DNA of 64,000 nucleotides, taken from assembly GCF_963921235.1 (NCBI RefSeq), contig NC_086108.1, positions 61,816,001-61,880,000 of the forward strand, in the 5' to 3' direction. Each line of letters begins with the position of its first letter. Position 1 is the stretch's first letter. The notes under the pieces are model-generated. The model did no database searches, was not told the origin of the DNA, and saw nothing but the letters and a program-made list of their open reading frames with translations. This document shows positions 1-64,000 of the stretch, in pieces. The stretch is from Mobula hypostoma. Lineage: Eukaryota. Made by a program: the position numbers and the translations under genes.

Positions 1-1828
1 GTACAATCTCTGGAAAGCCATCTCACAGGCAAAGTGGCAGTTCCAGTCTAAACTTGAATTAATGAAGGATGCTCAGCAGTTATGCTAGGGCTTGAATACT
101 ATCAACTCTTATAAAGTAAAATCAAGCAACGTCAGCAACAACAGGGCTTCACTTCCAGATGAACTCAATGCCTTCTATGCTTGCTTTGACTGGCAAAACA
201 TGGAAGAACCATCATGAACTCCCACAGTCCCGAAGACCCTGTGATTTTAGTCTCTGAGGCTGACGGACATGTATCCTTCAGGAGGGTGCACACAGGCCCA
301 GACGGGGTACCTGGCCAAGTGTTAAAGACCTGTTCTGGTCAATTGGCTGAAGTGTTTACTGAGATCTTTAACCTCTCAATTCAATAGTCTGACATACCCA
401 ACTGCTTCAAGCAGGCTTCAATTTCACCAGCGCCTAAGAAGAACATGGTGACCTGCCTCAATGATTATTGTCCAGCAGCACTTACATCCACAGTGATGAA
501 GCCTTTTCAGAGGCTGGTGATGAAACTTGGATCTGCTTCAGTTTGCCTACCGGCACAACAGGTCCACAGCTGACGCCATCCCATTGGCTCTTCACTCAAC
601 TCTGGAACTTCTGGACAGCAAAGGTGCATACATCAGGATGCTCTTTATCAACAACAGCTCATCATTCAATCCTACCATCCCCTCAAAACTGATCAATAAG
701 CTCCAAGACTTTGGTCTTAATACCTCCTTGTGCAATTGGATCCTCAATTTCCTTACTACAGACCCCAGTCAGTTCAGATGGCAACAGTATCTCCTCTACA
801 ATCCCCATCAGCACAGATACACCATAAGACTGTGTGCTTAGCCCCCTGCTCTACTTGCCTTACACTTATGACTAAGTACAGCTCCAATGCCATATTCTTG
901 TTTACTGTCATAGGTCGAATCAAAGGCAATCATGATTCATAACATAGGAGGGAGATTGAAAATCTGGCTGAGTGATGTCACAACAACAACCTCATACTCA
1001 ATGTCAACAAGACCAAGGAGCTGATTTTTAACTTCAGGAGGAAGAAACCAGAGGTCCATGATCAAGTCCCCATTAAGGGATCAGAGGAGGAGGAGGTCAG
1101 CAATTTTAAATTCCTCAGTGTTATCATCTCAGAAGACCTGCCCTGAGCCCGGCACTTAAGTGCAATTACAAAGGAAACGTGACAAATCCTCTGCTTCCTT
1201 AGGAGTTTCCGAAGATTTAGCATGACATCTAAAACTTCTAGAGATGTGTGTTGGAAAGTATATTGACTAGATATATCACTGCCTGGAATGGATACACTAA
1301 TGCCCTTGAACTGAATTTCCATCAAAAAGTTTTGTATATGGCCTAGTCTATCACAGGCAAAGTCCTCTCCACCATTGAGCACATCTACACAAAGCGTTAT
1401 TGTAGGAAAGCAGCATCCATCACTAGAGACTTCCACGACCCAGGTCATGCTCTCTTCTCACTGATGCCATCAGAAAGAAGATACAGTAGTCTTAGGATTC
1501 GCAGCACCAGGTTCAGGAACAGTTATCACCCCCCAACCATCAGGCTCTTGAACCAGTGGGGATGACTTCACCCAACTTCACTTGCCCCGTCACCAAAGTT
1601 TTTCCACAAACGAAGACACATTTTCAAGAGCTCTTCATCTCACGTTATCAATATTTATTGCTTATTATTAGTTCTTCTTTCTTTTTGTATTTGCATGGAT
1701 TGTTTTCTTTTGCGCACTGGTTATATGCTGAGTTGGAGTCTTCCATTGATTCTATTATGATTATTGGATTTATTGAGTATGCCTGCATGGTTGTATATGG
1801 TGATAGTAAATTTACTTTGAACTTTGAA
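1..1828 (+). mobile_element. Rex1/Babar-type LINE, decayed RT and 3' end (5' part outside window)
   Basis: ORF 527-841 [15 protein letters not shown]...YIRMLF...SSSFN...[10 protein letters not shown] matches non-LTR RT domains; LNVNKTKEL-type motif at ~997-1023; ends in an AGTAAATTTACTTTGAACTTTGAA tail; many stops and frameshifts. Confidence 0.75.
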
Positions 1829-3842
1829 GGTAACCTAATGGTACCAGACTCCCACAGCACTGATATTCTGGGAGACTAATTCGATGTATTCAGGAATGGA
1901 ACAATGACCCAAAGCCTCTTGACTGTGTTACTAGTTGAAGTAGAACTCAAAGTTCAATGTACATTTATTATCAAAGTACATATACCATATACAATCTTGA
2001 GATTAACCTTCTTGCAGACAGCCACAAAACAAAGAAAGAAACACAATAGAGCTGACACAGAAGTCACACTTTCTTTGATATGCAGGATCCCTAAAGACAG
2101 TGCTTTTATCCAGTTCAGACAACACCAAGCAATCATGCTGGCTCTCCACTTTGTTCCCAGAGTTCCACAGCTTTGTATTGAAGTCCTCATGAAAACCCTT
2201 GTTTCTGACCTTTTTTAAGCAATACATGTCTTCCATCCTAGTAAATGACAATATCATTCTGACGGAACACAAAGAAAGCTTGTATGGGAATTGAAATGTC
2301 AAGTATTTTGAAGCTGGCTGGACATCCTGACTTTGCGGCACCTGACCTGTGCTGCTTGGTACTCAGTGCTTGAAATGAGTCATTTTCCATTCCCAGCCAC
2401 AAGATCCCTCACAGTCGCATGAGAAAAATCAGAAGTTATATTTTTCCTTGATATACATGACATTTTCAATTTGTGGTATAAAGTATTTAAAATATATACA
2501 TTTGTGATATTACTAATATTTAATATTCACTGGAGATTTATTTAAAATTGATTGAGAAAACCTGGATACTTCAGGGCAATAAGCACTCTTGGCAATTTAG
2601 TTGCACTGTATATATATAAGGCTTGGGATGAGAATGCTTTGTTAGTAGGGACACTGTGAATTCAACAAGGGGGAAGGTTAATCTCTGCCAATGCCTGCCG
2701 TTCCAGTTCAATGAAAGTAATAGAGCCCTATTTCAAATGAAGTCCTAGTTTTGTTAACATCACAGACCAAAATGTTTTGCAGACTTCTGCAGAACTATTT
2801 AAATTGCTGTAGAAGTTCTCCAAGATTTTGCCGGAAGTCATATTTTTTTTCCCTAGTCAAATGGCAGCATCAACTGCAGAAAGAACAAATGTAACTTACA
2901 GGAAAGCAGGGTCAGTAACCATCACGCAGACAGCATCAAAACAGCTTGGAGCCTATTGATGTGAAATTGTGAAGCAGTGAACAATCATGTCCAATTTAGC
3001 CTCCCCAGGGAGTGCCATTTGGTTCAACACATCCCACAACAGTGAAGCTGGAATTAGAAAATCAATGAAGAGATCATTGAACCACCTTTTATCAATGTAT
3101 ATGAGTGCCACAATGTAGGAACACCTTGCTGTATTTATTAGTATAATTTGCCATTGGGTTTGTAAAATATTTCACAGCAATGTAATATTTGGGCTGCCTC
3201 AAACACAAGTGATTGAATCAATTTTCCAGTAGTCTCACAGCCTATTGCTAGAATGCACTCTCACTGTAATTCCTTCCGAAAATTTGATTTTACTGTCAAG
3301 TCAGTCATCTAATCACAACGGGTACAAAGGGAAGTTGAAATTTCCAACAGTGTTGAGAGGATTACTAACAGATTAAAGTTGGCATCTTCAATCGGCATAT
3401 TTGTAAAGCCAGGGAAATCATTTTCAAAACAATGACTGAAAAATCTGTGTTTTTAGGTCACAGTGGACGTTTTACTGGCTGACGTGTAGTGGAGAAGCAG
3501 CCCCAGAATGAATAGGGAAGTCTGACGGCTGAGTAATAAACTGTGCTGACCGTTTGTACTCCTGCTTCACAATCAGAATCAGGTTTATTATCACTGAAAT
3601 ATGTGTGGCATTTGTTGTTTTGCGGCAGCAGTACAATGCAATACATTAAATAAAATACTATAGTTTACAATAAGAAATACCTAAATAAATAAATAGTGCA
3701 GTAAGGAAGCAAAAGAATGAGGTGCTGTTGATTGGATAAAGGTCAATCAGCACATTGCTGACATTGGATTCTGGGAACTAAAACCTCTCCAGTTATGCAA
3801 ATGTCCCTTCCTATTGGAGCTTCTTAACCGGGTACTACAAAG

Positions 3843-3903
3843 CACTGGTTCGCAACCAGTTTTACGCCAAGGACCCCTACCATTGACTGATTGGGAACAC
3901 TTG
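3843..3903 (-). mobile_element. Short hAT-type MITE, degenerate, same family as 60256-60320
   Basis: Aligns by eye to the reverse complement of 60256-60320 (shared GGACCCCTACCATT core, GGTT...AACC termini); followed by a CTCTAGA target-like sequence. Confidence 0.55.
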
Positions 3904-4382
3904 CTCTAGAGTAGTGTCATCTATTTTATCGTGAGTTTCTCATTTGGGTTACAAGTACGGCCCATTGGCTTTGCTTCCGAGTGTGTGTCTACTCCCCTGT
4001 CTTCACTGTTCTGCTGCTAGTTAATACGTGAGCAAAGTGGCTGACTCTGCCACCTTTTTCCAAGAGAGAAGTCATCTACCTCCTCTGGCGTTGTCAATTC
4101 CTGATCACAAGTTATCTCGGAATTTATTTAAGTAGTGAATTCCATAAATCCTTCCAGGTCCAAGGTAGCATGTTAGTCCCTTTGTCACTCATGTGGCATG
4201 GGTTATGAAGCCAAGGAATTCCTCTCCAGGTTTGTTACAATTAATTATCAATTTATTCACTTTAGGAATTAGCAGTAAAAATAACTAATCATACTTTCAC
4301 TTCCCACATAAAGTCTAACATTGATTTAGTGCTTTGGACAACCATGGGATGACCTAGAACATGTTGACAACTTCTAAAGTAT

Positions 4383-4723
4383 TGTGGCATTCCAGGGGGA
4401 GCATAGCAAACAGCTCGTCCTGGCATTCCTGGCGGCAAGCACCACTTACTGTCTTAAAATAAATTCATGGGATTATGGTGGGCTGTTCAAGTTCATTTAT
4501 TGTTACATTTTAGCTTGGGTTATACAGATATTCACTTGTGTGTTTGTGGGTCACCCTGACTGTAACCGGCATGTGTGATAATCACCTCTCCTGTCTGTAC
4601 ATGACAGGGTTGGTTCTGACTGAGTGATGGCACTCTGTCTGTTAACATGCTTGTTGCAATGAAACCAACAGTCAAGATAAATGAGCTCTTCTCTTTGTCA
4701 TTATAGACCGAATGATCGCCACT
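4383..4723 (+). repeat. 5' LTR of Gypsy element
   Basis: Shares ATTCATGGGATTATGGTGGG, CTTGTGTGTTTGTGGGTCACCCTGACT and GACCGAATG blocks with 7479-7841. Confidence 0.88.
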
Positions 4724-4724
4724 T

Positions 4725-4743
4725 TGGCGTCAGGAGTGGGATT
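4725..4743 (+). promoter_or_regulatory. Primer binding site complementary to the tRNA-Leu(CAG) 3' end
   Basis: TGGCGTCAGGAGTGGGATT matches the reverse complement of the vertebrate tRNA-Leu(CAG) 3' end as recalled (TGGTGTCAGGAGTGGGATT) with one mismatch, and starts 1 nt after the LTR end. Confidence 0.85.
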
Positions 4744-5079
4744 ACAAATTGATGGCGAGATTGAAGAGCTTTGATGTTGGATGGAGCACCTTAAGACCCT
4801 GGGGAATAAGTCAAGGGACCGAGCAGTATGACCTCACCCCCCTCTGGGCTCCCAAAGGCAGGACACTGACCCGTGGGAGGAGCTGGGAGCCGAATATCAT
4901 GCCTTCCCGCGGATCCCCAACGGGTCGAGTGTATCCAGGCTCTCCAACCTGCGGACACACCAGAGAACATCACCCATCTCTCTCGCAGTCGGAGCTGGGA
5001 AACCCAAGATGCTGCAGCCATGAGAGAACGGGCGACAAGGCAGGCACCACCGATGCCAGTGGAGCAAAAGGAAGACTAA

Positions 5080-7300
5080 TGGCCCCCAACAATTAACGCC
5101 ACAAGGTCCACGGTGAAGCTCCCCGGTGCAATGGTACCGGCTGCCTGGAGCCTTACCTGGCGCAAGTCAAACTTGCCACATGGTACAAATGGGTGGAGCC
5201 CCACCGAGACACCGGTGCACTTGCCCTGGCACTGGAGGGAGATGCCTTGCAGGCCCTCCTTGACCTAACACCTACAGAGCCTTCGTGGTGGCACTGGAGC
5301 AAATACCATTGGAGGAAGCAATGAGGGAAACTGTGCAGCAGGGGGCGCCATATGGGAGAAGTCCTGTGGGTGCTCAAGGCGGATCTCCACCACTGTGCTC
5401 GGCATGGCTACTTCCAGTTCCCTCCTGCAGCCCAGGAAGAGCTTGCCTTCGGCAGCAAGTTCGCCTGACATCACCATCATCACGAGTCAAGGTGCTGGCA
5501 GAGGCGGAGAGGGCAGAAGCAATTTTAGATCCCAAGGCGTTCCAGTATGGCCCCGCATGCCATGAGCCAGGGCTTGTGTCACCAAGGTGGAAGAGGGGCC
5601 CATGAGACAGATCTGACCAGCGCTGCACCAGCCCCACTGCGTGCCATGGAGAGATCTCTGTTGCTGATATGGTGAGGCAGGCCATGTGGCCCAGGAATGC
5701 CACAGCCCAGTGCAGCCATCGGGAAACGCCGAGCGGGTGGTGCCGCCCCAGACCTCCAGCAGAATCCTCCGTTGTCGCCTCTCCAGGTGGGCCATTTGGG
5801 TAAAGAGCAAGGCTGATATGCGGACTGCAGGGTGGAGGGCAACAGATCCCATGAGCTGGTGGACACGAGGTCAACCATCACCATCATCCGTCCGAATGTC
5901 CTCCCCAGCACGGACCAGCCATCAGCGGTCCTGCTAGCTATGGTCACCGGCGGCTGTGCGGCGATAAGAGGGAAGAGGTGGCTGCACAGTGAAGTGGGGA
6001 AAAGCACAGTGGAGCATGATGTGTGGCTAACAGGCATCTAGAAGTGCTGCATCATTGACCTGGACCTGCTGTCCCACTGGGGTGGGGGGGCCCATGTAGA
6101 GGTGACGGGGGCAACACTCTAGCAGGGCAGCACCGGTGTGCACAGCAACAACCACCACTGATCTCCCAGCAGCCCACCAGAGCGGTCCGGGGGCAGGGGC
6201 AAGCGGTAGTGCTGGCAAGGAGGTTGACCTTCCCACCCACCACTGAGCAGCAGCCGCTGCACAGCCAGCAGGGGAGTGATCCCGTACGGGCCCAGGAGAG
6301 GGGACGGCCTCGGTGCAGGCAGGACGCGGAGCTGTTCTGGCACTGGTGCGACTCTAGTGCAAGAGGGGGCCATGCCACCAGTTTAGGGTGCCAATACAGC
6401 AGTACCTGGAGGGGCCTCAAATGAAGCGTGTAGGAGTGGCCATCCGAAGCCCCTTCCCCTGCAGGTGCCGGGAACCGCCATATTCTCGTGCCCATAGATT
6501 ATTTTACCAAGTGGCCAGAGGCATACGCGATCACGGACTAGGGCACTATCACGGCTGCTGAGAGACTTGTGGTGGAGTTCTTCAGTCAGGCGTTTCAGCA
6601 CCACTGAATGAACCCTCAGTGACCAGGGGCACAACTTTGAGGCTCGGGTGCTTGGTGAGATCTGCAGGCGGCTGGAAATCACCAAAATGCTGAACACCCA
6701 CCCCTTCGCCCGCAGAGTGATGGGCAGGTCGAGCAGCCTGGCAACGCAGCTTGCCAGCCTCGTCAGCCGTCACCAGCATGACTGGGATCGCCATCTACCT
6801 GCAGCATTGTGGGAATACCATATGGCAGTTCAGGAGAGCACCAGGTGTACACCAGCTGTGCTCATGTTCGGGGGCGGGGGGGGGGCTGCGGGAGTGCGGG
6901 GAAGCTGTGCACAGTGGCGGATCTGGTGTTTGGCATTCCCTTCCAAGCCAAAGATTCCTGGGAAGGCTGGGTAGATGTACCATCAGCACCTCAGGGGGTA
7001 CCTGGGGGGTCTGTTTACAATGATGAGGCTCAGCAGAACCAAAGCCCAGCCAGCGGCCACCAAAAACAGGCTTATCATTATCAGGCCTGCAGACAGGGAC
7101 AGGACTTTACTGTGGTGGACCCAGTATGGGTCTACTGCCCCACTGAGAAGACAGGACTGTTCCCCCAAGCTTGGAAGCCTCTGGAAGGGACCGGGAGAGG
7201 CACGACTACATTTCCGCTGTTGTAGGGTGCCGTTGCCTGAGCAACGGAAGGCAGTCATGTGCGCCGGGATCACCTTGCACTGTATCAGTCCTTGGCCACC
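5080..7300 (+). pseudogene. Decayed gag, aspartic protease and integrase of the Gypsy element
   Basis: Eroded CX2CX4HX4C knuckle C-C-*-Y-GEAGHVAQEC at 5659-5700; protease LVDTRSTITII (ORF 5832-6041); integrase DYFTKWPEAY (~6497), SDQGHNFE (~6618), HQHDWDRHLPAAL, and GPY/F-like WKGP (~7182). Confidence 0.85.
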
Positions 7301-7478
7301 ACCAACCCAGCGATGCTGATGGAAGGAAGTGACACTCCAGGTGCCCTGCCTCTCGCCTCACCAAACAGTGCCCCCCTTGGTGGGGGTGGGGGGGGTGCTC
7401 CAGACACCACCTGGACTCTTGGACTTTCTTGTGGACTTTGGGATTGTCTGGGATGGCTGACCCCTCAGATGGGAGCAG

Positions 7479-7841
7479 TGTGGTCCTCCGGGGGTCGGGG
7501 TGGGGGGGAAGAGGGAGAGGGATGCGTGGTCGCCAGCTCACTTCAGCACTCCTAGTGACCAGTGCTACTTATTATCCTTGTTTCAAAATGCATTCATGGG
7601 ATTATGGTGGGAATTTTGAGTTCATTTATTGTTGCGTTTTAACTTGGGTTATACTGTTAATCGCTTGTGTGTTTGTGGGTCACCCTGACTATAAGCAGGG
7701 TGTGTGATAATCATCTCCTCTATCTCTAAGTGGCTGCATCAGTTCTCGATGAGCGATGGTTCCCTATCTGTTATTGTGTTTGTCGCAGTTGAGATAAACA
7801 AGCTCTTCTCGTCTGTCATCGTGGACCGAATGCTCGTCACA
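7479..7841 (+). repeat. 3' LTR of Gypsy element
   Basis: Starts TGTGG after purine-rich GATGGGAGCAG, ends GTCACA followed by the TSD; has a G-rich segment (7490-7522) not matched in the 5' LTR. Confidence 0.88.
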
Positions 7842-10800
7842 GTATGTTCCAAATGTTGACACTGTTATAAAGCAGCTGGTGGCAGTGGGTGTCATTGTAA
7901 ATGGCAGATTCATTTATCACATTTACATTGAAATATAGAGTGAAATATGTTGTTTGTGTTAACAACCAACACACCCAAGAATGTGCTGGGGGCAGCCCAC
8001 AAGCTGGCCACACATTCTGCCTCAAACACTGCATGACAACCATGCTCGACCGAGCTGTACAGAACACAACAAAACAGAACATACCAAGTGACAAAGCAAA
8101 TCAATAACAGCAGACAAGCCCCATTCCTCCCTCCCACTCATATACTGTATACAGTCCTCAGTCTGTGGGACAAATGAGACATTTCTCCTGGTTGCCCCTC
8201 TGCCATTTCTGAAGGCCTCTTCCCCCATTGCTTAGAGTCATTTAGGAACATGGTGACATGTGAAGGCAAGGGTCAGCGGGAGCGCACTGCAAACTATGTG
8301 CACTTCCCCACTCCCTCTACTCCGTGCCCACGATGATTAATTTCTCTTAAAGATGAGTGGTTATGTGAATGTTTGCATTAGCCTGTCCCTCAAAAATCAT
8401 TCATGTTTTAATTGCTATGCCCATCCCTAAAGGAGCAGCAGCTGCAGAACTCATCGAGATTGTGTACTCTTCTTTTCTCCCTCTTACCACAGTTCGCCAC
8501 CAGCTCTGATAGTTTAGATGAGATCCTTCCTTTCAAGCAGGACAATATGGTCACATATCACAAACACCATCAGCTCCCTATTCCAAACACTTCACCATTT
8601 AATCTGTTGCTGTAATTTGACCATCTGAACTTCAGCCTCCTTGTCTGCAGTGTATTACTGCAGTGCTAGTTACGGGCCAGAATGTTCCTTCCAATATTAA
8701 CTCCAATGACCAAATAAAAGAGCATGCTTTGCCTCAACATAGTGAGATATCAATAATGGACCACATTGGAGATGTTACGTCCAGTTCAGAAGAACCTTTT
8801 GGGTGAACTGCCCCAGTTTCATAGCCAGGGTTTAAAGACATAGCTCCAGCTGAAAAGCCAGGTTTTCAGTTTCCTAAAGATATGATTTAACAATTTTTTT
8901 TTACCTTAATTGATTCATTCCTGACATTTCAAAGCAATAAAATTCCTGTCTTTCTTCACTGTTTATGTTCAACAATCTTCATGTCTTGATGCCCTGATTT
9001 TATATCCTCGTTCATTCCATCATTTCCACCCCAAGTCATAGCCTTGGTTTCACTCCCCTGAACAAGGATAAAAATCCTTGTTCACAACATAACGACTGTG
9101 GCTTCTATCAGGCTTATGTGCAGCAATGTTGGCAGTGGTTATGGAAGAAGATCACAGCTCGCTCTCAAAGCTGCATGGAAATTTTAATGAGCTAAGAGAT
9201 CTCCTTGGAGAGGAGGATTGCCACACTAGGGAGATAAAAAAAAATGTGACCACAGGGTGTAAAACTATATACAGAAGAGCTGAGATTTATATTCTGAAAT
9301 ATAAACTGGTTATACCTCATGTATAAGATAGTATGATTATTCTCAGCAATTTCTGAAAGGCTGCCTTAAGGCAATGCTGCTCGACCCCTGTTAGAAAGAG
9401 GCCCTGCCTTCATTGTAAATTCCAGAAGAAAAGTTGAAAGCTTTCATTTTGAAAGTAAGAAAAGGTTTTCATGAGATTAATAGTTTCACTGAGGTACAAA
9501 TACAAATTCTAAAAATGTAAAATATCCTTGGTAAATTTGCTTTGGAATAAAGAAAACTTGCTTGTCTGAATTAAATTCTGCTCACTTCAAAAGCACATGA
9601 GAGAATGCAAAATACACAGACATAATATAGCTTCAAGTCTTCAAATCAGGTCTTTCCTGTATGAATACTATACATTGTGAAAAGGCAGATATTCTTCAAA
9701 CAGTGAAAAATACACAAGGTTTTCTCTTCAGTTGACATTATATCATCAGGTCACACACAGCTATGGATCAGGTACGTAACATAATGTCTGGTCTCCAGCA
9801 AGCCAGGAATATATGATTAAAAAGTTTACGAATTATTAAAGATATTTTTACTGAAAATTGTGGGTTAAAATTCACATGGACTTGTGGGCTATCCCAATAT
9901 CAGAACGATGAGTTCCAATGAAGGGTCTTTGTCCAGATGTGAAAACTCATTTCCCTTTTTACAGATTCTACTTGAATGGCTGAGTTTTCTCCAGATTCTG
10001 TTGTTGTTTCAGATTCCAACATCTGCCGTTTTATTTGTTTCCACTGTAATGTCCTAATAAAATGGGGAAACAACAGTGTGTTCAACTAGACATTTTTCCT
10101 TTCATTTGGTCAAAATTTATGTAGAAGGCCAGATTGTATTCTAACTGTCTATTTCCCTTGAACTGAGAAACTAATTGGGCTGTTTCAGAAGACAGTTAAG
10201 AGTGAACTGCATTATTGTGTGGTCAGGGAGTCGTAACTCGACCACCAAGTAGATGAGAGATTTTTTCCCTGGTGGTAGTCTGAGACAGATGGACTTTTAT
10301 GACATTCCAGTAGTTCCATGGTTACTATAACAGAAAACAGCCTTTTAAAATTCCAGATTAATTTAATTACCTGAACGTAATTCCCCAACTCCCAAGGTCG
10401 AACACAAGCAAATGCCTCCATCGTGCAGGAACTTTGCTGTTTATGCCACCTGCCCCTTACAATTTCCCTAATGTAGCAAAATCTATAAATTAAGCCTTAA
10501 TAAACAATGGAAAATAGTAAAGTTAAACATAACATTTTCAATCTTCCATAGAAGATTTTTGAAACATACGACGCAGGCGGGTCTAGAAAGCATTTAATTA
10601 TATACAGTTTCCGGGGGGAAAAAGATCAGGTGAATCAGTGGAAGTGATCCTTCCAAGAAACTTATTAATCCTTTTTTTCCTTGTTTTTACTTCTTGCATT
10701 TAAAATATATATTTAGAAGTTGTTTTAAAATTACTTGTTTCTTTTTTCCATGTGATTGGCCGCTGTTTGTTGGCCCTCCGTTGGTTGTGGTCAACCATGG

Positions 10801-11276
10801 ATGTTGCACCCCTAGCTACCTGTGGTGCTGGTGCGAGACCAATGTGCGAGTGGCAGTCTCTGTGGGAAAGGTCACGTCTATAAGTAGACTCAGCTCTGAT
10901 GGAGATGCAGCGTTCCTTTCTATGAACCATTGCTACTAAAACAGCTAAGTATTTGCATCCTAGAAGTAATTAATAGATAGCTAATTTCACCCTCACAACC
11001 TGTCAACCACTCCTTCCACCCGTCCCCCACCCCACACAATAACTGGCCTGATTAATGTGATATTCTATTATTTACTTCTGCCAATAGTGGCACTTTAAGG
11101 AGGAATGTAGTAACAAGATGGTTATTATCACATTTCAAAGCAAGTTATTGACAATGTCTCTAAACTGGTAACCTTTATCTGGGCCAAACAGTTCTATTAT
11201 TGTGAGTGTACATTTTACATACATTTGTTTCAAATTGGCATCAAGTGCTTAAGATTATGTATATAGTTTGTTACTT

Positions 11277-11940
11277 TCAGAATCAGAATCAAGCTTAATG
11301 TCACTGGAATATGTTGTGAAATTTGTTGTTTTACGGCAGCAGTATATTGCAATACATAATAACTTTAAAAACTATAAATTACAATAAGAAATATATAGAG
11401 AAAATTAAATTAAGTAACCAGTACAAAAAGAGAACAAAAAGAAACAATGAGGTAGTGTTCATGGGTTCATTAACCATTCAAAATTCTAATGGCGGATGAG
11501 AAGGTAAGGTGCTCCTGATGCGTTGAGTGTGCATCTTCAGGATTCTGTACCTCCTCCTTGATGGTAGCATTGAGAAAAGGGCATGTCCTGGTGATGGTGG
11601 TTCTTAATGCTGATGCCACCTTTTTGAGGCATCTCCTTTTGAAGGTATCCACAATCATGGGGAGGCTTTTGCCCATGATGAAGCTGGCTGAGTTTTCAAT
11701 GTTCTGCAGCTTTTTCTGATCTGTACAGTGGCTCCTCCATACCAGATGGTGATGCAACCAGTTAGAATGTTCTCCATGACACACTTACAGAAATTTGAGC
11801 AGACATGGTATGTAACCAAAAACTCTCTCAAGCTCCTAATGAAATGTAGCCACTGTCTTTGTAATTGCATCATTATGTTGGACCAGGATAGATCTTCAGA
11901 GACCATGAAACTTCTCACCCATCCCACTGCTGATCACTGC
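11277..11940 (-). mobile_element. Rex1/Babar-type LINE 3' fragment with (ATTCTG)n tail
   Basis: Minus ORFs SEDLSWS...QWLHFIRSLR...ENILTGCITIWYG are homologous to 1-1828 and 22190-23030; the tail reads TCAGAATCAGAATC on +. Short tail fragments of the same family at ~3571-3740, ~49729-49820 and ~59985-60110. Confidence 0.75.
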
Positions 11941-12743
11941 AGAAATACAGATATTCCAAAGCTGACTCCTGCTTCACAGTGCAATGAAAATAAAAGACCA
12001 CAGCTTTGTGACAGAACTATGGTCATTTCTTTGCTGTCCCACACTCTAAAGTTTAGTCTGTGACCCACTTGTAAATCTAACAATCTGGCATTAGTTGAAA
12101 ACATGATGATTTGGTTTGATAAAATAATGTGTTTGTTTTTGCTCATTTTCAAATCAATCAATAAGAGTTGGTCTTCAGGATGACTGAAGGGACATTTTGA
12201 CCATATTGATATCAAAATTGTAATGAATAGGCTCAGCCAGTGTTCAGCAAAAGCTATGTTTAGTCAGTGTCAAGTACATTACGAAAACAAAAGAGATCAA
12301 TGCTTTGCTTCTCATTGCACTGTTAATGGACACATCCTATTAGAAAATACAAATGAATTCTAAAAATATAAGAATCACAGTGAGATGAGGTGCCATACTG
12401 TGATTCTTTCACAATCTTATGTAGATGACTGGTTTCTTGACCAGCTGCTTGCATTGAATCAAACTCGAAAATCATTTGTTAAACAAAATAACTGCACCTC
12501 CAGATAAATAACACAATTATTCAAGATAGTCTTTTGCTCAGCTCAGTGATACCAAATTTAAATTATTGACCAGACAAAAGATGTAAGAGTTATATCTACT
12601 GGTGGTCAGAACAAAAAAAGATGGATTTCATCAAATGCTAAGGGCAGCAGCCACGCAAAACAACAGTCCCAAGGCTGTGCCTCACACTGGAGGCATTGAA
12701 CAAAAACACTGAACACAAGGTGAAAAGTGAATAGTCAGTAGGT

Positions 12744-12927
12744 AGTTTCCCAATGGAACTGCTTGGAAAATTTATCTACAGTCCTGTTCATTAACTTGTA
12801 CTCATGTCCTGGTGCCTGCCCTATGAATACCCTACAGCATCTGCAACTACTGCCATTTTTTTTTACAGATTTCTAACACGAACAGTTTTTTTTTCGTTTT
12901 ATCTGCTTCTATTTTATACCGCAGCTT
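12744..12927 (+). repeat. Local diverged duplication, copy 1 (copy 2 at 13607-13779)
   Basis: Shared TTCCCA.TGGAACTGCT, CCTGG..CCTGCCCTA and an exact 25-bp GTTTTATCTGCTTCTATTTTATACC block. Confidence 0.75.
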
Positions 12928-13606
12928 TTTGGAGTGGTGGTTCTCATCTTCTAAAGGTGCATACCAACTTAATTCATGTTAGGAAGAGGGGCAGCACCTG
13001 AGACATTGGGCCAACAAGTCTGGAATCCAGTCTGGTCCTTGAACGTATTCCCTGCAGTACTTGTCCACCCGAACTAACCTGTGTAGAACATGAAAAGCTG
13101 GCCAGGCTGACCTTCCATTGCTAAAAAGATATCTAATGAAAGGGAGTAAGCTCCACACAGCAAGCAGATTTCAGCTGGTGGAACATTGGCCCCCATCTGT
13201 GGACTGCACCCCTTATCTCCTGATGGCCTTTGATCTGAGACTGCTTCAAAGACCTTCAGAATAATTCAGCATTTTCTCCAATTGTAAAAGCATAAAAATT
13301 ATAAAATAATCAAAACACTGTAAGTGATTGCAAACAACTAAATACATTGAAAAAGTAACATAAGCAAACTGTTTCTTTTCTCTTACCCTCGTTTCCCTCT
13401 GGATCAGTGACTCCATTCATTACTCTTCCAGCAGCTACCCTTACTCTGCAGGTGAGGGGCTAGATGTGAGGTAATTAGTGCCACCGGTAGTCTCATCAAG
13501 TCCAATGGGAATCTGGTGTGTCAGCATTGCAACTTCTGTTTGTCCTAGACCCGCACACTTCACTTCACATGCATGGAAAGTGAAAGTGAGGTGAAAGACA
13601 GGCATC

Positions 13607-13779
13607 AGTTCCCAGTGGAACTGCTAGAGAAAGGTAAGCACAGTCATACTCATTAATCTGTTACTCTTGTGCCTGGTTCCTGCCCTACTGAGCGATTTCA
13701 GCACCCACTGCTATTGTTTCAGATTTCTAGCATGAGCAGTTTTGTCTGTTTTATCTGCTTCTATTTTATACCACAGCTT
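13607..13779 (+). repeat. Local diverged duplication, copy 2
   Basis: Same shared blocks as 12744-12927. Confidence 0.75.
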
Positions 13780-15652
13780 AACCACTGCAGGCAACAGAGC
13801 AATAAAAAAAATGAGGCCTCAGCATCACTAGACCACCAGTCAGCATTTTCAATTGCCTGCTGTGTACAAAAAAAGTGGGCAAACTGTTGGGAATTAGTTA
13901 TTGCATCAAAAGAGGAAATCCTTTGATATGGTAACTTGTCCCTTTATCTTTATGATCTTTCTACAAATGAGAAGCAGTCTGATTTTCAGACACTATGAGG
14001 ACAAAACCACATAAAAAGAGTTTGTACCTCAAGGCAATCTTACACTGCCAATATATCATTACCTATTAGCCCTTGAACACGCTACTTGAATGAGTGATGA
14101 TGCCGAGGAACTAGGTTAGGAATTTCTGTCAGCTATTTGCATTTTGCGTGAAATGTTGCTGCTGGTTAGAAATTTTATTGCTCCAGACCTTCTGTTTAAA
14201 AGCCAGCAGATCTGCATAGTCCTTCCAGCTTTTAAATATTTAACTGAGCAGAAGCTTGGGATTCCTGACTATTGGCTGAAGTGCATCCCCTCCTGTCACA
14301 GCCAAGTCCCAGCTGGAGTCCAAAGGGACGGATGGCTCAGACTTCTACAGCTGTCCCCAGCTCATAAGCTGTGAAATCCACCTGCTGACTTTGCACTTGG
14401 TTAGGCTAGTAGCAGGTTGGAATGAATGGGAGCTAAAGGACAAAAAAAAACGTTTGATTTAAGTCTATAAGTTTGCATCAACTGTGTGTCCTGGGATTGT
14501 AATGTTGAATCAGGTTTGCAAGCCCAGGAAGTGAGACAGAAAGTCCTAACTTCGACTACGTATATTAATCATTTCTTTATCAATAGTAAAAATTTGACCA
14601 ATCATTCATGTTCCCCAAGTTATAGACACTACAAAGCTGAATATTCAACAAACATGCTTAGTTAAAAGTGTGCGCAGAGCATACTTTTCCAATGGCAATG
14701 TGCACTGCTTGCCTTAAGCAAAGGGAGAGAGCTAGAACCTCCCACATGCTCTCTATATACACAGGATATTTGAAACTGGATGCCAGGCAACTATCCAATA
14801 GGAAAAGCAGCTGTAGTTTCTAAACTAACTTATCACAACGGAAACGACTTCCGACAGAATAAGGCATGCCTCCGACTTGACAGGGATGTGGTGGGGGGTG
14901 AAGGTTGGGATGTTAGTAATTTTGGGGAGAGGGGATAGAACCCAAGTGTTTTTGAATGTTAGTGATAACCAATAACATTGACAAACATTCAGTTTCAGTG
15001 ACAGTTCTGCTGGTGCATTGGACTCACTGGCTGTCAAAGTTACCATAGAAGTACAGACAGCTGCTAGTGATGAAACTAGTCATGCTGCATAGTGCCACTC
15101 TGATTAACTGGGAGCCAAACATCCAGAAGAAGACTGCATCTAAACCCTGGCTAAAAAGGTGAGGTATACAAGCAAGCTACCAGTAATCTTACAGTTGTGC
15201 AGGATTCCCCCTAATTCTGTTTGCAATTAAAGGAATATTATGCTGATCTTACCCTTGCCACATGAACATCATAGTCAAGGATATTATACAACAATGTGGA
15301 TGCCAGTTTGATGCAAGTCACAGCAGATTGTAGGGCAGTGACAGTAAGATGCAAAAATTCTAAGTGCATTTATTATCAAAGAATATATAAATTATACAAA
15401 CTTGAGGTAGCCACAAATCAAGAAGCCCAAAAGAACCCAATTAGAGAGAGAAAAAAAAAATAAAAGAACACCCAAAGCACGAGAAAGGGAAAAAATACAG
15501 ATCATGCAAAAAATTGAAGTGAACAACAACATTCTGAACCAAATTAAGTTCTCCGATCCGAATCCCAGAATAGGCCCAAAGCCTTGCTTGTCAGTTCATT
15601 ATATTAGCAGACATGGAGCTCAGCAGCTGAGCAGTCTTCATAGAGGAGTGAC

Positions 15653-15881
15653 TGTGGTAAACCATATATATGTTGTAACTGGGTTACCTGTCTGGACAGG
15701 CCCCTCTGCTGACTGCCCTTGTGGCTCCTTCCACAGCTTCCTGAATAAAGGTGATTTCACCTTGCCCCTCCCCCTCAGTCCGGGGGCAGACACTCACCGT
15801 GGAGGTCGTATTGTACAGCGAATAAAAGCCTTTCAGTATTTTACCCAACTTCAGTCTGTTGGAGTAATTGAAGGTGCTTCA
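15653..15881 (+). mobile_element. Solo LTR inserted in an unclassified minus-strand repeat (~15350-16050)
   Basis: TG...CA termini, internal AATAAA, exact 5-bp TSD GTGAC at 15648-15652 and 15882-15886. Confidence 0.8.
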
Positions 15882-17164
15882 GTGACCATCGCAGAGATCA
15901 AGCAAAATCAGCTCTTGCCTTGGATCCTGATACCCTGTCTTTTCAGTTTATATGGGCTGGCATTCAAAAGCGAAACAGCGAAAGGCTACAGAACCATGGA
16001 GAGAGAAGTGAACATGGCAGAGAGAAAGCAAAATTGGCTCTTGCCTCTGATCTGCTCCAGCATTTAAAGTGTCTAAACAGTGGATCGTACCTTCAGTTAA
16101 GATGGCGCTACCGAATGCATGCAGCAGCTCATTGGTAGTTAAAAAAAGACACAAAAATTCAACTAAAAGATCACTAAAATATGATATGTGTACAATTTGT
16201 GCTAATAAGTCCATGAGACTGCTAAGACTGCTTAACAAACATGGCAGGGATTATGAAGTATTTAAACTCACCAACATGCTACTTTTCCTCTGTGTATTTG
16301 AAACATGCCCACAGCTTCAACTGTCAGCAGACAGAAGTGGAGGTATTGGAGATAAGAGGCTGCTGACTAGCAGATAGGAATGTCCCTTTACAGTGAAGTA
16401 ACTCATGCAATGTTGTCCCATCATAATACCTACTCATTCGGTTTTTGCCAGGCATTGGTAAAATCACTTCTGCCATTTCCTTTGTACATCATTTATTTCT
16501 TGAATTATTGAGCACCATTTTGTCTTCTGAATATATTTCTGTTTAATCTCTTCTGTTTGCTCTTTAGCTACCATACTGGTCATGCTGTTGATGTTTCTGC
16601 ATGAGTGCTTGTGGGGAGCTTGTGGCAATTTCTTTCTCTTTATTCTGTACTAATTTAATCTATGATGAAAATCTTACTGCAAATCTGCAGAAAATGCACA
16701 CACTCCAAACTGCAATTATCTTTTGCTAAATCACAGCTTTGCAATCACAGACAACATGAATACTTTATAAATGATCAAAGCTCAATAATGGAATGGCAAA
16801 TACAAAATATTTTACATAGAGCAGCCCTGAAATTCTGGTGACTCCCAATAGGTGGACTAACTGGCTGAATTACAAATGGACAATGGACAAATGGTCAGTG
16901 ATATGCCCACCTACAGAATTCAGATTTGCAATAAGCCATTTGTTGAATTTGTGTTGGAACAGTTGAAAGTGATTGTAATATTGGGTTTATGGTGTGAAAG
17001 GACTATTAAAACCACATATTTTGACAGCAATGATGATGGCATAATTTCAGGGTTCTGTTGCTGTGAGAGCAATGGGTGAAACATTGTCAATAACACGACG
17101 AGTGATAGGATGGCGTTTATTGAACAGTTTGGTTTCTTTGCAACTTCTGCCAGCTACAATGTGA

Positions 17165-18155
17165 TCCCACCACCACCACCCACATCTTCCCCTCCCCACT
17201 TCTTTCTGCCTTCCCCAGTGATACCTCTCTCCATCACTCCCTGGTCCACTTATCGCTCTCCGCTCATCCTTCCCCAGACACTTTCTCCTGTAACCACAGC
17301 TGTAACACTTGTCCCTATAACCACCAGCCAGGACCCTAAACAGCCCTTCCAAAGGAGACAGAGATATGGCCTTGTTTATTGTGTCTAGTGTTGCCATTAT
17401 GACCTCCTCTACACTGGTGAGACCAGGCACACACCAGGCGATAGCTTCGCCAAGCACAAAAGCTCCATCTGCCTTCGTCATCTGGAGCTGCCAGTTGCTA
17501 GCTATTTTAACTCACATCCCAGTTCCACACTAAAATGTCTGTCCTCGGCCTCCTCCATTGGCAACAGAAACTAGAGGAACGTCACCCCATATTCTGCCTG
17601 AGTAGTTTACTATCCAATAGCATAAACATGGAATTCTCCAATTTCAGGTAAACTGCTCTGCCTCTGTCCCTTTTTCTCTGTTCTCCTGATCTAACCAGTT
17701 CCTTCTACAGCCACCCCACCCCAGCAGCTCCATCCCCCATTTTGTTCGCCTCCTCCACACAACCCATCTGCTCATCATATAGATGCTTTACACTGGATTC
17801 GTCCCACTTCCCCCACCACAGCTCCTATTTCCCATCCCCACCTCCCAGACATGGTTCCATACTCACCTTCCTCTCCTACCAGATTCCATGACCTGCAGCC
17901 TTTTATTGCCTCCACCCACCACCTCCTAACCTCTGTCATTTTTTCCACTCTCCCCTCCTCCATCTTATCTATCATCCCTCCTCACTTGGATCCACCTATC
18001 ACCTGCTCGCTCCTCCTCCCCCCTCACCGTTTTTAGACTAGCTAGCTTCCCTCTAGCATTCAGTGCAGATGAAGGGCCATGATATTAATTACAATGGCCC
18101 TTTCTCCACCACAGACGCTGCTTTTCCTAATGAGTTCCTCCAGCATCCTGCTTGT
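17165..18155 (+). mobile_element. Penelope-like element 3' fragment (GIY-YIG region and terminal repeat), old
   Basis: GLVYCV...LYTGET remnant of the GIY-YIG region, pyrimidine-rich 3' region and degenerate terminal repeat; homologous to 27330-28150. Confidence 0.7.
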
Positions 18156-18409
18156 TGAGACAGTTAAGCTACGTTTTCTACATAATGAGTTGCTAATGTT
18201 GTGTGGGCTAAGTGATGTTATGTATTATGGTATGCTAGGATATAGAATTGAAAAGAAAAAGAAAGGGAGGACAAGTATAAATAGTCTGTTCTGAAACCAA
18301 CAGAAAGAAACAGCAAGGTATCTGAATTGGGAAAATCCAGCATAGAGTGCTGCTCTCTGCTGTTCCTCAAGCTTGATTTGGACTTTGTCTTAACAACACT
18401 GGACACCAG

Positions 18410-19260
18410 ACAAAGAGGACAGAGTGAGATGGGGATGATGAATTACAGTGGCAGGTGACTCAAAGCTCAGGTGTATTTCTGCAGCCCAAATGCAGGAGTT
18501 TGCAAAACGATCACCAAATCTTTGCTTGTTTCTCCAATGGGGAGGTGACCACATTGGCAACATCAAATGCAGTACACTAAATTGGAAGATGTGCAAGTGA
18601 ATTACTGCTTCATCTGGACCAACTAATTGGATTCCTGGATGGAAGTGGTGAGTGGATAAGTTTTTTAATCTCCTGTTGTATTGGAAGGTGCTATTAGACA
18701 GGGAGTGGATCAGGGCATCACAAAGTATCCACTGCCTGCAAAACACAAGGAAGATTAGAGTAAGGAAGATGTGACTGGTGGGGCGATCATGTTGAAGCTG
18801 GGATAATATGTTGAATACAAAATCTGGCAGGGTGACAGGTGAGTGCCAGAGGAATTCCATATTTGTTCTGTCCCCAAAAGCAAATGAGAGCAGGCATATG
18901 GGGAAAAAAGATGAATTGTGGTTGAGAACCAAGATAGAGGGGAAGCCACATTTCTAGAAGATGGAGGACTCTTCAGAGAAACCAGAGTACAAGGAATAAA
19001 TAGGAATGGCTGCAGTTGGAAACAAAGGAACTGGAAAAAAACTGCATGGTGTCCTTACCAGAGGCAGGGCAAAAAGATTTATAGTAAAGGTAGCTGTGGG
19101 AACAGATGGTTGAGGTAGCTGTGGGAACCGATAGTCAGGGTAACTTGGGAAGTCTCTCAGCATGGGAATTCTGGGTCCAGTGATGAAAAAGATGGGAGGA
19201 GGAGGGAAGGTTAGAATCACAGTTGCTAACATTGAATAGTGATGTGGGTATAGTAGTAGG
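18410..19260 (-). mobile_element. Penelope-like element fragment
   Basis: Minus ORF 18390-18932 contains KQRFGDRFA (compare RHRLGDHFAEH in ORF 48237-48530); nucleotide similarity to 26900-27650. Confidence 0.6.
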
Positions 19261-19294
19261 TTCAAGTTGCATGATTAGTGTTGGAGTGCAATAT

Positions 19295-19665
19295 TGTAGA
19301 TAAGGTATACAAAATAATGAGGGATATAGTTAGGGTAAATGCAAACAGGCTCTTTCCACTGTGGTTGGGTGGAACCACAACCAGAGGTCATGGGTTAAGG
19401 GTAAGAGGTGAGAAGTTTAAGGGTAACATGAGGGAAAATTTCTTCACTCAGAAGGTCATGAGAGGGTGGAGTGAGCTGCTAGCACAAGTGGTGTAATGAA
19501 CTTGATTTCAACATTTAAGAGAAGTTTGGATAGGTACATGGATAAAAGAGATATAGAGGGCTATGGTCCCGGTGCAGATCAATGGGAGTAGGCAGTTTAA
19601 ATGGTTTCAGCAAGGACTAGATAGGCCAAAGGGCCTGCGTCTGAGCTGTACTCCTCTATGACTCG
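19295..19665 (+). mobile_element. CR1 LINE 3' end
   Basis: VYKIMR...TRGHGLRVRGEKFKGNMRENFFTQKV is the typical CR1 ORF2 C-terminus; CTCTATGACTC tail. Confidence 0.85.
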
Positions 19666-21965
19666 AAGTGGTCAGGAGTTAAGATGTGGGTTTGTGTGGA
19701 GTCAATGGGTGGCGAGGTACACTTTCTGAAGATTGGGGTGTGATTGGATGGGGGGTGAAGGGAGGAGGGGAGAACAGTCAGTACAGTGTAGGGAAAGGCA
19801 AAAGGCATCAAAGGGTGAAGTCAAGTGCGCTTCTTTTACCAGACAGGTACCTTTTCTGATCCAGCAATTCAAAACCTGATTGGCCCAGATTGACTAATGA
19901 CAGATATGCTAGGATAACATGATCTAAGTTTTCTGCAATGTTCAAAAGGGAGGGCAAGGTGGAGAGTGCTATCATCCAGTGTACTTGGTTGCAGATTCAT
20001 TTTAGGCTCACAAGGGTGATTCACACCCAAAAGCTCCGAGTTAAATTTCTGGGGTGCCACAGAATGATCATCATCACATTTCATTCCAGGGAAAGAAAAT
20101 AAGTTCTGCATAAGGATAGCTAGCTCTGTACAACTAATAGCTTGAAACTTAAAAGTGTGCAGTTTGCTTAATAATAGAGTTTCTTATGCAATGAGGGGCC
20201 GGATAAGATTACATGAATTGATGGCATTATTAAAATCAATGTGACCTAAGCTATTCCCCTTCTGCCCCCCCCCAAAAAAAAATTTCTACAGATACTCCAG
20301 CTCAATCAAATTTTCCTTCTGTATCCTGTCAGGTGTGATTGAATTAAGAAATCTGAGTGAATAGTGTCTTGTGAAGTTGATGAGAATGCTAAATAACTCT
20401 GGGAGAAAACCTGGAGATTAGGCTTTTTAATCATCCAGGTTCTCTGCAGTTTGTCAAACACAACAGGGTAGCAGCCATATTTGATCTCAGACTGAGGCTC
20501 CACTGAATATACACAGGCTAATGTAATGTCAATCCTACCCTGCATCAGAGAACGATTGTAACCGTTGGCAATTTGTTACCTACTGAAGCAGTTTCTTTTT
20601 TATTTCAAGCTCTGTTTAGTTTTATTCAACACAAATTAAAAGAGAAACAAGTTAGACAATTTTCTGTCCCCATTCAATAGTGACAGCTGTTAACTATACA
20701 AAGCTATTTGTCAGAACAATGTCATCCCAAGATCAAACTTGCGAAATTGCCCTAATAAACATACATTACATTTTTAATTTTTCTCCAGGTAATTAAATGA
20801 AAAGCTCCCCTTTTGCATATCATCAACCACCCCCAAATGCAAAGGCACAAAGCATTTTAATTATAATAGTGAAAGGGGAGGGCAAGTGTACACACCAATT
20901 AATCATATACCAAGCTCCTCAATGTCATGCCAAGTAGGGCAACACACCACAGGATGTGCCAGTTTCAAACAGACTTATGTCATTAAAATTATTTTGGTTG
21001 TTAGCTTGAAAGAACCACGTGCGATTATTTTCCCCTGAACCCACAGCCAAGGACAGCAAGGAGGTATAATGAATTCTTGGAGTGAAGCAATACATTAAGC
21101 TCTGGTATCAGCAAGAAACATTGCTTTGTATTAGATAAATATCAAGTCTGTGCAGTAAGCTTAAGGACTGATATGTTACAATAATTTAAAAATGATATAT
21201 TTCTGAAATGAATGATACAAAATTCCTGTTTAAAGTTCCTTTAAAGGAATTGACAGGATTTTTTTATTATCACGGAGATGGCTGTAAATGTAAAATTCAC
21301 ATTTTATTATATCTTGTTTTTTTTAAGATAGGAACCACAAATCTAAACTTAACACTTTTATTGCTAGTTTCAGGTGGTTACAGGATTACCAGTAAGCAAA
21401 CAACTGCTCAGAATATCCAATTTTCAATAAAATACCACCCCTCAAGGCTCACTTAATTCTGGAGGCACCAATCAAGGGTTTGTTCCCCATCTCTGGGACG
21501 AAACCACACTGGCAGAAAACATGACAGTCAAGCACCAGTCATACCAGCCATCAAGGATTACTATTTTGTTCTTATGCCAGAAATCTGAACTCTCAAGCCA
21601 CTAGTTTCAGTCATAACACAGTGTTAACATTGTTCATCCACACACCCCTTGCTCAAGTGAAGAAAGGGCACGTTCTTCAGTGTCAAGTGTTAGTCAGCCT
21701 ACTGTGTATTTGCAGGATTATTTCTTCCCTTACAGCTTTCCACCAATCATGATTTATTTCTGCATCCTAACCTATCACTGCATGTGTGCTTACAAGCAAT
21801 TGTGTGTTATTTTTTGCATATGATGTCTAACTATTTGTCAAACAGTTGGGAAAACAGACTGACATTTCACAGGGATGCCTAGATAGAAATGGTTTATTTT
21901 GATGCATTCCTGCACAGGGTCAAACAGAAGAGCCTTGTAACAGAAAAGAGCAGACAGCAAAATAA

Positions 21966-22139
21966 CACACATCAAAGTTGCCGGTGAACACAGCAGGCCA
22001 GGCAGCATCTCTAGGAAGAGGTACAGTCGATGTTTCGGGCCGAGACCCTTCGTCAGGAGGGTCTGGCCTGCTGCGTTCACCAGCAACTTTGATGTGTGTT
22101 GCTTGAATTTCCAGCATCTGCGGAATTCCTCGTGTTTAC
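21966..22139. mobile_element. Mini PLE insertion made of two opposed terminal-repeat pieces
   Basis: Inverted arms ~21964-21999 and ~22064-22099; exact 13-bp TSD GACAGCAAAATAA at 21953-21965 and 22140-22152. Confidence 0.8.
22024..22060 (-). ncRNA. Minimal type I hammerhead ribozyme motif (PLE terminal repeat)
   Basis: Minus strand reads CTC-CTGACGA-A-GGGTCTCGGCCC-GAAAC-ATC-GACTG; core intact, 5' strand of stem I shortened at the inversion junction. Confidence 0.65.
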
Positions 22140-22189
22140 GACAGCAAAATAAGAAGGGATTGATTTCAGGTCAAATGGGTGAGTTAATC

Positions 22190-23030
22190 ATCAGTACAAG
22201 GTATGAAGGAAACACCGTCTATAGATTTGTCCATGACACAACCATTGTTGGCAGAAATTCAGATGATGTTGATGAGGCATACAGGAGTCAGACTGATTGA
22301 ACAGTGTCACAACAATAACCTTGCACTCAATGTCAGTAAGACCAAAGAATTGATTGTAGACTTGAGGAAAGTTAAGTCAAGGGAGCACACACCAGTCCTC
22401 ATCAAGGGATTAACAGTGGAAAGGGTGAGCAGTTTCAAGTTCCTGGTAGTCAACATCTCTGAAGATCTATCCTGGGCCCAACAGATTAATGCAATTATGG
22501 AGAAGGCACAACAGCGGCGATATTTCATTAGGAGTTTGACAGATTTATCCCGGAGACCATTCTAAATGGTTGCATCACTGTCTGGTATGAAGAGGATACT
22601 GCCCAGGATTGGAAAAAGCTGCAGAAAGTTGCAAACAGCCAGCTCCATCATGGGCACTAGACTGCCCAACATTGAGGACATCTTCAAAAAGTGATGCCCC
22701 AAAAAGGTGACGACCATCATTAAGGACCCCCGTCTCCCAGGACATGCCCTCTTCTCATTACTACAATCAAAGAGGGGCCTGAATACTCAAACTCATTGTT
22801 TTGGGAAAAGCTTCTTCTCCTGCACCATCAGATTTCTGAATGGACACTGAACCCATGTATGCTACTTCACTATGTTTTCTATCTTTTTATTGCTCTCTTT
22901 TTGCACTAATTTAATTTAATATATACATATATTTCTTATTGTAATTTATAGTTTTTTATTATGCATTGCAAAACAGCAAGTTTCATGACATATGCCAGTG
23001 ATATTAAACCTAATTTGGATTCTGATTCTG
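22190..23030 (+). mobile_element. Rex1/Babar-type LINE 3' fragment
   Basis: YRFVHDTTIVG (decayed FADD motif), NNNLALNVSKTKELIVD, FKFLVVNISEDLSW; tail GATTCTGATTCTG. Confidence 0.8.
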
Positions 23031-23474
23031 AGGATATCAATGTATTCAGATGATTCAGTAACATTTCAGTCTGAGCTTACAAATAAAGCATTAAAATCCA
23101 GATATCCAGAAGAACAATAACATTGACCTTACAAGTTAAGTAACTACAGAGCAGCATTCGATTCCCATGTTTTTTTTAATGTTTTCTAATTGGGGCTTTT
23201 CATTCATTTCTCCAGTGAATCCAGTTTGTGCAGGCTGAAGAAACTGTCTAGACTAGTTGATAAAGAAATTCCATTTATTTCGCATTAGAATATCCCAAAG
23301 TACTTTTCTACTTTTCTACCAATAAATCATTTCTCAATTGAAGTCATTACTGTATTTTATTGTAACCAACTAGGCAGCATCGCCCACACTTCTGGGAAAC
23401 ATTTAATATAATTTATCTCCCAACAAATTTAAAATCATGGCAACATAATTTGGCAACTCACTTTCATCCCCTAT

Positions 23475-23475
<1 letters not shown>

Positions 23476-23537
<62 letters not shown>

Positions 23538-23649
23538 TACATACACACACACGCACACACACACGCACGCATACATACACACACACACGCACACACACAC
23601 ACGCATACATACACACGCACGCATACATACACACACACACACACACACA
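23476..23649. repeat. (CA)n microsatellite with CG/TA interruptions
   Basis: About 175 bp of alternating purine-pyrimidine sequence, seen directly. Confidence 0.98.
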
Positions 23650-24300
23650 ACCAACCACACTTGCCATCACCCCAACTAACCATTTTATTGCTCTCAATGG
23701 ATTAGTGACAAGAGGAGCTTGGAAAAGTTAGACCTGCTTTCCAAACAATGGAGAAAGTTAAGAGAAGGACTAAAGAGGATATTTAGGATGAAGGGAGGCT
23801 TAGAATAGGCAAAGATAGTCTACTTTGGTGAGGTACCATAGATATAAAATCATCTGCAAAAGGTCAAGGGGAAAGCAGGAGAAATTTTTTTTCTTACAGA
23901 TTTGACACATTAGCTGCGTAAATGCCCAAAACAGAACCACTTCAAAATACAAATATACATTGTTTTTCAGAGCATTATTTGAATTCAAGTCAATATGAAG
24001 TATGAGGTACTAGCATGACCATTACCAGGTCATTCAGGAATTTGATCAGTGATAAACTGGTGATGCATTTAGTTCCTCAAATAGAGCCTTTTTTTGAAAA
24101 AGAGTGTCCTGCAGAAATTAAGTGACATTGGTCAAAGAATGCTGGTTGTGGACAGTCATAGAGGTGTTAGCTCTAGAACCATTTAAAGGGCCACAGCATA
24201 CACACATAAAGATCAAAGTTCTGTATTCTTCCCTGGATTAATTTTGTTCTTTCTGAAAATTGCTTCAGTTGAGTACAGACAGTTATTGTCTAGAAAAAGT

Positions 24301-24790
24301 ATTCTGACATGGCAGTCCATGGCCTCCTCTGCTGCTGCAATGAGGCCACTCTCAGATTGGAGGAGCAACACGTTATATCCCATCTGGGTAGCCTTCAACC
24401 TAATGGCATGAACCTCTCCTTCACCACTCCCCATCCCTGTTACCCTCTCTCACTTTATCTCCATGCCTGCCTATCACCTCCCTCTGGTGCTCCTCCTCCT
24501 TCCCTTTCTTCCATGGTCTTCTACCCTTTCCAATCAGATTCCTCCTCCTCCAGCCCTTTTTCTCTTTCACCAATCAACTTCCCAGCCCTTTACTTTACCC
24601 TCTCTCCCTCTCCCAGTTTCACCTATCACCTGCCACCTTGTACATCTTCCTCCCCTCCCCACACCTTCTTACTCCGAATTCTCATCTTTTATTCCTGTTC
24701 TGATGAAGGGTCTTGGCCTGAAACTTTGACTGTTACTCTTTTCCAGAGATGCTGCCTGGCCTGCTGAGTTCCTCCAGCATTTTGTGTGTT
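24301..24790 (+). mobile_element. Penelope-like element 3' fragment
   Basis: VHGLLCCCNEATLRLEEQHVISHLGSLQPNGMN C-terminus; terminal repeat with degenerate hammerhead at 24700-24730. Confidence 0.8.
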
Positions 24791-25689
24791 ATTGTTGAGG
24801 TTCACTGTCATTTCATGGAAGGAGTTAAAGTGGGGTCATGGACCACGTTTTTTGAAGGGGAATGTCATGGAAGGTATTGCTTATTGTTCAGAGAAGTTTT
24901 GGCAGAGCCTGAGAGAACAACTATAGACATGCCAGCAGAACAACTCCAGAAACACGAGTTCCACACAGTCTCCCAGTGAGCCGACTGTGGAGTTTATACT
25001 ATCTCCCTGAGACGGTATAGGCTTCTTCAGGGCTCTGTTTTTCTACCATATTCCTAAGATGTGTTGGTTGATTAATTAACTAGTGTAGGAGGATGCAGAA
25101 GAATCAGTGGGGAGTTGTTGGGCTTCTGAGAGAGAATGGCTTCTTGAGAAAGCCATAGGGGAATGTATTTGAAGGGAATGCTTCAGGAGCTGGTGGAGAC
25201 TATATGCATTGAATAATTTCCTACTATTTCCCAAGTATGAGAAATCTGAAGTTGGAATATCAGTCTATGGCCTACATATTGATCACATGTCAACATTTTC
25301 AATGAACAATGTCTCCACAAGCTTAGCTTTACCAAGCCTGCCGTCACAGAGTTACACAACATTCCTTGCCCACAGTAGACTTTGTGGTCTAAAGATCATT
25401 CAATACAACCACTGCTGATTTTCAAAAATACAGCTGTATTGCAAGGCCTCCAATTTTCCTGAACATCTTACATAGATACTCATGACCATCATGTAGGAGT
25501 CAGTCATTACCGTGCCCAAAGTTGTTAAGACTCCTGGGAACTGGTGGGGAGAGGAGAAATGCAGCAATCCCCAGAAAGGGAAGCACTTTTCCACTTCCCA
25601 ACTCTCATCGGGTGCAGGACAAAGGAATGCTAGTCCTTCATGACCTGGGTTGTACGCCCACAACCACAAATGCTATTACTATTTGGGAC

Positions 25690-25910
25690 GTTGGAGTTCG
25701 AAGTTCAATTCTGATGCTGTCTGTAGTGAGTATGTACGTCTTCCCTGTGAATGCGTGGGTTTCTTCCGGGTGCTCTAGTTTTCTCTCACGTTCCAAAGAC
25801 ATTGGAAGTGTGCAGCTAGTCATAGCTTGCACAATGTTCTGTGATTAGGCTAGGGTTAAATCAGTGGGGATGCTGGGCGGTGCAGCTTGCTGGGCCAAAA
25901 GGAGCTGTTT
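25690..25910 (+). mobile_element. V-SINE (HE1-like) SINE
   Basis: B-box-like GTTCAATTC followed by V-domain GCGTGGGTTTCTTCCGGGTGCTCTAGTTTTCTCTCAC..TCCAAAGAC. Confidence 0.7.
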
Positions 25911-26204
25911 TGCGGCATGACAAAGCTAGCTACCACATTGCTCACGATAACTGTGCACTCCGCAAGGGGTTCAGTGTTCCTGTTAGGTTCAGTAGTCCCT
26001 TACCGGCACAGACTGATCTTTCCCTGGATAGCATCTCCACATTCTGGATAAGAGAGATAAGTTCATGCAGAGTATCACAATGTTCCTGGAGAACAGCAAA
26101 CAGTGGAAGTCTGCCTTTGTCTATGTGCCCCAAATGCACGCATGCACACAGTTGTGTCTGTGCATCTGTGCATAATGGTGTACAACTACGTCTGTATTTG
26201 TATT

Positions 26205-26480
26205 CAGCAATATACAACAAATGCTGGAGGAACCCAGCAAGTCAGGCAACATCTATGGACAGAAATAAACAGCTGATGTTTTGGGCCAAGGCTCTTCATG
26301 AGGACTGGAAAGAAAGAGGGCAGAAACCAGAATATGAAGGTGGGTGGTGGGGGAGGGAGATGTGAAGGGGAGGAATATAAAACTGTTTATTTCCCTCCAT
26401 AGATTTTGCCTTCCCTGCTGACTTTTCCAGGATTTTGTGTGTGTTGCTCAAGATTTCCAGTGCCTGCAGTCTTTTGTGTC
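26205..26480. mobile_element. Mini PLE insertion with opposed terminal-repeat pieces
   Basis: Minus terminal repeat 26205-26365 followed by plus copy 26380-26480; exact 14-bp TSD TCTGTATTTGTATT at 26191-26204 and 26481-26494. Confidence 0.8.
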
Positions 26481-26559
26481 TCTGTATTTGTATTATTTTG
26501 TTTGTCGTATACAAGGCTGTGTATGTGAACATGTACTGTACCTGTATCCCCTTCCCCAC

Positions 26560-28152
26560 CACTCTCCTCTGTCTGACTGACCTTGTCCTCTCTCAATAAT
26601 TTCTCCTTCAGCTCCTCCCGCTTCCTTCAAACAAAAGGTGTAGCCATGGCCACTCGCATGGGTCCCAGCTATGCCTGTTTGTTTGTCAGCTACGTGTTCC
26701 AAGCCTATACTGTTATCACTCCCCAACTTTTCCTATGCTACAACGATGACTGCATTGGGGCTGCTTCCTGCACTCATGCAGACCTTATCAGTTGAATCAA
26801 CTTTGCCTCCAACTTCCACCTTGCCCTCTAATTTACCTGGTCCATTTCTGACACCTCCCCCACCTTTCTCAATATCTCTGTCTCTGTCTTTGGAGACAGC
26901 TTAGCTACTGATGTCTTTTATAAACTCACTGACTCTCACAGTCACCTGGACTATACCTCTTCCCACACTGCCACGTGTAAAAATGCCATCCCCTTCTCTC
27001 AATTCCTCCATCTCCCCTGCATCTACTCTCAGGATTAGGCTTTTCAGTCCAGAACTAAGGAGGTGTCTTCCTTCCAAGAAAGAGGCTTCCCTTCCTCCAC
27101 CATCAACACTGTCCTCAACCACATCCCTTCCATTTTGCGCACGTCTGCCCTCACCCTATCCTTCCACCACCTCACCAGGCACGGGATTCCTCTTGTCCTC
27201 ACCTACCACCCCACTAGCCTCCGTGTCCAGCACATAATTCTCCTTCACTTCCTCCACCTCTAACAGGATCCCACCCTCACACCCCCAAGCACATCTTTCC
27301 CTCCCCCTCACCTTCGGCTTTCCACAGGGATTGCTCCATACATGACTCCCTGGTCCATTCGTCCCTCCCTCTGATCTTCCTCCTGGCACTTATCCTTACA
27401 AGTGGAACAAGTGCTGCATCTGGCCCTACTCCTCCTCCCTCACTACCATTCAGGACCCCAAACAGTCCTTCCAGGTGAGGTGACACTTCACCTGTGAGTA
27501 TGTTTGGGGGGAGGGGGTCATCTATTCTACCTGGTGCTCCCAGCGTGGCCTCCTGCATATCAGTGAGACCCGACATAGATTGGGAGACTGCTTCGTTCAC
27601 CAGAACAAGCAGGATCTCCCAGTGGCCACCCATTTTAATTCCACTTCACATTCCCATTCCGACATGTCAGTCCATGGCCTCCTCTATTGCCACAATGAGG
27701 CCACACTTGGGTTGGAGGAGCAACACCTTATATTCCGTCTTGGCAGCCTCTAACCTAATGGCATGAACATTGGTTTCTTGAACTTCCGGTAATGGTCACC
27801 CCTCCTTCACCATTCCCCATTCCCATTTCCCTCTCTCACCTTATCTCCTTACCTACCTATCACTTCCCTCTGCTGCTTTCCTCCTTTTCTTTCGTCAGTG
27901 GCCTTCTGTCTTCTCCTATCAGATTTCCCATTCCCCAGCCTTTCTAACAATCACATTGCCAGCTCTCCTTCATTCCTCACCCCCTCCCGGTTTCACCTAT
28001 CTCCTACTACCTTGTATTTCTTCTACCCCTCCCCCTGACCTTGTCTTTTTTCCCTCCAGTCCTGATGAAGGGACTCGGCCCAAAACGTCAGCTGTACTCT
28101 TTTCCATAGATGCTGCCTGGCCTGCCGAGTTCCTCCAGCATTTTGTGTGTGC
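26560..28152 (+). mobile_element. Penelope-like retroelement, 5'-truncated: RT, GIY-YIG and terminal repeat
   Basis: LNNFSF...FLQTKGVAMATRMGPSYACLF...YNDDCIG (PLE RT); GVIY...CSQRGLLHISET (GIY-YIG remnant, ~27512); terminal repeat with hammerhead motif at 28057-28093 carrying a G12A change. Confidence 0.88.
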
Positions 28153-29130
28153 TACATGTATCATTGCGATTTTGTGTCTTACAGCTACAGCTGAAGGCAG
28201 GTTCCTGGAGGAAGTGGGTGTAGTTCCCACTCTCTCTTCCCAATGAGACTTTAGCATTTATGCAGCATTGCTCTTTATTTCCTGATAAATCACTCCCTGT
28301 CATGAGCTCAGTACCACCTCCTGTCAGCCTCCACTGTTCATAGCCCTTGAAAGCCTCTGGGCTCTGTGATACATTCCACTTTCATCCTGTCTTGGATTTC
28401 ATCCACTCAGACTGTCAGAAAAGCAGGAGGCCTGCTCCCTGCTGTCTATGACTCTGCCACAATCATTTCAGCCATTAACTCTGTTACTGCAAAGGTACAT
28501 CAACAAACTGGAACCCTGCATGCTTGCAGAACTGTGAAGTGTATTTCAAGCAGGAAGTCTCGGGTACTTCATTGCTTCCCTCGTATGGAAGTACTGCCAG
28601 AAAAGAGCTTGCTCCTTTACTTAGATTCACAGACAAAAACACATCTGATGCATAGAGTGTCTTAATACTCTTGCACTGCACACCCATGTTTAAAATTTCT
28701 AAAGAGCTAGTAAATGTCCAGGCAAATTTTCTCAAGACACTTCGCAGAATAATTGTCAGACAGACAGTAGCTACCATTTTTAATGTATTAATGAATGGTT
28801 CTTGACCTAAAACACATCTGTTTCATTTTCCTCTGATGTTGTTGGACTTGCTGAGGGTTAGCAGCAACTTCTGGTTTACTTAAAGATTCCATCACTTGCA
28901 GTTTTTAATTTTGATAGTTTTTCAAGTACAGTATTCAAGTGGAGCAACGAGAAAATTTGCATAACCAACACTGCAGAGCACAAAGTCAAATACAATTTGA
29001 TGGCTTTATATTTGGCAAAAAGGTCCTTTCTAGTGGACCTAGTTTAGTTCTAGAGGAGTGGCACTTCAGAATGTTTGAGTAATGTACAACGAATGGCCTT
29101 ACCTCATTGATAATTCTCAACATGAAATCT

Positions 29131-29253
29131 TAACTATCGAGGCAAACTACAGTGGTTTTAGTAACAGTCGGTATGGCAGAAATGACCATTAAATGTAACA
29201 GGCACACAAAGAGATTCCATGTAATTATTTCTGTACAAATTAGATGCAAATGA
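29131..29253. repeat. Local direct duplication, copy 1 (copy 2 at 29923-30044)
   Basis: 97-bp core 29157-29253 versus 29948-30044 differs at 6 positions by hand count; offset 791 bp; both contain ATGCAAAT. Confidence 0.92.
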
Positions 29254-29624
29254 GAGATGTCACTTACAATGATGTCTTAAATTTAATCTCACTTTAAAGT
29301 AATTACAGAATTCAGATTCTAACCACTCATAGTATTAATCCATGGTTACGTAGGTACAATTACCTGTAATGGAAAACAAATAAAATGGCACATGCTAGAA
29401 TCTGAAGCAAAACAAATGCTATAATAACTTTGAATCAAGCCGCATCTGCGGACAGAGAAACAAGTTTATGCTTCAGGTCAAAGGACTTTCATTAGATCTT
29501 AATATTCTGATACTAGTGTGATGAAAATGTACTATCTAAAATGTTAACCAATTTCACTTTCAACAGAGTTTGCTTGACTGAATGGGCTCTTCCAGCAATT
29601 CTGCTTTTGTTTCAATCACTTTTA

Positions 29625-29790
29625 AAGGCCATAACATATAGGAGCAGAATTAGGCCATTCCTCATTCTTCTGAATTCTAGTGAATACAGGCCCAGAGCCA
29701 TCAAACACTCTTCATATGGCAAGCAATTCAATCCTGGGATCATTTTCATGAACCTCCTTTGACTACTCTCCAATTTCAGCACATCCATGG
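29625..29790 (-). mobile_element. CR1 LINE fragment, internally deleted 3' end
   Basis: LESSQRRFMKMIPG...LGLYSLEFRRMR in minus ORF 29612-29833. Confidence 0.8.
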
Positions 29791-29922
29791 TAAAGTCACT
29801 AAAAAGGATCCTATATCCATGATAAACAGCCAACGACTCTACGTAGATTCCTGATGGTCCATGTATAAGTACTTACCTGAATTTGAGCTCACTTTTTGAA
29901 AGAGCAATTATGATTGGTTCCA

Positions 29923-30044
29923 TAACAATCGAGATAAACTAAGTGGATTTAGTAACAGTCGGTATGGCAGAAATGACCATTAAGTGTAACAGGCATGCAA
30001 AGAGATTCCATGCGATTATTTCTGTCCAAATTAGATGCAAATGA
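29923..30044. repeat. Local direct duplication, copy 2
   Basis: Near-identical to 29131-29253. Confidence 0.92.
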
Positions 30045-33000
30045 AAAAGCTCTGCAAATTCTCCAATGTCAAATACCTGTCCAGCTCTCCGTTTCAACTA
30101 AAATCAAATAAAATCAGCTCCCATCATTTCTTAATTAGAGTATTCCAAATCCCAACAATATGAGTAAAAAAATTCTTCTAATCTCCCCTCTACAACTTTT
30201 ACTGATGATTTTGATTAATCTTGGCGGAGAGAAAAGTCTATTTTTTTAGTTATATTGATCAACTCCTTTGTTTAAGTTTCTACTTACTTACTTACGAATT
30301 TTCTGAATTTCAAGACAAGCATTCTAACTCCTCAGAACTGTACTTCCTTGCCCATAGAAACATTGCATTAAACCTACTCAGGTCCCTTCCTAAATCACTT
30401 CTTCTTATAATATGGTAACTGTAATTTTCCATTATACTCCCCCTGTGGACCAAACAATGCTTTGTCAAATTTAAGATGATTTATTCTCTTTGTTTTTAAG
30501 ATGATTTATCAGTGAAAGTCCTATTTTCTTTCTTAACCTAACCAGCTTTCTTCATCATGTGCAAAGATGGATAAGAGTGACTTGCTGCTTAAATACATGT
30601 TCAAAATTCATTCAGTTTATAGTCAATGTTCCACGATTGTACTGTCACACGAAATTCATCATTAAAAACATTAGTTCCTTTTACAAATGGAGCACTCAAT
30701 AAAACTTTGGGTCTTGCTGCTTCTTGCACATTTTGGCACACAGTTAAACAATGCACACTTGACATCACAGCGCCTTTCAGATTGGTACACACACTTCCAA
30801 CAGAGAAACACTGTAGATCTTGCACAAAGAGCTGGCCCCAAACAAAATGACATGGAGTGGATCTGATTATACAATGAAAAATGAAATAATTGTTCAGGGA
30901 ATCATCACAGCAATGTCGCCGCCACAGATCTCTCTTAATTCTTCGGGAGTTTTCTCAAGTTTTCTGATCCTATCTGTCTATGTGTCCACTTCGGCATCAC
31001 AATCTCAATACCATTTCTAATAAATCAGAGTGTCCACTTACAACTTGTTCCTTCAAGCCAGTATCACACAGCATTGAATACAGTTGGGCACCATTGATTT
31101 AAGAGGGCTATATATAACAATCGGCTGCAAAGGTTCATTCACTCTGATGTAGGCAAGTCCAGAAGTTACATATGTTGATGTGCATTACCATGGAAATCAT
31201 CACAATCTATAAAGCCGACACACAAAGCTATCTGTGACATTCCTGAAACAAACTAGCATGATATCATTTCAGCACACATTTTCATTGCACAAATGCATTC
31301 TCAATTGGTTATCTTTCCACTTTATTCCTTCAAAGTACACTACTTCACACTGAATTATGTCTATCTTCCACCTATCCATTTCACAAACATATCCACTTCA
31401 TTCTCAAGTTTACAACTATCCTCATCACTATCTCCGACTTTGTTATGTTTCAAAACTTTGTGGAGGGCAAGGAGCGGCTGGTGAAATTTACTTATTCACA
31501 AGTTAATGTTACACTTCCTTCCTTATCAGAATAACAGCCTACCAATATTAGTAGTTAGTACAGTACCACATAGAAAATTGCAGGCTTGGTATTTGTATTT
31601 TGTCAGCAGGCTGAGCAGCTCAGCACCCCTTTTCTTCCAGCACCACAGAAATGAATGTGAAACATACTTTGGTGGGCACCCCCAAACTGTTGGATTGACT
31701 TGACCCTGTGAAAATTGCGATAGATTCCAACACAACCATTGAAACCCATCTAGGGTTTGAGTGATCTAGCTGCTTGTTGAGGGAAGCAGGTAATAATTCC
31801 ACTCAAGTAGTTTCTAGTGGCCTCAGGCTGGGTAAATAACTTTAACAAATTTAACTGTCCAACTATTATTTATTCTGTTATTCTGAAGGCTGCTGTTAGT
31901 CAAAAGGCTGCCTTCTCTTGGATGGGGTTGATCTCTTGCTTCCTTGTGTGACAGATGGTTCACAGCAGCATTTTTTATGATTTTAATGTGGTTGGGCCAA
32001 AAGTATTGGCTGTAAACCACATCTTACAGCTTTGCAATGTTGCAGCTGCTGTGAAAAAAAATTGCATTTTCAAGAACATATGAACACATTTAAACTAATC
32101 TTATCCCTTCACCAGTACCTTGGGATATTAAATGAAAGAGATTTTAACATTTAAAGTCTATTTGTACCCACTTTAATATCCTGTACTACATGACAAAATA
32201 GTTATTGTTTGTATTAATAGGACACTTAATTGTCTGATAATATCCAGTACAGTAGCCCTTAGTATAAGTCATCTTTCCATCCTACAAATGGAATATTCCA
32301 CTTTCTGTGCAAAGAGAATGCACCATGCTCTTAACAATTTCCCAAATGTAAAACCTCTTGATCAAATGAAGATGTTTCTTCAACTGCAGCACTTAACCAG
32401 GTTCCTGAGGCTTCTGCATAATATTACATTAACTAGGTTGCCTCTTCAGCAACTTTTGTTTCTTCTTGAGGCTATTACATAATTCGTTATTTCAAATTTG
32501 CAATTAAATATTCTTAGTGCTTATCTTCCGACCATTTTCCTTATGTAACCATGCACATTTAATCTAATGGAGTTTCTTTTCCTCCAAACTTCTACAACAT
32601 CTTTAAGTGGTCTAATTTTCAAAGCTTCCATATAAATAACAAGTCGACTAGTATATTCTCAATTAGTTGACTTATTATAATTCATGTATAAGATGATCTT
32701 TTGGAATGTACTATAATGCACTCCACTTAATAATCTCAAAGTCTATTTAAACTAATTCGTAGATGCTGGATGAAGTTACTTCTCAGAACATGGCAATCCA
32801 TACAATTACTTTCTGTCACCTTCCAGTGCAGCATCAGACTTACTCCTTATGCATAACAGTCAGGAGCTTTATCAAACAAACAGAATGGTCCAGTTATTGT
32901 AAATAACTATACTGAGTGTCTATGATTTTCACCAAGGCTATTCTGACTTACCATTTCACCCCTCCTTATGGTATCTGAGCTTGTATCCAGTTTCATCAAA

Positions 33001-34854
33001 TAGTTTTCAGAATCTCACTGGCAACATCAATTGTAACTTGACACATCGTGTCAACTAACAGATAAAAAGGTTTCATTTTTTTGTTGGAACTGTCACAAAG
33101 CATTTATTCTTATTTCCTGTTTGCTTTCATTCTTACTTTGGATTTGATATGGAGTAGCAACATCTGCATCGTTGCTAAATCTGATTCCAAGTTATTCTTT
33201 TTTCATCAAACATTTAATTTCCCCTAAAAACTTTTGGTTTGCTCCACATTTTGCATTAAAGACTTACCCACGGCTTCAAGACTGCTCTTGAATCTCAGAA
33301 CACTTTCCAATTCATTTCATCCGTTTTACAACCAAGTGGAATTCTAGCAAATATGACATAATTAAGTTGTTTCCCTGACGGACTGCCTCTGTTACATTTT
33401 TGAAATAAATGCAAATTACAGTATGACTATAACATTTTATGTTAGAATACAATGTTCCCTATATTCAACATCAGGGAGTCAAAAACTGCCACTTGCAAAG
33501 TCTCTAAGATAGGTATACTTCAGCCTGTTAAAACCCATGTTAATTGAATAATATATGGGAAGTCTACATTATTTTGATGTGAAGAGTTCAGTGGATCAAT
33601 ATTCTTCACCTTGTTCAACTCAAGTCCTCAGCTTATGAAGGAGATTGATGCACAAAACAAAATGCAATGACACAAGATCATAAAGGGCCAGTTGCCGAAC
33701 TAGTTTTACAACTTTGGATAAATTCACTTGAAAGCAGTATTTCAGTTTTGAAGCTTCTGAAAGTTGACAGGACATCAAAGACAAGCAGCAAGGGCAGGAA
33801 TTTGGAGGTTGCACATCTCTCCCACTAAAATCATAACAACCCTACACTAAAACAATTAATGCCTTTGCCTTTGAGATGGGTGACGCTTGAAAATTCACCA
33901 TTTAAAGACCTTGTGATCTGGTGAACTCAAGAATTTCATGCTAAGGAGCAGACCCTCCAGGTAATGCAAAGAAGTCCTTTTGCTAGGTTGTGCCACTGAC
34001 GTGCCCAACAGTCAATGTGTGCCATACATATGGAGAACAACTCCAGGATTTTCTTTTTTCCAGAATATTCTTTCCTTCTATTGTTTTTCTTTTATGGCTG
34101 TTTAAATAGTGCTTTGTTAGAAGTCATTGTGTTGAGATGTCTCTAAAATCAACAGCTTGAAGAAACTCGATTGTCAGTAGATACACTAATTAAGTCAAAC
34201 TGTTTCAGCATTGATGTTCCATCTACAAAAGCTTTTGGCAAAAATATTTTTGTTTACAAACACACAATGCAGTTTAGATCAAAATGAATGTCATTGTTTT
34301 ATCATTGTGATAATGGTGCGAAGCCCGATTCAGAACACACTTGTTCAGTATCAGGCACTTTATTGCCTCTTTGATTTGGGAGAATAAGTCAGTGAGTGAG
34401 CATTACTATCACTGTGAAAAGTCGATTGATAGAAACAGCAGACAATGGTGCTGAAACATGGGGCTGCCGTATCTTTTCAAGTTGATAGTATATTTAGAAT
34501 TATTCCCTGTTTTATGGGAATAATTTTACCTATCCACAATGCCTTATTCTTTTATTCTTCATTCTGCAATTATAATCAGATAGTCAAAGGTGACCCAGTT
34601 TTGTCTTTAATTGTGTCGAGGACTATCCATAAAATGTGGACCAGATGGAGGTGGGTGTCACATGTTCCTACAGACTACCTTTGTCTCCTCACACAGAAGC
34701 TGGTAGCTCTGGGGAGAGGTACAAGGTTTGAAGTATTACTACTTTCTTGAAGGTAATTTTCTTTTCAAATGAAAGTTAATATTTCTTGATTGCTGACCTA
34801 GATATCACAAATAATGTGCAGTACAAGTGTGCCTCCACTGTCAGCTCACTTTCT

Positions 34855-34962
34855 TGCAAGCACTCACTTGAATCAGGAGACCGTGAGTTCAATTCATCCC
34901 AAAGAAAGAAAAGACGGTTCAATACGGCATTGTTAGAGGTGCCATATTTCAGGTGAGACAAC
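34855..34962 (+). mobile_element. Possible ancient Deu-domain SINE remnant (SacSINE1/AmnSINE-like)
   Basis: GAATCAGGAGACCGTGAGTTCAA head-like segment plus GCATTGTTAGAGGTGCCATATTTCAGGTGAGA, resembling the Deu core as recalled; not aligned. Confidence 0.35.
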
Positions 34963-35359
34963 TGGCTGGGACATGCTGACAACTAACCAATGGCACTGCA
35001 GAGAATCGCTTGCTGGCTGCAGAGCCCACAATGGTCTGACCTGGACTTCTGTGCTTGCACTACGCAGCACGTGAATACTCGACGTCAGACAAGAAGATGA
35101 ATACAGGGACATCCAACCTCCTATATCGCTTCTGAACTCATCATTTAGTACAAGGGTGTTCTCTAATGAACTAATGAGCTAAGGGACAGATACATTTAGT
35201 ACAAGTTTTGTTTGAAAACCATTAAAAACATAGGTAATATGTAACTTTTTGATTAATGTAAATATTTTAATTTACATCAGTCAAATACATTTGTGAATTA
35301 TTAAGTATTTTATGAATAGTTTTAATATCTTTACTTTTTTCTCTCCAAAGTTTCTTTAT

Positions 35360-35930
35360 AAGACCATAAGATATCGAAAACATAAGACATAAGACATCCA
35401 GCCCATCAAGTCTGCTCCGCCATTCCATCATGGCTGGTTTATTATCCTGCTCAACCCCATTTTCCTGCCTTGTCCCTGTAACACCTGACACCCTTACAAA
35501 TCAAGAGCTTATCAACCTCCGCTTTAAATATATCCAATGAGTTGGTATCTGCAGCTATCTGCACCACAGAACTTCAAAAATTCACCACCCTCTGGTGGAA
35601 GAAATTCTGTTCTAAAGGGACATCCTTCTATTCTGAGGCTGTGCCCTCTAATCCTAGACTCCACTACTATGGGAAGCATCCTCTCCATGTCCATTCTGTC
35701 TAGCCCTTTCAAAATTCAATAGGTTTCAATGAGATCCCTCCTTATTCTTCTTAATTCCAGTAAGTACAGGCTCAAAGCTATCAAACATTCCTCATACGTT
35801 AGCCCTCTCATTCCCAGGATCATTCTCGCAAACCTCCTCTGGACCCTCTCCCATGCCAGCACATCCTTTCTAGATAAGGGGCCTAAAACTGTTCACATTA
35901 CTCTCAGTGCAGTCTGACCAATGCCTTATA
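35360..35930 (-). mobile_element. CR1 LINE 3' fragment
   Basis: KGLDRMDMERML...SRIRGHSLRIEG; tail appears as CATAAGAC repeats on +. Confidence 0.85.
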
Positions 35931-38900
35931 GTCACTGATGGTCAAACAATAGCTTTAAAGGGCTTTGATGGTCTAAGTTGTTCAAAGGCCATCAGGCAGC
36001 TATGGCAGGTCTCGTAGCCTGGTGTATCTAGAGGTAGGGCCAAGGCAGCAATACATAAAGAACCACTTCGCCATATGACGTAAGCACAACTGAGGGCAAG
36101 CACAACGAGGACCACAGGACACAGGTGAGGTCTAGCCCAAGCTGGTCTACTGATCTGAGACACTGCTTACTCAGTGTGCAAAATATATCTCTTAACATTA
36201 CATAAGTAAAAGCAGTGAGTTGTCTTAGCAAACATTCCAAAGAAGAAAAGTGCATTCACAGATCGTTAATATCATTTATGTTTTGAGAGACCCAGTGGTG
36301 CGCAAATTTGCAGTAATGTCAGGCAAAGAAGCGACTTTAATTCCAGGTTACATTAATAGGAAAGGGTTGAAGATGGAACATTCTGAAAAAAAAGTAAAGG
36401 GAATATTAAATGTAAGGGTTGAAAAAGAGGATGAAATGCAAATTTATAAACAGACCTACTGCATCCCAAATGCTTTCTTAACAATCCTTTAAACAGTGAA
36501 AACCTTACAATGTGCAAAGCATCTGATTTGACATAAATAATTATTTAAAATGTCAGCCTTCATCATTTATTTTGAATATACAATTAGAAATTTCCTAAAA
36601 TAAAATGACAATGTACCTTTGTGGCTTGCCTTTAAAGTTATGTTCAAATTACTTAATCTACCTTGAAAACCAAATGAAAAGCCACAGAATACTTCAGACA
36701 GATCATCCTATATTATCTACTTACAAAGTGTGGGAACAGTCCTGGTGAATTTTCTCTATTGATATTATTCCTACATCTGCTGTACCTCATCTGCAACTAG
36801 AATAAGCGTTTCTGTCATTTATGAGTGATTTGTATCAGAATTGGGTCAGTGTATCTAGTTGGAGATATCAGTGGATCTATTTCGATTTGGGATGCCACCT
36901 ACTGTCTGCTTCAGGTAAGTACAACATGCAGTTTAAAAGAGGCTGCAGCTGTACAGCAGGATGACAGTGAAAGGAATTCAAAGCCAAAGTAAATCTAAAA
37001 AACTCATTTTTAGATTTACCCCACCACATTTATCTTTGTCTGCTCCTTTCACAAAGCTGACTTCCTTCAGTATGGCATCTACATAGATAATTTTCTGAAT
37101 GCCTTAGCAGTTAAATCAGACATCAAACCTGATATCCTTTTATCCCATGCATTTGCATCTAATCTCTGGGTAATCCATTTTCTCACTCTATGAATTAAAG
37201 ACACTAATGGTCAGTAACTAATAGAACGACCTTATGGTAAATTCAATGACCAACCCTTCCTGCACTTCAGTTAAGTTCAGTCAGATTTGTTATTAGATTG
37301 AGTACTACTTCACTTTAAGAAATCCAAATTTGCTACTATTTAGGCTGCAATGTCTCGGTATTAATATTGGCCTAATATTAACTTAATTTCACCCAAATTC
37401 CCTTCAGAACTTACAATCCATAAGGTATTAGACACCCAATTGTAATGGTTAGGTAATGTGATATTCCAGGGGTGTCACTATAGCTACCTGGAAGTGAGTT
37501 TTATTAATCCTTGGCTGATATGTTGGGTAGATCATCCTGCTGAGACGGATTTTCTATTTTAGAGGTTGAGATGGAACACTTATCCTGTCAACCAATCACA
37601 GAATTGCAATTATGACAATTGTTCTTCATTCCTTAATCCTGGCTGTTTCACAGCCAGACTGAAGGACTCTGTGTCACAACTACAATATACTGAAGCATAA
37701 AGTGGAAAAATGAAAACCCTTCAAGCTCTTTCAACTTTATAGAATCTTGCAAGAAGCAGAAAACAAAGAAAATTAGTAAATAATTACATATGGATTATAT
37801 AGAATATACCTTGAATAAAATAAACATTATTTTAAATTCTACTTCTGGAATTCAATGGAAAATCCAATTGGATTACCATTTTTTTAAAGAAACTTTTCTG
37901 TCTATGACCTGTCCCTTCAAAGGATAAACACTTTAGTACTGTGGCCAGAATTTGTGATTGATTCTCAAGGATAACCTCTATAATTACAGATAGAAAGCAA
38001 AGAAGAAGAAATTGCAAGTATAGCTTCACAACTTTAGCGTTAGAAAGCTCAATTCAGATTTTGGAGAAAGTCCACACCCAGACCAGTTGAGGTAAAACTG
38101 TGTAAATCATGTTCTCATTGTAAATCATGCAAAATGAATAAAGCTATATCATTTTTTCTGCTCACAGCTAATACATCCTCATGAATATTTTTTTGTATCA
38201 GGGCCAGGCCCTTTGGGTGCTCTCTAAAGGCTGGCAAAAGCTGTCATCACTGTATTGATTTGTAATACAATCTGCTGCATCATGTCATTTTCTTAAATCG
38301 TGCAGTACTGAGACACACCTACCGGCCAATCTACAAGAGCAGCTTTCGTTACATTTGGCACGACTAAGCATCCACATTAAAAACAGCATATAGAAAACAA
38401 TATAATGACCTGTTAGCAACCGAGCTGTAAACTCTGAAAGCTGTAAATCAAGCTTGCAATTTACAGCATTACATCAGGACAATTCCAAAGCACATTCATA
38501 AAATCCCTAATTATATAGCAACAGGGTAAAATTATGAATATGCAGCATGCAGTGCTCTCCACACTAATACCATGCATATCATTTATTTTTTATTACTTTA
38601 TTTCCTATCTGGCTCCTTTGTTTTGCAATTTCTAATATGCAGCAGTAATATATTCACATACAACCAGTGATTTACACACAGCCTGTTTCAGCAGAACCCA
38701 GCATTAAACTTGCCATGGGAAATCTACATTGCAAGCCAGTGACAGCACAATTCTCAAGAATAAAGAACACACAGAATCTTTATGAAATGCATTCACAACC
38801 TCTAAAAGGACTCAAGATGACCTGATATTTTGGCATAACCTGAATGACAGACAGCACTGGAACCATCTCTCTCTCACTCAACAATCGGAGCTCCATCACA

Positions 38901-39689
38901 GCAATGAAAAGCAACCCTACCTTGAGCGTGTGTGCTGCTCTCCCTTCAAACCTGCACACATCTTCCACTTTCCAACGAATGCCCTTCTTTGGGGGAGGCA
39001 CCGAGTAATTTTTGGAAGCTAGTAGGTCCTTCAGCAGTGACAAAAATTATTTCTTCCCCCCCTCCAGGAAAAAATCTCAGCAGCTGAGTCTGAATACCTA
39101 TGGAACACAGCAGTCAGCAGGCCACATCTTCCATACCTTATACATCACTACCACACTCCTCCTAATAAAATGCCCAGAAGCTTCAGGCATTTCTATAAAC
39201 ACTATAAACCCAGGAGACAGTGCACCATATTTGTCCGTTAGATTCATCTTAGGCTATTTATAACATGATATTCAATCAATTATCCAATGAACTGCAAAAT
39301 AAAATACATTTCCTGCCCCAAAATTATTAACTCTTGCAAGTTATGTTCTATACCAAGAATATTAAAAATTATAAGAAAATTTTCATACACACCTTCGAAT
39401 TTTCAATTTTGTTGAACTGAGCTTTTATTCTACTTGTATTTTATAGTATTTACAGAAAATTATTGGCTCACATATTATGTAAAGGATCAATAGCACGTGT
39501 CCTGAAAGCAGAATGTGCCTCTCTGTACTCAGAAGGTTAATTCAAATATTTGCAGTATTTATCTTAATTAGCCTACACAGACATTATTTAATTAAATTAA
39601 CAAAAAGCAAACCTGTCAATCATTTCTGACTTCTCAGAAAGACCATATGGTGTTTATATATATAAAAAAACAATACAATCAGTCATCCT

Positions 39690-39862
39690 CAAGCTGGTTT
39701 AGTGTGGAAGTGCACTGCCTGCTGTGATACAGAGGTCCCAGAATCCTGGCTCTCTCGGCTGTTATCAGCTCTGCAGCATTTCTATCAGTAAGGCTGGCTG
39801 AGCCCTTCTGGTTACTGAGGAAAAATCAGTCAGGGTTCCTGCTCCTGATCCCTATCCAATCG
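39690..39862 (+). mobile_element. Possible ancient tRNA-derived SINE remnant
   Basis: A-box-like TGGTTTAGTGTGG and core GAAAAATCAGTCAGGGTTCCTGCTCCTGATC resembling an old vertebrate SINE; family not assigned. Confidence 0.35.
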
Positions 39863-40724
39863 GAATAATGCAGACTCAAGTGTGCCTTTCCTCCCACTCC
39901 CACCCAAATTGAATTCATCCACATCAATCCAGAAAACTAGCAAGACCTGACATACCATTTAACTGACAACCCAGGAGCAATCTCGGTCATGGTTTGAGAC
40001 ACTGCAGCCATCTTTTCCTACCAAAAAAAAAAGGAAATTAGTCATTTTCATATGAGATATGGGAAGAAACCTAGCGAATACAGAAGAGTTTAATCAGGCA
40101 AATTGAAAACGGAAAATGCTGTAAATACTCAGCTGATCAGGCTGCAGCTCTCAGAAGGAATACAGAGGTAACATTTCATGTTCAAGATCCCTCAGTCAGA
40201 ACTTGTACAGAGAAGAAGCTTGGTTAGCTACAGGGAGGGTGGGAGAGGGATATATTTGACAGGGTAAAACCAAGCTGACAAAACACCTTTTCTAGCAAGG
40301 CATCTTCCACCTGAAAAGTTGCCTCTGTTTTTCTTCCTACAGATGTTCTCCGATCTGCTGAGTATTTACAGCATTTTCTGGGCTTTTTTTTACTTTAGAT
40401 TTCACCACAATATTTTTTGGTAATTTCAGTTTATCCAGGCAACCCCGTAATTGACTAGCCATTCCCACAAGAAGACAAGTGAACTTAGATTTTCAAAGGT
40501 ATGAATAGTCGCATCATTAGCATTATTTACTCCTTCAGGAGGTACATACAAAGTCAATCAACCTCGGTACAACGACGGACGTGCAAGACCATAAAGATTC
40601 ACCACATGTCCTCCATCCTAAAGATACAGACAATGGAAGCAACATGCCAGACATATAGTTCATCAAGCAGTAGATCAGGTCAATACTTTGCATGTCTGCC
40701 ATATCTAATTATGAACGGTGAAGG

Positions 40725-40960
40725 ACAGCACAGAGGTGCAGCTGGTAGAGATGCTGTCTAGCTACTGCAGTGACCCAAGTTCAGTCCTGAGCACCACACC
40801 ATCAGTGTTGTTTGCCTGGGTGTCCATACGGGTTTCCTTTGAATGCTCCGGTTTATTCCCACATCCCAAAGAGCTGTAGGTTGGAATGTGTTAATGACCA
40901 CTGGAAATTTCCTCTGATGAATGGTAGAGCATAGAGAGAGTTCACATGGAGCGCTTGAAC
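40725..40960 (+). mobile_element. V-SINE-like SINE, degenerate
   Basis: tRNA-like head, then GGGTTTCCTTTGAATGCTCCGGTTTATTCCCACATCCCAAAGA V-domain. Confidence 0.65.
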
Positions 40961-40964
40961 AGTA

Positions 40965-43900
40965 GCCAAGTGGAGTTGAGCGGTGAAAAGCTAACAGTGT
41001 CTTCACCCAGGCCAGGGAGGGAACTTTAAAAATCAATGCTTTATTGCCAGTTTCTTGGAGCTTGAAAAGTAGCCAATCGGAGCTCAGAGGAGAAAGCAAC
41101 AGCGTCTTTATCCAGGCTGAGGAGAGACCTTTAAACGTCAGCGCTTCCTAACCAGTTTTTCAAAGCTTGAGCAGCAGCTAATTGGAGTGAACAAGGTCAA
41201 GTGAAAATAAGGCACTGGCAAGTGGAGTGGGGCAGTGTTGTTGGGGGGGAGACCTTTGGCTTTGTTTCAAGAGGCTTGGGCGACAACAGGCATGGGCGGC
41301 GTACATAAGTATCTGGTAAGCTTTCTCCTTGCTGGTCCTTCATCTGTAAGTGTATATTTGGGGCAGTAAGAATGACTCCAGGGGCTGGTGTTTTGTTCTT
41401 TTGTGTGAGATGGAATTCTGGGAGACCTCCAGCCTCCCGGGTAAGCACATCTGCTCCAGCTGCACCAAGCTGCAGCTCCTCGGAGAACGTGTTGAAGCTG
41501 CAACTCAATGACCTTCATCTCATAAGGGAAAGTGAAGAGCTAATAGATAGGAGATACAGGGAGGTAGTCACCACTAGATTGCAGGAGGCAGGTGAACAAG
41601 TGACTGGCAGGAGAGGGAAGGGAAATAGTCAGTCAGTACAGAGTACCCCTTTGGCCATTCCTCTCAATAACATGTTGGGTACTGTTTGGGGGGGGATGAC
41701 CTACACTGGGGGATCCGTTTAACCAAGTCTCTGGCACAGAGTCTGGTTCTGTGGCTCAGAAGGGTAGGGGGCAGAGGAGGAATGCTGCGTTGCTAGGAGA
41801 TGTCATAGTCAGAGGAGTAGATAGGAGAGACTGTGGATGCAATAGAGAGACCCAGATGGTTTGTTGCCTCGCAGGCCCTAGGTTCAGGGACATCTTTGAT
41901 CATGTCCACGACATTCTAAAGGAGGAGGATGAGCAGCCAGACCTCCTGGAACATACTGGTACCAATGACATAGGAAGAAAAAGAGAGGAGGTCCTAAAGA
42001 AAGAATTTAGAGAGCTAGGTAGAAAGCTGAAAAGCAAGAATTGGATGATTTGGCAGATGAATAGATAGTTGAGGAACTGGTACAGGAAACAGGCTTTCAG
42101 ATTTATGGATCATTGGGATATCTTCTGGGAAAGGTAGGACCAGCACAAAAGGGACAGCCTACACCTGAACCTAAGGGGGACAAATATCCTTGCGGGCATG
42201 TTTGCTAAAGCTTTTGGGGTGGATTTAAACTAATATCATAGGGAGATGGGATCTGAGATGATAAGGATGTTGGTTTACAAGCAGAGGTAATGTACAGTGA
42301 GCCTGTCAGGAAGGACAAGCAGATGACAGGGAAAAATTGCAGTCAGTGGGATGGGTTACATTATAAAAGGGGGACAAAATTTTAAAAGGTGACAAATGCA
42401 GGACTGGAGATATTATATCTGAATGCATACATTATAGAAAAATAAGGTAGATGTCCTTTGAAGTACATTTAGAGATTGGCAGGTATGACATTGTGTGTAT
42501 CATGGAGTTATGGTTGAAAGAAGATTGTAGTTGAGAGCTTAATATCCAAGAATATACAATCTACCAAAAGGAAGAGCGGGTAGGCAAAGGAGGAGGAGTG
42601 GTTCTGCTGGTTAAAAAAAAAATGAAATCAAATCTTTAGATAGAGGTGACATAGGACCGAAAGATGTAGAATCCTTGTGGGTAGAGTCAAGAAACTGCAA
42701 GTGTAAGAAGACCCGGATGGGAGTTATATACAGGCCTCTGAATAGTAGCCAGGATGTGATCTACAAACTACAACTGGTTTAGAAAAAGCATGTCAAAAAG
42801 ACAATGTTACGTTAGTCACAGGGCAATTTCAATATGCAGGTAAATTGCGAAAATAAAGTTGATGCTGGATCCCGCGAGAGAATTTGTGGAGTGCCTCCGA
42901 GATGGCTTTTTGGAGCAGCCTGTGGTTGAGCCCACTAAGAGATCAGCAATTCTGGAATGGGTGCTGTGTAATAAACCAGACATGATCAGGCGGTTTCAGG
43001 TAATGGAAACAGTGATCATAATATGATAGAATTCACCCTGCAATTTGACAGGGAGAAGCTAAAGTCAGAAGTATCAGTATTACAGAGGAGCTTAGGAGGG
43101 ATAATGGCGCCTAACGACAACTCCTTTGCTTGCACCTTCAGAAACCGCTCTAGTTCCACCTTTAGTATCTTTATATTTTTCCTTTCAGGGTTCTTTTGAA
43201 GACCCTGACCTGGAGTTACATGTAGGCTCCAGTTCTTTGCGGGAATGGGACCCATTCTCGGGGTTCCACGACTGGCCAATGTTCGACATGCCAAGGTTTC
43301 GGCCTGAGAGTCTTATGTTCGGAAGCCTAAGAACTCGGGACTCTGGAGACGGGCAGATCGAGGGTCGGCGTCACAGCAGGAGACTTGTGTGTCGTCGGGG
43401 AGGCCGGAAAATCTTTCACTGTGGGCGTGAAGACCCGAGGTCTTTGTGATCTTCGGACACAGAGCTCGAAAAAAGCAACGAAACGGACTTTTAACATCAT
43501 AAACCGGTGGGTTGTTGTTATGTCTCCCGCTCACTGTGAAAATGGGGGGACACCTCCCTCTCCCTTGCCAGGGAGAGAGAGAACTTTTAGTTTGTTGATT
43601 GTCAGATGAAATGCGAAGCCTTTGGTCTATGTCTTTGTTATTGCTCAGCACTTGTTGGGCGCAGTGACGGTACCGATGCGCCTTTTTTTTGCTGGTGGGA
43701 GGGCAGGGGATTGTTGCTTGCTGCTGCTTATGTGCGGGGGGGGAAATGGGAGGAACTTTGGGGTTCTCACGTTTAACTGTCATTCATTCTTTGGAGCACT
43801 CCTCTGTTTCCTTGGATGTTTGCGAAGAAAAAGCATTTCAGGATGTATATTGTATACATTTCTCTGACATTAAATTTGACCTTTGAACCTTTGAATTTAA

Positions 43901-44340
43901 TAGCATGAGAGAAAAGCTAGTCAAAACTGACTGGAAAGGGACACTAACACAGATGGCGGCAGAGCAGCTATGGCTGGAATTTCTGGGAGCAATTCAGAAG
44001 GCGCTGAATAGATACATCCCAAAGAAGAGTAAATATTTTGAAGGCAGGATGATGCAACCTTCACTGACGAGGGAAGTCAAAGCCAACATAAAAGCTAAAG
44101 AGAGGGCATATAATAGAGCAAAAATAGTGGGAAGTTAGAGGATCAGGAAATTTTTAAAAACCAACAGAAGGCAACTAAAAGGACCATAGGGGAGGAAAGG
44201 ATGAAATATGAAGGTAAGCTAACCAATAGTATCAAAAATGAAACCAAAAGTTTTTTCAGATATATAAGGAGTAAAAGAGAGGCAAGAGTAGATATTAGAC
44301 CATTGGAAAATGATGCTGAAGAGATAGTAGCAGGGGACAA
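40965..44340 (+). mobile_element. CR1 LINE 5' half: 5'UTR, ORF1 SGNH esterase, ORF2 AP endonuclease and linker; interrupted
   Basis: ORF 41751-42068 LLGDVIVRG...HTGTNDIG (GDS and GxND blocks); APE remnants 42400-43080; FFRYIRSKR linker. Confidence 0.85.
43094..43895 (+). mobile_element. Unclassified non-autonomous retroposon inserted in CR1
   Basis: Interrupts contiguous CR1 sequence; starts AGGAGGGATAATGGCGCC, CpG-rich, ends ATTAAA...CCTTTGAACCTTTGAA. Confidence 0.65.
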
Positions 44341-44344
44341 GGTA

Positions 44345-44900
44345 CTTTGCATCAGTCTTCACCTCAAAAGCTTTGGGCCCATATCTCAGAAAAGGTATGT
44401 TGTCATTGGAGAGAGTCTAGAGGAAGCTTGAGGATGATTCCAGAAATGAAAGGGTTAATATACGACGAGCATTTGGCAGCTTTGGGCCTGTATTCACTGC
44501 AGTTTAGAAGAATGCATGGGGATCTCATTGAAACCTACCAAATGCTGAAAGGACTAGATAAAGTGGATGTGGAGAGAACATTTCCTATGGTGGGGTGTCC
44601 AGAACTAGAGGGCACAGCCCCAAACTTGAGGGGCAATCCTTTCAAATACAAGTAAGGAGGAATTATTTTAGCCAGAGAGTGGGGAATCTGTGGAATGCTC
44701 TGCCTGAGACAGCTGTGGAGATCAAGTCCATGGGTATATTTAAAGCTAAAATTGATAGTTTCCTGATTGGTCAGAGCACCAAAGGTTATGATGAGAAGGC
44801 AGGTGTACGAGGTTGAGTGGGAACTGGGATCAGCCATAATAGAGTGATGGAGAAGATTGATGGGCTGAATGGCCTAATTCTGCTATGTCTTATGGTCTAA
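44345..44900 (+). mobile_element. CR1 LINE 3' end
   Basis: LGLYSLQFRRMHGDLIETYQMLKGLDKVD; GTCTTATGGTCT tail. Confidence 0.85.
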
Positions 44901-44994
44901 GACAGAGGTCCCCAACCTTTTTTGCACCGCGGACCAGTTTAATATTGACAATATTCTTGCGGACCGGCCGACCGGTGGGGGGGAGGTGTTCAAG

Positions 44995-45655
44995 TAGGGT
45001 TAAACTCACCTCAACATGTCTTTTACAGCTAGGGTTGCCAACTTTCTCACTCCCAAATAAGGGACAAAAGTAGCAGTCAAATCCTGACGAAGGGTCCCGG
45101 CCCGAAACGTCGACTGTACCTCTTCCTATAGATGCTGCCTGGCCTGCTGCGTTCACTAGCATTTTTTGTATGTGCTGACAGGACACTTGTGTTTACCCCA
45201 AGAAAGACTTCCATGACCATGAAGCCTTGCGCCGGCACCTGTGTGAGCATGCGTGACTTGCGCATGCGCGTACGTGCTGATTTTTTTCCCCACATAACGG
45301 TTTTGGCTTAATCTTCCCAACTACACTGTACATACATTATTTCTACTTTATATAGGCTGTGTATTTATCATATCATTCCTGCTTTTACTGTATGTTAGTT
45401 TTATTTTAGGTTTTATGTGTTATTTGGTATGATTTGGTAGGTTATTTTTTTGGGTCTGGGAACGCTCAAAAATTTTTCCCATATAAATTAATGGTAATTG
45501 CTTCTTCACTTTACACCATTTCAGCATGAAAGGTTTCATAGGCACGAACTACCTTAGCAGGGGAAATACGGGACAAGGGCGGTCCCGTATGGGACAAATT
45601 AATTTGGCCCAATATACGGGATGTTCCAGCAAATACGGGACAGTTGGCAACCCTA
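44995..45655. mobile_element. Nested hAT (Blackjack-like) MITE
   Basis: Perfect TIR TAGGGTTGCCAAC (45030-45042) and GTTGGCAACCCTA (45643-45655); subterminal (C)GGGAC repeats; outer TAGGGTT at 44995 with TSD TGTTCAAG/TCTTCAAG. Confidence 0.75.
45074..45116 (+). ncRNA. Minimal type I hammerhead ribozyme motif, best-preserved copy
   Basis: CTGACGA (45084-90), A, stem II GGGTCCCGGCCC, GAAAC, GTC (45109-11), GACTG; all core nucleotides intact; lies in a ~92-bp PLE tail fragment 45083-45174. Confidence 0.72.
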
Positions 45656-45750
45656 TCTTCAAGTTCAATAGTGCGTGACAAGGAATGAGGAAAGGTGCAG
45701 CTGACTCATATCATTTTCTCGCAGCCTGGTAGCACATGCTTTGTGGCCGC

Positions 45751-46071
45751 GGACCAATACCGGGCCGCGAAGCATGCAGTGGTGCAGTGGTAGCCGGGAC
45801 GCACCCAACACATCTTTAAGAAAAAAGCCAAAATAAACAAGCTAATTAGTTAGGTGCCACCCGGCATGTAAATGTCAGCCCAGATCAGAAGCAATTGCTG
45901 ATTTCACTTGCTCTACGAAATCAGCAATCGCCTCTGATCTATGCCAACATTTACGTGCCGGGCGGCACCTAATTAATTAGCTTGCTTATTTCGGCTTTTT
46001 TCTTAAATATGTGCTGGGTACGTCCTGCCTAACACTGCACCCCTGCATGCTTCGCGGCCCGGTATTGGTCC
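45751..46071. repeat. Long inverted repeat (foldback) inside the hAT element
   Basis: Arms 45751-45905 and 45917-46071 are near reverse complements around an 11-nt spacer ACTTGCTCTAC. Confidence 0.92.
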
Positions 46072-46585
46072 ATGGCCCGGAGGTTTGGGACTACTGGTCT
46101 AAGGCACTATTAGTAAGCTGGAAGTTCAAGAGTCAAGGGGCAGAAGTGAGTGCGGTTGCTATTACTTGGGAGATGGTACTTTAGAAAATGAAAGATCTGA
46201 AGGTAGATGAGCCACCAGGATCTGAAGGACTACACCCCAGGATTTTAAAAGAGATAGCTGAAGAGATTGTGCAGGCATTACTATAGTAATGATCTTTCAA
46301 AAATCAGTAGATTCTGGCATGGTTCCAGAGGGCTGGAAAATTGCAAATGTCACTCCACTCTTTAAGAAGGGAGGAAGGCAAAAGAAAGGAAATTATAGGC
46401 CAGTTAACCTGACCTCAGTGGTTGGGAAGATGTTGGAGTCAATTGTTAAGGATTGGTTTCAGGGTGCTTGGAGACACGTGACAAAATGGGCCAAAGTCAA
46501 TATGGTTTCCTTAAGGGAAAATCTTACCTGATAAATCTATTGAAATTCTTTGAAGAAATAACGAGCAGAGTAGACAAAGGAGAAT

Positions 46586-47210
46586 TTCTGATTATGAAGA
46601 CACGCAGTCCTCTTTTATTGTCATTTAGTAATGCATGCATTAAGAAATGATACATTATTTCCTCCAGTGTGATATCACAAAACACAGGACAAACCAAGAC
46701 TGAAAAAACTGACAAAACCACATAATTATAAAATATAGTTACAAACAGTGTAACAATACCATAAGTTGATGAAGAAGTCCGTGAGCACAGTAAAGTTCAA
46801 AGTTTCTCAAATGTCCCACATCTCATGCAGACGGGAGAAGGAAGAAAAACTCTCCCTGCCATGCTGACCACAATCCGACTCTGAGTCATCCGAAAACTTC
46901 GAGCTCTGATCAGCTCTCCGACACCGAGTACTGAGCGCCATCTCTGTCCGAACGATTCGACCTCTTTCTCAGTCGCCAACAGCAGGCAAAGCCGGGGGTT
47001 TTGAGGCCTACCCTCCGAAAGATTCCCAACCACACAGTAACGACAGCAGTGAACGAGCGTTTCAGAAATTTCTCCAGATGTTCCTCTGTGCTTTCATGTC
47101 CATTCTCCATCAAATCAGAATTGTCCACGGCCCCTATTTAACAGATACGATATCATTTTCACCGGAGGGCTGCGCACGCGCAGGCACGCCACCATCTTCT
47201 CCTCCCGCCT
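46586..47210 (-). mobile_element. Unclassified non-autonomous retroposon inserted in CR1
   Basis: Interrupts the CR1 RT; minus strand starts AGGCGGGAGGAGAAGATGG, CpG-rich 5' part, AATAAA near the 3' end. Confidence 0.65.
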
Positions 47211-47654
47211 ATATTGGTGGTGGAATTGGAGGATGTTATGTACTTTTCAGAAGGCACTTGACAAGGTGCCATACATGAGGCTGCTAAACAAGATAAGTAA
47301 CCAAGGTATTACAGGAAAGATACTAGCATGGACAGAGGACTGGCTGATTGACAAGGTGAAAAGAGTGGGAATAAAGGGATCCTTTTCAGATTGACTGGCA
47401 GTGACAAGTGCTGTTCCACAGGGATCTTTGTTGGGATTACTTCTTTTAACGTTGTATGTCAATGATTGGGATGATGAAATTGATGACTTTGCAGTCAAAT
47501 TTGCAGACGATATGAAGATAGATGGAAGAGCAGGTAGTGTTGAGTAAGCACAGATGCTGCAGGTTAGGAAGAATGGCCACAGAGGCTGCAGATGGAATAC
47601 AACGTTGGGAAGTGTGTGGTCAGGGACTTTGGTAGAAGGAATAAAAGCATACAC

Positions 47655-49078
47655 CATCCCTTCCCACTAATCTGCCTCCAGGCCTTATCCCTGCAAACAG
47701 CCTAAGAGCTACACCTGCTGATACACTTCCTCCCTCACCTCCATTCAGGGCCTGAAACAGTCCCTCCAGATGAGGCAATACTTCACCTGCGAATCTGCTG
47801 GGGTCATCTATTGCATCCGTTAACTCTCAACATGGCCTCCTCTATGTTGGTGAGACCCATCGTAAATTGGGGAACCGCTTCATCGAGCACCTCCGCACCA
47901 TCCGCCACAAGCAGGACTTCCCTGTGGTCAAATATTTTAATTCCGATTCCCACTCCCACATGATGGAGGAGCAACACCTTATATTCCTTCTGGGTAGCCT
48001 CCAACCTGATGGCATGAATATCAATTTCTCCATCCAGTGAACATATTCCACCCCCACCCCACGCCTCTCTATTCTCCACTTCAACCTTTCACTTTTTCTC
48101 ACCTGCTTATTTCTTCCCCTGGGTTCTCTCCTCCTTCCCTTTCTCCTATTGTCTGCTCTCCTCTCCTATCAGATCCTTTCTTCGCAAACAAGAGGAATTC
48201 TGCAGATGCTGGAAATTCAAGCAACACACATCAAAGTTGCTGGTGAACGTCCGGTGCTCCCAATGTGGCCTTTTATATATTGGCGAGAGCCGACACAGAC
48301 TGGGAGACCATTTTGCTGAACACCTATGCTCTGTCCACCAGAGAAAGCAGGATCTCCCAGTCGCCACACATTTTAATTCCACATCCCATTCCCATTCTGA
48401 CATGTCTATCCATGACCTCCTCTACTGTAAAGGTGAAGCCACACTCAAGTTGGAGGAACAACACCTTATATTCCATTTGGGTCGCCTCCAACCTGATGGC
48501 ATGAACATTGACTTCTCTAACTTCCGCTAATGCCCCACCTCCCGCTCGTACCCCATTCGTTAATTATTTTTATACACACATTCTTTCTCTCACTCTCCTT
48601 TTTCTCCCTGTCCCTCTGACTATACCCCTTGCCCATCCTTTGGGTTCCCCCCTGACTTTTCCTTCTCCCTGGGCCTCCTGTCCCATGATCCTCTCATATC
48701 CCCTTTGCCAATCACCTGTCCAGCTCTTGGCTCCAGCCCTCCCCCTCCTATCATTTTGGATCTTCCCCTCCCCCTCTCAAATCTCTTACTAACTCTTCTT
48801 TTAGTTATTCCTGAAGAAGGGTCTCGGCCTGAAACATTGACTGTACCTCTTCCTAGAGATGCTGCCTGGCCTGCTGCGTTCACCAGATCCTTTCTTCACC
48901 AGCTGTTGACCTTTCCCACCCTCCTGGCTTCACCTATCACCTTCCAGCTAGCATCTTTCCCTTTCCCCCCGCCTCTCAGTCTTGATGAAGGACCTCAGCC
49001 CAAAACATTGACTGTTTATTCTTTTCCATAGATGCTGCCTGACCTGCTGAGTTCATCCAGCATTTTGTGTGTGTTGCA
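47655..49078 (+). mobile_element. Penelope-like 3' fragment hosting a nested PLE
   Basis: GVIYCI...LYVGET GIY-YIG remnant (~47800-47860); 3' part continues after the nested insert at 48898-49078. Confidence 0.8.
48184..48883 (+). mobile_element. Younger Penelope-like insertion with inverted 5' terminal repeat
   Basis: Inverted terminal piece 48184-48249; ORF RCSQCGLLYIGESRHRLGDHFAEH...LEEQHLIFHLGRLQPDGMN; hammerhead motif 48811-48843; 14-bp TSD CAGATCCTTTCTTC at 48170-48183 and 48884-48897. Confidence 0.88.
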
Positions 49079-51384
49079 TAGACTATTTTCCAAATATGGA
49101 GAAAATTCAAAATTCTGAAGTGCAAAGGGATTTGGGTTTTCTCGTACAGGATTCTGTAAAGGTTGAATTGGTGGTGAGGACGGAAAGTCCTCACCATTTT
49201 CCATATAACTCATCACATTGTACCGGGTCAAAACTCTTAAACTCCCTGTTGATCAGCATTGTGGTACTAAACTAGGAGGTGATGGCTCCCCTTAACAAGG
49301 GCAAAAGCAATGAATAATGACCTTTGCAGCAATGGCCACAACCTGTAAACGAATATAGTAGTACATGCTGTTCTCAAAAATAGAAAGAATTCAATGGGTC
49401 AAACTCACACCCAATCAGAGTATTCCCCGTCAGCAGCAATTTAGTAATACAGCATTGTTAATATTGCTATAGAGCAGCTCCTGCTCATTAATTAGCCAGC
49501 AATTATAAATCTAACTGGGACATTTGGAATCAGACCTTAATATATTCTTAATCCAAACATTGACAAAGCTAGCTGAGGTGAGATTAACCGTCCTTAACAT
49601 TAAGGCAGCTTTTAATCAAGCGTGGAGCTCTGGTGAAAATGAAGGAGGAGGAAAAAGAAAGGGAAATCTCTCTATTGGCCAGTCACACCCAGCAACTGAA
49701 AATTAATAGCGATTTTAATTGCCATTTATCAGAATCAGAATCAGGTTTAATATCATCGTCGTAGAATATGTTATGAAGTTTGTTGTTTTGTTGCAGCAGT
49801 ACATTACAATACAAGATAATATGCACTTCATTTGTATCACTCAGAAAATGGAGTGTTTGCATTCTTCTTGGTAGGGCAGTTATAATCTGTTATGAATGGA
49901 CCTCACTTCATCAAATTACCAAAGCTGATGAAATATTATTGACCTGAAATGTTTTGCCCTCCCATAGATGTTACCTGACCTGCTGAATATTTCCAACATG
50001 TTATGCTTTATTTCATTTCTCCACAATCTGCAGTATTTTGCTTTTGATTGATTGTCCCCATTACATTTATCATGCTACTGCATATTTTTCCTTCCCACAG
50101 TTTATATCACCACTTTGAAAAGCATTTCTTAGCATCTGCATCATACAGTCTTGACTGTACTTCTCTGCTTCAAGTATCTTTTGCAACCTTCTGGAAGTCA
50201 GCTGCTGCGGGAACCGCTGCCCCCTATTGCCACTTCCTTCCCATATCAGCTGACTGGGTAATGTGCAGATTTGGCTCGCAGGTCATATTCCCCTATAGAC
50301 TCACTGTCCAACCTGATGGTATTGAGCCTCCTGCAACACCACCAAGCCCTGCTCCATGCTGCAATCAGTTTCTCCCTCAGAATTAAAGCTGGGGCGAATA
50401 ATGTAATCCTGCATGCATATCTAGGTTTGAGGAGAGGTCTGCGTCTGAGGCCCACACAGCAGCCATAAAGCTTATTTGCTCATAAACTGGCACAAGGGCC
50501 TTTGTTTTGCTTACTCCACCATTGAAGAAAGATCAGCTATTCTGTGGATCAGGTTGAGCAATGGCTGAGAGAGGATAGATGTGTAATTAATGAGGGGGAA
50601 TTGGTCATAAAGTGGAGGAGAGGGGAGGGGGAAGGAAGGGGGAAAGGGGGGAGAGGAGGATAGATTTGCAACAGAGGGAGTGCAATGAAAGTTGACAGGA
50701 TTTGGTTTATCACAGAAAGAGAGACTACGGCTGAATTTTCTTGTAATTCAAAGAATGAGAGGTGATCTTATAACATGCAAAATTCTTAAAGAGCTTAACA
50801 TCTAGATGTGGAGCTGATATTTCCCATGGCAGTTTCTATAACCAGGGTCAATCTCAAAATAAAGGGTCAACTACTTTAGGACATAGATGTGGAGGAATTT
50901 TTTTCACACATGGAAAGTAAGTCATTGGAATTCTCAACCCAAAAAGTGTCATGGAGACTGAGTCACTGAGCATATGGAAGACAGGTAGATGGATTTGGTA
51001 TTAAAGAAACCAAGGGACATTGGGATGATGCAGGAAAGTGGCACTGAGAAAAAGGATAAGTCATGATATTACTGAATGTCAGAAGTATGGGGTGAAATAG
51101 TGTTCACCGCAGATTCCCCAGCCCCTGGCCTGCTCTTGTAGACATAATATTTATATAGCTGCCTCGGGTGACTTTCTCATTAACAGTATTGGTGGGGGAC
51201 CTCATGGTGGTAATATGATTGAAAGTCAAAATGTAAGTGATTACATTGTTGGGATGACATTCACTTGTCGACCTGTGGTGCACACACTGCTTGACAAATA
51301 ACAGCAAGTGCCTGATTGTTGTATAGCTTTGTTCCCATACAGGGACTGCCTGTTCCAACTGATCCGTTGCAAATGGAATTAAAC

Positions 51385-51560
51385 ATTGTGCACTTATAAA
51401 TTTTCAAATGTCAGTGCCCCAGCAATCTCCTTACTTGCTTCTTTCAGTATTCTGGGATATTTAACATCAAGCCCTGGGGATTTATCCACCTTAATGTTTT
51501 TCAGAAGACCCAGCACAACCTCCTCCTTAATCTCAATGTGCCAGCATTGGACATATTGCA
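51385..51560 (-). mobile_element. CR1 internal fragment
   Basis: EEVVLGLLKNIKVDKSPGLDVKYPRILKEA in minus ORF 51394-51684. Confidence 0.8.
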
Positions 51561-53039
51561 GCAACTCCAACATTGTTAGGTAGTCATCATTACTGCAGCT
51601 GTATTGGAACTGCTTGGCAAGAGGCACTGCTACTTGAGGAGATCTGATCTTCAGTACTATAGCTGGGAGGTCATATGCTCCCACACACTTTGCTATCTCC
51701 AGTGCTGTTGTTCCTTACTTGATATCATGGCAATGATTTTATTTCTTCTTCTTCTTCTTCATCTGGAGGTGCATGAGCTAAACTGGAGGGGAACCAATGT
51801 CCTGCTGGCAGATTCACTCGTGCTACTCAGGAAAGTTGAAACTAGTTAGGCAGAGGGATGGGAACCAGAGCACAGGGTCAAAAAGTGGAGGGATTGAGAG
51901 GAAGGTGGATGTCAGGGACAGTAAAAACAGGTAGGACTAAATTACCATAATGATTGGCCAGATACTTTGAAGTGTGCGTATTTTAATTCTAGGAGTATTA
52001 TGGGTACAGGTGATGAACTTAAGAGTGTGGATCAGTACATGGAACCATGACATTGTGGCCATTACTGACATCTGGTTGATAGAGGGAGAGGAATGTGTGC
52101 TTAATGTCTCAGGGTTTTGATATTTTAGAAGAGATAGAGAAAGGTGGATTTGTACTTCTTCAGGGACAATATCACAGCTGCACTGAGAGTAGACATAATT
52201 GAGGGCTCGCTTACTGAATCTATTTGGGTAGAACTCAGAAATAGAAAAGGGACAATCACTCTGATACAATTGCACTACAGACTCCCAATAGCCAGAGAAT
52301 AATTGAGGAACAGAAATACAGGCTGATTAAGGAAAAACAATGACCTTCTTAGTGAAAGAAGTTTAGATTGAGCAGAATGTGTTAGTTGCATCCAGGAGGG
52401 TTCTTAAGTCAATAAGATGGTTCAGCAGGAGGTGGGAATATACTGGGCCTGGTATTAGTTAATGAGCTTGGCCAGATTACTGATCATCCAGTGGGTGAGC
52501 AATCAGGGAACAGTGACCACAACTCCTTAAGTTTTAAGATAACTATAGATAAGTATGGACTTTATGGGAGCATATTAAATTGGAACAGGGCAAGAACTAG
52601 GGAGAGTGATTTGAGAACAGATGTTGCTGAGCAAGTCTACATCTGGTATGTGGAAGGTGTTTAAAGACCAACTGCACAGACTGAAGGACAAGAATGTTCC
52701 AGTCAGAAGGAAAGACAAGGATGGCAGAGTAAGAGAACCTTGGTTGTTGAGGAGATGATGAGTTTAGTCAAGAAGTAAAAGGTAAAGGTTAGGAAGCTGG
52801 AATCAAACAAAGTCCTTGAGGATTATAGAGAGACTAGAAAATAACTCGAAGGGAATTAGGAAAGCCAGAAGGTGCCATGAAAAGTTCTCAGCAAATAGGA
52901 TTAAAGAGAATCCCGAGGCATTCTATACATTCATCAAGAGCACAAGGCTAGCTAGAGAAATGGTAGGACCACTCAAGGATAAGTCAAGTTGTTTATTATC
53001 ATTTAAATGTATACATGTATATAACATATATAACCATAT

Positions 53040-54044
53040 TGTCATAGGGGAGCGCATAGGGAGTGGACCCAAATGCAAGACAGACACTGAAGTACTAGAA
53101 CAGGCCAAAGTTTATCAAAAAAGCAAGGGGAGTCGGGAAGAAATGACACTGGACATCGACACAGGTCCTGGACGAGATAAGGACACCAGGCCTGGGCTAG
53201 GGCTAAGACTAGGAAAGAAGGACCAGGACAAGGAACTTGGAACTAAGAGCCTGGGCTAGGACTCCAAGCCAAAGACTGGACAGGGACTCAGAACCTGGGT
53301 CTTGACTTGGGCTCAGACCCCGGATCTAGGCGAGGACAAGACGTGGCTACAGGACTGGACTTGGAACTCCTGCACAGGACAAGGCACACGGACAGGACAA
53401 GAACACAAAGCCATGACTTGGACAAGACAAGGTTCTTGGACATGGCTTGGACAAGACGAGGTTCTTGGACATGGCCAGGATGCTTTCTAGGATGCAGGGC
53501 CAGGACCCTTTCTAGGATGCAAGGCCAGGATGACTGCCGAGGGACTCCTGGACTGGACAAGAACACAAAGCCTTGACTTGGTCAGGACTGGAACATGGTG
53601 CCTGGAACTTGAAACACAGAGCCAGGACCCCTCCTTGGGAACAGGACTTAGAGCCAGGGCTTTACACAGACTCAGGACCCCTCCTTGGGAACAGGGCCTA
53701 AGGCCGGGACTCTTCTTTGACACAGACACTAAACACAGGGACACAAAGAGATAGTTCCAAACCCAACAATAGATAGTTCCTTATCTTGGTGTGGCAAGGC
53801 TCCAGTCTCACTCCAGCAGTTGAACTTGACAGGGATGCAGGCAAGGCCTCAGAAGGGAGGGGAAAGGAACAGTCCAACAGGGAATCCTTGGTTTTCAGAG
53901 GTATTTATGTGCCAGCCCAAAACATGAATCAGGTGCCTCAATTAAGGCACCCAATGGAACAAGGGAAAACAGGAAAACCCGGAAAAAGGATTGATGAACC
54001 GCACCCTGAACCGGAATACAGATTTCATGGACCGGACCATGACA
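53040..54044 (-). mobile_element. Solo LTR (1005 bp) with internal short tandem repeats
   Basis: Inverted termini TGTCAT...ATGACA; exact 5-bp TSD CATAT at 53035-53039 and 54045-54049; lies within a short retroposon tail (~52982-54090) inside CR1; orientation inferred. Confidence 0.82.
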
Positions 54045-54989
54045 CATATAATGTATATAGAAATGAGACAACGTTTCTCTGAACGAGGGTGATAAAGGGG
54101 AAATATTTGCTTGGATGTGGAGGATGATGATGAGGTCCTTAATGAGTACTTTACTCTGTATTTACCAAGGAGAAGCACATGGAGGATAGTGAGATCAGTG
54201 CCAAGCAGATTAATATGCCGGGGCATTTCGAGGTAAAGGAGGAGGTGGTATTGTGTCTCTCAAGGAGAATTAAAGAGCTTAAGTCCCCAGGTCATGATGG
54301 GATAAACCCCAGGTTATTGAGAGAGGCAAGAGATGAGATATTTTGCCAATATCTTTGCAGCCTCTCCAGCCACAGGCGAGCTCCCGGAGTGTTGGTGAGT
54401 AGCTAATGTTGCTCCATTATTCAAGAAGGGAACCAGGGATGATCCTGGAAACTGTAGACGTGAGAGTCTCACATCAGTGGTAGGGAAGTTACTGAGGAGA
54501 TTTATGAGCTTTTTGAAAACCATGGCCTAATTAGGGACAGCCAGCATAGCTTGTACAGGGAAAATGTAGGACAACCCAAGGATAAAGGGGAGAACGTTTG
54601 TTTGGATGCAGAGGATATGGTCGAGGTCCTTACTGGGTACCTTACATCAATATTTACCAAGGAGTAAGATGTGGAGGACAGGGAGATCAATGCCGAACGT
54701 ATCGATATGTTAGCGCATATCCTCATGTCTTACGAACTTAATTGAGTTTTTTGACGAGGTAACGAGAGTGATTGATGGAGCTAGAGCTGTGAATGTTGTC
54801 TATGTGTATTTTAATAAGGCATTTGACATGGTCTGTCATGGGAGGCTCATCCAGAAGATTAAGCATAGTGAATTGGCTCTGTAGATTCAGAATTGGCTTG
54901 TCTATAGAAAACAAAGGGTAGAGGTCAAAGGGACTTATTCTAGTTGGAGGTTGTGATTGGGGGAGTTCCACAAGGACCTGTATGGGGCT

Positions 54990-56605
54990 TCTGCTGTTTA
55001 TGAAGATATGAGCAGTGTGCCAGATGTTGAGGGGTGTGAGGAAAGAGTGAGCGCAGTTTCTATTACAAGGGAGAAGGTGCTCAAAAAGCTGAAAGACCAG
55101 AGGGTACATAAGTCACTCAGACTAGAAGAACTGCACCCTAGGGTTCTGAAAGAGGTAGCAATAGAGACTGCAAATGTCACTCTGCTCTTTAAGAAAGGAG
55201 GGAAGCAGCAGAAAGGAAATTATAGACAAGTTATCTTGACCTCAGTGGTTGGGAAGATGTTGAAGTCAACTGTTAAGAATGAGTTATGGAGTACTTGGTG
55301 ACACAGGACAAGATAGGACAAAGTCAGCATGGTTTGCTTTAGGGAACAGGTTGCCTGACGAAGTTGTTGAAATTCTTAGAGGAGATTACAAGTAGGGTGG
55401 ATAAAGGGGACATAGTGGATGTTGTATATTTAGAGTTTACGAAGGCCTTTCACAAGGTGCCACACATGACACTGCTTACCAAGTTAAGAGCCCATGGTAT
55501 TACAAGAAAGGTACTGACATGATTAGAGCATTGGCTGATTGGCAGGAGGCAGTGAGTGGGAATAAAAAGATCCTTTTCTGGTTGGCTGCCAGTGAATGAC
55601 TAGTGGGTTCCACAGGGTTGGAGTTGGGCACCGCTTCTTTTTGTGCTATATATCAATGATTTAGGTGATGAAGTAGATAGATTTGTTTCTAAGTTTGCAG
55701 ATGATACAAAGATTGGTGGGGGGCAGGTAGTGTTGGGAAAGAGGAAGGCTACAGAAGGACTTAGACAGATTAGGATAATGGACAAGAAAGTTGCAAATGA
55801 AATACAATATTGGAACATGATGGTCATGCACTTTGGTAGTAGAAATAAATGTGTGGACTATTTTCTAAATGGGGAGAAAATACAGAACTTTGAGATGCAA
55901 AGGGATTTGGGAATCCTTGTGTAGGACACCCTAAAGGTTGGTTTGCAGATTGAGTCAGTGGTGAGGAAGACAAATGTAATGTTAGCATTCATTTCAAGAG
56001 GTCTAGAATACAAGAGCAGGGATGTGATGCTGAGGATTTATAAGACACTGGTGAGGACTCACCTTGAATACTGTGAACAATTTTGGACCCCTCATCTAAG
56101 AAAGGACATGCTGGCATTGGAGAGGGTTCAGGGGAGGTTCACAAGGATGAGTCGTAGAATGAAAGTGTTATCATACAAGGAACGTACTCATTGGAATTCA
56201 GAAGGATGAGGGGGAGATTTCATTGAAACCTTTTGAATGTTGAAAGTCCTGGACAGAGTAGATGTGGAAAGTATGTTTCCCCTGGTGGGGGAGTCTAGGA
56301 CAAGAGATCATAGCCACTGGATAGAAGGATGGCCATCTAATACAGAGATGCGAAGAAATCTCTTTAACCAGAAGGTGGTGAATTTGTGGAATTTGTTACC
56401 ACATGCGGCTGTAGAGGCCAGGTTCTTGGGTGTATTTAAGGCAGCAATTGAAAGGTTCTTGATTGGACTTGGCATCAAAGGTTACAGAGAGAATGCTGGG
56501 GAGTGGGGCTGAGGAGAGGAGAAAAGGATCAGTAATGATTGAATGGCAGAACAGACTGAATGGGCCAAATGGCCTAATTCTGTTCATTTGTCTTATAGTC
56601 TTATG
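54990..56605 (+). mobile_element. 5'-truncated CR1 LINE (RT and 3' end)
   Basis: LYINDL...SKFADDTK, YKTLVRTHLEYC, TRDHS; GTCTTATAGTCTTAT tail. Confidence 0.9.
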
Positions 56606-56729
56606 TCGAGACTTTGGAGAGTGTGCAGAATAGGGTGCTAGCTGGATAAGAGGGCATGTCGTACACCAAACAGAAGGACAAACCTGAGTTGTTTTCTTTG
56701 AGTAGCAGGGTCTGAGGGAAGCCTTCAAT

Positions 56730-59046
56730 TGGAGTACTGAGCAGACGTAACAGAGGCATTCCCGCACAGGTCCAGTGAAAAACCCAGTCTCTATAAAAGA
56801 GAGGTACCACCTAGTGGAGCAGTCAGCATGGGAGCAGTTGTCTCCACAGTAATCTGAGTCAGAGTGGTAAGGCTTTGGCTCAACAAGACTTCAGCAAGAA
56901 TAGGCAGAGGCAATGTAAGTAGGCAAGTTCATGCCTTATTTCTTACTTTTTTTTAGAATTAACTCCAGAGAGAATAGGGGGTATGTCTGCAGAGCCAGCG
57001 TTCTTTTCTGGGTGTCAGATGTGGAATTTCTGGGAGATTCCCAGCCTCCCCGATGGGTGCATCGGAATGCAGCTCGTTAGAGACTGAGTTAGGGGACTGG
57101 AGCTGCAGCTTAATGACCCTCTGCTTGTTAGGGAAATTGAAGAGGTAATATTCAGGAGCTACAGGGAGGTAGTCACCCCAAGGCTACAGAAGACAGATAA
57201 ATGGGTGACTGCCAGGAGAGGGAAGTGGGAACATCAGATAGTGGAGAGCACCCTGTGGCCGTCCCCCTCAAAAATAGGTACTCCTTTTTGAGGACTGTTG
57301 GTGGGGGCAACCTACCTGGGGGAAGCAACAGTGGCCGTGTCTCTTGCACTGAATCTGGCCCTGTGGCTCAGAAGGGTAGGAAACTGAAGAAGATGACAGC
57401 AGTAATAGGGGAATCTACAGCTGGGGGGACAGATAGACAATTCTGTGGATGCGAAAAGGAAACATGGATGGTAGTTTGCCTCCCTGGTGTCGGGGTCCGC
57501 TATGTTTCTAAACGCGTCCACAATATCCCGAAAAGGGTGAGTGAGCAGCCAGAAGTGTGGTACATATTGGTACTAACAACACAGGTAGAAAAAAGGAGGT
57601 CCTGAAAACAGAATACAAGGGGTTAGGAAGGAAGCTGAAAAGCAGGACCTCAAAGATAGTAATCTTGGTATTGCTGACCTTGCCATGTGACAGTGAGGAT
57701 AGGAATAGAATAAGGTGGTGGATAAATGCGTGGCTGAAGAACTGGAGTTGAGGGCAAGGTTCTGGATCATTGGCACCTCTTCTGAAAGGGACAGGTTACA
57801 CTTGAATCTGAGGGTGACCAATATCCTTGTGGGCAGTTTACTAGAGCTTTTGGGGGTGGTTTAAACTAATAGGGCAGGGGGATGGGAACCAGTATATTAA
57901 AGCTGAGGATGAGCCAGCAGGTTTACAAGTAGATGATGTAATACGTAATTTGAATGTAAGGAAGGACAAGCCAATGATAGGGTACAACTGCAGACAGAGA
58001 AAAGAATTAAGTTGAACAACAGAGGTAAAATTCAAAAAGGCGAAGAATGCAGGACTGAAGGTGCTGTATTTAAATGCACGTAGCATTCGGAATAAGGTGG
58101 ATGAACTTGTGGCGTAATAAAAGATTGGTTGGTATGACATTGTGGGCATCACTGAGTCGTGGCTGAAAGAAGGTCATAGTTGGGAGCTTAACAAACGATA
58201 GACTTTGTATCGAAAGGACAGGCAGGAAGGCATAGGTGGTAAGTGGCTCTATTGGTAAGAGATGGAATTACATCTTTAGAAAGAGGTGACATAGGGTCAG
58301 ATAATGTCGAATCTCTGTGGGTGGAGTTAAGAAATTGCAAGGGTGAAAAAACTATAATGGGAATCATATTTAGGCCTCCAAATAGTAGCCACGATGTGGT
58401 GTTGAGCTTGCAAAGGGAGCGGGAAAGGGCATATAATAAGGGCAATGTCATAATTGTAATGGGGGACTTCAATATGCAAGGGGATTGGGAAAATCAGGTT
58501 GGTGTCGGATTGTAAGAGAGGGAATTGGTTGAAGGCCTACGAGATGGCTTTTTAGAGCAGCTTATAGCCTACTTGGGAAAAGGCTATCTTAGATTGGCTG
58601 TGGTGTAATCACCCAGATTTTATTGGTCAGCATAACATAAAGGAACCTTTAGGAGGCAGTGATCATAATATGATTGAACTTATACTGCAATTTGAGGGGG
58701 AGAAGCACAAGTCACGTGTATCAGTATCACAATGGAATACACAATGGAACTACAGAGCACAGCCTCAAAACTGAGGGGCAACCTTCTAGAACAGAAGTAA
58801 GAATGAATTATTTTTTTTGCCAAAGAGTGGTGAATCTGTGGAATTCTCTACCACAGACTGCAGTGGAGGCCAAGTCCATGGGTATACTCACAGTGGAAGT
58901 TGATAGATTCCTGATTGGTCGGGGCATCAAGAGATATGGTGAGAGGTATGGGATTGACTAGGATCTGGGATCAGCCATGATGAAATGGTGGACAGGACTC
59001 AATGGGCTGAATGGCCTAATTCAACTCCTATGTCTTATGGTCTTAT
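56730..59046 (+). mobile_element. CR1 LINE with ORF1 esterase and APE joined directly to the 3' end (RT deleted)
   Basis: VIGEST and VHIGTNN esterase blocks; LYLNARSI and IIVMGDFN APE motifs; abrupt jump at ~58745 to the 3' end; TCTTATGGTCTTAT tail. Confidence 0.85.
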
Positions 59047-60119
59047 CCAATGGAGGTTTATAAAATTATGAGAGACATAGATATAATCAGCAAATAGTAT
59101 CTTTTTCCAGGGGTTGAAATGTCTGATAACAGAAAGCATGCATTTAAGGTGAGGGGACTAAGTTCAAAGGAGATGTGGGAGGCAAGTTTTTCTTTGCAGA
59201 AAGAGCGGCGGATGTCTGGAATGTGCTGCCTAGGGTGGTGTTAGAGGCAGGTTCGTTCAGGAGGTTTCAGAGAAGTTTAGAATGTGGGGGATTTGGAAGG
59301 ATATGGGCAATGTGTAGGCAGAAGAGGTTCATTTAGTTGGCCATTTGATTACTAATTCGTTGTTTTGGCACAACATTGTGAGCCAAAGGGCCTGTACCCA
59401 TTCTCTACTGTTGCACGTTCGATGTCCTTTGCAAAGGAAGAGAGTACAGAACATTAGGTGTGGGCCTGAACCATGGGTGGTTCTCCAACCTCTCCATAAC
59501 TCACATCTGTGAGAAGCAAGTTGTGCGAAGAGTAAGCACTGCAGGATGCAAGACTGAAATCGGTGACCCATAACTATTCCCAGCAGAATTCACTCTCATC
59601 CAGCCATCATTGCATACAATCAAAGAATCAGACATTAAGGTCCGCAGTGTGAAAAGTAATCACGAATATTATAACAACCTTAAATATTATTACTTACACA
59701 CCCACCTGTAGAAGATGTCTAGCGGACCCAGTAGATCACCGGCCTTGCTCCAGAAGGATCTGCTATCTCCTGCTGTGCTGCTCTATATCCCCTCGCACTC
59801 AGATATTCAATGGCCATCCTTCTGCCTCAAGGCTGCACGAAGCTAGGCTTCCTGCAAACTAGATGCTCTAATGATCCTCTTGTTCTTGCGCTTTTGGAGC
59901 CAGGTTAGGAGATTGCTCAGAATCCCCTATTGACTTTCCAGCATTGTACTATGGGGCAACTCCTGTCTCATAATTCCACAGACCTGAATCCCTGATATAG
60001 GTTATGAAATTTATTGTTTTGTGGCAACAGCAAGATATAAAAATTACTGTAAGTTAGAAAAATATAAATAAACAAATAGTGCAAAGGAGGAATAGTGAGG
60101 TCATGTGGACAGGTTCATG

Positions 60120-60470
60120 GACCTGGGTTCAATCCTGACTTTGGGTGTGTTTGTGTGGAATATTTACATTCCTCTTGTGTCTACGTAGGACTCGTCCAAA
60201 TGTACTGGTTTCATTCCACATCCCAAAACATAACCACTGTACTTTTCCGCTAGAACAGGGATTCCCAACCCCTCAGTTAATGGTAGGGGGTCCATGGCAT
60301 AAAAAGGTTAGCAACCCCTGCCCTAGAATGGTGAGTGATGGGAACTAATGGGCATCGGGGGTGAATAAAAAGGATTCGGGTAGGATTAGTGTAAAAACTG
60401 GCTGTTCACTTCCTCCATTGATTTGTGGGCAGAATAGCCTGTTTTCAAGCTGTATCACTCTAGGACTCTC
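60120..60470 (+). mobile_element. V-SINE-like SINE interrupted by a MITE
   Basis: GGGTTCAATCC B-box, TGTGTGGAATATTTACATT and CCACATCCCAAAACA V-domain-like blocks. Confidence 0.6.
60256..60320 (+). mobile_element. 65-bp hAT MITE
   Basis: TIRs CAGGGATTCCCAACC and GGTTAGCAACCCCTG; TSD CGCTAGAA/CCCTAGAA. Confidence 0.75.
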
Positions 60471-61584
60471 CCTTTATAACTTCCCAGGTATCAATACTAC
60501 TCTTGGTGATTCATCCATAGGGTGTGGCAAAGTGCAATGACCATTGGGGCAGATGCAGAAAGATTCAGTACAAATCCTACAAAATGTCCTGAAAAAACTT
60601 TCCTGCACAAAAGGCATTCCCATGAAAACGTACATTTGGCAGTCCCTCAATAAAGTAGGCAAGTGGCTTCAGTTTTTATTCACCCAATTTGCTTGTGAAG
60701 TCTTCCAAAGCTGATGCGTTCCAACCTTAGTTTCACCAGCAAGTTCTGGGGAGATGGGCATCTTGCCCTTACTTAGTGGCCAAACCGTTTTTTTTTAACA
60801 TTGCTGTTTAATGAGTGGACTACAGTGATGCAGTTGCCAAACCAGATTTACTCCCAGAATGACAAACTTGGGTTAAACGTGGAAGTCAGTGTCTTCATTC
60901 CAGGTTTCAACATACTAGCACTTTTACCAAATTTAGCCTCTATCAATTCTCAAGCTCTTCCTGTAATATACATTAAAACTGTATGATTCCCTCACACTCG
61001 CACCCCCCCCCCAAATGTTCTACACAATCTCTCTCAGATTTGAAGGCAATATAATGTTATCTTTTCAAGCTAAGAGAATTAATTAGACTGTGGATGCCCT
61101 TCCTCAGCGGGGCGAATGTGGCAACTGTTTCAAGATCTTTATCTATTTTAGTCATCTTAATTTACTTAGAATTTACTTTTGTTAAGCTGTTGAAATGTAG
61201 AAATTCTTTAAAGTTGCTTACTTGCTGCTTTAACTGAGATCTGTTTTAAGGAAATAATAGTTTTTTAACTGGTTGCAAAGGAGATGCAATTAGGTAAACT
61301 CTGGTTAACAGTTTAATTCCTGCGGTGGTTGGGCTATTCTGCAATTGAAGACAGTATGGGGCAGTCTTTGTGTGGAGCATAAATTGGGCAAGTGATGGCA
61401 AAGCCATCTGTTCTACACGCCTGACACAATTGGCAGAGGTCCTATGCCATTTTAATAATCAGGCCTAATTTACATGCAATTGGTGAACTGCCAGCACTGA
61501 TCACAATCCCCAAAGACAGTGCATTCATTCGAAGGGCAGGAATTCCACCACTTAAAGGTAAATCAGTGGATTTTAACAAGGAGT

Positions 61585-61681
61585 TCTGAAGAAGGCTCTA
61601 GGCCTGAAACATCGATTGTTTATTCATTTCCATTGATGTTGCCTGTCTTGCTGAGTTCCTCCAGCACTTTGTGCATGTTGC
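61585..61681 (+). mobile_element. Solo PLE terminal-repeat insertion starting at the hammerhead core
   Basis: CTGAAGA (61586-92), AGGCTCTAGGCCT, GAAAC, ATC; exact 14-bp TSD TTTTAACAAGGAGT at 61571-61584 and 61682-61695. Confidence 0.8.
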
Positions 61682-63164
61682 TTTTAACAAGGAGTGTCAT
61701 TTTTAAACAATGGACAGCCATGTTCTGGAATGGCAGATAATGATAAGGCTCATGAATGCAGTCCTGGAGGGTGAGTTTGCAGAAGGAAGAACATCTTGCT
61801 CCTCTTCCTCAAGGAACTGTCTAAAGGATCCCATGAAGGAAAATGCTGAAGTCCAGACCAACACACAAAAATGCTGGAAGAATTCAACAGGTCAGGTAGC
61901 ATCTATGCCTAAGACAGCTGACATTTGTCTTATTGTTACATTGCTGGATCTATTCAGATGTTCACAACCTTCTGCAGTTGCTACAAGACCTTCATGTTGC
62001 TTTAAGTAACAACAAGGCAAAACATTAATTATCTCATGGAACTTTCCAGAGGTTTTCAATAAAACGGGTAAAAATATCTCTGAATATTTTTGGAAGTGAC
62101 TCTCTCTTTCTCTCAAACTGTGGCATACATAAGATCAGCGAGTACTGCAAGCAAAAGCAGTAACGTTATCGGAAATAACCTTGTTGCTTACTTACATTTT
62201 TCTGCATATTTATTATGCTTCACTGTGCTTCCAGAAGGTGCTTGAAACGTCTGAACAGAGGCCTACCCAAATATTGAACCAGCCACGTGCTCTCAGTCCT
62301 GCATTTGTATGTCTCTCCTGAGTTCACACAAACAATAAATCTTCTTGGGCTTTTCCTCCAGAAATCCCCCTGAAGAATGATCAATTCATGGCATAACTCA
62401 TGGGTGTGTCACAGTGCATGCTCTACCTAAAACTGTTCCCGATTCCACGGTAGGAAAGGATCCTGATTTGCACAATTAAGAAGCCAAACACCCTTTAAGT
62501 AGCAGGCACTCTTGTCAATTAAATGTTGTCTAAAATAATACATCATCTTGTCTATTTGAGATGCAGTTCAGCTGTTGCAGTTTCAATCTGATTTACATAG
62601 CAGCAGGTAACTTCAGTTCCATTTCTTTCCTGGAGAAGACAGATATAAAGCCTTCAGTTTTTATTTCTCTCGGAGATTCATGAATTTTTTAAAGTCCTTT
62701 TCTCAAAGGGCAGTGGAAAAAGAGTTTCTGAATATTTTCTAAGGCAGAGCTACATGGAGAGTTGATAAGTGGGGGGACATGGATGGAGAAAGATGCAGAA
62801 GAATGGTTACAAGCAGATGGCCACAATCTTATTAAGTGATGGAGCAGACCTGGGGCCTTAATTGGAGTATTCACACTTCCATTTAGTACGGCTGTATGTT
62901 TGGATACAAGTTCCTGAATTCTGGGGATTAGAATGTTGAAGTCGGCAGTCTCTCCTTGTAATTTATTAGTCCAGGTATTACGATGATAAATATGCACCAT
63001 ATTCTCCAGACAACAATTTATCCTTTCTGCAGTGTAATTTCCAGAACTGCTCAGAGTACTCTAGGAATGGTGTAGTTAGCACATTGCACTGATTTTTTAC
63101 TCTTTCTACCCATTTCTGGTACAGTCCTTCAAGTACAATGAACAACTTTCCATTCACCCTTTCG

Positions 63165-63410
63165 ATTTCTTTCTCCACTCTTCCATGATCTTCCAAATCC
63201 ATAGCATTCTGCACCTCCTCCCTCTCCAGCATTAGTGATTCCCAATGCAGATAGGGGAATTGCATCATCTAGTACCTTTGTTCCATCCACTGCCAGTGGC
63301 CACCTAATTCCACTTCCCATTCCCACACTGACATGTCTGTCCACAGTCTCTACTATTGCCATGTTGAGGCTAGAGACAGGTTGCAGGAGGAACATCTCAT
63401 ATTCCGCCTT
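63165..63410 (+). mobile_element. Penelope-like fragment, interrupted by CR1; tail resumes at ~63920-63980
   Basis: MSVHSLYYCHVEARDRLQEEHLIFRL; CAGTCCCGATGAAG terminal-repeat remnant at ~63966. Confidence 0.65.
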
Positions 63411-63411
63411 A

Positions 63412-63915
63412 AAACCATAAGACATTGGAGCAGAATTAGGCAATTCTGCCTATCTAGGCTGCTCTACCATTTGATCGTGCCTGATTTACTTTCCGCCTCA
63501 ATTCCATTCCCCTGCCTTTTCACCTGTAACCTTCGATACCCATACTGATCAAGAACCTATCTAACTCCACTTTAAAATATACTCATTGACTTGGTCTCCA
63601 CAGCCATCTGTGGCAATGAGTGACACAGATTCAACACATACTCGCTAAAGAAATTCACACTCATCACTGTTGTAAAGAGGTCCATTCTATTCTGAGGCTG
63701 TGTCCTCTGGTCCTAATGGAAACATCCTCCCCATGTACACTCTATTTAGGTCTTCCAGTAATTGTTATGTTTCAATGAGAACCCTGTTCATTCTTCTAAA
63801 CTCCTCATGCATTAATCCTTTCATTCCCTGGATCGTTCTCATAAACTTCCGCTGGATCCTCTCCAATTCCAACACATCCTGACATGGATATGAGGCCTAA
63901 AACTGCTCATAATAC
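63412..63915 (-). mobile_element. CR1 3' fragment
   Basis: Nucleotide homology to 35360-35930; CCATAAGACAT tail on +. Confidence 0.8.
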
Positions 63916-64000
63916 TCTGCTCCTCCCCCTTTCTTTCTTATTTAGGCTTCAGCCCTCTTCCTTTCCAGTCCCGATGAAGCCCAATGAATATCTCTGCCCA

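Follow-up and report, generated by a model that had tools for sequence, protein, structure and literature searches.

Minimal hammerhead ribozymes (min-HHRs) of Penelope-like elements are a described class, and the closest systems come from four sources. Solo min-HHRs number in the thousands per genome according to Cervera and De la Pena 2014 (PMC4209133); as monomers they show no detectable cleavage, and dimers cleave at a low level. For the Anolis Poseidon element (PAc), Frangieh et al. 2024 (PMC11167929) describe a hammerhead whose cleavage in vitro was shown only with protein; its cleavage is dispensable for insertion in vitro, and unprocessed RNA is the main template. According to Craig et al. 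2021 (PMC8557442), a CX2-5CxxC linker marks both the Neptune and the Nematis clades and does not separate them. A preprint on non-LTR retrozymes (10.64898/2026.07.22.740005) records cleavage in one of nine tested Xenopus dimers.

Here we analyse a hammerhead motif in a 64-kb stretch of DNA from the ray Mobula hypostoma (the window). We propose that it belongs to the 95-bp 3' end of an abundant, likely Neptune-type Penelope-like element lying in a MITE, and that it has kept its core but is likely inert here, having lost most of stem I. We give this reading, which leans in part on folding models, a probability of roughly 0.8.

The focal motif and its MITE host

The motif lies at 45084-45116 (+), exactly as the initial annotation had written it, and is preceded by CAGTC (45074-45078) and then AAATC. 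C3 to A9 occupy 45084-90 and an extra A follows at 45091. Stem II, 4 bp with a tetraloop, spans 45092-45103, GAAA 45104-07, an ACGU palindrome 45107-10 and the GUC triplet 45109-11; the 3' strand of stem I is at 45112-16, which places the predicted scissile bond at 45111/45112. The focal copy therefore has the CUGANGA, GAAA and NUH core, the extra nucleotide and G10.1-C11.1 pair of min-HHRs (A45091; G45092-C45103) and, in the ACGU of 45107-45110, palindromic positions 15.2/16.2 for a dimer helix III. Folding predictions give its stem II pairs probabilities of 0.63-1.0.

Two pattern searches place this resemblance against background. The family consensus, with up to 3 mismatches, matches six sites in the window and none in 100 dinucleotide-preserving shuffles. 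Under a strict min-HHR descriptor, which asks for the core, 15.2/16.2 pairing, UH and no fewer than 3 bp in stem II, 45084 is the sole match among the eight family copies, and 50 two-letter-block shuffles give none. The focal copy is the one in the window with core and palindrome both intact. Its assignment by the initial annotation to the known class of minimal type I hammerheads from Penelope-like terminal repeats stands, the features matching those in PMC4209133. None of the five matches of an Rfam covariance search of the window at E<=1 is a hammerhead family. A relaxed dedicated descriptor was needed to find the min-HHRs of PMC4209133. Chance resemblance could draw on this Rfam result and on the absence of covariation among the eight copies, yet the shuffles yield no matches, and the pLTR location, extra A, G-C pair and palindrome all agree with the published class. 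We regard the probability of chance as negligible.

The motif is part of a 5'-truncated 3'-end (pLTR) fragment of a Penelope-like element, 95 bp long (45083-45177, +), delimited by blastn to the other copies and by contig joints; no target duplication is seen around it. This fragment sits inside a MITE-like element at 45030-45655 with perfect 14-bp terminal inverted repeats and without target duplication, which we take to be hAT Blackjack-like, and that element is in turn nested in an outer MITE at 44903-46096 with imperfect terminal inverted repeats (13/16). The outer MITE is of hAT type because, besides these repeats, it has an 8-bp target duplication (44895-44902 and 46097-46104, 7/8 identical). 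It adjoins the 3' end of a LINE-like fragment at 44898. It also contains a 161-bp inverted repeat (45745-46077; 88% complementary, 11-nt spacer) that could fold as a long hairpin if transcribed, and on which Rfam matches to mir-548, mir-1992 and MIR2871 fall, far below their gathering scores.

Contigs of three public runs (X1, X5 and X12), aligned to 44960-45330, resolve the boundaries of the insert. In 8, 12 and 5 contigs of the respective runs, 45082 is joined to 45181 across three letters of other sequence, so the MITE without insert (the empty site) is seen in public contigs, and a joint from 45082 to 45178 marks the 95-bp insert. The loose-end consensus before 45187 reads through CAGTC, which makes CAGTC (45074-78) MITE sequence; together with the empty-site joints it assigns 45074-45082 (+) to the host. 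At 45109 the majority letter in these contigs is G, with G>A at about 10% of depth. The lack of G8 and G12 changes among the differences listed is no sign of conservation, since alignment ends are clipped there. Summed contig depth, which is not copy number, is two to three orders higher over the fragment than over the MITE flank.

A few of the contigs run across an insertion junction, at 7-14 differences per ~100 bases, and the insertion in the MITE may not be unique. It is conceivable that a MITE subfamily captured the fragment once and spread it by DNA transposition, which would make the focal site one of several filled copies. Two records speak for this, each with at least 31 letters on either side of the one junction that it crosses: the 5' junction in X12 record 13 (45021-45126, 7 differences) and the 3' junction in X5 record 20 (45133-45230, 8 differences, 3 gaps). 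However, the empty form is present in many contigs of the three runs, none among the pieces listed spans the whole stretch, and the bridging records may represent the ortholog of this locus in a related species, or near-threshold alignments. We consider such a capture unlikely, and under it the ribozyme status of the focal motif would be the same.

The parent element and its copies in the window

A homology search with 26 candidate frames yielded 9 hits; among them, the frame 48252-48527 shares 89% of its residues with an uncharacterised Mobula hypostoma protein and 78-82% with two Hypanus sabinus proteins. With two homologous proteins as queries, tblastn finds remnants at 26646-27789, 47629-48031, 48252-48527, 24300-24440, 17133-17648, 63306-63422 and 18515-18646 (-). 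Translation reveals RT-like motifs at 26640-26770, and tblastn continuity extends to 27789; RT is thus followed by a C-terminal GIY-YIG, the Pfam part of this being below cut-off. Pfam GIY-YIG matches occur in 4 of 10 sequences (E 0.0005-0.007, below the curated cut-off), the other six being without a match, and 48252-48527 itself has none. Atlas neighbours carry HTH_animal and GIY-YIG (score 0.95-0.96); P0003 has no PDB match. A CX4CxxC linker is present in all four homologous proteins checked (P0001, P0002, P0003, P0007) and in the window remnant 47629-47820. In three copies the hammerhead core lies ~260, 270 and 281 bp after nuclease remnants on the same strand, which is the terminal-repeat location, and the focal copy is homologous to that post-endonuclease region by blastn. 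Inverted truncated copies with tail-like extensions are found at 22063-22141, 26381-26470 and 48182-48249. On the basis of the RT, linker and nuclease remnants, the hammerhead position and the inverted tailed copies, we assign the family to the Penelope-like elements, and the sequence suggests that it is probably of Neptune type, Neptune being preferred to Nematis because the host is a vertebrate. None of the ORF remnants in the window is intact.

Eight copies with an alignable core occur in the window, besides shorter relics. The longest parent-element remnant (26646-28157, +; tblastn with P0001, E 2e-127) comprises broken RT motifs, thumb, linker and GIY-YIG (to 27789), followed by a pyrimidine-rich 3' region with a decayed hammerhead carrying G12A (28057-28098, +). 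A cluster at 47629-49079 (+) holds endonuclease remnants (47629-48031 and 48252-48527), an inverted tail piece (48182-48249) and two decayed hammerheads (48811 and 48982). At 24300-24793 (+), a C-terminal endonuclease remnant and 3' region include a decayed hammerhead at 24700. The minus-strand copy with core start at 22056 (-) has an intact core and a broken palindrome and is 5'-truncated at stem I; it adjoins an inverted pLTR end with a tail (22063-22141), the whole spanning 21963-22141 by blastn and tblastn. An inverted pLTR pair at 26204-26470 combines a minus copy (core start 26302; G5C, G12A) with a plus-strand pLTR end from ~26381 that has a tail-like extension; an Rfam mir-2 match, far below its gathering score, falls on this pair. 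Finally, a short pLTR-end insertion that begins at the hammerhead core, with stem II broken (61585-61681, +), is flanked by a 14-bp direct repeat.

The copies named in the initial annotation are all present, the one at 48977 by blastn, and its list lacked an eighth at 26204-26307 (-). Its consensus triplet GTC holds as the probable state before CpG decay; the plain majority of the eight copies reads ATC. Its description of scattered self-cleaving motifs was overstated, since the other seven copies carry G12A, C3U, G5C, or a broken palindrome or stem. None of these seven combines an intact core, palindrome and stems, and the window therefore offers the focal copy no intact cis (dimer) partner.

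Departures from the majority amount to 5/88 cells in the core, 16/192 downstream and 14/104 in the stems of the eight-copy alignment. CpG survives in 11 of 32 such cells and has become TG in 8 and CA in 11, a symmetric decay, and G12A occurs in three of the eight copies. This pattern, in a small sample, fits neutral, methylation-driven decay after insertion. Across these eight decayed copies 82% of cells pair and none of nine pairs has a two-sided, compensatory change; we read the structure of the family from its resemblance to the published class. The focal copy retains all four of its scored CpGs, which a young insertion would explain most simply, though constraint could account for it as well.

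At least two subfamilies can be distinguished by the sequence immediately 3' of stem I and by the letters that precede the core: one comprises 45084 (focal), 22056 (-) and 48811, the other 28062, 48982, 24700, 61586 and 26302 (-). In three copies (45082, 22058 (-) and 61585) the 5' truncation falls no more than 1-2 nt from where the CUGA core begins, which could reflect reverse transcriptase stalling or mere selection of copies by core. Among about seven partial copies inspected, the pLTR-end fragment 26381-26470 (+) starts ~1 nt from the predicted cleavage site (G1.1), a hint that cleaved RNA is sometimes reverse-transcribed that may be chance. Older, heavily decayed relics of this or a related terminal repeat, some of them with hammerhead-like remains, lie at ~18070-18146 (+), ~40113-40200 (-), ~40300-40380 (+), ~49940-50005 (+), ~61861-61926 (-) and ~63935-63979 (+).

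Elsewhere in the window, no host gene was identified among 25 candidate frames searched against Pfam; the lone match, RGM_N at 2724-2891 (+), is below cut-off (E 0.0005) and probably due to chance. A homology search with 36825-36989 gave no match. A GC-rich stretch at ~5100-7300 (53-56%) contains frames that, we presume, resemble the integrase region of LTR retrotransposons. Mutually similar LINE-like fragments, presumably CR1/L2-type, occur at 35341-35930, 41493-43084, 44372-44898, 56039-59046 and 63401-63918. Family patterns had no matches in metagenome contigs and viral contigs.

Stem I and the predicted fate of the focal RNA

Members of the family appear able to form a complete stem I. The copy at 48982 has 5 bp, within the ~3-5 bp expected to abut the core, and the loose-end consensus of the three runs places YAGTC directly before the core (agreement 0.37-0.44), which with GACUG would give a 5-bp stem I. 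The focal copy retains only 2 in-register bp, because 5' truncation of the fragment removed the native 5' strand, and it is therefore a truncated relic, not a complete ribozyme. These two pairs form with probabilities of only 0.001-0.014 over five context lengths. In the best fold, by nearest-neighbour prediction, G5-A6-C7-G8 pairs with C15.2-C17 and buries the core, a fold that is likely open to native family copies too. Nearest-neighbour energies leave out tertiary contacts, Mg2+ and help from protein.

The initial annotation had suggested that the focal copy could use the CAGTC of the host for stem I. The CAGTC might do so alone or as 2 bp, a 5-nt bulge and 3 bp, to give a chimeric ribozyme that acts as a dimer or together with another RNA. 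The focal core is intact, copies 28057 and 48977 have exactly CAGTC as the native 5' strand of stem I, and the CAGUC-GACUG pairing reaches probabilities of 0.17-0.92 depending on which of five context lengths is folded. Neither register nor folding supports this rescue, however. The CAGTC is MITE-derived and lies 5 nt out of register, with five extra bases before C3, whereas stem I of the published motif abuts C3, and the fold it enters sequesters the core. The bulged in-register fold reaches -3.8 kcal/mol, against -12.7 kcal/mol for the core-burying fold, and the 81-nt region is no more stable than its shuffles (z -0.15). A double-hammerhead homodimer reaches -7.3 kcal/mol, against -34.6 kcal/mol for the best dimer fold, and an intact cis partner is missing from the window. 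We consider rescue by the host highly unlikely. Highly unlikely, too, is the proposition that the locus either holds a working chimeric hammerhead made from two unrelated transposons through the host CAGTC or presents an intact GUC site that full-length element RNA cuts in trans; were trans cleavage true, the many dispersed copies would be conditional cleavage sites in host transcripts. Also very improbable is a reading of the focal sequence as a non-LTR retrozyme, from a non-autonomous, hammerhead-bearing tandem repeat, in place of the truncated end of a retroelement. Such units are pLTR-related and present in one chondrichthyan genome according to the preprint (10.64898/2026.07.22.740005), but no copy in the window shows a tandem array, let alone one whose units include two or more complete hammerheads, and in three copies the hammerhead sequence follows an endonuclease ORF.

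We therefore return to a truncated, likely inert relic of a Penelope-like element. Its motif, position, truncation, nesting and decay are read directly from the DNA, and the dimer-cleavage mechanism that we propose for the parent is drawn by analogy from PMC4209133 and PMC11167929. Each pseudo-LTR of the parent would carry one hammerhead motif; in a tandem transcript, the ACGU palindromes of two such motifs would bring them together as a double hammerhead. Cleavage after GUC, probably slow and protein-assisted, would free RNA of unit length. The focal copy spans the cut site, so its RNA template was uncleaved at GUC. Reverse transcription would have ended immediately 5' of the core, with the 2 in-register stem I pairs retained, and the monomer RNA of the focal copy is predicted to fold as a rod that buries the core. 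All eight core-bearing copies span the cut site, as selection by core forces them to; this agrees with unprocessed RNA as the main template for PAc (PMC11167929).

Comparison with described hammerhead-bearing elements

We found no description of this ray hammerhead family in the literature searched; most subscription papers and Repbase/Dfam lay outside the search, and the supplements of the preprint may name the family. No cartilaginous fish appears in the portion examined of the supplementary alignment of PMC4209133. The locus adds a ray-type family to the 2014 class and shows a truncated copy landing in a MITE, and otherwise matters little. The role of pLTR hammerheads is the question of the field, cleavage being dispensable for PAc insertion in vitro (PMC11167929). 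So abundant a family could address that role through genome-wide 5'-truncation profiles and RNA-end mapping; the focal copy, being without its native stem I, is a poor test object.

Each known system shares some features with the family and differs in others. PAc resembles it in its pLTR hammerhead, tailed insertions and uncleaved RNA template (PMC11167929), but PAc belongs to the Penelope/Poseidon clade, whereas the family here has the CX4CxxC linker of the Neptune/Nematis type; cleavage by PAc has been shown in vitro, only with protein, whereas for the ray family it is a prediction. The Neptune clade (PMC8557442) shares with it RT, a Zn-finger-like linker, a C-terminal GIY-YIG and a pLTR hammerhead, as well as inverted truncated copies and a tail; here every ORF remnant is broken. 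Non-LTR retrozymes (10.64898/2026.07.22.740005) have in common with the focal copy short pLTR-related units, type I hammerheads and monomer copies, and differ from the family in their tandem units. In motif the likeness is to the min-HHRs of PMC4209133, which, like the focal copy, are of type I with CUGANGA plus one nucleotide, G10.1-C11.1, GAAA, a palindromic 15.2/16.2 without loop 3 and a short stem I, and which, like the family here, are mostly solo copies of truncated elements. The family differs from them in sequence and in its 4-bp stem II with a tetraloop, and the focal copy in having lost the 5' strand of stem I and in sitting within a MITE. Known since 2014, the class gains a further member in this ray family.
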